Origin: Phyllobates terribilis
Taxonomy: Eukaryota
Assembly (NCBI RefSeq): GCF_046119375.1
Contig: NW_027362762.1
Location: 814,494,001 to 814,558,000 of the forward strand
DNA length: 64,000 bases
Direction: 5' to 3'
Shown here: positions 1 to 64,000 of the stretch, one piece after another
Layout: each line of letters starts with the position of its first letter
Position numbering within the stretch: the stretch's first letter is position 1
Notes under the pieces: generated by a model
Seen by the model: the letters and a program-made list of their open reading frames with translations, nothing else
Told to the model about the DNA's origin: nothing
Databases searched by the model: none
Program-made: the position numbers and the translations under genes

Positions 1-173
1 TCAAAAAATAATTATGAATGTGTCCCAAGAGGTGGGTAAGTAAAAAGTCCGATTGATAGTAGCCAGTCAGGGTTATCAGAGGGACCATAGATTAGCAATG
101 ATACCTAAAGGAGGGAAAAAAGGGGAGGTATATCAGTTAGGGAATATTTATGTTCTTATTGTAAAGGCTGATG

Positions 174-2288
174 CCTCCATGCCTTACATTCATACTGATC
201 TCAAGAATAAATCCAATTTTAATCCATTGAATGAATACTCTGAGTCCTTCCAAAGTTTCCAAAGGAATGTCACTAATGACATTCGCCTTGTCAGTGATAG
301 GAAATGCCATAAATTTAAAAACAACTTAACTCTACTGGAAAGGAAAGCTATCAAACAACTCCAAACTAATCAGGACATTGTTATTCGTCCTGCTGACAAG
401 GGAGGAGGGATAGTTATTCTGGATCAAGACCAGTACCAACAGGAAGCCCACAGATTATTAAGCGATTCCCGTACATATAAATTAGTCAAAGAAGACCCTA
501 CCCCATTATATAAGAAAGATGAAAACCCTCACTACAAAGGGATTACACCTTGGGTTTATTAACAGACAAGAATTTGACTATATTAATATTCCCCATCCAA
601 GAATGGCTGTCTTTTATTACCTCCCAAAAATCCATAAATCCCTCACAAATCCCCCTGGCAGACCTATTATTTCTGGAATTCAATGTCTTACATCCAATCT
701 CTCTAGATTCATTGATCTCCATCTGCAGTATCTGGTCCCTCAACTCCCAGCCTTTATTAAAGATAGTAAACATATTCTAACCATGCTAAATAGGATCACC
801 TGGAAAGACAACTACATCCTAGGAACTCTTGACATATAATCACTATATACAGTGATACAACCTAAAAAAGGCTGTGAGGCTGCTACTTATTTTCTCAATA
901 AATTGAGCAATACCCCCCCAGAACAAGTCACATTTATTAAAGAATGTATGGAATTTATCTTGTCCCACAATTATTTTCAACATGGGACGAACTACTATAC
1001 CCAGGAATGGCGTACTGCCATGGGGACCAGATTCGCGCCCAGTTATGCCAATTTATATGTAGGCAGATGGGAGGATCTTTATATTTACCCAGGTGGGGCT
1101 CTGCGCGCGAATCTGGTCCTCTGGCAACGCTTTATTGATGATATTCTTTTCATCTGGTCCGGAGACCAGAAGTCACTTGATGACTTTCTATTGGAAATTA
1201 ATGTTAATGAATTTTTCCTTGAATTTTCCTCTAACGTCAGTAAACAGCAGGTGAATTTTCTAGACATTGATATCTATATTGAACAAAACCAACTATGTAC
1301 ACGTACTTATTCTAAACCTACTGACGTTAATGGCTATATACCCTTAGACAGTTGTCATCTCCCTAGTTGGCTATTAAACATCCCAAGAAGCCAATATATG
1401 AGAATCTATAGGAACTGTTCAAGGGAAACTATTTGCGCCTCCACCTCAAAATCACTTACCAAAAAATTTTTGGACAAAGGTTACAAAAAGGACTTTTTAG
1501 AAGCTACCCATAAAGCTATCTCAGAACTACAACACGAAAATCTGCTAACTGATAAAGCCAAATATGATGGAATGAGTCAGGACATTAGAAATCAAAAAAC
1601 TTTGGCAGACATCCCCATCATCACCCAATTCAATGCCAATACAAAAATTTTTTAAAAAATTGTCCGAAAACACTGGAACATCCTGAAGGAGGATAAAATC
1701 ATTGGGGATTTAATACCCCCACATCCTAAATTTGTTTTTAAAAGAGCTAACAATCTAGGGAACATAATCGCTCCAACAGTAAAAAATCCAATGAAAATCA
1801 ACCCCCATAATATGGAAGGCTCCCACCCAAATAACCACACAGGCTTTTATCCATGTCATAAATGTTCTGTTTGCAAACGCTTACCATTGAAAAAACAAAA
1901 AACTATTAAAAATCAAAACATTGAACTTCCAATTACTGACTTTATTACATGCTGCACAAAGGGAGTGATCTATGGGTTAAAATGCCCATGTGATAAGCTA
2001 TACATTGGCCGTACTAAACGCCCTCTGTATGTAAGGATCAACGAGCACCTTAGAAACATTAAAAATAAATTTGTAGGTCATCCTCTCTCCAGACACTACA
2101 CTACGAAACATGGGGGGAGGATTATTGGTACCCAAGTGATCGGTATCCAAATTGTCCCCAAACACTGGCGACAAGGGGACTACATTAAGTGCATGTCAAG
2201 AATTGAGAGTCAGTGGATTTTTAATATGGATACTCTGAGACCAAAGGGTCTCAACAGCGAGATTGAATTATTTGCGTTCAATGATTGA
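174..2288 (+). pseudogene. PLE reverse transcriptase / GIY-YIG endonuclease ORF, disrupted
   Basis: ORF pieces 53-562, 519-839, 852-1655 and 1791-2288 carry PADKGGG, GRPIISG, AMGTRFAPSYANLY, RFIDD, VNFLDI, CHKCSVC and the GIY-YIG motif. Lesions: frameshift near 520, in-frame TAA at 837-839, frameshift near 1653. Confidence 0.9.
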
Positions 2289-2361
2289 AGGACCTCCTAC
2301 CTGGACTGAAGGACATCCCACAATGGCCGCCTATAAAGTATATAAACAGCAGGCACACCTT

Positions 2362-2422
2362 AGAGAGCCATCCCTGAGGAAGGAAACCGTTTGTTTCCGA
2401 AACGCGTCGGAATTGGCTCTCT
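2362..2422 (+). ncRNA. Type I minimal hammerhead ribozyme of the PLE pseudo-LTR
   Basis: Stem I is AGAGAGCCA-TCC (2362-2373) with GGA-at-TGGCTCTCT (2409-2422). Core CTGAGGA at 2374-2380, stem II GGAAAC/GTTTCC (2382-2398), GAAA at 2399-2402, palindromic CGCG stem III, and GUC cleavage triplet at 2406-2408. Confidence 0.88.
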
Positions 2423-3251
2423 CAGCGCTCCGTAGCCTGAGGAATCACATGACCATCACGTGTCAGTGACGTCACGCAAGGTCCTACTCGTCTTGCCGGC
2501 TCCACCGTATCTGCGCGCCAACGAGGTTATACCGACGGAAGCACATAGCCACCGGCCGGGGCTCTGCTTCCTCCTGCCGCTTTACTTAACAACCCACGAG
2601 GTAAAACAGATATCATCCATATATTCAAGGATAACAGCAGTACCCGCAACGCACTCTTAGGCTTGCATTCCTGCTGACCCCTGCAACCGTCTATATCAAA
2701 GAGGAGGTAAGACTCTCATTGCCATAAGGACTAATATTGATGTCCGCTAGAGGTACTGATCACTTCTTAAAGTAATTATACAATCTACTTATTAGTACCT
2801 ATAAGTACACTCATTGGCTATATACTAGCGTTGGGTATAATATAACCAATCTGGTGGACACCCGTGGTTACTGACAACATATTGGGTCCTTCTCCCGCTA
2901 CTACCACTCATTGGGGAGACCTATGTAGTAACGCATTCATTTTAGTCTAGTTATCACTTTCTATTTCCTTCTAGGATAACTAAGTGCTCTGCTCTACCTC
3001 CAATAAGATCCTTTTTTATCTATAAGCAATATCCCAGGATCACACACAGAACTTCGATACTAGGTATTCTGTGGGTTTTTTCAAAAATCATAAAAAGAAC
3101 TACTGTAAGATTTTTTAACTAATTTTATTGAATATATTTTTAAATCTCTTGCACAATAGGCACCTATATATTCTAGCCACTTGGATATCACTCCCGGCGG
3201 GAATACGCAATATAGGAATACACTTATACAAGGAAGGTAACTATTCCTCTT

Positions 3252-3424
3252 CATCAGCCTTTACAATAAGAACATAAATATTCCCTAACTGATATACCTC
3301 CCCTTTTTTCCCTCCTTTAGGTATCATTGCTAATCTATGGTCCCTCTGATAACCCTGACTGGCTACTATCAATCGGACTTTTTACTTACCCACCTCTTGG
3401 GACACATTCATAATTATTTTTTGA
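3252..3424. repeat. Inverted repeat partner of bases 1-173
   Basis: Its reverse complement matches 1-173 with no mismatch found by eye; the repeat probably continues beyond the left edge of the window. Confidence 0.92.
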
Positions 3425-3743
3425 ATTACTATTTATGCCTTTTAACTTATTTGAAATAAATTCATTTTATTGACAATCTACTCACCCTCCCACTTTCTTT
3501 TCCGACAGCTCAGCGCGAATTTTTTATACTTATTTAATTTTCATTTTTAGACAATTGTGGTTTTGTTTAAATTCGCTGCAGACCTCTTGGTTTTATTCCC
3601 AGGAGCGCCACTGATCTAGACTTTTTCTTTTTTTAGATTTCAATTTAAGATAAAATTATCCATGTAAAACCAGGTAAGATGGAGAACAGCTCCAGTCAAG
3701 GGAAAAACCACCAACATGGGCTAATAAAACTGACATTACTTAC

Positions 3744-3821
3744 TTGGAAACCGGAGACAAGGAACCATTTACCACCGGAGATTCAGCTGAAGACTCCCCA
3801 TTTCCACTGCTAATATGCCTC
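3744..3821 (-). CDS. pom121: Nuclear pore membrane protein POM121, coding exon 4
   Basis: tag|G AGG CAT...TCC AA|gtaagt, 78 bp. RHISSGNGESSAESPVVNGSLSPVSK aligns with the POM121 segment RHDSSGSGHSAFEPLVANG; phase matches exon 3. Confidence 0.85.
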
Positions 3822-3966
3822 CTAGGGAAAGGGGAAAATATAATATATGTAACTGAGCTCTGGACTAAACAATACAGCTGAACTTAGAAATTCAGCATTT
3901 TCTTTAATAACACCAATACGCTGCAGTCCTTTACTATTATGTCTGAGTCTCCCACATGGCCTAGTT

Positions 3967-6900
3967 CAGGGCTCGACAAACCCAGGCGCCTGGTCGCCAG
4001 GAAAATGTTGTCTGGCGCCTAGAAAATGTTGCCTGGTGCTTGAGGAGTTGAGAAGAAAAAAAAATAGTCTCAATCCAATCCCACCTCCTGCACGGAGTCA
4101 TCCAATCGGAGGAAGCAGGGACAGTATCGCTCAGGCCGCCTTCTCCACTTTGCTCCGCCCCCCTTATGCTCCGGGACTGGACAGGGAGAGTTGGGTTACG
4201 GGGGAAGGATCGCTGTGGCCGGGGGCCCGTTCTCATCTCCCGCTACCTGTGTAAGTACATACAAAGGCCGTGCTCCCCGGGGAGACGCTGTGTGCGAGGG
4301 GGTCTATATGTACAGTTTGTCAACAAAAAAACGGAACAGGCATTTTTTAAAAAAAAATTAGTTTCTTTGATTTTTCTGAGAAAAAAACTGAGAATATAAA
4401 AAATTTATAGATGTAATGACATCTATTTATTTTTTTTTAAAAAGCAATTTTTAAAGCATTCGTAAAAATTTTAAAAAAAATGTCAAGAAAAAAACGGAAC
4501 AATTTATCTTTACTTTTCCCTCCAAAAAACATTTAAGGTGAGTATGTTGTTTCATTGATTTAGAAAAGTGTTGTTCCTACAAAAAAGGATTTGAAACTTA
4601 TGGTTAGAAAATAAAATATATGGATAATAAGGCAGATTGATTTTTAATCTTCTCTAGAAGTGCTGAGAGACCCTATCCTGCTGGACCACCACTGAATGGA
4701 GTTTCCTACATTGCTAAATCTTTTTGTAAGTAGGGTATAGCAGTATATACACAGTATATGCTGTAATTATATGGTTACTATATGGCAGTATATTCACAGT
4801 GTATCCCATTATTATATGGGTACTATATGGCGGACTGCGGAGTGTTGCTGGAAGAACAAAGTCGGGTGCCGCCGGGAGAACGAAGCCGGAGTACTGCCTC
4901 GTCCACTCTGACAAAGAAGGGTAAAGAGATCATGTGTAAGTTATAATTGGCATAGCAGAGCAAAGTGCACATTTTTTTTTCTTTTCTGGGTTCAGGAAAA
5001 ATATGAAGCGCAGAGCAACAGAGAGAATACCAGAAAATGAAAAGCAACTGAAAATGACACAGTTCTTTACAAAGACCTCTCTTGAAAGCGCAGTGCAACA
5101 GGTAGAAAGTGCCGGGCAACAGGTAACTGAAGAAACAAGAGTTGACCCACCAGCAGAGGAGTCCCCATCAACAAGCCGTTGTCAAACTGCTGGACCCAGG
5201 AGATTTAGGCAAGAGTGGTGTAAAGAACTCGCATGGCTTAAATTTGACCATACAACTGGTATAGCTATATGCGAGATTTGTGCTTCCTTCCCTGGCATTG
5301 CTGACCAAGCATCTAGGATCGTAAAAGGATTTTCAGGACCCTTTAAACTTGAAACCTTCAAAAAGCAGCAAAGTCTCTCCAGCATCTAAATTGTGCGGAG
5401 GCTAAACCTGCAGCGTTGGCTCCAGAAGCTACTCCATTGGCTGCTTGTATAAGGAAAATGGATGAAGACATTTTTAAACATATGACCATTCTATTTAATG
5501 TGGCCTATTATATTGCCAAAAACAACAGACCTTTCACAGATTTTGAAGGGTTGCTAGAGTTGACGGAGAAATTAGGGAGTGCTGTGCGACAGGAATATGC
5601 AAACGATAAAAGAGGCAAAGAATTCATTTCCCATATTGCAGAAATAATCAGGAAAAACCTAATCAGTGAGCTCAAAGAGGCAAAATATGTCAGCTTGATG
5701 CTAGATGGCTCAACTGACAAAGCAGGGGTTGAACAACTGATTCTGTATGTCAGGTACATCAAGGACAACAGGGTCAAAAGTATTTCTTTCTGTTTCTCCT
5801 CTTGAAATGGCTACTGCAGATGGATATTTAGAAGCGCTCACAGAAGAACTTAGAACACTTGGTCTTGTAGGCTGGCTTTCTTCAAGTCACTTGATTGCCA
5901 TTGGTACAGATGGTGCTGCCAGCATGATTGGGACCGAAAATGGCTTGGTGCAGAAAATACGCCAAAACATCAGTCATTTAATTGGCATTCACTGTGTTGC
6001 ACACCGATTGAACTTAAGTGTATTAAGTTCAGTAAAACAAGCTAAATTAATTGATGATTTTGACTCCATTTTAAAGAAACTCTACCAATTTTATCAATAC
6101 TCACCTAAGAGAATGCGACAGCTGAAGCAAGTAGCAGAAAACCTGCAGCTTACAATTCTGAAATTCCAATACTTGCATAATGTCAGATGGGTAGCAAGCA
6201 AAGTCGGTGCTCTGTCTGCACTTGTCAAAGACTGGAAATGCGTGACAATCCACTTAGAAAGTGTGGCTGCGGAAAAAGACAGTGCCTCTGCAGCTGCCCA
6301 TGGTTTACTGAGAAAGCTCACAGATTTTAAATTTGTTCACATGCTCCATTTTCTACTGGACTATCTGGAAATTCTTAAAAACTTGTCACTTATATTTCAA
6401 AGGGAAGAGCTTTTTTTAAGCACAATTGAGTTGCATGTGAAAAGCACAATTTCAACAATCAATTCACTTAGAGATGCACCAAAACAACATGAGGCCAGAT
6501 TTGTCTCAGGAACATCTCTTCAAGGGACTGTTTCAAAATGTACAGCTACACGGACTGAGCAACACTGTAGCTGCATCAATTCAGCAGGAAAAAGCTAATT
6601 TAATTAATCATGCAGTTAAATACGATTTCTAAGTGATATAAATTTCGATATAAATTTGCGATTTCTAAGTGATATAAATATTGAAAGATCCACCGCAGTG
6701 TTTGACACCTTTGCCTGGCCAGCAGGAACAACATTGCAAGACTACGGTGTGGTTGAGATTACTGCATTGGCTCATCATTTTCGTAAACAGCTATCTCCAC
6801 CTGAAAGTGATGACCAATGCATTCACTCACTCCTCAATGAGTGGTTTGAGTTTAAGGTCCTTGGAAAAGGAAAGAAACTGTGTGAGCTTCTGGATTTGGC

Positions 6901-7371
6901 ACTCTCCAACACCGAGAGATTTCCAGTTCTGGGAAACCTGTTGTCGATTGTGGCGGTGCTCCCGGTCTCAACCTCATGTTGTTCATCAAACTAAATCCTC
7001 TTTCACATGGTCAAAAATAAATTCAGATCAAGGATGCAAGAAGAAAGTTTAAGTGACTTGTTTATGATCACCATGAATGGGCCATCTGCGAAGGCGTTTG
7101 ATCCTGCCAAGGCTGTGGACCACTGGTACTTCAGCTCTAAAATCACAAGGCATGTTCATGGCCACAAAAAGCAAAGTGAAAAACACTAGAATGTTGCCTA
7201 AAATCTAAAATATCAAAATATAATATTTATTATCTTTAAAAGTAAAATGTTGTTTATAACGTTTGTAATGTTTTTTTTTGTTAAATTAAAAACCAAGTTT
7301 GCTTAAAAAAAATTCTGGCTCCTAAATTTTTTGGCTGGCTCCTAGATTCTGAACAACTTTGTCGACCCCTG
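3967..7371 (+). mobile_element. hAT DNA transposon (3405 bp) in pom121 intron 3
   Basis: TIRs CAGGGCTCGACAAA (3967-3980) and TTTGTCGACCCCTG (7358-7371), 1 mismatch. Perfect 8-bp TSD GCCTAGTT at 3959-3966 and 7372-7379. Confidence 0.95.
5003..7189 (+). pseudogene. hAT transposase (ZNF862/C17orf113-like), disrupted
   Basis: Fragments contain a TTF-type Zn finger region (FRQEW..WL..C..C), SLMLDGSTD, GTDGAASMIG, IHCVAHRLNL, VRW and a hATC-like C-terminus (PVSTSCC..FS..). Several stops and frameshifts, plus a small local duplication near 6620-6680. Confidence 0.88.
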
Positions 7372-7444
7372 GCCTAGTTTATAAGGTCAATGTAAAGTAG
7401 AGGTGGCAAAGCCTCCTACCATAGTCAGCATTTTGAGTTCTTAC

Positions 7445-7609
7445 CTTCTTTTGTTCTCCATCTCTCCACTTCCATTGTATTCTTCATCTTTGTTCATTCT
7501 CTTTCTGCGCTCTCGGATGGCATTGAGCACGGTCTCCTTTGCACAAGGGTCTGGAGGTGCACATGTAACAGACGGGGAGGTCGAGCTCACAGATAACAGA
7601 CTGTTCAAC
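7445..7609 (-). CDS. pom121: POM121 coding exon 3
   Basis: aag|G TTG AAC...AGA AG|gtaaga, 165 bp. Encodes PPDPCAKETVLNAIRERRKR...ENKRR, matching the conserved POM121 PDPCAKETVL motif. Confidence 0.95.
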
Positions 7610-7788
7610 CTTTGAAGGGAAGGAAAAAAAATCTTTAAGATCCAAGAAGGGTTTAAACTGACTGCACAGAAATTACTCGTTTAACCCCTTCACGACATAT
7701 GGCGTATATGTACGTCATGTGACGTGTCCCTGCCTTTGATGCAGGCTCACACACAGAGCCCGCTTCTTTCCCAGCAGATGGCTGACTA

Positions 7789-8655
7789 AGGCTGAGTTCA
7801 CACGATGCGTTTTTCATGCGTTTCCGCGGCGTTTTTGCAGTTGCATAAACGCCGCGGAAACGCATGAAAAACGCATGGTAGAAGGGCAGCAATGTTCCCC
7901 AATGGAAATCCGCATGTGCTGTGCCCATGATGCGGATTTTTCCGCAGCGTAAACGCTGCGGTCAAAAATCCGCAGCATGTCAATTAATTTTGCGGAAACG
8001 CTGCTCTTTTGCCGCCATTGACTTGCATTAGACCGCATGGAATCCGCATCACTGTATATGTTGATGCGCTTTTCATGCGGTCTAATGTGCGGATGGTACC
8101 CGGGTGTGGATGAGAGGACTCGCATCCAGACCCAGGTACCATTAAAAAAAAAAAGAATAAAATAAAAAATACATATATTCTCACCTTCTGACGGCCCGCG
8201 CTGCGTCCTGCCGGCTTCCCGCGCACTTCGCGGTTGAATGAAGGACCTTCGCTGACGTCAGAGTCATGTGACGGGTCACGTGACGCTGACGTCGGAAGGT
8301 CCTACAGTCTTCACTGCCGGCAGCCGGGACTGATGAAGCAGGACACCGGGGGCCATCAGAGGGTAACGTATAGATTTATTTTTTATTTTTTGACATCACA
8401 CACACTATATAAATCCATGCCGGTTGCATGGATTTATATAATGTAAAGTTGACAAGCACTTTCCAAGTGATGCTAAAATCGCTTGGGAAGCGCTTGTCAA
8501 CCCGCATGCGGAAATGAAAGTGAAGACCGCTTCATTTCCGCATGTCCCTGGCAGGAAACCGCATGTACAATCCGCATGCGTTTTTTCCTGCCAGAGAGAA
8601 GCAGAAACGCTCAGGAAAAAATCCTGAGCATTTCTGCATCGTGTGCACATACCCT
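7789..8655. mobile_element. Non-autonomous DNA transposon (Harbinger-like MITE), copy 1, nested in another repeat
   Basis: Imperfect TIRs AGGCTGAGTTCACACGATGC / GCATCGTGTGCACATACCCT flanked by TA(A). Inserted in the centre of the host palindrome GATGGCTGA-cta-ATCAGCCATC. Near-identical to 36038-36895. Confidence 0.85.
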
Positions 8656-8869
8656 TAATCAGCCATCAGGTATCCAACTGCCATGGAAAAAGCCAGCAGG
8701 GGGCGCATCATTCCACATGCCCATCAGTGTGTCCGTGACATGATTGCAGAGCACCAAAGGGTTGCAATGACAGCTGTAGCTCTGCTGAAGATCTCCGTGC
8801 ATGCCATGTCTATTCTCCTGTGAAAGCCCCAACCTTTGAAACCAACTCATAAAACAGCAGATCACTTAC

Positions 8870-9082
8870 ACTGGCGACCGAGCAATATTTGCATCAGGAC
8901 GGGCAATTTTCACCGTCATGGGACTGCGCATCTGAGAATGTTTAGGTGACAGCAGAGGTTTTCTTGGAAAGCCATCTATATACACTGTAGGAAGAGATCC
9001 CGGCATACTGAATTGGGGCTGGTGGGTGGGGTACCGCCTGCGTGGGCTCATGAACGGCCGGTTAATTACAACAGGAGTCTCC
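8870..9082 (-). CDS. pom121: POM121 coding exon 2
   Basis: ctag|G GAG ACT...CCA GT|gtaagt, 213 bp. FMSPRRRYPTHQPQFS...SPMTVKIARPD matches POM121 TPRRRYPIHQ...SPVTVRIAPPD. Confidence 0.95.
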
Positions 9083-10350
9083 CTAGAGAAGAAAAAAAAA
9101 AAAAAACTGTAACAGAGATACATATTATATATACACACACTTAAGGAATTAACAGGACGGCAGTACAATATAAATCACTCCTCAAATCAGACAGTAATCA
9201 ATGTATGGAGATGAGAATGGAGGTCTCACATGTGGTAATCAGATAAACTATTCCCTACAGAGGAAATGGCACATGTCCCATTGCTGTGGGGTGAGCACTA
9301 GTACTCAGACGGACTTGTTAAGGAGTTTGCCGCCACTGGACAGTCACCCCTGCTTAACAAATTCAGGGCTCCACAGAAAAACAATGTATACTCCCCTCCT
9401 GCAGCACCGTTCTAACCACGCTAGTGCTAGTTCTCCAAGCTGGTACAATGACAGTGTCCTGTGATCATTGCAGCCAATCAGCAGCTGCTGATCGGTTGCA
9501 GCTAGTCAATATTCCATCAGATGAGATGTACACTGACAAAATACTACAAACCGTAGCCAGTCAGCGGCCACAGACTGTGTAGCAGAAGTCACATCGGCCG
9601 TGAACAGCAGTAGTGACATGGATGGAGGGTATACTTTGTTTGCTTTCTATGGGCCCCACAATCTATTAATCAGGAGCTGTACAGTAGTGGACAACTCCTT
9701 TAAATACATGTTTCCTGTAAAAAGTCACCACTTTACGAAGAAAACACCTGCCTCATGGCAGGATGGAGCTGAACTGATTTTGCTGTGTGTAGTTCAGCAT
9801 GAATCAGTTGTCAGAATCCCTTTAACACGGTAGGTCGACAGCTGCAAATGCATCGCAAATGGCGTTGTAAGTGTAAGGCAGCTACTTCTCTCCATTCTAC
9901 CAGTGATTGCTCATGCGCAGCCAGGAAGAGCAGTCATGATTGTGGTAACACTGACAGGACTCTCCCATGAGTTATCAGGTGCCTGGACTCTTGCACATGC
10001 AAATCGGAAGCAAAAATAACAGTTTGGTGGTATTAAGAGGGGTCTACAGAAAAACGATCTTCAAATAGCACATTATATAACCCGCCAGTCTGTCCGACCA
10101 GGACCCCACTCCACTGACCACTTTGATTCTGTTTCAGGACAGCAAATAATCAGAGTGAAGTGAGGAGGGGGCTGCACACGGCTTATTTCAATTCCTAAAT
10201 CAGACCCCTTCCCTAATGCAGAGATATAAACGTTCATACTCATCTAGATTTAGCTGTAAATCCCGCTGCAGATGGCAATTCATCCACAGGAGAAGGGATA
10301 CACAACATAACTGGGACCCCCACTATCAGTACATGGGCCCTGAGGAGAGC

Positions 10351-13300
10351 CTGACCACCGTGGGAATGATCACCGCTCAGGACCCCCCCCACCACACACT
10401 GACCACCGTGGGAATGATCACAGCTCAGGACCCCCCCCACCACACACTGACCACCGTGGGAATGATCACAGCTCAGGACCCCCCCCACCACACACTGACC
10501 ACCGTGGGAATGATCACAGCTCAGGACCCCCCCCACCACACACTGACCACCGTGGGAATGATCACAGCTCAGGACCCCCCCCACCACACACTGACCACCG
10601 TGGGAATGATCACAGCTCAGGACCCCCCCCACCACACACTGACCACCGTGGGAATGATCACAGCTCAGGACCCCCCCCACCACACACTGACCACCGTGGG
10701 AATGATCACAGCTCAGGACCCCCCCCACCACACACTGACCACCGTGGGAATGATCACAGCTCAGGACCCCCCCCACCACACACTGACCACCGTGGGAATG
10801 ATCACAGCTCAGGACCCCCCCCACCACACACTGACCACCGTGGGAATGATCACAGCTCAGGACCCCCCCCACCACACACTGACCACCGTGGGAATGATCA
10901 CAGCTCAGGACCCCCCCCACCACACACTGACCACCGTGGGAATGATCACAGCTCAGGACCCCCCCCACCACACACTGACCACCGTGGGAATGATCACAGC
11001 TCAGGACCCCCCCCACCACACACTGACCACCGTGGGAATGATCACAGCTCAGGACCCCCCCCCACCACACACTGACCACCGTGGGAATGATCACAGCTCA
11101 GGACCCCCCCCACCACACACTGACCACCGTGGGAATGATCACAGCTCAGGACCCCCCCCACCACACACTGACCACCGTGGGAATGATCACAGCTCAGGAC
11201 CCCCCCCACCACACACTGACCACCGTGGGAATGATCACAGCTCAGGACCCCCCCCACCACACACTGACCACCGTGGGAATGATCACAGCTCAGGACCCCC
11301 CCCACCACACACTGACCACCGTGGGAATGATCACAGCTCAGGACCCCCCCCACCACACACTGACCACCGTGGGAATGATCACAGCTCAGGACCCCCCCCA
11401 CCACACACTGACCACCGTGGGAATGATCACAGCTCAGGACCCCCCCCACCACACACTGACCACCGTGGGAATGATCACAGCTCAGGACCCCCCCCACCAC
11501 ACACTGACCACCGTGGGAATGATCACAGCTCAGGACCCCCCCCACCACACACTGACCACCGTGGGAATGATCACAGCTCAGGACCCCCCCCACCACACAC
11601 TGACCACCGTGGGAATGATCACAGCTCAGGACCCCCCCCACCACACACTGACCACCGTGGGAATGATCACAGCTCAGGACCCCCCCCACCACACACTGAC
11701 CACCGTGGGAATGATCACAGCTCAGGACCCCCCCCACCACACACTGACCACCGTGGGAATGATCACAGCTCAGGACCCCCCCCACCACACACTGACCACC
11801 GTGGGAATGATCACAGCTCAGGACCCCCCCCACCACACACTGACCACCGTGGGAATGATCACAGCTCAGGACCCCCCCCACCACACACTGACCACCGTGG
11901 GAATGATCACAGCTCAGGACCCCCCCCACCACACACTGACCACCGTGGGAATGATCACAGCTCAGGACCCCCCCCACCACACACTGACCACCGTGGGAAT
12001 GATCACAGCTCAGGACCCCCCCCACCACACACTGACCACCGTGGGAATGATCACAGCTCAGGACCCCCCCCACCACACACTGACCACCGTGGGAATGATC
12101 ACAGCTCAGGACCCCCCCCACCACACACTGACCACCGTGGGAATGATCACAGCTCAGGACCCCCCCCACCACACACTGACCACCGTGGGAATGATCACAG
12201 CTCAGGACCCCCCCCACCACACACTGACCACCGTGGGAATGATCACAGCTCAGGACCCCCCCCACCACACACTGACCACCGTGGGAATGATCACAGCTCA
12301 GGACCCCCCCCACCACACACTGACCACCGTGGGAATGATCACAGCTCAGGACCCCCCCCACCACACACTGACCACCGTGGGAATGATCACAGCTCAGGAC
12401 CCCCCCCACCACACACTGACCACCGTGGGAATGATCACAGCTCAGGACCCCCCCCACCACACACTGACCACCGTGGGAATGATCACAGCTCAGGACCCCC
12501 CCCACCACACACTGACCACCGTGGGAATGATCACAGCTCAGGACCCCCCCCACCACACACTGACCACCGTGGGAATGATCACAGCTCAGGACCCCCCCCA
12601 CCACACACTGACCACCGTGGGAATGATCACAGCTCAGGACCCCCCCCACCACACACTGACCACCGTGGGAATGATCACAGCTCAGGACCCCCCCCACCAC
12701 ACACTGACCACCGTGGGAATGATCACAGCTCAGGACCCCCCCCACCACACACTGACCACCGTGGGAATGATCACAGCTCAGGACCCCCCCCACCACACAC
12801 TGACCACCGTGGGAATGATCACAGCTCAGGACCCCCCCCACCACACACTGACCACCGTGGGAATGATCACAGCTCAGGACCCCCCCCACCACACACTGAC
12901 CACCGTGGGAATGATCACAGCTCAGGACCCCCCCCACCACACACTGACCACCGTGGGAATGATCACAGCTCAGGACCCCCCCCACCACACACTGACCACC
13001 GTGGGAATGATCACAGCTCAGGACCCCCCCCACCACACACTGACCACCGTGGGAATGATCACAGCTCAGGACCCCCCCCACCACACACTGACCACCGTGG
13101 GAATGATCACAGCTCAGGACCCCCCCCACCACACACTGACCACCGTGGGAATGATCACAGCTCAGGACCCCCCCCACCACACACTGACCACCGTGGGAAT
13201 GATCACAGCTCAGGACCCCCCCCACCACACACTGACCACCGTGGGAATGATCACAGCTCAGGACCCCCCCCACCACACACTGACCACCGTGGGAATGATC

Positions 13301-13565
13301 ACAGCTCAGGACCCCCCCCACCACACACTGACCACCGTGGGAATGATCACAGCTCAGGACCCCCCCCCACCACACACTGACCACCGTGGGAATGATCACA
13401 GCTCAGGACCCCCCCCCACCACACACTGACCACCGTGGGAATGATCACAGCTCAGGACCCCCCCCCACCACACACTGACCACCGTGGGAATGATCACAGC
13501 TCAGGACCCCCCCCCCACCACACACTGACCACCGTGGGAATGATCACAGCTCAGGACCCCCCCAC
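10351..13565. repeat. 48-bp tandem array (~67 copies) in pom121 intron 1
   Basis: Unit CTGACCACCGTGGGAATGATCACAGCTCAGGACCCCCCCCACCACACA; variation is almost entirely in the length of the C run. Confidence 0.97.
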
Positions 13566-13737
13566 CCCACCCATCACAGTCCTAGAGGGGGTGACCAGTT
13601 GCCCACCTGTAGGATGTTCCCCCAGGGGAGGGACGCACAGTGGGGGCTTCTAGTAAGTGCAGGCAGCCACGACACACACGGGTGGCACACGGCAGATACA
13701 CGGTCCTGGCACCCAGACACGAGCATGCAGCACCCAC

Positions 13738-14180
13738 CTGAAAGACAGGCGCCGGGCAGGGGTCGGCACCGCGGGGTTAGGTCTTGTGAGCCGCTCCCTC
13801 AGGTCCCGGGCACCGCGCCCCACAGCCCGGGCCGGCGGCTCCTGCTTCCCCAGGTAGCTGCCCATCAGTAGCAGTAAGGAGGCAGGAGACCACCGCACGG
13901 CCGCTCTCCTGTGCTGCACAGGCCTCTGCCTCCCCACGGCCGCACGTGGTCCCCACTCAGGAAGTCTCCACCAGCGGCCGCCCGAGCTGCTAGAAGCCCA
14001 GCCGGCGAGCGCACACAGCAGCAGGGCGCTGAGCCAGGGCCAGCAGTACACGAACAGCAGGAGGAGCAGGGCAACGGGCAGGAGCAAGGTCACCGGCTGC
14101 AACTCGCGATTCAAACTGTCTCGAATCAGCCGCCTCAGCCGGTCCCTGACCCCTCCTACCCGCCCTCCGGACGGACACAT
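13738..14180 (-). CDS. pom121: POM121 coding exon 1 (N-terminal transmembrane anchor)
   Basis: ATG at 14180 (MCPSGG...), hydrophobic segment LLLPVALLLLLFVYCWPWLSALLLCALAGW, diagnostic LLLMGSYLGK motif, donor TTC AG|gtgggt. 443 bp, phase 2, matching exon 2. Confidence 0.93.
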
Positions 14181-14600
14181 GATCGGCCGTGCGCCCCGCC
14201 AGGCCTTAAATACCCAGCGTGCACCACGCATGCAGGACCCCGTCCGTCACATCCCGTGTAACTAAGCAACACACATTCCCCCCACCCACCGCTGCTTTCA
14301 AATGCAGGACTCACAACAGGTTATTTTCCTGTGGGGGGAGCTTATGTATAGATACGTCATTTCCTGCAGTTGTCTATTGGATATAAAACGTTCTGACTCC
14401 GCCTCTAATGGTATTTGGCGCCAGAAGATGCTGACGTAGGACATGTGGACTCAGCCAATGGCGAGCATGGATGGGATCACGTGTCCTTGAAGTACTTCTT
14501 TTAAACAGCGCTCCTGGCCGTTAGCTCAGGGTGAGCGGTCACAGTGCAGGTGGGCGGGACAGCTGAGAGATCACAGTGAGACGTCTCGGCGGCGGCCTGC
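14181..14600 (-). promoter_or_regulatory. CpG-rich pom121 promoter region
   Basis: CpG-dense segment directly upstream of the ATG, with CCAAT, CACGTG, TACGTCA/TGACGTA and GGGCGG motifs. TSS not determinable from sequence alone. Confidence 0.55.
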
Positions 14601-15631
14601 TTAAAGGGGTTGTCCAATTTTGACATTGATGGTCAATCTACGCTAGCTCATCATTATCATAGTGGTGGAAATACCATTTTAAATTTGCTAAAAATAGCAA
14701 TTAATACTATTAGGGGAATGTGTCATCCAAAATTTTTTCAACAATTTAATTTAAAAACAACTTTTTTTTAAATGGTATAAAATATGAAAAATTAATTTAA
14801 AAAGTTGAATCTTTTCCACTTTTAAACACTAGAGAGTGCAGTTTCTATATGCCATGAAAATCTAGTGTCACGCTAGCAGGCATTATGTCCATAAATGGAT
14901 TATAATGAGGGCAACCTGGGCTGGGGCCTGAGACTCCCAGGGGCCCATGGCCAGATTGCCCTTATAATGTTTTGTGTGCTGCGATCAGCGGCACACATAT
15001 CCCGGCATGGAGCTTTCCTGGAGCTCCGCTGCCGAGAATTCAGAATGGCAGCTCACACCCCCTCTGCTTTGACATGCTGCGCGACGGAATAAGATGCCAT
15101 TAAGCTAAGTACACAACTGGTCAGGCCATATAGGTCCTAATATCTATAGCCATAGAAATGTGACTGAGGTATATTGGTTTACAAACTAAATAAAGAGAAT
15201 TTTTTAATGTTTTTTTGTTATGGTTTACATGTACAAGGGCCCCATAGGTTGATCGCTTTGGTTGTTCATTGAGGGGGCTATGTGGGGGCTTATACTGTAT
15301 ATAGGGCTCATGAGCTATCAGAGGGGATCATGTGACATGTCATGTGATACATCAGGTACTCTGGATGGGGGCAAGAGCATGCCTTCTAAACTGTCCCTGA
15401 TTATGGCTGCTGTAAATGTGGGTGGGGGTCTGCTGCATGTGTCTGACATCATTCCTCCCCTCCCCCTTCTGGGTGTTTGCAAAAGGAAAAGGGAGGATAA
15501 AGTTTACAAAGATCACAGGGCAGAGACATGTTGGTGACTGCAAAGTGATACGGAGATGTGGACAGTGGCAGCGCTGATTCTGCTAGTTGATGCTGCTTGC
15601 TGTATCACACGCTGGGATTAGATATGCATAG

Positions 15632-16656
15632 TGACTCGCCCCCTGGGACGTGGGGTACTCGAAACCGGGTCTTCTGGTGTACGGTGCTGATGGGGGTAGT
15701 AGTGGCAACCCGGTCCCGTAGCTCAAGGTGGTCAGACCAATGTTGTGACAGTCTATTTATAGATTTGTGAATGTCCGACTACGCCACCCGTGGATTGCGG
15801 TCAGGGATAACCGCCGCTGCGAGGCAGACCGCTGAGGCTGGTGTTGGTGTGCAGCACAGGGGTAGGATAACTCCCCACGGGAGGAGTGTAGCCTCAGGGC
15901 AGTGTAGGTGGATGCTGGGGGTGATAGTGCCGGCCGCAATAGTAAAAGTTCAGAGTCCGCTTCAAAACATTTCTGGGTCTTTATTGTAGATGTTATTAAT
16001 GACCCAACAGTAGTACCGGTTAGGAATGGGCCTGGATGTCTGAGAGCATTCGAGCGAGCCCCACTGGTCAGGGTGAGTGTGTAGGCCTACCGTTCTCTCT
16101 ATGCTCTTTCTGACTATCCCCCTCTTCGTGGTGTAATAGCCCACGTCCCTGAGCTGGCCGTGTACTTCTCGCCTGTATGGCTTGCGACTCAGGCCTTGGG
16201 TACCTTTTACTTTCTCCTCGCTGTACTGGTCCCTCTGTGTGGCGGAGCCTCCAGGCTTCTTAGGCCAAGGGACCTGAAATCCCTCACGGGTTGGTTCTTT
16301 GCTGCTGGGAATGATAACCCGGGCAGCCTCGGACCCCAATGTCCGGTTAGATTGATTCTCTGCCAGGACCGGCTCTCGTCGCCTCTGTCCCTGGCTCGCA
16401 GTCTCTCCTCTGCCTAACGGACCCCTCAGCTGCGGCTGACCTGTCCCTTCCTCCAAGAAACCCTTCTGGTCACTTCAGAAGTGGGTTCTGGTCTCTCTAA
16501 CCCTGCCCCAGTTCCAGCTTTTATAGGGCAGCCAGTTCCCCCTACTGGCCTGGGACAGGAGGTGCTGCATGCTAATTGTCCCTAACCAGGGAACCTCCCT
16601 CCTGCTCTCAGAGGCAGATTAATCACATTTGTGGCAACCAGGCCTGGGGTGCCACA
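15632..16656 (-). mobile_element. Solo LTR of a Gypsy family related to the element at 17354-25236
   Basis: Ends TGACTCGCCCC...GGGGTGCCACA resemble the neighbouring LTRs and share internal blocks. Flanked by CATAG on both sides; no internal coding sequence. Confidence 0.85.
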
Positions 16657-16659
16657 CAT

Positions 16660-17020
16660 AGTGTATCACACAGGATGGGAAAGGATACAGGGTGAGGAGT
16701 GTATCACGGGATTGGATACAATGTATCACGTGATGGAATTAGAAACATGGCTCAGCGGATCGTATCACACATGCTGGGATTAGATGCACGGCTCAGCAGA
16801 TCATAGCACACAAGATGGGATTAAATGCATGGCTCAGCAAATCCCATCACACAGGATGGGATAGGATATAGGGCGAGGAGTGTATCACATGGGATTGGAT
16901 ACAGTGTATCACGTGATGGAATTAGAAACATGGCTCAGCAGATCGAATCACACAAAATGGGATTAGATGCATGGCTCAGCAGATCATATGATGCATTATG
17001 GGATTAGATACATGGCTCTA
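16660..17020. repeat. Degenerate ~38-40 bp tandem repeat interrupted by the solo LTR
   Basis: Recurrent ATGGGATTAGATGCATGGCTCAGCAGATC..ATCACAC units; one similar unit lies left of the LTR (~15600-15630). Confidence 0.65.
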
Positions 17021-17353
17021 CTCCGTTATTGTAATGCCTCATTCAGATGTCTGTGTGCCTACCCCTCATCATGGCCCTGCTCTGGACTACGATAAAATGG
17101 TGCCCAACTGCTCCCACAGCTGAGAATTGGAGGTGTGCCAGCTCACAGCAGAGGCTGCCACAATATAGGAGATGTGGATGGACACCGACCTCAGCCTTCT
17201 GTGCCCAGAGGCTGGCGTATTCACGGTGTCGTGCTCAGACACCTGCACACCAGCAAATAAAAATGGCAGCCCCCAGCGGCCGCAGAGAAAAATAAATAGA
17301 TGAAAAAGTTTAAACACTACATGCCATTTTGTATTAAAAATAATTGATGATTA

Positions 17354-18356
17354 TGACGCGCCCCTGGGCCTGCTGTGTTGCGCAGCGTCTCGCGCACGGG
17401 GCTTACCCGGAACCGGATCAGATGAGGGTTGTAGTCTCCGAGTGGCGGGGACCCGGTCCGTGCCCAGGGAGTCAAACTCGATGTGTGGCAGTCTTGATAG
17501 ATGTTATTTGAGTGTCGACTACGCCACCCGTTGATTTGCAGCTATGGAGCTGCCGCTGCAGGGCAGACCGCTGAGGCCGGTGTAGAATTGTGCAGCGTGA
17601 TAGTATAACCCCCAACGGGAGGGGTATGGCCTCAGGGCAGCCGACGTGGAAAATGGGGGTAGCAGGAACCACTCAGACACGGTGCGGTGTAATTCAGGGT
17701 CTTTACTGGTAACAACGATAGACCCTCCCGGAGTACTTGCTAGCGAACGGGGCCTGGTCAGTCCTTGAGCAGATGGGATCTCCCCTGGCCAGGCGGAGTT
17801 GTAGGCCTCCCAAACTGACTGTACTCTTCTGGCTACCTTGCTAGAAGCGGATATAAGTAGCTCACGTCCCTGAGTGTACCGTGTGGTGCTCACCCGTATG
17901 GCCGGTGACTCGGGGCCTTCTAATGGCTTCCGCTCCACGATGGCGGTGCTGGTCCCACGCGTGTGACTGTGCCTTCGGGTTTCTGGGCCTGAGGACCTGA
18001 AATCCCCTGCCGGTCGGCTTCTGCTGCTGGGTAGGAGTTAGTCCCCACAGCCTCGGACGCCGGGTCCGGTGAGAAAGCTTCTCAGTCAGGGCGAGCTCTG
18101 CAGCTGCCAGCCCCTGACTTGTAGTAGTATTGCTCCCACTGAGCTTCTGCTGTTTCTTCCTGTGACTGCTTCTTGTCTCTACTCTCCTTGACTGACTAAC
18201 CCTGCTTCAGCCCCGGGTTTATATAGGGGAAGTTCTTCCCCTCCCAAGACTGGGCAGGAGGTGTGGCATGCACAGGATCCCTGACCAAAGGACCTCCCAC
18301 CTGCTCTCAGACATAACATTACATTACTGTGGAAACCAGACCCCTGGGGTGCCACA
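17354..18356 (-). repeat. 3' LTR of the Gypsy element (1003 bp)
   Basis: Direct repeat of 24239-25236; by eye about 5-6 substitutions and one 5-bp indel. Confidence 0.96.
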
Positions 18357-18365
18357 TTCCCCCCT
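18357..18365 (-). other. Polypurine tract
   Basis: Minus strand AGGGGGGAA immediately before the TG of the 3' LTR. Confidence 0.85.
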
Positions 18366-18714
18366 AGTAAAATTTAGTACTCCGGGACTAAACACATTTT
18401 TGTAAACATAACAGAGTACAACCAAAACATTATAATAAAGAGACACATAACAATGGTCACGGCGTGTCCGCAACCGGGTGCAATCTTTGAGGGAAAGCAA
18501 GGTGTCCATTTCACCAAAACAGGGAGACGTAACCAGGTAGGGGTTTGTCCTACCCCGAGTCCTTAACAGTCTTTAGTCCGTCCTGGGTTACACTCCAACT
18601 ATGTACAAAGGATTCCCGGTAAATCCACCAAGGACTCCTAAAAATAACTAGAAACACATAATTATACACAAGCAACAATAAACAGGTAACCACAAATAAA
18701 ACAATTTATACACT

Positions 18715-21700
18715 TCAAATCCTCCAACGTGCGGGTAACTGGCCCCTAGTGGCCCTAGTGGACCTACGGAGCTGACTGTCTGGCCCTGAACTACAGGGTG
18801 TAGGAGCTGTTAAGGGTAAACTGGGCAGCGGTCTACGGGCCCTTTGGCTCACTAGGGATATGGCAGGCTCACTGCAAGCAGAGGGTTGATCCTCCTGGTC
18901 TGCTGGTGTGGGGTCTTCTGCCTCCTGGACCGGCTGTTCTTCCAGCTCTACCTGTTGCTCCGTAGGTGCTTGGGATGCTGGTTGGAGGAAGGTGAGTACG
19001 GGTACCACAACTGCACCATTGACTTGAGTCCAAGACCGAGGGAAGTCCCCGAGCACAGTACTAACCATATCTTCCCTTTCCTCTACGGGTCGATGGTCTT
19101 CTTGTTCCTCTTCAGGGTTCCTCAGTTGTTCGGGACACTTTTTCAGGTGGTCCCGGGATACAATGGCTGTGGTTTCCCCTCCGTCTTTACTGATGGTACA
19201 AACCTTCGGGTTCTCGTGGCTTGAGGGCAGTACGGTGTACGGGTCCTTCTCCCACTGGTCGTCCAACTTGTGGAGCCGTCTCTTCCTCTTCAAGACCTGC
19301 TCTCCGGGTACCAGGGGAACAGCGGGAGCATACTGGTTGTAAGTTTTCTCTTGTCTTTCCCTAGCCTGACAGAGACTTCGCTCCACGCTCTCCTGTACTC
19401 TCCGGTACTGCTGCTGCCTCTCTGTGTCCCAGTCTGCTTCTGGTGAAGTGTCCTCGGGTGTCAGGACTCCCATTTCCAGGTCAACAGGTAACTTACCAGG
19501 TCTCACCCTCATTAGGTAAGCCGGGGTACAGTTGGTGGAACCTACCGGGATGTGGTTGTATAGGTCCACCAGATCGGGCAGCTTCTCAGGCCACAGACTG
19601 CGTTCTTCCAGGGGCAACGTTTTCAGAAGATCCATTACCACCTGGTTCATTTTCTCACAAAGTCCATTAGTTTGCGGATGATAGGGTGTCGTCCTTATCT
19701 TCCGGCAGCCATACAGAGTGCAGAACTCTTGGAAGACCTCCGCTTCAAAGGCAGGTCCCTGGTCTGTCAACACTTGGTCCGGGTACCCGTGTGGACGGCA
19801 GAAATGCTGCTGGAAGGCTCTTGCTGCTGTCCGAGCTGTTAAGTCCTTGACGGGGACGACAACCAAGAACCGGGAGTAATGATCCACGATGGTTAACGCG
19901 TAGACGTAGCCACTTCTGCTTGGGGTCAGTTTTACATGATCCAAGGCTACCAGTTCCAACGGTTGCCGGGTGATGATGGACTGCAGGGGAGTCTTCTGGC
20001 TGGCACGGTCCTTCCTTCTCAGGTTGCACGGGCCACAGTCTCTGCACCACTTCTCGATGGTTCCCCTCATGCCTACCCAGTGGAACCGCTCGCGCAGCAG
20101 GAACTCCAGCTTCTTCCACCCGAAGTGTCCAGCTCCGTCGTGGTATGCCTCCATCACCATGGCTGCGTCTCTTCGTGGCACCACTACTTGCCAGAGTAAT
20201 TCATGTGTCCGGGAGTTAACCATTCTGCGGCACAACTTCCCTTTGTAAAGGAACAGTCGACTCTTCTCTGCCCATAGTTGTTTGGCTTCCTCCGGAGCGT
20301 CTGGGTCAAGGCGAGCCTCTGGCCGAGTCAGCATCTCCTTCACCAGTCGGACGGCAGGGTCGCTGTCTTGCGTTTCCGCCCAGTTGTAGTGGGGTAAGGG
20401 GTTCAACGTAGCAGCCTGCTTACTCCTTACCCGGTGGGAGTACTGGATAGTCCCATGACGGTGGAACGCAGGGAGTTCAACTTCTTCCAGTCCCTCCGGA
20501 TCTTCTCCTCCGTCCGGCAGGTTGGGCATCCTGGACAGGGCGTCCGCGTTGGTATTGGAGCGTCCTGCCCGGTATTTGATTGTGAACTCGTAGTTGGACA
20601 GACGGGCCATCCACCTCTGCTCCAGGGCACCGAGTCTTGCCGTGTCCAGGTGTGTCAACGGGTTGTTATCCGTGTACACGGTGAACCGGGAAGAAGCGAG
20701 GTAATGCTTAAAGCGCTCGGTGACTGCCCATACCACGGCCAGGAACTCTAACTTAAATGAGCTGTAATTCTCGGGGTTCCTTTCGGTGGGTCGCAGTTTT
20801 CGGCTTGCGTAGGCGATTACTCGTTCTTTCCCTTGCTGAATCTGGGACAGCACGGCTCCTAGCCCGATGTTACTGGCGTCGGTGTAGAGGATAAAGGGCT
20901 GGCTATAATCCGGGTATGCCAGGATTTCATCCCCCGTGAGGGCCATCTTCAGCTGGCGGAAGGACTCTTCTTCCAGCTCCTCCCATTTGAAGGGCGGCTT
21001 CTGGTTCTTGGCCTTCCAGGACTGGCCTATCAGGAGGTCCTGCATAGGAGCTGCTTTTTTGGTGAAGCCGGGGATGAATCTGCGGTAATAGCCTACCAAC
21101 CCAAGGAACTGCCGCACTTCCTTTACACTGGAGGGACTTGGCCATTCCTTAATTGCGGTGATCTTATCAGGGTCGGGAGCCACTCCATCAGCGCTCACCA
21201 CGTGTCCCAGGTACTGCACCTTTGGCTTCAGGAGGTGACACTTAGAGGGTTTCACCTTCAGGCCGTAACTTGCCAGGGCTTCGAACACTTCCGCCAGATG
21301 TTTCAGGTGGTCCTCATAAGTCTTGGAATATACGATGACATCGTCCAGGTACAACAAGACCGTCTCGAAGTTTTTGTGTCCCAGACAGCACTCCATTAAT
21401 CGTTGGAAGGTTCCTGGTGCGTTACAAAGTCCAAACGGCATACAGGTAAACTCGCTAAGTCCCATCGGGGTGGTGAATGCGGTCTTCTCCCGGTCCGCCT
21501 CCGCTACAGGAACCTGCCAGTACCCGCTAGTGAGATCCAAGGTAGAGAAGAAGTTAGCAGATCTTAAAGCAGCCAAAGACTCCTCTATCCTTGGTAAAGG
21601 GTACGCATCCTTGTGTGTGATACGGTTGATTTTCCGGTAATCTACACACATCCTCATAGTGTTGTCTTTCTTTTTGACTAAAACCAGTGGGGCTGCCCAG

Positions 21701-22851
21701 GGGCTACAGCTATCCCGGATTACCCCAGCCTCCTTCATGTCTCTAAGCATCCCCTTGGCGTGTTGGTAGTGTGCAGGGGGTACGGGTCGATACCTCTCTT
21801 TTATGGGAGGATGATCTCCCGTGGGGATGCGGTGTTCTACCCCCTTGACTCGCCCGAAGTCTAACGGGTGTTTACTAAACACTCTCTCATACTCTTGAAC
21901 CACCCGGTAGACTCCCTGTTTCTGGTGGGAGGGAGTGGAGTCTGTTCCCAAGTGTAGTTGCTGACACCAATCCTCCATTACTTTCTTAGAGCCGTTACCT
22001 TCCTCCGGGTGAGATGGAGGCAAGGGTTCCACAGATTGTATAGCATTTTGGCTAATGGTATATAATTTGGCTAGCGTGGCATACCGGGGCAGGTACACTT
22101 CCCTCTTCCCGATATTGATTATGCGAACGGGCACCCTCCCATGGCGTACATTAACCACCCCCCGTGCTGTCAAGATGATGGGCCTACTGTCTGCGTAAAC
22201 TGGTTCTACCATTGCCTGGTAATCTCTACCCCTCAGACCAATAGCTGCCCGGCACCAAATCATCATTTCACTTTTTGGGGGCATGGCAATAGGAAAAGGG
22301 TCACACATTCTTACGCTACCAATCTCACCGCCGGAGAGTTCCACCTGTTGCCGTCGCATCAGTGCCCGGATCTCTTTCTGGAGCACCCGCTGCTCGCCGG
22401 AACTGGCGTTCTTGGCAACCTGCTGTAGAAGGAAAATCACCTCTGCAAGACAATTTTCAATTACATTAGTTCCTAGAGTTATTTTTGGGTGACTCTCATG
22501 TTTGTCAATATCTACAATGATCAGTCCCTGTGCTGCCAGTTCGACTCTACCGATTTTGATGGTCACTTCTTTAAATCCGATCTGTGGCACGGGCTGGCCA
22601 TTGCTGGCGATGATACTCAAGTCGTCGTCAGGGTAGCGGGTAATATCCGAGTCATTCCAGTATTGCTTAAAGAGCACGTACGGGATGGTGGTGACCTGTG
22701 ACCCGGTGTCCAGTAGGGCACTCATGGGAATGCCATCCAGTACCACAGGCAAGACTGGACGTCCTCCCACATATCTGTCGCGCCAGTTCGATGGGCCTGG
22801 TGATCTTTTTCCTGGGGGTTGGCCCTCTACCCCAGGTTGTGCCCGTTTAAA
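18715..22851 (-). CDS. pol: Gypsy Pol (protease, RT, RNase H, integrase), entered by -1 frameshift
   Basis: Uninterrupted 1351-aa ORF (18715-22770) with LLDTGS, YLDD, TDAS...KLE, HFGW/CGPC, LDH, TDQG and E motifs. The frame stays open upstream to the slippery site at 22845-22851. Confidence 0.97.
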   Translation of the reverse strand, partial: FKRAQPGVEGQPPGKRSPGPSNWRDRYVGGRPVLPVVLDGIPMSALLDTGSQVTTIPYVLFKQYWNDSDITRYPDDDLSIIASNGQPVPQIGFKEVTIKIGRVELAAQGLIIVDIDKHESHPKITLGTNVIENCLAEVIFLLQQVAKNASSGEQRVLQKEIRALMRRQQVELSGGEIGSVRMCDPFPIAMPPKSEMMIWCRAAIGLRGRDYQAMVEPVYADSRPIILTARGVVNVRHGRVPVRIINIGKREVYLPRYATLAKLYTISQNAIQSVEPLPPSHPEEGNGSKKVMEDWCQQLHLGTDSTPSHQKQGVYRVVQEYERVFSKHPLDFGRVKGVEHRIPTGDHPPIKERYRPVPPAHYQHAKGMLRDMKEAGVIRDSCSPWAAPLVLVKKKDNTMRMCVDYRKINRITHKDAYPLPRIEESLAALRSANFFSTLDLTSGYWQVPVAEADREKTAFTTPMGLSEFTCMPFGLCNAPGTFQRLMECCLGHKNFETVLLYLDDVIVYSKTYEDHLKHLAEVFEALASYGLKVKPSKCHLLKPKVQYLGHVVSADGVAPDPDKITAIKEWPSPSSVKEVRQFLGLVGYYRRFIPGFTKKAAPMQDLLIGQSWKAKNQKPPFKWEELEEESFRQLKMALTGDEILAYPDYSQPFILYTDASNIGLGAVLSQIQQGKERVIAYASRKLRPTERNPENYSSFKLEFLAVVWAVTERFKHYLASSRFTVYTDNNPLTHLDTARLGALEQRWMARLSNYEFTIKYRAGRSNTNADALSRMPNLPDGGEDPEGLEEVELPAFHRHGTIQYSHRVRSKQAATLNPLPHYNWAETQDSDPAVRLVKEMLTRPEARLDPDAPEEAKQLWAEKSRLFLYKGKLCRRMVNSRTHELLWQVVVPRRDAAMVMEAYHDGAGHFGWKKLEFLLRERFHWVGMRGTIEKWCRDCGPCNLRRKDRASQKTPLQSIITRQPLELVALDHVKLTPSRSGYVYALTIVDHYSRFLVVVPVKDLTARTAARAFQQHFCRPHGYPDQVLTDQGPAFEAEVFQEFCTLYGCRKIRTTPYHPQTNGLCEKMNQVVMDLLKTLPLEERSLWPEKLPDLVDLYNHIPVGSTNCTPAYLMRVRPGKLPVDLEMGVLTPEDTSPEADWDTERQQQYRRVQESVERSLCQARERQEKTYNQYAPAVPLVPGEQVLKRKRRLHKLDDQWEKDPYTVLPSSHENPKVCTISKDGGETTAIVSRDHLKKCPEQLRNPEEEQEDHRPVEEREDMVSTVLGDFPRSWTQVNGAVVVPVLTFLQPASQAPTEQQVELEEQPVQEAEDPTPADQEDQPSACSEPAISLVSQRARRPLPSLPLTAPTPCSSGPDSQLRRSTRATRGQLPARWRI

Positions 22852-23807
22852 GAACAGTACCTTGCCATATGTCCGGGTTGATTGCAGCGGCGGCAGATGG
22901 GTCGTCCGTCCTCGCTGTATCGGTCACTGGGTCTTCCTCTGGCCGGTGGGGTCCTCCTTGGTCGACGCCACGGGATGTCCTCCGGTCCGGATGCCAGCTG
23001 GATCTTCCCTGGAGTGGAAACCTGTAAAGACTGCACAGTTCGGGTTAGCGCAGCAACGCTCTTAGCTAGCTCTTGGACCTGATGGTGTAGGTCTGGAGCC
23101 GGGTCATTGTCCAAAGCCTGCGCATCAGCTCCCACAGGCCCTGCCGACAAGGGCGCCGCCTCCTGGTGGTAAGTGGTAGTGGGGCGCCTGTGGGTCACAA
23201 CGCCACCTGGTGCCGGTTCTCGGAGCACCCGGATGGCTCTGTCCTTGAACTGTGCAAATCCCAGATGGGGATCCTGCAAGGCCATTGCCCGCAACTGGGT
23301 TCGGTGGGTATTACAATATAGTCCCTCTATAAACTGTTCGGTCAACAGCCTGTCCTCGTTTCCCACTCCATCAGGGTCGGTCTGCTTAATGGCCCTCAGG
23401 GCCTCTTGTAGGTTTAGTGCATAGTCCCTTATACTCTCATGCGCTCGCTGCTTGCACCCGTAGAATCTAAGCTTAATCTCGGCTGAGGTACGGGTATCAA
23501 AGGTGTCCTTCAGCCGGGTTAGTATCCCTGCGACAGTCTTCCTCCCAGGTGGCCAGGATTTTACTTCCCTTTTGGCTGCCCCGGTTAGTTGGGCCACCAG
23601 GATGCTCACTTTTTGCTCTTCTGTGAGGGGGTACACCTGGAAGAGGCTATCCAGCTTTTCTCTAAAGTCATGCAGGGTATGTGACTCCCCTGAGTACTGG
23701 GGTAGCCAAGCTGCTCCCGGGATATAGGGCATGGTGAAGGGCATAACTGCAGCAGCGGTAGCGCTGGCGGGGGTTGAGGCAGTGAAGCTCTCCTCCGTAT
23801 CCGACAT
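22827..23807 (-). CDS. gag: Gypsy Gag (326 aa, PNMA-like capsid region, CCHC zinc knuckle)
   Basis: Likely ATG at 23807 (MSDTEES), CRRCNQPGHMARYC knuckle, TAG at 22827-22829. The ORF track's start at 24104 is upstream open frame in the 5' UTR. Confidence 0.92.
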   Translation of the reverse strand: MSDTEESFTASTPASATAAAVMPFTMPYIPGAAWLPQYSGESHTLHDFREKLDSLFQVYPLTEEQKVSILVAQLTGAAKREVKSWPPGRKTVAGILTRLKDTFDTRTSAEIKLRFYGCKQRAHESIRDYALNLQEALRAIKQTDPDGVGNEDRLLTEQFIEGLYCNTHRTQLRAMALQDPHLGFAQFKDRAIRVLREPAPGGVVTHRRPTTTYHQEAAPLSAGPVGADAQALDNDPAPDLHHQVQELAKSVAALTRTVQSLQVSTPGKIQLASGPEDIPWRRPRRTPPARGRPSDRYSEDGRPICRRCNQPGHMARYCSLNGHNLG

Positions 23808-24216
23808 CTTCCTCCCCCCTAGTGGACCGTGGCCTTGCGATGATCCTCTTCCGTAGGCCGCGGCTCCGCAGTGGATGGTTGAGGACCTTCCGTCGCGCTC
23901 CTGTGACGTCAGCGTCTGCTGGGCTCCTTCCAGGACCTTACGCAACGTCCGGACGTGAGGCGGGGCTTCAGTTCTCGCGCGCTTTCGGAGTCCACGCCCC
24001 TCTTCTTCCCGCGCGGCGTCCTCAAGATGACGTCCAATGGTGGGAAAACTCCACGGATGGCGGGAAGAAGGCAGAAGATGGCGCCGGATGGCGGGAAACT
24101 TCACCGATGGCGGGAAGAAGGCTGAAGATGGCGCCGGATGGCGGGAATCTTCACCACAGGTAAGTTTGAAAAGTCTCTTTTTCAGGCACGCAGTACCCGG
24201 TGGTTGCGGGCACGAG

Positions 24217-24234
24217 ATCCTGCCGACTACGCCA
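24217..24234 (-). other. Primer-binding site complementary to tRNA-Ser 3' end
   Basis: Minus strand TGGCGTAGTCGGCAGGAT; the plus strand reads ATCCTGCCGACTACGCCA, the 3' 18 nt of vertebrate tRNA-Ser including CCA. It lies 4 nt from the 5' LTR. Confidence 0.9.
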
Positions 24235-24238
24235 AAGT

Positions 24239-25236
24239 TGACGCGCCCCTGGGCCTGCTGTGTTGCGCAGCGTCTCGCGCACGGGGCTTACCCGGAACCG
24301 GATCAGATGAGGGTTGTAGTCTCCGAGTGGCGGGGACCCGGTCCGTGCCCAGGGAGTCAAACTCGATGTGTGGCAGTCTTGATAGATGTTATTTGAGTGT
24401 CGACTACGCCACCCGTTGATTTGCAGCTATGGAGCTGCCGCTGCAGGGCAGACCGCTGAGGCCGGTGTAGAATTGTGCAGCGTGATAGTATAACCCCCAA
24501 CGGGAGGGGTATGGCCTCAGGGCAGCCGACGTGGAAAATGGGGGTAGCAGGAACCACTCAGAGACGGTGCGGTGTAATTCAGGGTCTTTACTGGTAACAA
24601 CGATAGACCCTCCCGGAGTACTTGCTAGCGAACGGGGCCTGGTCAGTCCTTGAGCAGATGGGATCTCCCCTGGCCAGGCGGAGTTGTAGGCCTCCCAAAC
24701 TGACTGTACTCTTCTGGCTACCTTGCTAGAAGCGGATATAAGTAGCTCACGTCCCTGAGTGTACCGTGTGGTGCTCACCCGTATGGCCGGTGACTCGGGG
24801 CCTTCTAATGGCTTCCGCTCCACGATGGCGGTGCTGGTCCCACGCGTGTGACCGTGCCCTTTCTGGGCCTGAGGACCTGAAATCCCCTGCCGGTCGGCTT
24901 CTGCTGCTGGGTAGGAGTTAGTCCCCACAGCCTCGGACGCCGGGTCCGGTGAGAAAGCTTCTCAGTCAGGGCGAGCTCTGCAGCTGCCAGCCCCTGACTT
25001 GTAGTAGTATTGCTCCCACTGAGCTTCTGCTGTTTCTTCCTGTGACTGCTTCTTGTCTCTACTCTCCTTGACTGACTAACCCTGCCTCAGCCCTAGGTTT
25101 ATATAGGGGAAGTTCTTCCCCTCCCAAGACTGGGCAGGAGGTGTGGCATGCACAGGATCCCTGACCAAAGGACCTCCCACCTGCTCTCAGACATAACATT
25201 ACATTACTGTGGAAACCAGACCCCTGGGGTGCCACA
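24239..25236 (-). repeat. 5' LTR of the Gypsy element (998 bp)
   Basis: Direct repeat of 17354-18356, adjacent to the PBS; TATA-like TATATAAA on the minus strand. Confidence 0.96.
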
Positions 25237-26144
25237 ATTATATAATTGTTATATAAAAAAATAATTCGCTACACATTGTCTTTAATTAGGAAAGGTGCCT
25301 TGTTGGGACAATATCTGCTCCACTTCCCGGCTGTACACAACACAGGAGGGCATTTCTTGAAGGGGGCTGACTGGTTCATTTCAATATCTGAGCTTGTCCC
25401 TTTTTCTTATTTTCTTTTACGTATAAAGCGCCCTCATAGTCTGCAATGCTTTACAGATATCCTCATTTATGGACTGTGACAAATGTAGACGGCACAAGGT
25501 ACTGAGTTCACTGATTGGCTGCAGCGGTAACATGCGCTGTAGCTCTTCAATCACTGCAGCTAATCGTAATAAGCAGGCGCAGTGGCGGAGCAGCGACACT
25601 GGTACAAGAGCTGGTGAGCAAACCTATTTGGTAGTTTTAACCCTTTGAACTATTAAAGTAAAATATTAACAGAAATCCCTTTTAAGGATATAACTTTTTT
25701 TTTTCTTAATTTTTTTCGCCCTAGAATACTGAGAGCCATAATTTTGCAGGTTTGTCATTGCTGAGGGCAATGATTGACTGCAGTGGTCATATGAATGAAG
25801 TGATTTCATTGCTGCAGGACTGATCGAGCAGTGGATGGGTTTTAATGTTTATGTTATCAATGCATTTTAGTTCCCATTTTTATAAATAAAAAAAAAATAA
25901 AAAAACAGACAATCCCTTTAAAAAGTTTACACCATCTTCATTGCTATTCTTCTCTGATCAGGCGATTATAGAATGAAGGAATCGTATACAGGTCTGAATG
26001 GAGTATTGTGTGGGTGAATAAATAATGTATATGACACAAAGTATTTTTCATTTTTATATGTTTTTTTTTTTCCCATAGAGAACTTGGAAGAACGCCGGAG
26101 CGGTGAGAAGTCACACATTTCAATGTACTATTTCCTGCAGGAAT

Positions 26145-26333
<189 letters not shown>

Positions 26334-27519
26334 CTAAGGCCTCGCTCACACTGGCGTGTAACTCGGTCAAGTGCAATCCGATTTTTTCACTAATGTTATT
26401 CATTGAGGCAGGGCAGATCTACGTTTTGTTTTTTTCTCAGCTATATTTGGCATGAGAAAAAAAAAAAAAAAATCGCAGCATGCTGCGATTTCACTCCGAA
26501 ATCTAATGGGTGTGAGAAAAAAAAAACGGATATCATACGGACCCCCAGTATGGTATCCGATATTTACAGATACATTTTTCTGTAGCACAGGAAACTGTAA
26601 ATGGTGCTTTAAAAGATTTATAGCTGCTGAGGAAAAAAATGGATTATATACAGATGATAAGAGAGGAAACAAATCATCCCACTCTCCTGGATGAGAATGG
26701 GACCCATTATTTATACACCAGGGTCAGCCAGCCCTAATACAGAGAGAGGGGTCCTCTATTAGAGGGAACCTGTCACTTTCACTACTAAACTAGTGGTATG
26801 GTTGGAATGGTCCTAGTGCAACAATAAAAATGTTTCTTGTTTTATAGGAATCCGATGTGCCAGTGCAGAGAAATGAAGCTTTAAGGCAGAGCTGTCCCAG
26901 GTGAAAAGTGGACAGTTTTTGCTAGGTCTGTATTCCCGCTGCTGTCCTGAGTATACCGTTTTGTTTTTTTTTATAATCCGCCATTTTGTTCCAGAGATTT
27001 GGGTCTTTTACACTTGCTGCTAATTTTTATGGTCTTACAAAAGAGGCGTGGCTCACAATTATCTGGGGGCGTGTCTTGATGCTGTGCTGCATAATTATCC
27101 TGTGAGCCACGCCCCCTTTGTAACGACCATAAAAATCTATCTCTGTCTGGAATCATATGACAGATTTAAACAAAAAATAAAATAAAAATAACTGAATACT
27201 CAGGAGCAGCGGGAATAAAATAAGAGCAAAAACTGACCACTTTTCACCTGGTGACAGGTCCTCTTTAAAGCCACATGCAAATTAACCTGGAAGTGCATTA
27301 AGGGCGTGTCCCTTTTTTTGTGGCAAAGAAGATGCAACTAAATGCACCATTGTTTTTTCTCTATTAAATGTGTTAGGAGGCGCCGACACAGCTGTAGTTC
27401 ACTATGTGTCACTTACTGGGCTGCTTGCTGTACTTTTGATAAAAATCACTGTTTTATCAGCAGGAGCTTATCACTAGAGGACTAGTAAACCTCCTGCTAG
27501 GTAGTCCTCGATATTCATG

Positions 27520-27650
27520 TTTATTATTATTTATTTAACGACCTTCAGCTTAATCTTGATGGATGAATGCTCTGTAGGAAGATCGATCTTGTGCCAGCTT
27601 AGATAGGTCCACCAGGGTCTTCTCTGCCGTTATCTTGACAGTACGATTGA
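27520..27650 (-). mobile_element. 3' end fragment of an RTE-like non-LTR retrotransposon
   Basis: Minus-strand translation TVKITAEKTLVDLSKLAQDRSSYRAFIHQ resembles RTE ORF C-termini and is followed by a (TAA)n-like tail. Confidence 0.55.
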
Positions 27651-28797
27651 TGTGTGCTTCTGTCAGTATTGTGTATTTAATGTCCGTTTTGGGTATTTGT
27701 CTGTATTGTGTAGTTGTTGTGTGTATTTTGCATTTATGTGCATCAGTGATGTTGACAGCTATGCCATCGGCAATGCATTTTGCCATCTGGGTCACCCCAG
27801 GCGGATAGGTTTTAACTGAGGTGTCAGAATAAGCATACTGCTCAGCACCAGCAGGACGTTGCGATGGGGCGGTGTGTATTGACAACATACAACACTGATT
27901 CAGTGAGGCTCCTTCATGGGTGCCACATTACTGCGCGGAAGAAAGGCCTGGCAATCTACTTCCATATTATGCAAAGAAAACGATATTGATGAGCTCTGTA
28001 GAACCCCATCCCCACCACTGATTGGCAGCTTTCTGCCTATGCACAGTGTACACACAAACCTGCCAATCTGTGGTGTGGGCGGGTTATTCATACCTCAGTA
28101 TTGAGAGAAATGGTAGATCTGCAGCAGATAAAACTATGATTTTATCAAAACTACAGTGACACATTGCTGGAATCAGAGTCTCTGTCTCTACATCATGCTA
28201 TTCTCAGATGGAGTACCAAAAACCTGGTGACAGATTCCCTGTAAGAACAGAGGGATTTTTAATCATTTTGTTTACTGCTCACTATCAAGGTTACCAGTCA
28301 CCCCTGCAATCTAGTAGCTGTGGTGTTTCATGGGCTAGGAGAACAGCACTTACAAGCTCTTTTCTAAAGAGCTGCTCTGAAACTGGCAGGATCTCTGCAG
28401 TGCACGGTCAGCTCCTGATCCCGGGCAGATTTAGTGCCACTGCGTTCTTACAAGGCTGCCTCATATAGTAGCATCGGGAGCGCACCGTTTGTAACGATGC
28501 CACTGGTCTTAATTGTCAATCAATTAGGAGTGCATCACCTCTGACAAAAAGGAAGCCAGGACAACCCCTTTAAGGCACCAGAAGTTGTTGACAGAACCAG
28601 ACGCTTTTGTCAGGGTCAGCTGACCGTCTGATGTGTTTGGGGGCGTCCCAACTCTTCCCCGAAATCATCAGTTTGAATTCATATGATACTTTTGTTCTCC
28701 CGCTAGATAGGACGCTGCCAGAGCAGTCTGTTACTGGCTTACTCCACTCTCCTCATAAAGAACATTTGTACTCTCAGCTGAAAGGAATGTACATGTA

Positions 28798-30390
28798 CAG
28801 AGGGGAAAATAAGTCTTTGATGCACTGCTGACTTTGCAAGTTTTCCCACCTACAAAGAATGGAGAGGTCTGTAATTTTTATCGTAGGTACACTGCAACTG
28901 TGAGAGACAAAATCTAAAAAAAAATCGAGAAAATCACATTATATGATTTTTACATAATTAATTTGCATTTTATTGCATGAAATAAGTATTTGATACAATA
29001 GAAAAACGGAACTTAATATTTGGTACAGAAACCTTTGTTTGCAATTACAGAGGGTAAATGTTTCCTGTAGTTCTTGACCAGGTTTGCACGCACTGCAGCA
29101 GGGATTTTGGCCCACTCCTCCATACAGATCTCCTCCAGATCTTTCATGTTTTGGGGCTGTCGCTGGGCAACATTGAGTTTCAGCTCCCTCCAAAGATTTT
29201 CTATTGGGTTCAGGTCTGGGGACTGGCCAGGCCACTCCAGGACCTTGAAATGTTTCTTACAGAGCCACTCCTTAGTTGCCCTGGCTGTGTGTTTCGGGTC
29301 ATTATCATGCTGGAAGACCCAGCCATGACCCATCTTCAATGCTCTTACTGAGGGAAGAAGCTTGTTGGCCAAAATCTCGAGATACATGAACCAATCCATC
29401 CTCCCTTCAATACAGTGCAGTCATCCTGTCCCCTTTTGCAGAAAAGCACCCCAAAGTATGATGTTTCCCCCACCATGCTTCATGGTTGGGATGATGTTTT
29501 TAGGGTTGTACTCATCCTTCTTCTTCCTCCAAACACGGCGAGTGGAATTGATACCAAAAAGTTATATTTTGGTCTCATCTGACCACATGACCTTCTCCCA
29601 TGCCTCCTCTGGATCATCCAGATGGTCATTGTTGAACTTCAAATGGGCCTGGACATGTGCTGGCGTGAGCAGGGGGCCTTTACGTGCCCTGCAAGATGTT
29701 AATCTATGACGGCGTAGTGTATTACTAAAAGTAATGTTGAGACTGTGGTCCCAGCTCTCTTCAGGTCATTGACCAGGTTCTCTCATGTAGTTCTGGGCTG
29801 ATTCCAGACCTTTCTCAGAATCACACTTACCCCAGAAGACGAGATCTTGCATGGAGCCCCAGAACAAGGAACATGGACAGTCATCTTATGTTTCTTCCAT
29901 TTTCTAATAACTATTCAACATGCACAACAAGCTGCTAGCCTATTGTCCTGTAGCATATCCCAGCCTTGTGCAGGTCTACAATTTTGTCCCTGGTGTCTTT
30001 AGACAGCTCTTTGGTCTTGGCCATAGTGGAGCGGTTGGAGTGTGATTGATTGAGTGTGTGGACAGGTGTCTTTTATACAGAAAATGAGTTCAAACAAGTG
30101 CAATTAATACAGGTAATCAGAGCAGAGTAGAAGGGCTTCTTAGAGAAAAACTAACAGGTCTATGAGAGGCAGTATTCTTGCTGGTTGGTATGTGGTCAAA
30201 TACTTATTTCATGCAATAAAAAGCATTTTAATTATTTAAAAATCATACAATGTAATTTTCTGGTTTTTCTTTTTAGATTCTGTCTCACAGTTGAAGTGTA
30301 CCTATGATAAAAATTACAGACCTCTCCATTCTTTGTAGGTGGGAAACCTTCCAAAATCAGCAGTGTATCAAATAAGTATTTTCCCCACTG
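28798..30390 (-). mobile_element. Tc1/mariner transposon (IR/DR type), degenerate
   Basis: ~200-bp TIRs CAGAGGGGAAAATAAGT / ACTTATTTTCCCCACTG-like, TA on the left and TG on the right. Transposase from ATG ~30024 (MAKTKELS) to 29013, with FQHDNDPKH and [11 protein letters not shown]; frameshifted. Confidence 0.92.
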
Positions 30391-30896
30391 TGTATGGGGA
30401 AGTTAGGAGAGAGCAGTAAGGTAAGTGAATATTAGTAGATGTGGTGCTGCTGTCAGACATCTAGGCCCAGGCCATAAAGAGGCTCATACTCACCTGTCAG
30501 CTCTCGCTTGCTAATAATCATCTCATGCGAGAAGCATGAAGACATTATTAATGTGTAAAATGTGGAAACGTCAAGACCCACGATGGGAAGTAGAAGACCA
30601 AGGGATCTTATTTGCCTGAATAGGGCCCATATACTAGTGGCTATAATCACCTAATATATAGTATCAAAATGAAATAAAAAAAATGTAATAAAATATAAGA
30701 AAGGGGGTGACAAACGCGCTGAGTATGACAGAAAGGCAGATAATATCTTCATAAGAATTTATTCAAAGAATAAGGGCTATGCGTTTCAACATTGGACAGA
30801 TTTCTTTCTCAGGCCAAGCACATCCCTCCAAGGTGAGCGGACTGCCACATGCCCTTTCTTGTCAGCTCTCACCATTTTATTCATTTCTGAACTATG

Positions 30897-32852
<1,956 letters not shown>

Positions 32853-33234
32853 TGGCTTCATCTAATCATCTAAGACACTTTCAATAGACTCTTATTCTTT
32901 TCAGCAGCCATAAAGTGCACATAACCTGATGTCTTGTCTATACAGGAAGGAAACGTGCACCTCCAGTATTGCCTGCAGTGGAGGTTTGATAAGTAAAAAT
33001 ACAACATTTTTTAAACATACCAGACACATTATTCATATTCATTATACTAAGAGGGAATGTACAGTATCAAAACAGCATGGCTACTGTCTTCATAAAACAG
33101 CGCCACACCTGTCCAGGCTGTTTCTGGTATTTCAGCTGAACACCAATGAAGTAAATAGGGTTTAACTGCAATACTATATACAACCTGTGGACAGATGTGG
33201 CGCTGTTTAGGAAAAATCTGTCCTTATATTTCTA

Positions 33235-33546
<312 letters not shown>

Positions 33547-35412
33547 TTAAAAGAATTAAGGATTTTAAGGATTAAGAATGGATATAAAGGACCTGTCATT
33601 GCAGATCATGAAAGCAATCTTTATTACAACCTGGATTCTCAAAAATATAGGCTCATGGAACCATCCATAAATTTTTATTACAGCCTAGATGCTCATGTAG
33701 TCAAGCGTGCCAACCGTCCGCGAATTTATGGAGAGTCAACAAAAATTGTTGCTTTTTCTGCCGCTTGGGGCAGCAGAGGTGAAAGTAAGGAGCAGCTCCT
33801 ATCAGATAGCTGGAAGCAGGAGCTCCGACTCTGACTGTCAAGGGTTATGTCTGCCTCATAGTGACGTCCCAGTGCTAACAGGAGCCAAGCATAGGGGTGG
33901 TATTTTGATAACCTATCCAATTCTTGTAATCAATGAACCTTCTCTTTTATCTTTCCTGGGCAGCAACAGGTGAGTGCAAGCACAGTGGCCGCCAGGCAGC
34001 CCTGCATCTGACATAGCAACAGATAGTGAGACACTGCTTCTCTTGGCCTGAGAGCAGAGGGGGAACAGCAGCAGGAATCAGGCGTATCTCACTTGTCCTG
34101 GCTTCAGCTCTGAGTTTTGCTTTCTTCCCTTATTGGCAGATCCCTTTGTGCTAGTCCATGACAAGTTACTTTGGTGTCTGGAATAGCACCATTAATGTCA
34201 CCCTCCTTAAGCACTTTAATGCCGGCTCAGGCAGCTGTCCATGGCCTGAGTGTTTAGAAAGCATAGTTCTCAGCTACTACGTATTTGTCAGGAGTTTAGC
34301 TTCTTACACTTGTCTTGGGTCCAGCTGTGAGTCTTATTATCTCCTCTGCACTCCTGACTTCCATTCTACTACCTTGATTTTTTTCCAAGCTCCGTTCAAC
34401 ATATCTAGGCGTTGTACACACCTACCATTCTGCAATCAAGATTCTAGATTCCCAACTTCTCATACCCGCTCTCATTTTGTCCACATCTTAAGGCGCTCAT
34501 ATGCATTAAACTAAAGTCAGCCAAACATGCCAATAAAGATGGGTTCGGTTGACAGTCTAATATGTATAGGGGTCCCAGATGATTAGTGGCGGAAATAAGG
34601 AGACAAAATGTCCCATTTTGGACTGCCGTTCCTTTTTTCTCTAGAGATAAACTGCAGCCAGAAGTGTCTACAGCAGCGCTCTCATAGACGACTTAGGAGT
34701 GCTTGGCAGAGCGAGTGCTCCCATGTATGGGAGAGTCAGGAGAGACGGCCAGTGGCCATCTAAAGTGTATGGGGGCCGGGGCATTAGTCTTTGCTACCAA
34801 GACCAGTTGTCAAATACATTTCTGTTTTTGAAGTGTTTACCACATGTCTGCAAGTAAGCTACCATTTCTGCTATTTATGTGTCTACTGCATTTCTGCAAA
34901 CAAGTTACTAGTTTGCCAATACATAACTGCTATCCTGCAGTTAACCCTAGCCCTGCTGCAAGTTACCGATTGCATAAACAATAAAAAAGTATGTAATAAA
35001 AATTGCATACTTCTGCTACCCTGCAATTAACCCTATCCCTGCAAGTTCCTGTTTGTATATACATCTCTGCTATTAACTATATCTCTTTTGCAAGTATAGG
35101 ACTGCATGTACTGTACTTCTTTACTGTTCCTGAGTGTGACTTCCCTCCAGCAACATCTAGTGCTTTTAACTTCGCTTGTTCGTCAGCTGTCTTGCATACC
35201 CTTTAGTCCTGGCCCTCACTGAACTGTCCTTTTCTGCTGCATCATCACTTCCGGTCTGTGCTGCAATCCACCTCACCAGGTGAGCCCATAACACCAGGGA
35301 GTGTAGGGGATGTAACTCTGACATCAGTATGATCTATCATGATGCAAGTGGTGGTACATACTGTATGTACTGTATGATACACAGTACTACTTCTTTTGTC
35401 CTGTATTCTTAC

Positions 35413-35635
35413 CTTAGTCAGGTGAACTTCCAATTTGTTTTTTGCGTCCTTTGTCTCCGCTACACGTCTCTTCAAGGCAAAATTGACGGTATCACACTGC
35501 TTGCGCATATCGCAAGCTGTTTCAGATAAGATGCTGTCAATCAAAGCCCGCAGTGCTACAGCATTGTTCCTCTGCTTTTCTGCTTTTTCGATGTTAATAT
35601 TGCTGAAATCTTCCCATTCTTTAGGTGTTACTGAG
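35413..35635 (-). CDS. tekt1: Tektin-1 coding exon 5
   Basis: 223 bp; SVTPKEWEDFSNINIEKAEKQRNN...HLTK; ctag| and |gtaaga junctions. Confidence 0.96.
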
Positions 35636-36037
35636 CTAGCAATAATAAGAACAAGACAATATTGTCATGAACATAGTCTAGATGTATTTTTCTTACAAAA
35701 TGCTTAGTGATGGACCTGAGCTTATTTTAACCTAGCATAAGCTGACAGCGGTGAAAGGTCCCTTTAATAAGGACCTGTTACCAGGCCAAAAAAGTTCAGT
35801 TTGACTCCACCTGCTCAACTAAGTATTCTGAATATTTGTTGTTTGTTTTTTTAAATCTGACCTACAATCCTAGGGATGCGTGTTTTTATTTAGTACTAAT
35901 TTTTATAATCTTTCCCAAGTTCGTGGGGGCATGCTGATTTTATGTTTTAGTGTTTTTGTTTTTTGCTCTCCTTCTTTCAAGAGCCATAACTTTTTTTTTA
36001 GATTTTCACCCACATAGCCCTATGAGGACTTGTTTTA

Positions 36038-36895
36038 AGGCTGAGTTCACACGATGCGTTTTTCATGCGTTTCCGCGGCGTTTTTGCAGTTGCGTAAACG
36101 CCGCAGAAACGCATGAAAAACGCATGGTAGAAGGGCAGCAATGTTCCCCAATGGAAATCCGCATGTGCTGTGCCCATGATGCGGATTTTTCTGCAGCGTA
36201 AACGCTGCGGTCAAAAATCCGCAGCATGTCAATTAATTTTGCGGAAACGCTGCTCTTTTGCCGCCATTGACTTGCATTAGACCGCATGGAATCCGCATCA
36301 CTGTATATGTTGATGCGCTTTTCATGCGGTCTAATGTGCGCATGGTACCCGGGTGTGGATGAGAGGACTCTCATCCAGACCCAGGTACCATTAAAAAAAA
36401 AAGAATAAAATAAAAAATATATATATTCTCACCTTCTGACGGCCCGCGCTGCGTCCTGCTGGCTTCCCGGGCACTTCGCGGTTGAATGAAGGACCTTCGC
36501 TGACGTCAGAGTCATGTGACGGGTCACATGACGCTGACGTCGGAAGGTCCTAAAGTCTTCACTGCCGGCAGCCGGGACCGATGAAGCAGGACACCGGGGG
36601 CCATCAGAGGGTAAAGTATATATTTATTTTTTGACATTCACACACTATATAAATCCATGCCGGTTGCATGGATTTATATAATGTAAAGTTGACAAGCACT
36701 TTCCAAGTGATGCTAAAATCGCTTGGGAAGCGCTTGTCAACCCGCATGCGGAAATGAAAGTGAAGACCGCTTCATTTCCGCATGTCCCTGGCAGGAAACC
36801 GCATGTACAATCCGCATGCGTTTTTTCCTGCCAGAGAGATGCAGAAACGCTCAGGAAAAAATCCTGAGCATTTCTGCATCGTGTGCACATAACCT
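36038..36895. mobile_element. MITE copy 2, near-identical to 7789-8655, same orientation
   Basis: Same TIRs and internal sequence with only scattered substitutions and small indels; TA flanks. Confidence 0.88.
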
Positions 36896-37966
36896 TAGTG
36901 GGGCGAATTTTAGTTTAGAATGACATCATTCATTTTACCATACAATGTAATGGAAAAAGAAAATAATTCCAAGGTCAGGTGAAATTTCAAAAATTGGTAT
37001 TTGTTTTTATTACATTCACTGTGCAGTAAAAATGACTTGGAAATATGATTTTCCAGGTCAATTTGATTATGGCGATACCAAACATCATTTTATTCTTAAG
37101 TACTTAAGTAATGGAAAATTATTCTGAATTTCGATGGAGCTGTATGAGGGCGTGTTTTTTGCATGGTGAGCTGACAGTTTTATTGATACCATTTTTTGGG
37201 AAGATACAACATTCTGATTGCTTTTTATTGCATTCTGTTTGCGGAGTGGCTGCGACCAAAAAAAACCCAAAAAACACAATTCGGTAGTTTTCATTTTAAT
37301 TCTCTTTAGTTTTTAGCAATTGGCTTAATTAATTTAATATTTTCACAGAAAAGACTTTTATGGATGCAGCGATATCAAATATGTTAAAAAAAAATAAGAT
37401 CTTTATTTTTAATTGCGGGAAAAGTGGAATTATTTGAATTTTTTATTTTTTCAATATTTTTGTAAACATTTTTTACTGTATTTTTTAGTTTCCTTGTGGA
37501 ACTTAAACCTTTGATTGCCTATTTCAGTATTGCTATATAGCACATATCATGGTCTCCTTTGAACGCATCCACAAGCTGGTGTTCATAGGAGCACCGTCAT
37601 GACAGGCACGGGAATCTTCAGCAGGTCCCCGACTGTCATGGCAATACATCAGCACCCCGTTATCATGTTTGGTTGGCTGATGTGCGATCAGAACAGTGAT
37701 TCAAAGCGGCATTTAATAGCTTAACACTGCCATCATCTGCCAGGTATGGTGCAGGCTCAGCTCCTGAGCCCGCTTTAGTTTTCTGCTCCTGACGAAGCCA
37801 TACATGTTCGTTGCTCATTGTTAAGGGGCTAAAGCGACTGACCCACCAATAAATATTACATCCACTGTATATTACATCCAATTAGGAGTTATGACATTTA
37901 CTTACATAGTGTGGGGTCACTTTTTTCAGGTCCATCTAATGAGCTGAGAGCTGCTGGTCACACATC

Positions 37967-38030
37967 CTCTGCACAGTGATGCTCTGCACAGTGAGGCTCT
38001 GCACAGTGAGGCTCTGCACAGTGATGATCT
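37967..38030. repeat. 15-bp tandem repeat (~4 copies)
   Basis: CTCTGCACAGTGAGG/ATG units. Confidence 0.75.
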
Positions 38031-39981
38031 GTGAAATGCAGAACAGCCAATAGAAATAGCAATTATAGTAGAAAAGTATTTTTTTGGGCTACTCTACAGT
38101 AAGCGGAGGGTCACTGTGCAGAGGACCAGCTGTGGGAAGCGTTACTCAGAATGTGGCCGCCAGCACTGAACTTATTAGATGGACCTGCATATTGTTATAC
38201 ACTATAAAGGAAAACTCTCACTTTTTATAATGCTATTTACCTTCAAATTTAAGAAGTAATCAGCAGTTATATAGAGTTTTAATCATGTTTGAAAGTGTAA
38301 TAGGAACAGCAGCCTCAGGTGCTGAGCTTACACCATACCCAGAAGATGCCAACTGTGCTGCACAGCAAGCATCTGCCTGTAACAGCAGCGACCAGAGCTA
38401 GCTTTGACTAACAATTGCTGTCAATCACTGACAGCATCATTTATATGGCACCCTTGCGGGGTGCCGATGGGCTGAAGACCCCCATGGTTGTTGTCTTAGT
38501 CCTGCCTTATGGGAAGAAGGTCATTTTGAGTAGCAGTATTGCAGTATATAGAACAAGCGATTGAATGATCGCATGTTCAAGTATCCCAAAAAAAAGTAAA
38601 AAAATAAAAAATAATGGTATAATCCCACCCCTATTTCAGTTTATAAATTAAAAGAGCAAAAATGAACCTATTTGGTATCACCATGTCCATGAAAGTATGT
38701 TCTATCAAAATATAATATTAATTAAACTGTTCAGTAGACACTGTAAAGAGAAAAAAAAATCGAAATGCCGGAATTAAAGTTTTTCTGTCACCATAACCAT
38801 CGAAGAAAAGAAATGCAATGAAAGACCCAAATGGTATGAATAAAAAATATCAACTCACCATACAAAAAACAAGCCATCTCACAGCTTCATTGAAGAAGAA
38901 AATAAAAAAGTTACGGATCTCAGACACTGGCAAAACTAGTTAATCTTTTTAATATAAAATTAAAAAAAAAAAATTTTCACCACTTAACAAATAGTGGATA
39001 ACAGGATAGTGGAATTGCATTTTTTTCCACCATTTCACTGTACGTTATTCATTTTTGTCACACAATAAACAATCCGTCATATGGCTATTGTCACAGAAAA
39101 AATAAAATAAGTTATGGCTCTTGGAAGAAGGGGAGGAAAAAAAGAGGGCGAAGATAAAAATTGGCTATTGGGGGGGCGTTAAATGTTGTCATACACGTGA
39201 TTGGACTATGAAAGGCCAAACCTGCTGATTTCAGCTAGACTGGCCAACCACCTACTGTATCTTAATTTTGACCTATGATGGGAAAAAAGTCGGCATTTAG
39301 AATTTCAATGTCTGATCCTTTGTTCCCATCCTCCAGAAGGGTCAAAAAATTACCCAGGAGACTGAATATGTAAAAAACAACAAATGTAGTCATACTCCCC
39401 TACTGGCACCCACTGGGATACACCGTGGGCCGCTCGGTGATCTGTACAGAGAGAGGAAACGGTGAAGTCATCGTTACATCGGTCGCAGGACTATGATTGG
39501 CTGCAGCATGGAGGTGATCTTGAACAGCACAACACCATAAGACAATGAGGCACTGTTCAATTCACGGGGACGATGTAGCCAATCACAAACCATAGCGGCC
39601 CGGTAGCTGGTGGAGCGGTGACATCACCATTTCCAGTCTCTGCATAGAAAAAAAGAGCAACTCGCACTGGATCCAGGTGGGTGTCGCTAGGTGAATATGA
39701 CCGTATTTGGTTTTTTTTTACATATCCAGTCCCCTGAACAAAGTTTTATTTTTGCCTGGACAACCCTTTTAAATATACTGGCTGTCCAAGCCTATTTTCC
39801 ATACGCTCTATTAGGACAAGCAGACGTCAGAGATGAGATCTCCTCTGTTGTTAGTGGTGGAGAACTGCGCCTGCTACATTACTGATTGCCGGTCACACAG
39901 GCAGCTTTGCCTATACAATAGGAGATTCCTGTCCTGCTATAGGTGGCTATATGTTACCAAGCGTACACCTGCATATCTTAC

Positions 39982-40125
39982 TTTCCCTGAACTGTTACTG
40001 CACTGGAAACATATCTGATGTCCGGAGTGTTGTTTGTTAATGTGCCGCAGTGATTGTCCAATTTCAAGGCTTCAAACTTGTCTTTTAGATCTTTCTCCAG
40101 CGAATATTTAGCTGAACGACTCAAC
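39982..40125 (-). CDS. tekt1: Tektin-1 coding exon 4
   Basis: 144 bp; LSRSAKYSLEKDLKDKFEAL...VQG; ccag| and |gtaaga junctions, phase consistent. Confidence 0.95.
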
Positions 40126-41890
40126 CTGGAAACATTAGAAATTCCATACGTCATCAATGTTCAATTATCATTCATAAAGAACTGAAGATTAGGAAAATTG
40201 CATAGTGCATAATGGTAATAGCTACAGGCATGCATTCAGAAAACAATTGTTATGTCGGCTGTTTGCATAGAAAACAATCAAATCGCAGAAGAAGAAAAGA
40301 GATTTAACTGGTCACAATGGGTAATTGTCCTGACTTATCTACATGGGTTATCACACATGAAGCCCACTGTGTTATCTTTCCCATATCTATATTCTGCTTT
40401 GATCATAGCTCCTCGCAGCCTAACAAGGTTGTCCCATGAAGATAAACTAATTATATTAAGAAGCTGCCCCAGAGATCACCTGCTCAGCATGCACAAGGAG
40501 AAAAAAATGTTATTGATGCAACCCATTTAATGATAACAGCTTGGAGGACTGAAAGAGGACCTTTAACCAGTCTGAGCATGTTAAACCAATCGCCTGATGG
40601 AATAGTGGCTGCAGAACTGAGTAAAACATATTTTTTTAGTTCTCATCTCTCTGGCAGAGATATTAGCTTGTAAAGCTTAGATTTTAACTTTTTGCTAAGA
40701 CCAAGTGGCCGTTAGCAGAGATTCGTCTCTGGAGGTCTGTACTTTTTTCCCCTGCATGACGTTGACTGATTATAAGCAGGAGGAATAGTAGACCTGGGTT
40801 TCTCTGTATGAGACATGTAATGACACACAGCCCTGCTCTCCTCACTGATTTCACTGCTGGCATCTACAGTGTAGAGTAGAGTAGAGCTATGTGTCATTAC
40901 AAACACCTCTGCAGCTCTCCTTGCGCAGCACTTTCAGCTGTGCTCTACTCCCCCTCCTTCCACACTGACAGTGCTGAGGGAGGAGAGCTGCGGAGTGTAT
41001 TCATAAGGACACACAGCTCTGCTCTACTCCCACTTGGAATCCCCTATAGGCACTGGCAGTAAGATCAGTGAGGAAAGCAGGGTTGTGTTTCATTACATGT
41101 CTCACACAGAGAAAGCTAGGTTTGACATTCTCTGGAGGTGTGGTTTTTTTCCTCTCGCCCCCAGAGACAAATCTTTGTTAACACCTCCTTCGTCTTAGTG
41201 AAAATTAAAATCTAAACTTTACAAGCTAATGTCTCTGCAACGGAGATGAGAAATGAAAAAAATAAAACCTAAGTTTAATTCTTGGCTAGATAAGCTGCCA
41301 CCATAGTCTGGCAGTGGCTCTCTCATAAACAACACAGGAGGACATGGCAGAGTGAGTGCTCCTGTGTATCGAGGAGAGAACTGTTGGTCCTATGCATTCG
41401 GTGAGTGCATTAAACGAATAAAATTGAACAGATGCATTTTGAGTCTTGATATAAATGTGTCCAGTGATGATCCTTCAAATAGCTGGGACCTAAGCTCAGC
41501 CGAGCGCTCCTGTGTTCTCTTTGAGAGAGCCACCGCCGACATGTCTGACAGCGGCTTATCTCCAGGAGGACAAAAGGATCGTCAGTCCGATATCTGACAA
41601 ACTGAATCCTTAACTCCCCCGACAATCATTTGTCCAGGGTCCTCATACACATTAGACTACTGGTCGGAGCCATTGATATCAGCCGATATCTAATGTGTTA
41701 AGGGGGGCTTTAAAAAGGCTTTAGTGCAAAATGACAGATAAGTGGAAACCAAACATAGGTCACAGTTAGATGCCTAGCTCAGCTCACAGACCAAAGCAGA
41801 GATCATTTGGTGATTTTCTGTTTTAATGGTGTATTTCATCACAGGCACTGGATGTCTGTCTGTGGTCCAAGGCTTTGCAGACGCCCCTTA

Positions 41891-42834
41891 AGGCTGCTTG
41901 CCCACTATGCGTTTTTCAAGCGTTTTTGCTGTGGAATTTCCGCAGCGAAAACTCTTAAAAAACGCTTGGTAATACGTGCCCCATGGTCCCCAATGATAAT
42001 CCGCATGTGCTGTGCACATGCTGCGGAAATTACCGCTGCGGATTATCATTGCGGAAAAATACGCAGCATGTCCATTAATTTTGCGGACACACAGCGTAAT
42101 TGCCGCCATTGACTTGCATTGGGCCGCGTTACATCTGCATCACTGTATCTGCACATGCGGATATCACACGGTTCAGTGTGCGGATGGTACCCAGGTTTGG
42201 AGAAGAGGAGACTCTCCTCCGGACCCGGGTACCATAGAACCTGTAAAAAAAAAGAATTTAAAATAAAAAATAAAGATTATACTTACCTTCCGATGTCCCC
42301 AAGTCTCCTTAGTGATGCGTCCGGTCTCTTGAACGGCTCGCGGTGGTGTGAAGGACCTGCCATGACGTCATTTAGTCATGGGACAGGTCACGCGACCGCT
42401 GACGTCGGCGGTTGCGTGACCTGTAACATGACTCAATGACGTCACCGCAGGTCCTTAAACAACACCGCGACCCATACAATAGACCGGACGGAGCGGAGAT
42501 AATACCGGGGTCCATCGGAAGGTAAGTATAATCTTTATTTTTTATTTTTCACCATTCTTATTCTTTTTTTTTAAACTATTTCTTGGTCACAGTATATAAA
42601 TCTATGCCGGTTGCATGGATTTATATAGTGTGACCAAGTTGTCAAGCACTTTTCCAAGTGATGCTAAAATCGCTTGGAAAAGAGCTTGATAACCCACATG
42701 CAGAAATGCATGCAAAAACGCTTGACAAACGCTTCTACCTGGCGGGAAAAACGCATGTAAAATCCGCATGTGTTTTTCCTGCCAGGGAGAAGCGGAAAAA
42801 ATATGCAGCATTTCTGCATCGTGGGCACTTAGCT
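41891..42834. mobile_element. MITE of a family related to 7789-8655
   Basis: Imperfect TIRs AGGCTGCTTGCCCACTATGC / GCATCGTGGGCACTTAGCT, TTAA context on both sides, shared internal blocks (ATAAATCTATGCCGGTTGCATGGATTTAT). Confidence 0.8.
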
Positions 42835-43577
42835 TAAGACTGGTGCAGCGGATGCTGAGAGATTGGCATCTGCGTCTCTCTTCATTCATTTATATGGATG
42901 TGAATAGAAAGCTGCACACATGTGACTGCCTTTTCTGCCAAAGGAGCAGCACCAGCAAGAAAAAGGGGGTCAGGGGAACCCCCACATCCATCATAAATAA
43001 ATGTCTGTGATAAAACAACCGATTTACCTTGTGGATTCATTAAAAACAACAACCTACACAGATCAAAAGTGAATAACAAGTCCTTGACAAAGTGGACTGA
43101 AGTCTCTAGTGTTTTGCCAGTTAAAAACGAATCACCTTTGTGTAAGGTGATATCACTCACCTGCAAGAAAACAAAAAACCTGACTAGCACCTCCTGGGAG
43201 GTGCTGGTCAGGTTTTTTGTTTTCTTGCAATTCCTCACTGGAGGTTGTGACTGCCTTCTTTTCTGACTCTGCACTCCACCCATCAACCCAAGGGTGCTTT
43301 TAATTAGTGTTGGGTTCTACCTGCCCATTTAAGATTGTAGACTTATAGCCCAAGAGAGGCATGTTACCCAAGAAGGATAGTTACCCATCAGACGGGAGGT
43401 CACCTTGCTGCGGTTGATGGGCACACATGAATTGGCCAATTTATGAGCTAAGAATCTTCATTTTTTGTAAGTACATCTTATTTAGCAACAATGTAGCTTA
43501 GAATGTATGCTTTTAGTGTTTGCATAGATCTTGGCCCTTACAGAATGCTGCTGTGTTCTTATTTTGGATATCACTCA

Positions 43578-43727
<150 letters not shown>

Positions 43728-44269
43728 TTAGACAGATGCATTGGCAGGACGACCAAAGCAGAATGATTGTAGGACAGAATAAATGTATTGTTAGATTATG
43801 TCGCCTTGTCAATTTACAAGAGCACTACACTTTAAATTGATCATCTGATGTGACAAGATGATACATTCAAAATTACACTGTCCTTGGTCCATAAACTGGA
43901 GCGCTGACCAAATTCCAGAAAAGATGAACTCCAGCACACATTGAGGCTACGACTACTCAGCAACTTTTGGCCGCGACACTTGCCGTGTGACCAAGGTCCG
44001 CTAGGTGCGAATGCACTGTGACCTCGAGGATTCAGGGATTGTGACAGGCAAGTCGCAAGAAGTCCAACCATATTGGTTCTTTTGTGACTGGCCTGTCACA
44101 GTACCCTCAGGGTCACAATGTGGGTACTACAGATCCACCCACTATAATTATGATGGAGCTGCAGTGTTCTGGTTGCATCTGAGAACTTTCAGCCAATCAG
44201 ATACTGATGGCTCATCCTGAGGATAGACCATCAATAGAAAAAGTAGTGGAAAAACCTTTTAAGCATTAA

Positions 44270-44637
44270 AGGGGTATTCCCATCTCCAAGATGCTATCCC
44301 AATATGTAGTGGGTGTAATAATAATATTAGCAAATACCTCCAATTAGAAATGCAGTATAGTATTTTTGATTCGCTATGCCACTTATGTGGCACTCATGTG
44401 CAGGCAATACAGAACCTTAGGTGTCCATAGTTACGACCACTTGCAGCTAGCTAACTGTGACTTTATCAGTGGACGTAACCATGGATACCCAAGGTCCTGC
44501 AATGCCTGCACATGAGGAAAGAGACATAGCCAATTAAAAAAAGCTGTACAACATATCTTATTGGAGGTATTTGCTAATATTATTATTATTACACCTACTA
44601 CATATTGGGATAAGATCTTGGAGATGGGAATACCCCT
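44270..44637. mobile_element. TTAA-flanked fold-back MITE (Kolobok/T2-like)
   Basis: AGGGGTATTCCCATCTCCAAGAT...ATCTTGGAGATGGGAATACCCCT with long TIRs; TTAA at 44266-44269 and 44638-44641. Confidence 0.88.
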
Positions 44638-45173
44638 TTAACCTCATTCTTTCTTAGAATTGGTTGTAGTTGCAGCTTATATCTCAATAGGTCAGAGGAT
44701 AACTTATTAAATGACTTTAAACAAAATTACTGCTTCCAGAAACATGTGCAGCTTGAATCAGAGCTTGGCAGCAGCCAGGTATTTTATCCTCTGAAACGCT
44801 GCTGTGTTTCAGAGAAAATATAGTTTGAAGAGCTGACCGGGGACTATAAGGAGAGACCTGACTAGTCCAGTGATGTCCCCAGTCAGCGTCTACCTACCAC
44901 ACTTTAGTTGATTGACAAGTCTCTCCTTGTGTATACATAGCCAGAGACCTGTCAATCAACTGGAGCAGGGTGGGGAATAAGTCGGCTGGGGACGTCACTG
45001 GACTAGCTGTGTATCTCCTGTTAAAACTACTGTATGTGTTCTCTAAAACACCCCAGCGCTTCAGAGTAAAATATACCTGACTGTAATCCCACACCCAGGC
45101 TCTGATTTCTGCTGTCCATGGTTCGGGCAGCATGAATCTAATGACCGGTTCCTTTTAAACACTCCTACAATTA

Positions 45174-45407
<234 letters not shown>

Positions 45408-45503
45408 TTAACTAGACATATATACACATAAGAATTTATAATATGTACACGCACAAATACATATTTACACGCTGTGGCACGTGCACACACATATGTATAT
45501 TAT

Positions 45504-46580
45504 TGTAGGGCTTCACTCTCTATGGTCGGCATTAGGTAGAGTTCACACAGGCACTGCTGTTTTGGTCCAAACACTTGCAGTTTTTATTGCTTTCCACAGG
45601 TTGTACAGCACCAAAGCAAACTTATAAACATAAATCCCTAGCCTTGTCCAGGCACTAACTAAACAGAAAAGACCATGGCTACTCATACATGGCTGAACTA
45701 GCCCCAGCTTGGTCAAACCAAACAGTTATTATCCATTGCAACCACTGATACTTGCGGCTCTCTGCACACGGCATCCCTAGGAGAGAGGGATTCTGGCTTG
45801 TCGCTCTTTTTAGCATCAAGACACATCAAGTCTGGTCAGTTTCACTGAGCTGACTGACTTAGATGAACACCTAGCCTGTTGATATGCAGTGCCAGTCGGG
45901 CGCAATAATCAAAGCCTGCACAGCTAGGATTTAACCCTAGCCTACTTGGCATTACTACATACCCCTCCCCCACTGCCCAAAGCCGAGGGCTGGGCACCAT
46001 CTGCCAACTCACCATGCCTACAGGGGGGGCACCTTACCAAAATTGACTTTGTGAGGGGGCAAGGCTAGTTTTGTATTGCCTCCTCTGAGACTACCTCCAG
46101 GTTGGCATCAGGAATTCTACAGGGTTTTACATTGACCCGAGCTGGAGCCATGTTTGATGACATAAGTGTGACCTAGTAACTCCAAGAGCCTCTATTTTTG
46201 GGTACCAATTTCTGGCCGTGTTGTCTATGAGAAAGTGACAAATTTCCTGCCACTTTGACATCCGGAACGATAGCTTCTAACTGGGCTAACAAGCTAGGGG
46301 TTTCTAGGGGGTCTCTATCCTTCCAGGGTTTTAGCAGGTTGCTAAAATATATGGAAAAGGGCTTCCTTTTCCCCGGTCGGTGTACTTTATAGCTGATTTC
46401 TCCCTACTTTTCCACCACCTTATAGGGTCCCTGTCACTGGGTAACAAACTTGTTCTCCCTTGCGGGCACTAACACAAGTACCCAATCCACAAGCTTACAT
46501 TTTGTCACTCTAGCCAACCGATTGTACCCCCTGCATTTTCCCTCCTGGGCCTTGAGGAGGCGCTCTTTTACCTGTCCCAC
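45504..46580 (-). mobile_element. Truncated Gmr1-like Gypsy remnant: integrase C-terminus, RT start, PPT and 3' LTR
   Basis: Minus translation ...VLVLVP...QGPYKVVEK...NLLKPW, then VNVKPCRIPDANLEVVSEE (RT-leader-like), PPT GGGGGAGGGGTA, and LTR TGTAG...CTACA (45959 to 45504). In-frame stops present. Confidence 0.7.
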
Positions 46581-47221
46581 ATATACACAAGTACAAACGC
46601 ACACTTATTCACTGTTGTGACAAAATGAGCTGCGACACCCTGAAAATGGCCACAAATGCCTTTGTGTAAAAAAGGGACCAGGAAAAGGAGACCAGAGTTA
46701 AGGCTACGTTTACACAAAGAGTATTTGGTGAGTTTTTGATGTTGCAGATTTTCTGTAGCATTTCTGCACGTATTAGATAAAGTAGATTACTTATGCTTTT
46801 TTCATTGCGTTTTTAGTGCATTTTTTTCAAGCATTTTTATTGTGTTTTTGATGCTTTTTTGCCTCTTTTTGCCATCATGTTTCATATTAAGTTGCTCTGT
46901 TATTGATACATCCTGGTATTTGGCTTTTACAAAACTCTATTGATACAGTCATGTGTGGATTACATGCATTTTTAGCGCGTTTCGGCAGCACATGTGCACA
47001 GTGAAAACACGCAGTGACAAACACTCGCCAAATCAAATACTCATCATGAGAACTTAACCTAACAAAGTAAGCATCAGAAGGGAATCGGTGATTGTGAACA
47101 CCATGTCTTCATTTTTTTTTTATCAGTTTGAGCCCTTTTAAAAATAATTTTTATCCCACGAATAACCGTTCTAAGTAGTAAAATCTATTTACAAAGTTAC
47201 TCAACTTTTTACGCAGTTTCA

Positions 47222-47581
<360 letters not shown>

Positions 47582-47694
47582 CTATTAACAACACACAGAC
47601 ATATTAATGATTAAAGACCATTCACAATAGAGAATGAGACACTGGTATCACACAGTATACACAGGCTGGAGGGTAACTTTACTAATCTAGTAAT

Positions 47695-48208
47695 TGTCAC
47701 AAAGTGACTAGGGACTGTGGGCACCTACCCAATCCCTAGAACTAGGGGCACCCTCGTCTATCCCTGTCCCCCGCACTCCTGAAGGTGGAGACGCCAGGGT
47801 CACATACCTTGCTATGCTCCTATATTACCCGTTAGCTGTTCCCTCCCCCATCCAGGAAGGTGTGTGGCCAAAGTGTTAAACAGGGAAGGTACAGGAAGGT
47901 GAAACCACACAACAATCTCCTGAACAACTCTCCAAACACCTACTCCAAACACGAACTTCACCTCCAACTCCTTATGCCAATGGTGAGCATATATAGCAGA
48001 GGGGAGGGGCCAACACTGAACAGCTGAAACAATCCAAGTTGGAGAGCTCCAGGAGCTTCAACTGAACTGATTAACTCTTGCACTGCCAGCAAGGAAAAAA
48101 AACTTGCACTGTTTAATAGGATGGTGAAGCAGTTTTAATCAGTTCAGGAGTAAGTGAAACCAGACTCTGTGGTCTTCCTGCCCGTCTCTGTCACGGTATC
48201 CCGTGACA
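47695..48208. mobile_element. Solo LTR (514 bp)
   Basis: TGTCAC...GTGACA termini; 5-bp TSD GTAAT at 47690-47694 and 48209-48213. Confidence 0.85.
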
Positions 48209-49537
48209 GTAATTTGGTGTATTTATTATCCTACCAGTGCTTCATTTCTAATCTACCACTATCTCATGGTTTTGTGAGCTTTATATAAGGAAAAATACAC
48301 AGAAATGAATAGGAAAAAAAACATTCTTTCTTTGCTGTTTTCTTTTACACAATAATCTACAGTCCCCATACACATTAGACAAAAGTCGTCTGAACCTGCC
48401 GGGATTGGCCGACCACCTAATGTGTATGGGGACACCTGACTGCTCCTTGTCAGATTACTTCTGGGAATGTAAGGATCTGGTGGGTGAATCCTTTTGTTCG
48501 GCAGGGAGATGATTTTTCTAGCGGCTCTCTCATATAGAACACAGTCCCGTTCGACCGGCAGCTATCTAATGTGTCAGCTTTAGTTTTTAAAGGCACCGCT
48601 CTAGTGCTGCTTCTTTGGTGGTTATTGCCAGTCTCTAGATATTTTGCTGCAATGATCATGAGCCATACATCCATGTGACCGCTGCAGCCAATGACTGGCA
48701 TCAGCAGTCTTGTGCTATACATACAGAGACCTCCACTGAGGCCAGTGATTGGATGCAGTGATCATGAGCTTGTAAAAAGAAACTTGTGGTAGCAAAAATT
48801 CTGGATAACCCCCTTTAAGCTTGTCTCCCTTCCATAAGGAAGCCAATCTTTTCTCCTCAAGAAATAATATCGATACCCCAAAGCTGGAGCCCCTATGGCC
48901 TCTAGAATGGGAGTCCCTTCCATGCCAAGCATGTGGCATGGAGGAAAAACGTGTCTGTTACCAACAAGGTGGTTGATGGGAGAATAGATGCGCTGAGAAA
49001 TTAATCTTTCCATACTATTTTATTTAGGGGTAAAAGTAGGGGGCTGACCACTAGGGCCCTAGCTCAGGGTAGAGAACTCTTCTTTTTAAACCAACTAAAA
49101 TTTATTGTCGTGATATAAAAGATCAGATATATTACGGATACAGCAAATTCACAAGTTTTGATGTCCAATAAATCCTTACCAGGAACAAATCTAATATATT
49201 TAGTACAAAGTAGAAACCGCATTAAAGGTAATGTAGCACAGATATAGAGAACTGGAATAGGATATCACAAAATATATCTTAGTGGGTTCTGCCCACAAAT
49301 AGAAAATCAGACCAAATATACTTAGATAAACTATAGTCACTGCTGCTTGTCTATTTTTGTTTAGTGAGATAAGATGATAAAGGGCAGGTTCGAAGACCAG
49401 ATAGAAGAAAGTGTGGCCCAGGAGCCACCCCTCCCCCCATAAGGGCAGCCTCTCCCATCTCTTTATCTGGGGTAGAGAACTTTATTTTTTGGACAACTTC
49501 ACAATCAGCCGCTATTCAGGTCACAATGTAACCCATG

Positions 49538-49667
49538 TTACCCATGTAAACACTTAATAATGCGGACCACCACCAAACACCCCGACCCCTTGAGAAAGCC
49601 TGTGAGTGTGAAACGCGCGTCGGGGTGTTCGGTGGTGGTCTGCATTATTAGGTGTTTACATGGGTAA
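49538..49667 (+). other. 49-bp hairpin enclosing a hammerhead-like core
   Basis: Arms 49538-49586 and 49619-49667 pair with 2 G-U pairs and 1 A-C mismatch. The loop contains TTGAGAA-AG...GAAACGCGC followed by GTC. Confidence 0.8.
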
Positions 49668-50514
49668 GTCTCCCCTGATACTTTGTCTGTTCCCTTAACT
49701 GCATTATTATGCTGAAGGGACATGTTAGCGGCACATTGTTACATGATAGTTTAACAGTGATGTCCCTTCTCGTTCCATCATTACATGGGGGTATTTGTTT
49801 GCATGCTAGAAGCTTGTGGCTCTCTTTAAACTACACTGTGGGCCACAATCCTCTACCTTTCTGTAGGCAACAACGATTTGCATGCCATATTTTGTGGTTT
49901 GTTAATTTATAGTAAGGGTTATAACCTTTTTTTACATCTCTTTAGGAGACAGATAGGTTCACTTTATTATATTTTGATATGATATTCTAGTCTTACCCTG
50001 GGCCATTCCACCTGTCTTTACTTGAATCCTGTTCTTTTTTCATCTTTATGCGGGTGGTTTAATATCGCACAATGCAATGTATTTTATACTATATCAATAA
50101 AAGTTTATTGTTTTTATATGGTCTGCTAGTGGTTTTTTTGGATGCTCAGTATCCAAATATAGACTGGTATTGATGGCCTATCCATGAGGACTCGTACACA
50201 TTAGAGAAAAGTTGGCAGAACTTGCCGATTTGGGCTGGATTGGCCGACTAATCTAAATGGGAGCCACCCAACTGTGCCCGACGGGGGGTCATGAGGTTCA
50301 GGTGGTTGGAATTCAATCAACTGATATTTTTCTTCTATGGGCAAAGGATTGCTCTCGCCATAGAGACCACAAGCCCGGCTGAGCGTCCCTGTGTATGGGG
50401 GAGTCAGGGGAGAGGATCAGAGCTGATCTGCAGGACCTGGGAGTGGCCACTAATCAAGACACAGAGCTGTGCTGTTCTCACTATACGGATTACATCTGGT
50501 AACAGCGGATCGGT

Positions 50515-51045
50515 GGGGGTGCAGGGAATCATAGGTAGGGGGAGAAGAGTGTCATAGGTGGGGGAGCAGGGCATCATAGGTAGGGGAGCAGGGTGTCACA
50601 GGTAGAAAGTGCACGGCGTTGGAGGTAGGGGGTGCATGGCGTCATAGGTAGGGGGTGCAGGGCGTCATAGGCAGGGGGTGCAGGGCGTCATAGGTAAGGG
50701 GTGCAGGGCGTCATAGGCAGGGGGTGCATGACGTCATAGGTAGGGGGCGCAGGGTGTCATAGGTAGGGGGTGCATGGTGTCATAGGTAGGGGGTGCAGGG
50801 TGTCACAGGTAGAGGGTGCAGGGCGTCATAGGTGGGGGAGCAGGGCGTCATAGGTGGCAGTGTAGGGCATCATAGGTGGGGGAGTAGGGCGTTCCAGGTG
50901 GGGGAGCAGGGTGTCGCAGGTGGAGGAACAGGGTGTCGTAGGTGGAGGTGCAGGGCGTCGTAGGTGCGGGTGTAGGGCGTCGTAGGTGGAGGTGCAGGAC
51001 ATCGTAGGTGGGGGTGTAGGGCGTCGTAGGTGGAGGTGCAGGTCG
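50515..51045. repeat. G-rich ~23-bp minisatellite (~22 degenerate copies)
   Basis: Consensus GTCATAGGTAGGGGGTGCAGGGC. Confidence 0.88.
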
Positions 51046-51880
51046 TCAGACCTCCACTGATATACTGATCGCGTTTTCTACCGATAGGTCATCATCAATG
51101 TCATTGAAATAGAAAACCTCTTTAAACTGTTTTAAAAAATTGTGGACGCATCAGATTAATGTCGGCTAGAACGGCAGATTTCTAGTGTGTATGGGGGTCT
51201 CCCGGCTGTTCCCTGATGTCAGGGGAGAGAAGGATTAAGCAGTTGGATTTGTCCGTGAGATAAGCCGCCAGTAGATGACTCTGGCAGCCGCTCTTGTCCC
51301 CTCTCTGTATTGAGAACACATTCTGGCTCTGCGGGGGCAGAGGTTATAGAGGTACAGGGGGTACACTGGGCTGAGCTGGACCCTGAGGCCTCTCTGCACC
51401 TTTCTATATGTTCCCATTGCAGGAGTCCTAGCACAGATTTGGGGTCACCTCTCTGTATGTACAATAACAATAGAAACAAGTGACAAGGTTTGATTGGGAC
51501 GACGTTCACCACATCCGGAGTGTCCCAAAGAGATCGCCATGAGTCACTAGATCTCCTCCAATCAGAAATGCCCCTCTGCTGGTTTAACCCTCCATCTCCA
51601 CCCTGCTGTCACCATACTGCCACCCCCATCTTCATCCATGTCACTTATCTAGTGACTCCATTGTTCTGCTATGTGGCCTCTGGATTGTGTCCCCCATCAG
51701 GAGCAGGGGCCCAATTATAACCGATGCTCCCAGCAATTCTACCTCACCCTGTGCCCCTTATATACACTCACAGACATGAGCTACACAGTGTTCCAAGTTC
51801 TTACATATTTCCAGATACTTTTTTCTCAAGAGGTTGTGCAGCAGCAAAACCTTTTCTAGCCCAAACAGCCGGCAGGATAC

Positions 51881-52270
51881 CTGGTGGAGAGATCCCGGGT
51901 GGAGAGATCCCTGGTGGAGAGATCCCTGGTGGAGAGATCCCGGGTGCAGGTCTGTAGTGATGAGGATTCCCTGCGCCGATCTCAGCCGCTCATCTCCTGC
52001 CTACAACACAAGGCGGTTACCATGGAAGCAGGAAGGACGCGTCTCCAGCACAACACGGACGCGGCCTCCCCTCCCCCGTCTGCAGTGATCATGCACTGCG
52101 CACACCCTGATTGCTGTCAGTGACTGGAGTCCGCCTGCCCGGCGTGTTATATGTGGCATTGTCTGTGCGGGGTTATCACGGGATCTGGAGATAGTCATGT
52201 AAACAAGCAGCATATGGCGAGGGGCAGAGCACAGCATGGCTGCACCGTGTGAGACCCCCGGGGGACCCGT
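51881..52270 (-). promoter_or_regulatory. Candidate tekt1 promoter and non-coding exon 1
   Basis: CpG-enriched. X-box-like GTTACCATGGAAGC (52016-52029), forkhead motif GTAAACA (52199-52205), minus-strand donor-like CAG|GTATCC at 51881/51880, and four 15-bp repeats at 51884-51943. Confidence 0.5.
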
Positions 52271-54049
52271 CACACTCATCACCTAGGGATAGAGGAACAT
52301 AGGGGGACGAATTAAAAAGTGTGCAACATACTGGGAAATATTCGAGGTCTCTAAATAATGCACACTGGCCATCCGGTGTAACTTCTGGGGTTCCTAGGGT
52401 GCAGTGGGAAAAATTTACCTACCCACGCCCCCTTTACAGCCCCTCTGTGCCCCATTTCTTGGCCCATTTTTATGAGTTAGGACATCAGGGTTCTTCATCT
52501 CTTCTGGGTTGTCTCACCCCATTTTTTAAAGCCTTAACTTTTTGGGAGAGTTGACAATGGTACATGGCGTCCCCATAGCTGCCAGAAAAGGAGCTCATTT
52601 AGACATCATGCACATGGGCGTACAACAGCTGGAGAAATCCATGGGCCCGTACTGTACCTCCAAGTGCCTCAGATTTTATACAAGGGACACAGAGGTTTTC
52701 TCTTATGAATTCAGGGCCAACCAGTCCAAAATGATTAAACCTAGCTGTGCCACTAATTACAAGTTTTAGGATAGGTTCATACAAGTTAAAGGGGTTCTGC
52801 ATTGATGATGTCACTCGCCTGTGGAAGTAAACAGCACGAGACAACCCCTTTAATGTTCACCATGACCCTGAAGGCTCACTTACATGAGCGTATCACACGG
52901 CCGAGTTCTAGCTGATGTTTTATTGGATTGCACTCGGACCAATGTTATACTATGGTTATACATCTACGGACTCACACAATGGAGAAGATGGAGAAATTAA
53001 TTTCTCCATCTTCTCACCTGTGCTGCAATTCTTGCATGCAAAAGAGAATTGGATCACAGTAAGATCACATTCGGCTCAAACACTGATCAGAGTTTGAGCC
53101 AAGATTCATTTACATAATTGATCCGATTCTCTCGCACGAGAGAATTATCGCTAGTGTGACCCCGGCTTAAAACTGAGGATCACATCAATGCTATATAGCA
53201 AATACATGAAAAAGATGAATATTTCCTGTTCTGTTCTACACCTGTTGCCAGTCTGATAATGATAAATTCTTAAAGATCCCACCTTATTAGAGCTCAATAA
53301 CGTTCCTTATGCTCTCAATTTGTAGTGGGAAATGAGACGACTTGCGCTACACAGCATCCACTCTGAACAATTAGTGCTGCAGTGTAAAGCATGTAGGAGA
53401 GACAAGGTAGCTTCTGCCTGGGATGAGACAATTGCTAATTGCAATCACTGATTCTAGATGTTCCTCTGTTGTCATAACTACATATACACACTAATATAAA
53501 CTGCAATAGTGGACCCCAAACGATAGCTGCAACATAAAACAACAAAGACAGATAGTTCTCACCATCCCTCGCACCAGCGCCAGCTCCCCGCAGATGGTCT
53601 CTGTGTTTTGGATGTGGGTGCACAGTGACATCGACAGATCACATCACCGCTGCAACCAGTGGTGTAACTTGAAACTCGTGGGCCCCAATCCAAAAGATCC
53701 TACTGGACCCCCAATTATATTGCATGTCTTTAATAGTAATTGTCTTTTCATATGGGACTAAGGTACCTTTTGGGCCCACTTGCAATTGCAACCCCTGCAC
53801 TTATTATTGTTACACCCCTGACTGCAGCCAATCACTAAGCTCCATGAGTCTGCCGATGTAAGTAGTACAAGTGGTGATCTGCTGCAACGATTATTTGAGC
53901 TGTTGATGTAACATTGGTGTCCACTTCTTTTAAAAGTGGAAAAGCCCTTTAATTAGTTTTCACTACAGAGGTTGAGTCGTGGCTGCCTGGTTAATCCTGC
54001 TCTTTGGGTATCATGCCTATGGTAGAGCCACTTGGCATATGTGGTGCCC

Positions 54050-56410
54050 ATTATATCACTTGGCATATGTGGTGCACCACTATGTGGTGCCCATTATACT
54101 GTATGGAGGACTATGTGGTGCCCATTATACTGTATGGAGAACTATGTGGGGCCATTATACTGTATGGAGGACTATGTGGTGCCCATTATACTGTATGGAG
54201 GACTATGTGGTGCCCATTATACTGTATGGAGGACTATGTGGTGCCCATTATACTGTATGGAGGACTATGTGGGGCCATTATACTGTATGGAGCCCTATGT
54301 GGGGCCATTATTCTGTATGGAAGACTATGTGGGGCCCATTATACTGTATGGAGGACTATGTGGGGCCATTATTCTGTATGGAGGACTATGTGGCGCTCAT
54401 TATACTGTATGGAGGACTATGTGGGGCCCATTATACTGTATGGAGGACTATGTGGGGCCCATTATACTGTATGGAGGACTATGTGGGGCCATTATTCTGT
54501 ATGGAGGACTATGTGAGGCCCATTATACTGTATGGAGGACTATGTGGGGCCATTATTCTGTATGGAGGACTATGTGAGGCCCATTATACTGTATGGAGGA
54601 CTATGTGGGGCCATTATTCTGTATGGAGGACTATGTGGAGCCCATTATACTGTATGGATGACTATGTGGGGCCCATTATTCTGTATGGAGGACTATGTGG
54701 AGAGCCATTATTCTGTATGGAGGAGTATGTGGTGCCCATTATACTGTATGGAGCACTATGTGGGGCCATTATTCTGTATGGAGGACTATGTGGGGCCCAT
54801 TATACTGTATGGAGGACTATGTGAAGGCCCATTATTCTGTATGCAGGACTATGTGGGGCCATTATTCTGTATGGAGGACTATGTGGGGCCCATTATACTC
54901 TATGGAGGACTATGTGGGACCCATTATACTGTATGGAGGACTATGTGGGGCCCATTATACTGTATGGAGGACTATGTGGGGCCATTATTCTGTATGGAGG
55001 ACTATGTGGGGCCCATTATACTGTATGGAGGACTATGTCAAGGCCCATTATTCTGTATGGAGGACTATGTGGGGCCATTATTCTGTATGGAGGACTATGT
55101 GGGGCCCATTATACTCTATGGAGGACTATGTGGGGCCCATTATACTCTATGGAGGACTATGTGGGGCCCATTATACTGTATGGCGGACTATGTGGGGCCA
55201 TTATTCTGTATGGAGGACTATGTGAGGCCCATTATACAGTATGGAGGACTATGTGGGGCCATTATTCTGTATGGAGGACTATGTGAGGCCCATTATACTG
55301 TATAGAGGACTATGTGGGGCCATTATTCTGTATGGAGGACTATATGGGGCCCATTATACTGTATGGAGGACTATGTGGGACCATTATTCTGTATGGAGGA
55401 CTATGTGGAGCCCATTATACTGTATGGATGACTATGTGGGGCCCATTATTCTGTATGGAGGACTATGTGGAGAGCCATTATTCTGTATGGAGGACTATGT
55501 GGTGCCCATTATACTGTATGGAGCACTATGTGGGGCCATTATTCTGTATGGAGGACTATGTGGGCCCATTATACTGTATGGAGGACTATGTGAAGGCCCA
55601 TTATTCTGTATGGAGGACTATGTGGAGAGCCATTATTCTGCAAGAAGGACTATGTGGTGCCCATTATACTGTATGGAGCACTATGTGGGGCATTATTCTG
55701 TATGGAGGACCATATGGGGCCCATTATACTGTATGGAGGACTATTATTCTGTATGGAGGACTATGTGGGGCCCATTATACTGTATGAAGGACTATGTGGA
55801 GCCCATTATATTGTATGGACGACTATGTGGGGCCCATTATTCTGTATGGAGGACTATATGTGGCCATTATTCTGTATGGAGGACTATGTGATGCCCATTA
55901 TACTGTATGGAGCACTATGTGGGGCATTATACTGTATCGAGGACTATGTGGGGCCATTATTCTGTATGGAGGACTATGTGGGGCCCATTATACTGTATGG
56001 AGGACTATGTGGGGCCCATTATTCTGTATGGAGGACTATGGGGCCCATTATTCTGTATGGAGGACTATGTGAGGCCATTATTCTGTTTGGATGACTATGT
56101 GGGGCCATTATACTGTATGGAGGACTATGTGGGGCCCATTATACTGTATGGAGGACTATATGGGGCCCATTATACTGTATCGAGGACTATGTGGGCCCAT
56201 TATACTGTATAGGGGACTATGTGGGGCCATTATTCTGTTTGGATGACTATGTGGGGCCATTATACTGTATGGAGGACTATGTGGGGCTCATTATACTGTA
56301 TGTAGGACTATGTGGGGCTCGTTATACAGTATGGAGGACTATGTGGGGCTCATTATACTGTATGGAGGACTATGTGGGGCCCATTATTCTGAATGGAGGA
56401 CTGTTGGGTG
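54050..56410. repeat. 30/31-bp minisatellite (~77 units)
   Basis: Variants GGGGCCCATTATACTGTATGGAGGACTATGT and GGGGCCATTATTCTGTATGGAGGACTATGT; followed by a hAT-like end (...GCCAGCCCTG, ~56479). Confidence 0.95.
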
Positions 56411-57553
56411 CCCATAATACATAAAGGGGCCCACTGAGACTCTGTCGCCCGGGAACCATGAAAATCTGGAGCCAGCCCTGTTCTCCCCACTTGAAAAAAA
56501 CAAAATGGTCCGATTATTCTGATCAGAGAGGAATCAGTTTTTCTCATACACGGGGGAAAAAAAAAGTTTCTCCACCTTCTTCACTCAGTCAGTCTGTGAA
56601 AATCGGACCACACTCAGATGACACCCCGGGTACAGTCCGATGATTTCCACAGACCCATAGACTTGCATGGCCGAGTGCAATCAGACACTCAGATCAAAAT
56701 CAGACATGTCACCGATGTTTTTCCTCACAGCCCCATAGAATAACATGGGTACTTGTGCAATTGAAACCACGGATAGCACTAGTTCGATTTAAACGGTTGC
56801 TTGCAGGAACCCTTAGGGGCATGCTAAAAATCCCTTTAATTCCCTATTGTCCCTTTAAGAAACAGCTGATCCAAACTTGTAACAATCTGACAGCTAAGGA
56901 CAACTGATGGGCTTGTACCAGGTGAAGTGAGAAGCCTGCAGAGAGCTCAGGAGCAGCTGAGTACATGCAGCCTGTGCGATAGGACGCAGAGATCTCTGCA
57001 TTCTGCAGATCACAGGCCACAGACGTGGCCACCACCGTGTGATGGCGAGTGATCAGATCTGGTGACCACCATCGGTCACAATCGCCAGATCAGGTCAGGT
57101 GAGGGAGGTGAGCAGGCACAGGAGGGTCCACTATCAATCACACTGCCCCTTACAACTTCTCGTCTCGCCTTATCTCACAACAGCCAATCAGGAAATCGCC
57201 ATAGTACTCGTCCATCCAATCAGGTAACAGAACCCGCCCCTCTACTCACAGACCGCACTCTATTACATAAACGACACACAGAGTTCACCCAGGAACCAAT
57301 CGGCGTGTCCCACCTCATGTTTTATTAATGAGCCTCTTGTATGCGCGCAGCTAAGGGGGCGTCGTGACCATTAGTCTTGTTCTGCTTAATATTAATAAGC
57401 GCCTGTTAGTGGGCGTGACTACTGCAGAGAATCACTGTTCAGAGGCGGAGACCTGTCTGGCATATTAATGAGGGGGCGTGGCTTCGCGCAGGGTCTTTAC
57501 TCTCCCGTGGTCTCGCTCTACCTTTATTCTGTCGCTGCTGCCTCCCAGCTGCC

Positions 57554-57716
57554 ATGTCTTCCATCCTGCAGCCGTTCACCGTCACGGAGGGGCCCTGCGA
57601 GTTATCGCGGACAGCAGTGAGTGGCAGCAGGCGGGTGGTCTCCGGGTCTCTGGCTGCCGCTGCTCCAGGAGGAGGACGAGGGAAAATCACACACCCTGGC
57701 AAAGCCATCCTGGCTG
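57554..57716 (+). CDS. slc25a1: Mitochondrial citrate/tricarboxylate carrier (SLC25A1-like), exon 1
   Basis: gccATG in a CpG island. ...[23 protein letters not shown](G) matches SLC25A1 [24 protein letters not shown], with a phase-1 donor G|GTGAGT at the equivalent position. Exon 2 not found in the window; ortholog versus paralog unresolved. Confidence 0.85.
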
Positions 57717-59092
57717 GTGAGTACCCCCTGTGGTCGCGATGCCCAGGTACATGCACAGTACCGCTCACATCGCCCTCCCCAGCTTTCCCAGGCTCCTGAC
57801 AGGCAATGGCGCTCTGTCCACCCTCAGATCTGCTGCTCCCATCCCAGATGTAGGGTCATGTGATGGCCTCGGTGTCACCTGCTGTCTCAAAATCCAGACA
57901 AAAAGCAGAATTAGATTGGAGGAATTCAGCAGAAAGTAACGCTCAGTGATCGCATGGTGTGCACGACGTCCCAGGCAGACTGGCATCTCCGTGCACTGGG
58001 GCTTATTGGAAGATCCCATCAGAACTAGTAACCGCTCCATGTTCATGGCTGTAAAAGGGAAACCCCAGAGTATAGGACCTTTCATTTGTCCTCCTAATGC
58101 CAATGATTCATTCCTCTGCCCCCATGTGTGTGCCCGGTGCCATGATGTCAGGGGCACTAAGGCTAATCATTAGTGCAGTAGCCCCCGTCGTCCTCCTTGA
58201 AATTCCCGCTCCGGTGTCCTGTATTGGGGGAGCACAGGGCGCCATCTCTGCCCTGTGCTTGTTCTCGGAGCCAGGTTTGTCACGCGGATCCCCCCTTTAT
58301 ATCACTAACAGGACTGCCAGGAGCAGTAGACCTGGGCTGGGGGCTACGCTGCCCGCCTATAATCCTGTGTGAATGATGCTCTGCCTCCTTCGTAGTATAT
58401 TGTTACTGATAATGCCATTTACAGCATTTATCTGCGGTTTACCAGCGTATAAATGTCTGATCGCTGGTGGTCCTTCCAGCTGTTGTCAGGATTAAAGAAA
58501 GTGACATGGCCACAGACGTGCTCTGCTGCTCCAGTCATTGTCTATGGGAACGATGACGGTGACCGAGCACAGGTGAATGGGTTTCCTGGTAAACCATTCG
58601 GGTCTAAGGCAGCATTTACAAAATTTAATTTCACCTTACAAGTGATCGTCGGGTGATTCCCTGAATAGAGAGGCCAATAATCGGGCAACGAAAGTGCATA
58701 ATGGACATTCATGATTATCAGCCAGTGCAAAATGGACCCTTTAGTGTTAAAGGGCTTGTTTGGGACTTTAACGTTACTGGCCTAAGCTTAGGATAGGTCA
58801 TCAGTGTGCGACATTTCGCATTTTGGCTGCTTCTGGTGTTGGTGGTCGGGTACTGCACATGTACCCACTAGTGATTTCAATAGTGCGGTGGACGTGTAGT
58901 ACCCGGTTGTGGCCACTCTACTGCTGACGGAGCTGTGCAGCTCTGACAACAGGAACAGCTGATCGGTGGGGGTGTCGGGTGTCATAACCCCACCGATCAT
59001 TCATTGATGATTTATTCCATCAATGTTAACATCCCAGATGTTAATAGGAAGCGAGACAGAGGGAGGTTTATTAGCCATCCATTGTTCTCTAT

Positions 59093-59243
59093 GGCCTCAT
59101 TCACACATCAGTATTTGCATGCCAAAACCAGGTGTCTCCAAAACACAGAACAGGAGTCAATCTTTCAGTTCTAGCTTTTCCTTGTAATCTCCTTGTTTTG
59201 AGATACAAACAGTGATGCAAAATACTGACATGTGAATGAGGCC
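59093..59243. mobile_element. 151-bp MITE
   Basis: TIR GGCCTCATTCACACATCAGTATTT / AAATACTGACATGTGAATGAGGCC; TAT on both flanks. Confidence 0.8.
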
Positions 59244-59277
59244 TATGAGAGAGTTGAACAAAAGGGTCTTCTGTTTA

Positions 59278-59665
59278 GGCTATGTGCCCACGTTGCATTT
59301 ATGAAGCAGAAAATTTCTGCTGCATAAATGCAAGTCCTCTCCCGGAAAAACGCATGCGGAATTCCGCACGCGTTTATCGCGCTTTTTTCGCGCGTTTATC
59401 ACGCGTTTTCCACATGCGGAATTGCCTTGCGTTTTTTATGCATTGAACAAAGGCAATTCTGCTTGCGGAAACGCAAAATTAAATGACATGCTGCGGATTT
59501 TTGAACGCAGCATAAACGCTGCGGAAAAATCCGCAGCATGGGCATTGACATTGCGGAATCCCATTGGGGACCATGGGGTGCGGGTTACCAAGCGTTTTTC
59601 AAGCGTTTACGCTGCGGAAATTCCGCATCAAAAACGCTTGAAAAATGCTACGTGGGCACCCAGCC
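59278..59665. mobile_element. Harbinger-like MITE, short relative of the 7789/36038/41891 family
   Basis: GGCTATGTGCCCACG...CGTGGGCACCCAGCC; TTA TSD on both sides. Confidence 0.8.
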
Positions 59666-62621
59666 TTAAACTCGGCAGGTCAGATCCTTCTTTCCCCAAC
59701 ATTATTTGCCTTTGGGAGTCAGTAGGTCCTTCTATTAGACGTCATCCAGTCCCACTGGTATTGGCGGGTTTACCTGACTTCACTTTAATGTGTATGAGGC
59801 TTTTAAAGAAATACTAAATGTTAAACCAATATATGTCATAATCTATTGATCTCACTTCTAGCCTGTCCCATATTACAGCCAATATTGAGTTGGAGGAAGG
59901 GGATCTTGTAAATGTCCTAGAAGCCATTCTGCATTTTTTCCACCCACAGATCAGATTGGTGTCTTGGACTTGGACCTTCTTTTCTGCTCTCCTTTGACAT
60001 ACCCTTTCTCTAGTTGGTCCTTATCCAAAATGGAGGGGATTAGTAGGAACTTGACACCTGCTTTCTCTGCCAGATTTCTAAAAGTCTGTTTGTTTGAGGA
60101 GCTTGTGGAAGGTCTCGCAGTGACAAATGCCTTAGGTCAGGTTGCCAGCCTATTTTTGTTTTGTTTTTTTTCCTGATCCACTTATCCAAACATCAAGGAC
60201 AGACTATTGGGAGAACAAAACTGAAGGCTAGAAAATACTAATTTTATCTATAGCGCAGAAAACTGATGTGAACCAATTAAAGGGACCCTGTCACCTCGAC
60301 TCATGCTGCCCAAACCATGTGAAGAATCAGACCCTGGTGGCATGATTGCAGCCAGGTCTAATGTCCTCAAACATTTTTGACGTTTCACAGAAAATATACT
60401 TTAAAAATCCTCCCAGCACTGCTGCAGTGATGGATGGGTGTCCCCCTTGTGTGTACATAGGGAGAGACCTATCCATCATCTGCAGTAGTGCTTTGAAGAG
60501 CTGTCTAGGGGCGGATTTTTAAAGTATATTTTCTCTGACATGTCGGACATCCGGGGTCGGGTTAATGCTGCCCGCCATTTGGGCAGCATGAACCCGATGA
60601 GAGGTTCCTTTTTAAGAGAGGCTTGTCTGGGCATCTAATGTTGATGATCTTTCCTTTTGAATAGGTCATCGATATCAAAATGGGGACCTGATGCCTCCAC
60701 CGATCAGGTGTTCTTGGCTTAGGCGGCTGCCGGATGTAGGCATTGGATGGAGCTGAACAGCACCGCTGTGTTCTTTGTGCAGAGACCTGCCGATCAGCCC
60801 CTGTTCTGCACACTGACCGGAGCTGTAACAGATGATCGCTGGGTTTGTCACGTGTCGGACCCACATCTATATATTTTAATTATCCCAACAAAGATGGAAA
60901 ATTGGAAGAACTATATGCTTCTATTGGACTTTTTCCCATATAACTGTATAAGTATTAGAGGCTACAAGTTCTATAAATATATTGAAACCCAAAACAAAGG
61001 TAAAAATATAAATCAAAATTTATTATATACCATGTAGATCCAAAATATATCAAAAAGTGTATTACTAAAACAAAATAATTAAAATATGGGATCCAAGTTG
61101 AAAACTCAAAAACAAAAAGGACATAGAGGGGCAAAAATACATGGGTAGCAGGTCATAATGTCAAGTAAGATCAGAACAGTAAAGACGTAAGTGATATCCT
61201 TAATCGGGAGTAGAAAATGCCCATATGCCATACTCAAGCAGAGGCCAAAAAGTATATCTAAACATAAGTTACTGTAACAATCATGTCCTGGCTAAGTGAA
61301 AGCATGATTCTGCATACGCTAAAAAATACCAAAGTGCATTTAGAGGTATTAATGCTTACCTATAATCTTGCTCCTCCACACATCCTTAACCCCAACACAC
61401 GTTCCGATTAGGCCAACTCCGGGGGAGGGGTGTATGTGGCAATAATCATGTTACATAAAAATCTGTTTGGAAAGGACCAGATAAAATAAATTTTAATCCA
61501 TCATGCACTGTAAGTGTCTGATGGGCGGATCCTTCATGTCATGAGCTCTACACTGGGCACAGAGCTCCTCCTCTCCACCCCTGAGAGACTGCTCTAGTGT
61601 CCATCCAGGGGGCGCTAAATCTGTCAGTAGAGTCGAGAGTTGGGAAGCATACAGTGCTGAGAGCCCAGGACACTTCACATAGAGGCCACGCCCACTGGAC
61701 TCTTAGAATCACTGCATGATGGAGTGAATATCACCTGTCCAGCGATATCAGCAGTTTTCAAGGATCAAAACTGCAGACAGATTCCTTTTAAATAATAAGA
61801 GGATAGAGAGATAAAGGGAAGTTGGTCACAGGCGTCTCAATAGCCCAAGCTTAATAACGTGCCAAGTAATGAAGGATGGCAAAGTTGCACGCCAATCAGT
61901 CATACTACTTCCACTTTTCCAGCTGAACAGTTTTATAGACGTCAGGTGAATTAAAATGGATTTTTTTGTGCTATTAGATGGTTGTCATTGTATTTCATGG
62001 ATAACAAGTACTCTGCGTGAATCATCCATAATTCATTCCCCATCCCTGGCATCCAGCCATGACAAGGGTTATTTTACTTCTTGCTGTAAATAAATAACGG
62101 ATGCCATATCTACACAGATTCGCTCTGTCGTCTTGCTGTGATCTGAAAAGTGATTGCTCTTTTCCTTTTCTAGTCTGGGACAAGATTTTGTTCATTAGTG
62201 ATAGGACGCTTAGACAGTATTGACTGGGATGCAGTTGGGCTTTGCTTCTGCGTCACAAGCGATTGATTACTGAGCTTTTAAGTTTCTCCTTTTATGCAAT
62301 AAAGAATGAAATTAAATTTAGTTCATTATATATGCCATTATGAGATTGGATACGGGTCATTGAACTTATTATCCACTATATATAGAAATCTCCGACCTTT
62401 CCCATATTACCAGAAAGGCTTTCAGAGGCTCCAGTGCCAAGCCGTAGCAGCCATGTAGATGTGGCCAAAAACTGATACATAAAATATATATGCATTAGAA
62501 TACCGTATATAAAATATTTATTATATTTGATATATTCTATCCCTTTTTATGAAGTATTCCTTGCCAGTGAAAGATTGTTCTTCCTGTGCTAAGCGCTAAG
62601 CTGTGTAGTTGGAGGAGTAGT

Positions 62622-62949
62622 TGTAGCGATCTGTAGGGTGCTGTAGTACGTGAGTGTTTATATCCTGATCTTTATTGCTATTTTGGTTTGTGTATTCCTT
62701 CCTTTCCCTACCTCCTCCCTATTTTTTGTGAGTGTCTTTGTATGATAGTGGTTTCAGTTATCTCTCTGGCTATTACATTTCTGTCCCATGCCTCAAGGGG
62801 TGGGGGAGAGGACAGATTGGGGTTTAACAGCTGCATAGTAAGGTCGGAGACCCAGGCCTCTCTACCATCAAGAGTCCCCCGGGGACAGGGATAGTTGTGG
62901 TCCCAGTTCCAGGGACCGTTTTAGGTCCATCTCCCTTAAGTCCGTCACA
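62622..62949. mobile_element. LTR-like fragment related to the solo LTR at 47695-48208, opposite orientation
   Basis: The reverse complement shares CTATCCCTGTCCCC...GGT.GAGA.GCC.GGGTC...ACCTT and a TGT.AC terminus; no TSD found. Confidence 0.5.
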
Positions 62950-64000
62950 CCGTGGCATGAACAATGGAAGGGAATTAGCTGTTTACATTTTTGCTGTGGG
63001 TGCAAAATGGATTGATGTATTGAAATCCATGGTTCTATCTGCTACAAAATCCACAGATAACACTTCAGGATATAATTTTGGACTTTGGTGTGGAAATGTA
63101 GGCTGGATCAACTGCATCAATTTTGCACATTTATGACCTCTTCGGAGAATACGCTATTAATATGTAATTGGCTCCTAACCGCACAAGAGAATACCACTTC
63201 CGTCAGCAAAATGGTGGGATGGGGGGTCCTGTGACCCTTGAATGCCAATTAACAGTGTCTGTGTTGTGAAAAGTACTGAGCAAAAGGCTTAGTTGTAATG
63301 TGTAACCTCAAATTTATTTGGATTTTGGGATGAATATATTGCAGACAAACGAAGATAAGTCAATTTCTAATAAAAAAAAAAAAAAAGAGATTTTATATAT
63401 ATATATCTCTCTATCTATATCTCCGAAGGGAAATATGGGCTGAAAACCCCAATTTTGGAGTATTGGATAGAGGTATAGATATTGTTTAATTCAGTTAGAG
63501 ATCCAAAAATACCAGGAGCAGAGTAACCAGAAATTTGCTAGTGCCAACATTTTTTTTTTTTTTTTTTGGGATTATTTTCGAAAGATATCTTGAAGAGATT
63601 CTATTGCTAGAAGTGATGAAACTGGATGCACTTATTAATCTGGTGGTTTGGGCTATGACCTCACTATTATATTTCTATCTTTATGGGGTTCAGTAGTCTA
63701 TTTTGAACTCTAAGGACAATCATTGTGTGAGAGAAAACTGGGAAACCTATGGGGACATTCAAGTTGCTTAAAGTTGTGTCTCTGGTTCAGTGTTACCCAA
63801 ACTGCAGTCCTCATAGCCCCCTACCGATCATGTTTTCAGGATTTCATTAGCATTGCAATAGTAAAGAAATCCAGGAAACATATCTGTTGAGGGTCATGAG
63901 GACTGGAGTTTGGGAAACACTGCTCTGGTTGGATTTGAACCCTAGACCTTCTCTCAGTAATGTAACAATCTCTATTCACTGAATACAGATTTTACCCGGG

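What the first reader, a model, noticed from the sequence alone, without database searches (positions are those of the whole stretch)
49538..49667. A hammerhead-like core caged in a 49-bp hairpin: two mutually exclusive folds
Fold A is the ribozyme: stem I ACCCC/GGGGT (49585-49589 with 49622-49626), core U3-U-G-A-G-A8-A9 with the compensatory U3:A8 swap of the conserved C3:G8 pair, an extra A, a weak 2-bp stem II, GAAA, palindromic CGCGCG stem III and GUC at 49619-49621. Fold B is the long hairpin, in which GAC (49584-49586) pairs with that GUC and locks the cleavage site inside a 49-bp stem. Two of the three arm differences are G-U compatible. This could be a self-silenced or switchable ribozyme, a dsRNA/siRNA source, or a fold-back product of PLE reverse transcription. 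It sits in an AT-rich, ORF-less element (~48900-50140) with a repeated GGGTAGAGAACT, suggestive of a non-autonomous PLE or retrozyme-like family. I cannot confirm that it is undescribed.
Basis: partly seen in the sequence, partly recalled or inferred. Interest (0 to 1): 0.75.

Follow-up and report, generated by a model that had tools for sequence, protein, structure and literature searches.

The report
Penelope-type hammerhead relic in hairpin
This is a lone, worn copy of the small hammerhead ribozyme motif carried by frog Penelope-like jumping genes, flanked by an inverted copy of its own downstream sequence; it is a known kind of element, probably a by-product of retrotransposition and not a working RNA switch.

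Summary
Arms 49538-49586 and 49619-49667 form a 49-position hairpin (48 pairs, one A-C) around a 32-nt loop.

That layout is the published "minimal hammerhead" of Penelope-like elements (PLEs; Cervera and De la Pena 2014). It includes the U3-A8 core covariant, the unpaired base after A9, the short helix I and the palindromic loop 3.

Laying contigs of two DNA runs shows the arms are single-copy. The roughly 41-nt core recurs in at least 50 different contexts per run, with length changes confined to helix II. Contigs from two probable RNA runs also hold it, but at other loci.

This copy is weak. Helix II is 2 bp, 11.1 is U, and there is no partner for dimer cleavage in 64 kb. The ribozyme fold is 14-21 kcal/mol worse than the hairpin.

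The three arm differences are all transitions, two at CpG, which fits neutral decay. A relative shares the 3' arm, so the 5' arm is the derived inverted duplicate. The likeliest origin is a fold-back or head-to-head product of PLE integration.

This is a new member of a known kind and is probably inert. The scan's earlier notes report the same U3-A8 motif and hammerhead fold-backs elsewhere in this genome.

The parts
49538..49586 (+). 5' arm of the hairpin. It is the derived, inverted duplicate of the sequence downstream of the hammerhead and is single-copy in the genome.
   Evidence: inverted repeat I1; depth equals the single-copy baseline outside the core, and alignments of other copies start at 49585/49586.
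49619..49667 (+). 3' arm. This is the native sequence downstream of the cleavage site and is shared in part with a relative seen in the RNA-run contigs.
   Evidence: records 7 and 30 cover 49606-49649, and the loose end of one (record 7, run X10) behind 49649 continues with the same ACATGGGTA.
49585..49589 (+). Helix I, 5' strand (ACCCC).
   Evidence: It pairs with 49622-49626.
49590..49596 (+). Core box U3-U4-G5-A6-G7-A8-A9 (U3-A8 covariant of C3-G8).
   Evidence: The variant is described in PMC4209133.
49597..49597 (+). Unpaired A between A9 and 10.1.
   Evidence: This is a conserved trait of PLE minimal hammerheads. The same A is present in the window's canonical PLE hammerhead at 2381.
49598..49609 (+). 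Degenerate helix II plus loop. Only G49598-U49609 and C49599-G49608 can pair.
   Evidence: Length changes among other copies cluster at 49599-49609 (table 4).
49610..49612 (+). G12-A13-A14.
49613..49620 (+). Helix III and loop 3: A15.1, palindromic CGCGCG, U16.1.
   Evidence: Only this site and the PLE hammerhead at 2399 have a GC palindrome in this position in the window.
49621..49621 (+). C17. The predicted cleavage is on its 3' side.
   Evidence: Inferred from the hammerhead numbering. Cleavage was not tested.
49622..49626 (+). Helix I, 3' strand (GGGGU).
   Evidence: Alignments of other copies end at 49624-49629.
49579..49584 (+). ACCCCG, the competing register. In the hairpin it pairs with 49621-49626. 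In the ribozyme fold it would be a 6-nt bulge.

Best explanation
Segment 49585-49626 is a solitary, partly decayed copy of the type I minimal hammerhead motif that Penelope-like retroelements carry, in its U3-A8 core version. The 3' arm is the sequence that naturally follows the motif. The 5' arm is a 46-49-nt inverted duplicate of that sequence, joined just upstream of helix I. The duplicate was most likely made when the element was copied into the genome, by one of two routes. Either the first cDNA strand folded back and primed on itself, or two cDNAs primed on the two target strands were joined head to head. The result is a DNA palindrome with the ribozyme core as its loop. Since then the arms have drifted by CpG-type transitions. 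Any RNA from this locus would fold as the long hairpin and would not cleave. Shown here: the anatomy, the multi-copy family, the single-copy arms, the energetics and the pattern of arm differences. Inferred: the origin at retrotransposition and the lack of function.
For: The anatomy matches the published min-HHR: helix I 4-5 bp, the U3-A8 covariation, an unpaired base between 9 and 10.1, and palindromic 15.2-16.2/loop 3. These motifs occur mostly as solo copies, with about 9,000 in Xenopus tropicalis. A PLE in the same window (RT with FIDD, GIY-YIG ORF) carries the same layout with a canonical core at 2365-2419. One search shows the arms and flanks at the single-copy baseline (about 10 and 15), while the core reaches a summed depth of 750-1050 per bin. 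At least 53 (X4) and 50 (X6) contigs start matching at 49585/6 with unlike flanks (agreement 0.37-0.52). Insertions and deletions are listed only at 49599-49609. Insertions of GG after 49599 and C after 49606, seen at similar depth, would together give a 5-bp helix II. A relative shares 49606-49649 and beyond, so the 3' arm is native. The arm differences are three transitions, two at CpG. The hairpin scores -85 to -90 kcal/mol against -69 to -76 for any fold with helix I. The literature says PLE insertions often carry an adjacent inverted 5'-truncated copy, and that a PLE protein cleaves and extends both target strands from the same RT start site. The PLE at 1-3424 shows such head-to-head arms, 1-173 and 3252-3424.
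Against: No PLE coding sequence lies near the hairpin, and no target-site duplication was found. I could not read individual family copies, so covariation in helices I and II is untested and the family consensus is only inferred from depth tables. One contig joins 49629 to 49990, so the element may run on to about 50262. That would fit self-priming but not a shared 3' end at 49667. G10.1-C11.1, called highly conserved in the 2014 paper, is G-U here. Rfam hammerhead models do not score the site, although they also miss the canonical PLE hammerhead used as a control.
Confidence: 0.65

Rival explanations
1. The inverted duplicate arose after insertion, by a DNA-level event such as a replication template switch or fold-back repair that had nothing to do with reverse transcription. 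The hammerhead relic simply happened to lie at the axis.
For: No target-site duplication or PLE terminus can be shown. The window holds many other inverted repeats. A 2-nt microhomology (AC/GT) at the inner junction fits either route.
Against: The axis lies within a few bases of the hammerhead centre, and the inner end of the duplicate lies 0-3 nt from the predicted cleavage site. Earlier notes of this scan (untested) report many hammerhead-at-apex fold-backs in the same genome, which suggests a process tied to the element.
Confidence: 0.2
2. The locus encodes a caged or switchable ribozyme. The long helix holds the hammerhead inactive until a helicase, a protein or a trans RNA opens the inner 8-9 bp.
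For: Both registers exist, and the ribozyme fold would keep a 41-bp closing stem with a 6-nt bulge, which formally resembles the helix I internal loop of type I hammerheads.
Against: The energy gap is 14-21 kcal/mol and the pair probability is about 0. Helix II is 2 bp with a G-U at 10.1-11.1. These minimal motifs need a dimer partner, and none is present in the window. The arms are unique to this locus and are decaying at CpG sites. No RNA-run contig covers the arms or the unique flanks.
Confidence: 0.05
3. The hairpin is a source of small RNAs (hairpin siRNA or a miRNA-like precursor), made from either strand.
For: A 49-bp near-perfect stem would be a Dicer substrate if transcribed. Generic miRNA hairpin models give weak matches on the minus strand (mir-4863, 42.7 bits).
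Against: That score is far below the family threshold of 100 bits. No transcription of the arms is seen in the two probable RNA runs, although these are small and are not small-RNA libraries. The locus is single and there is no sign of conservation.
Confidence: 0.07
4. It is a miniature inverted-repeat DNA transposon whose loop resembles a hammerhead only by chance.
For: The window is rich in MITE-like fold-backs. The arms could be read as TA-flanked.
Against: The arms are single-copy while the loop is the repeated part, which is the reverse of a MITE. There is no target-site duplication. The descriptor with a palindromic loop 3 gave 0 hits in 200 shuffles.
Confidence: 0.03

Closest known systems
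Minimal type I hammerhead ribozymes of Penelope-like elements, U3-A8 core variant (Cervera and De la Pena 2014, PMC4209133)
   Same: Core boxes, the U3-A8 covariation, the unpaired base between A9 and 10.1, a 5-bp helix I, palindromic positions 15.2-16.2 and loop 3, GUC at the cleavage site, many solo copies per genome, and variable helix II.
   Different: Helix II here is 2 bp instead of 6-8 bp, and 11.1 is U instead of C. No PLE ORF or pseudo-LTR is recognisable beside it. Helix I continues into a 41-bp stem.
Head-to-head PLE insertions: an inverted 5'-truncated copy next to the main copy (Craig et al. 2021, PMC8557442); cleavage and extension of both target strands by the Anolis PLE protein (PMC11167929)
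   Same: Two copies in opposite orientation share their distal ends and have unequal inner ends. A full-size example lies in the same window (arms 1-173 and 3252-3424).
   Different: This one is a miniature (about 82 nt plus 49 nt) without coding sequence. It is not shown that 49538 and 49667 are true element termini.
Animal non-LTR retrozymes and amphibian satellite-2 units (bioRxiv 10.64898/2026.07.22.740005)
   Same: A hammerhead of PLE ancestry in a frog genome.
   Different: Retrozymes are tandem direct units, each with a hammerhead. Here there is one motif and no tandem repeat.
Viroid hammerhead with an extra A after A9 (De la Pena and Flores 2001, as cited in PMC4209133)
   Same: An additional unpaired base at the 5' end of helix II.
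   Different: It is a plant viroid ribozyme with a canonical C3-G8 core and a stable helix II. The resemblance is of one feature only.
Self-primed (snap-back) cDNA and L1 5' inversions by twin priming (from general knowledge, not checked here)
   Same: Inverted sequence at the 5' end of a retrotransposed copy, generated during reverse transcription.
   Different: L1 twin priming gives an inversion and not a duplication. No evidence links these mechanisms to PLEs beyond the papers cited above.

Membership tests
PLE minimal hammerhead (min-HHR) | Catalytic boxes: (C/U)3-U-G-A-N-(G/A)8-A9, G12-A13-A14, A15.1-U16.1, H17, with positions 3 and 8 able to pair | tested here: met
   UUGAGAA at 49590-96, GAA at 49610-12, A49613/U49620 and C49621. 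The U3-A8 form is documented.
PLE minimal hammerhead (min-HHR) | Type I topology with a short helix I (4-5 bp) | tested here: met
   ACCCC/GGGGU, 5 bp.
PLE minimal hammerhead (min-HHR) | Unpaired nucleotide between A9 and 10.1 | tested here: met
   A49597. The same feature is at 2381 in the window's canonical PLE hammerhead.
PLE minimal hammerhead (min-HHR) | G10.1-C11.1 pair and a helix II of about 6-8 bp | tested here: not met
   G49598-U49609 wobble plus one C-G pair only. Other copies carry insertions that would lengthen it (inference). This copy is best read as a decayed member.
PLE minimal hammerhead (min-HHR) | Palindromic 15.2-16.2 / loop 3, allowing a dimer helix III | tested here: met
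   CGCGCG at 49614-19. The cofold of two cores pairs through it.
PLE minimal hammerhead (min-HHR) | Belongs to a multi-copy consensus family with compensatory changes in the helices | tested here: inconclusive
   Multi-copy status and helix II length variation are shown. Individual sequences could not be read, so covariation was not counted.
PLE minimal hammerhead (min-HHR) | Location in a PLE pseudo-LTR | tested here: not met
   No PLE coding similarity in 47600-53000. The published motifs are mostly solo as well.
PLE minimal hammerhead (min-HHR) | Self-cleavage, as a dimer | not testable with these tools
   Needs in vitro transcription.
Rfam hammerhead families | Score at or above the gathering threshold | tested here: not met
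   No hammerhead match even at E up to 10. The control PLE hammerhead at 2365-2419 is missed too, so this test is uninformative for minimal motifs.
Non-LTR retrozyme | Tandem direct units, each with a hammerhead | tested here: not met
   Single motif, and no direct repeat of the region.
MITE | Multi-copy terminal inverted repeats flanked by a target-site duplication | tested here: not met
   The arms are single-copy and there is no duplication.
miRNA precursor families of Rfam | Score at or above the gathering threshold | tested here: not met
   mir-4863 scores 42.7 bits against a threshold of 100, and MIR9666 scores 26.4 against 88.

The most novel reading that the evidence does not exclude
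The inner end of the inverted arm lies 0-3 nt from the predicted cleavage site: the duplicate starts between G49619 and G49622, and cleavage would fall after C49621. The fold-back could therefore be a run-off cDNA of a Penelope RNA that had been cut by its own hammerhead. If so, it is a genomic footprint of in vivo cleavage by a U3-A8 minimal hammerhead, for which published in vivo evidence is lacking (one search reports no reads ending at the site in Anolis). If the many hammerhead fold-backs noted in this genome share that junction, they would make the question testable from sequence alone.
Probability: 0.12. Interest if true: 0.55.

Novelty: new member of a known kind. Interest (0 to 1): 0.2.

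Why it matters
On its own this locus matters little. It adds one decayed copy to a ribozyme family counted in the thousands in amphibian genomes, and its core variant was published in 2014.

It has two modest uses. First, it shows that Rfam's hammerhead models miss PLE minimal hammerheads entirely, even a textbook one beside a PLE ORF. An Rfam blank therefore cannot be used to dismiss such candidates in this scan.

Second, if hammerhead-at-apex fold-backs are as common in this genome as the scan's notes suggest, the positions of their junctions could show how PLE cDNAs are finished. They could also show whether the ribozyme cuts in vivo.

Tried and rejected
- **Rfam.** Gathering mode on the whole window gave nothing. 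E-value mode on 1.5 kb and on 62 nt gave no hammerhead, only weak generic miRNA hairpins. The control at 2340-2435 showed that the models also miss a canonical PLE minimal hammerhead, so I dropped Rfam as a test.
- **Other copies in the window.** Searches for the arm and for both halves of the core, with up to 3 mismatches, found only the locus itself. Self-BLAST of 48000-51000 found nothing related.
- **Other copies outside the window.** A metagenome scan for the motif gave 0 hits. An exact look-up of the PLE GIY-YIG ORF, meant to fetch more frog DNA, found nothing on record. The supplement of the 2014 paper is not held, and Lunse et al. 2016 is not held. I therefore could not read family members one by one or count covariation.
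- **Extension of the hairpin and target-site duplication.** The best local alignment of the flanks scored 26, within the null range (mean 21, maximum 33). No direct repeat of 6 nt or more lies within 80 nt on each side.
- **PLE coding remnant near the hairpin.** tblastx against the window's PLE gave nothing better than E = 0.24.
- **My first reading.** I started with a MITE or foldback transposon at about 70% and a hammerhead below 5%. One search overturned this: the loop is the repeated part, not the arms.
- **Not run.** The large protein searches, because no protein question was open.

Full report
**Observation.**
The window is from a frog genome, according to notes of this scan seen. I did not identify the species myself. 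Arms 49538-49586 and 49619-49667 are 49 nt each, 94% complementary and 32 nt apart. As RNA the region folds at -92.6 kcal/mol with z = -11.3. Every coordinate given for the hammerhead-like parts is correct.

**Is the core more than chance?**
I wrote a descriptor for minimal type I hammerheads. It requires a pairing 3-8 core box, GAAA, U-H, helix I of at least 4 bp, and helix II of at least 2 bp with 0 or 1 unpaired base after A9.
- Dinucleotide shuffles of the window gave 0.155 hits per 64 kb on both strands.
- With a palindromic loop 3 added as a requirement, 0 of 200 shuffles gave a hit, and the real window gave exactly this site.
- A scan for GAAA, then a palindrome, then U-H found GC-rich palindromes at only two places: this site and position 2399.

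**What the other site is.**
Positions 1-3424 hold a Penelope-like element (PLE).
- It has RT pieces with the FIDD motif and an ORF at 1791-2288 with a GIY-YIG match at the Pfam threshold.
- About 75 nt after that ORF lies a textbook minimal hammerhead at 2365-2419. It consists of a CUGAGGA box, an unpaired A, a 6-bp helix II, GAAA, a CGCG palindrome, UC, and a helix I with a small internal loop.
- The finding has the same order of parts, the same G at position 7, the same unpaired A and the same GAAAC...GUC signature. It differs by U3-A8 in place of C3-G8 and by a stunted helix II.
- Rfam finds no hammerhead at either site, even when only 62 or 96 nt are searched at E up to 10. The Rfam blank therefore says nothing here.

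**The family.**
I laid Logan contigs of two DNA runs from different samples and two probable RNA runs on 48900-50300 at 80% likeness.
- The arms and most of the flanks sit at the single-copy baseline, about 10 in X4 and 15 in X6. An independent sample (X6) carries the whole hairpin region (49418-50194) unchanged; the only difference from the window is at 49914.
- The two bins that hold the core reach a summed depth of 750-1050. The tool warns that depth is not copy number.
- At least 53 contigs in X4 and 50 in X6 begin to match at 49585 or 49586. They stop at 49624-49629 and continue into unlike sequence (agreement 0.37-0.61). The repeated unit is therefore the roughly 41-nt block bounded by the two helix I strands.
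- Among the rows the tool listed, insertions and deletions within the hairpin fall only at 49599-49609, the helix II segment.
- Two insertions of similar depth are GG after 49599 and C after 49606. Together they would turn the local 2-bp helix II into a 5-bp one. This is my inference, because I could not confirm that the same contigs carry both.
- No substitution within the core reached the listed share. I read this as the local letters being the commonest ones among copies at least 80% alike, with the caveat that 50 rows were not shown.
- Contigs of the two probable RNA runs also hold the core, one at depth 367. None covers the arms or the unique flanks, so the family is probably expressed somewhere but this locus shows no sign of it.

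**Comparison with what is published.**
Cervera and De la Pena (2014, PMC4209133) defined minimal hammerheads in PLE pseudo-LTRs.
- Their motifs are type I, with helix I of 4-5 bp and helix II of 6-8 bp.
- They have an unpaired base at the 5' end of helix II and a conserved G10.1-C11.1 pair.
- Positions 15.2-16.2 and loop 3 are palindromic, which lets two copies form a dimer helix III.
- In vitro activity is low.
- The motifs are mostly solo, with about 9,000 in Xenopus tropicalis.
- The paper explicitly reports a U3-A8 covariant of the core, with about 1,300 hits in Schistosoma mansoni.

The copy here fails one of them: helix II is 2 bp and 11.1 is U. A follow-up note of this scan (s1-220973) says a PLE lineage of this frog conserves U3-A8. 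I checked only the literature claim, not that locus.

**The two folds.**
They are not alternatives over the whole hairpin. The ribozyme fold keeps the outer 41 bp, bulges ACCCCG (49579-84) and pairs GGGG 49622-25 with the second CCCC run. The hairpin pairs GGGG with the first run and pairs GAC with GUC.
- The hairpin evaluates at -85.4 kcal/mol (MFE -90.1). The best fold forced to contain helix I reaches -76.2, and the full hammerhead secondary structure reaches -69 to -72.
- The ensemble probability of each helix I pair is about 0.
- The 42-nt core on its own is no more stable than its shuffles (z = -0.13).
- No second copy exists in the window to form a dimer.

I see no basis for a switch.

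**Origin of the arms.**
- All three arm differences are transitions, and two of them are CpG to TpG/CpA changes (GCGG against GCAG, CCGAAC against CCAAAC). That is the signature of neutral decay of methylated DNA. The two-of-three G-U compatibility follows automatically from transitions.
- A relative in the RNA-run contigs matches 49606-49649. Its loose end continues with the same ACATGGGTA as the local 3' arm, while its sequence upstream of the core is unlike the local 5' arm. So the 3' arm is native and the 5' arm is the derived inverted duplicate.
- The inner junction has a 2-nt microhomology (AC/GU).
- PLE insertions are known to carry an inverted 5'-truncated copy next to the main copy (PMC8557442). 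A purified PLE protein cleaves and extends both target strands from the same RT start site, roughly 90 nt beyond the hammerhead cut (PMC11167929). The PLE at 1-3424 shows such head-to-head arms, 1-173 and 3252-3424, at 100% identity.
- I therefore favour a by-product of reverse transcription, either self-priming of the first cDNA strand or two opposed cDNAs. One contig joins 49629 to 49990, which hints that the element may run on to about 50262 and favours self-priming.
- A later DNA-level duplication cannot be excluded. No target-site duplication and no extension of the inverted repeat were found.

**Surroundings.**
The hairpin lies about 2.1 kb upstream of a tektin first coding exon on the minus strand and is on the opposite strand. 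The supposed element at 48900-50140 is a mosaic. It is single-copy to 49087, a moderately repeated piece at 49088-49416, single-copy at 49417-49584, then the core, single-copy at 49627-49980, and repeated again at 49981-50262. The 12-mer that occurs twice is weak evidence.

**Earlier notes of this scan.**
The same motif class (U3-A8 cores) and hammerheads at the apex of fold-backs have been noted many times on other DNA of this genome. These are untested leads. They are the reason I propose the junction survey as the next step.

**Verdict.**
This is a new, decayed member of a known ribozyme class, in a known type of PLE-derived inverted arrangement, and it is probably inert. Limits of this work: individual family sequences could not be read, covariation was not counted, cleavage and small RNAs are untested, and the RNA status of runs X9 and X10 is a guess by the tool.

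Noticed in passing
window 1-3424: A Penelope-like element. It has RT pieces with FIDD (ORFs 53-562 and 852-1655) and a GIY-YIG ORF at 1791-2288. A canonical C3-G8 minimal hammerhead lies at 2365-2419. Head-to-head inverted arms 1-173 and 3252-3424 are 100% identical; the left arm is cut by the window start.
   Followed up: partly
window 2340-2435 and 49575-49636: Rfam 15 hammerhead models miss PLE minimal hammerheads completely, even on a 96-nt search at E up to 10. An Rfam blank should not be used to reject such candidates.
   Followed up: yes
window 18715-24104, minus strand: An LTR-retrotransposon-like gag ORF (PNMA/zf-CCHC, 22827-24104) and pol ORF (protease, RVT_1, RNase H, integrase; 18715-22770).
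   Followed up: partly
window 10191 to about 13500: A 48-bp tandem satellite with about 64 or more nearly perfect copies. It produces long spurious ORFs on both strands.
   Followed up: no
window 47219-47581, minus strand: An ORF holding a tektin N-terminus (Pfam Tektin, E = 1.5e-09), probably the first coding exon of a tektin gene that runs toward lower coordinates.
   Followed up: partly
window 50509-51048: A G-rich tandem repeat with about 22-23-nt subunits and a higher-order period of about 136 nt (75-80% identity between copies).
   Followed up: no
window 50191-50250: A 60-nt piece of a moderately repeated segment (49981-50262). It is present in contigs of both probable RNA runs (depth 23-60, 11 differences). 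Its identity is unknown.
   Followed up: no
window 49530-49547: A 9-nt tandem near-duplication (AACCCATGT then TACCCATGT) that straddles the outer edge of the 5' arm. It has no counterpart at the 3' edge and is unexplained.
   Followed up: no
window 44266-44641, 40631-41261, 28792-30396: Several nested or long fold-backs of MITE-like appearance. One has 49-nt arms 26 nt apart at 44393-44516. None has a hammerhead core.
   Followed up: no
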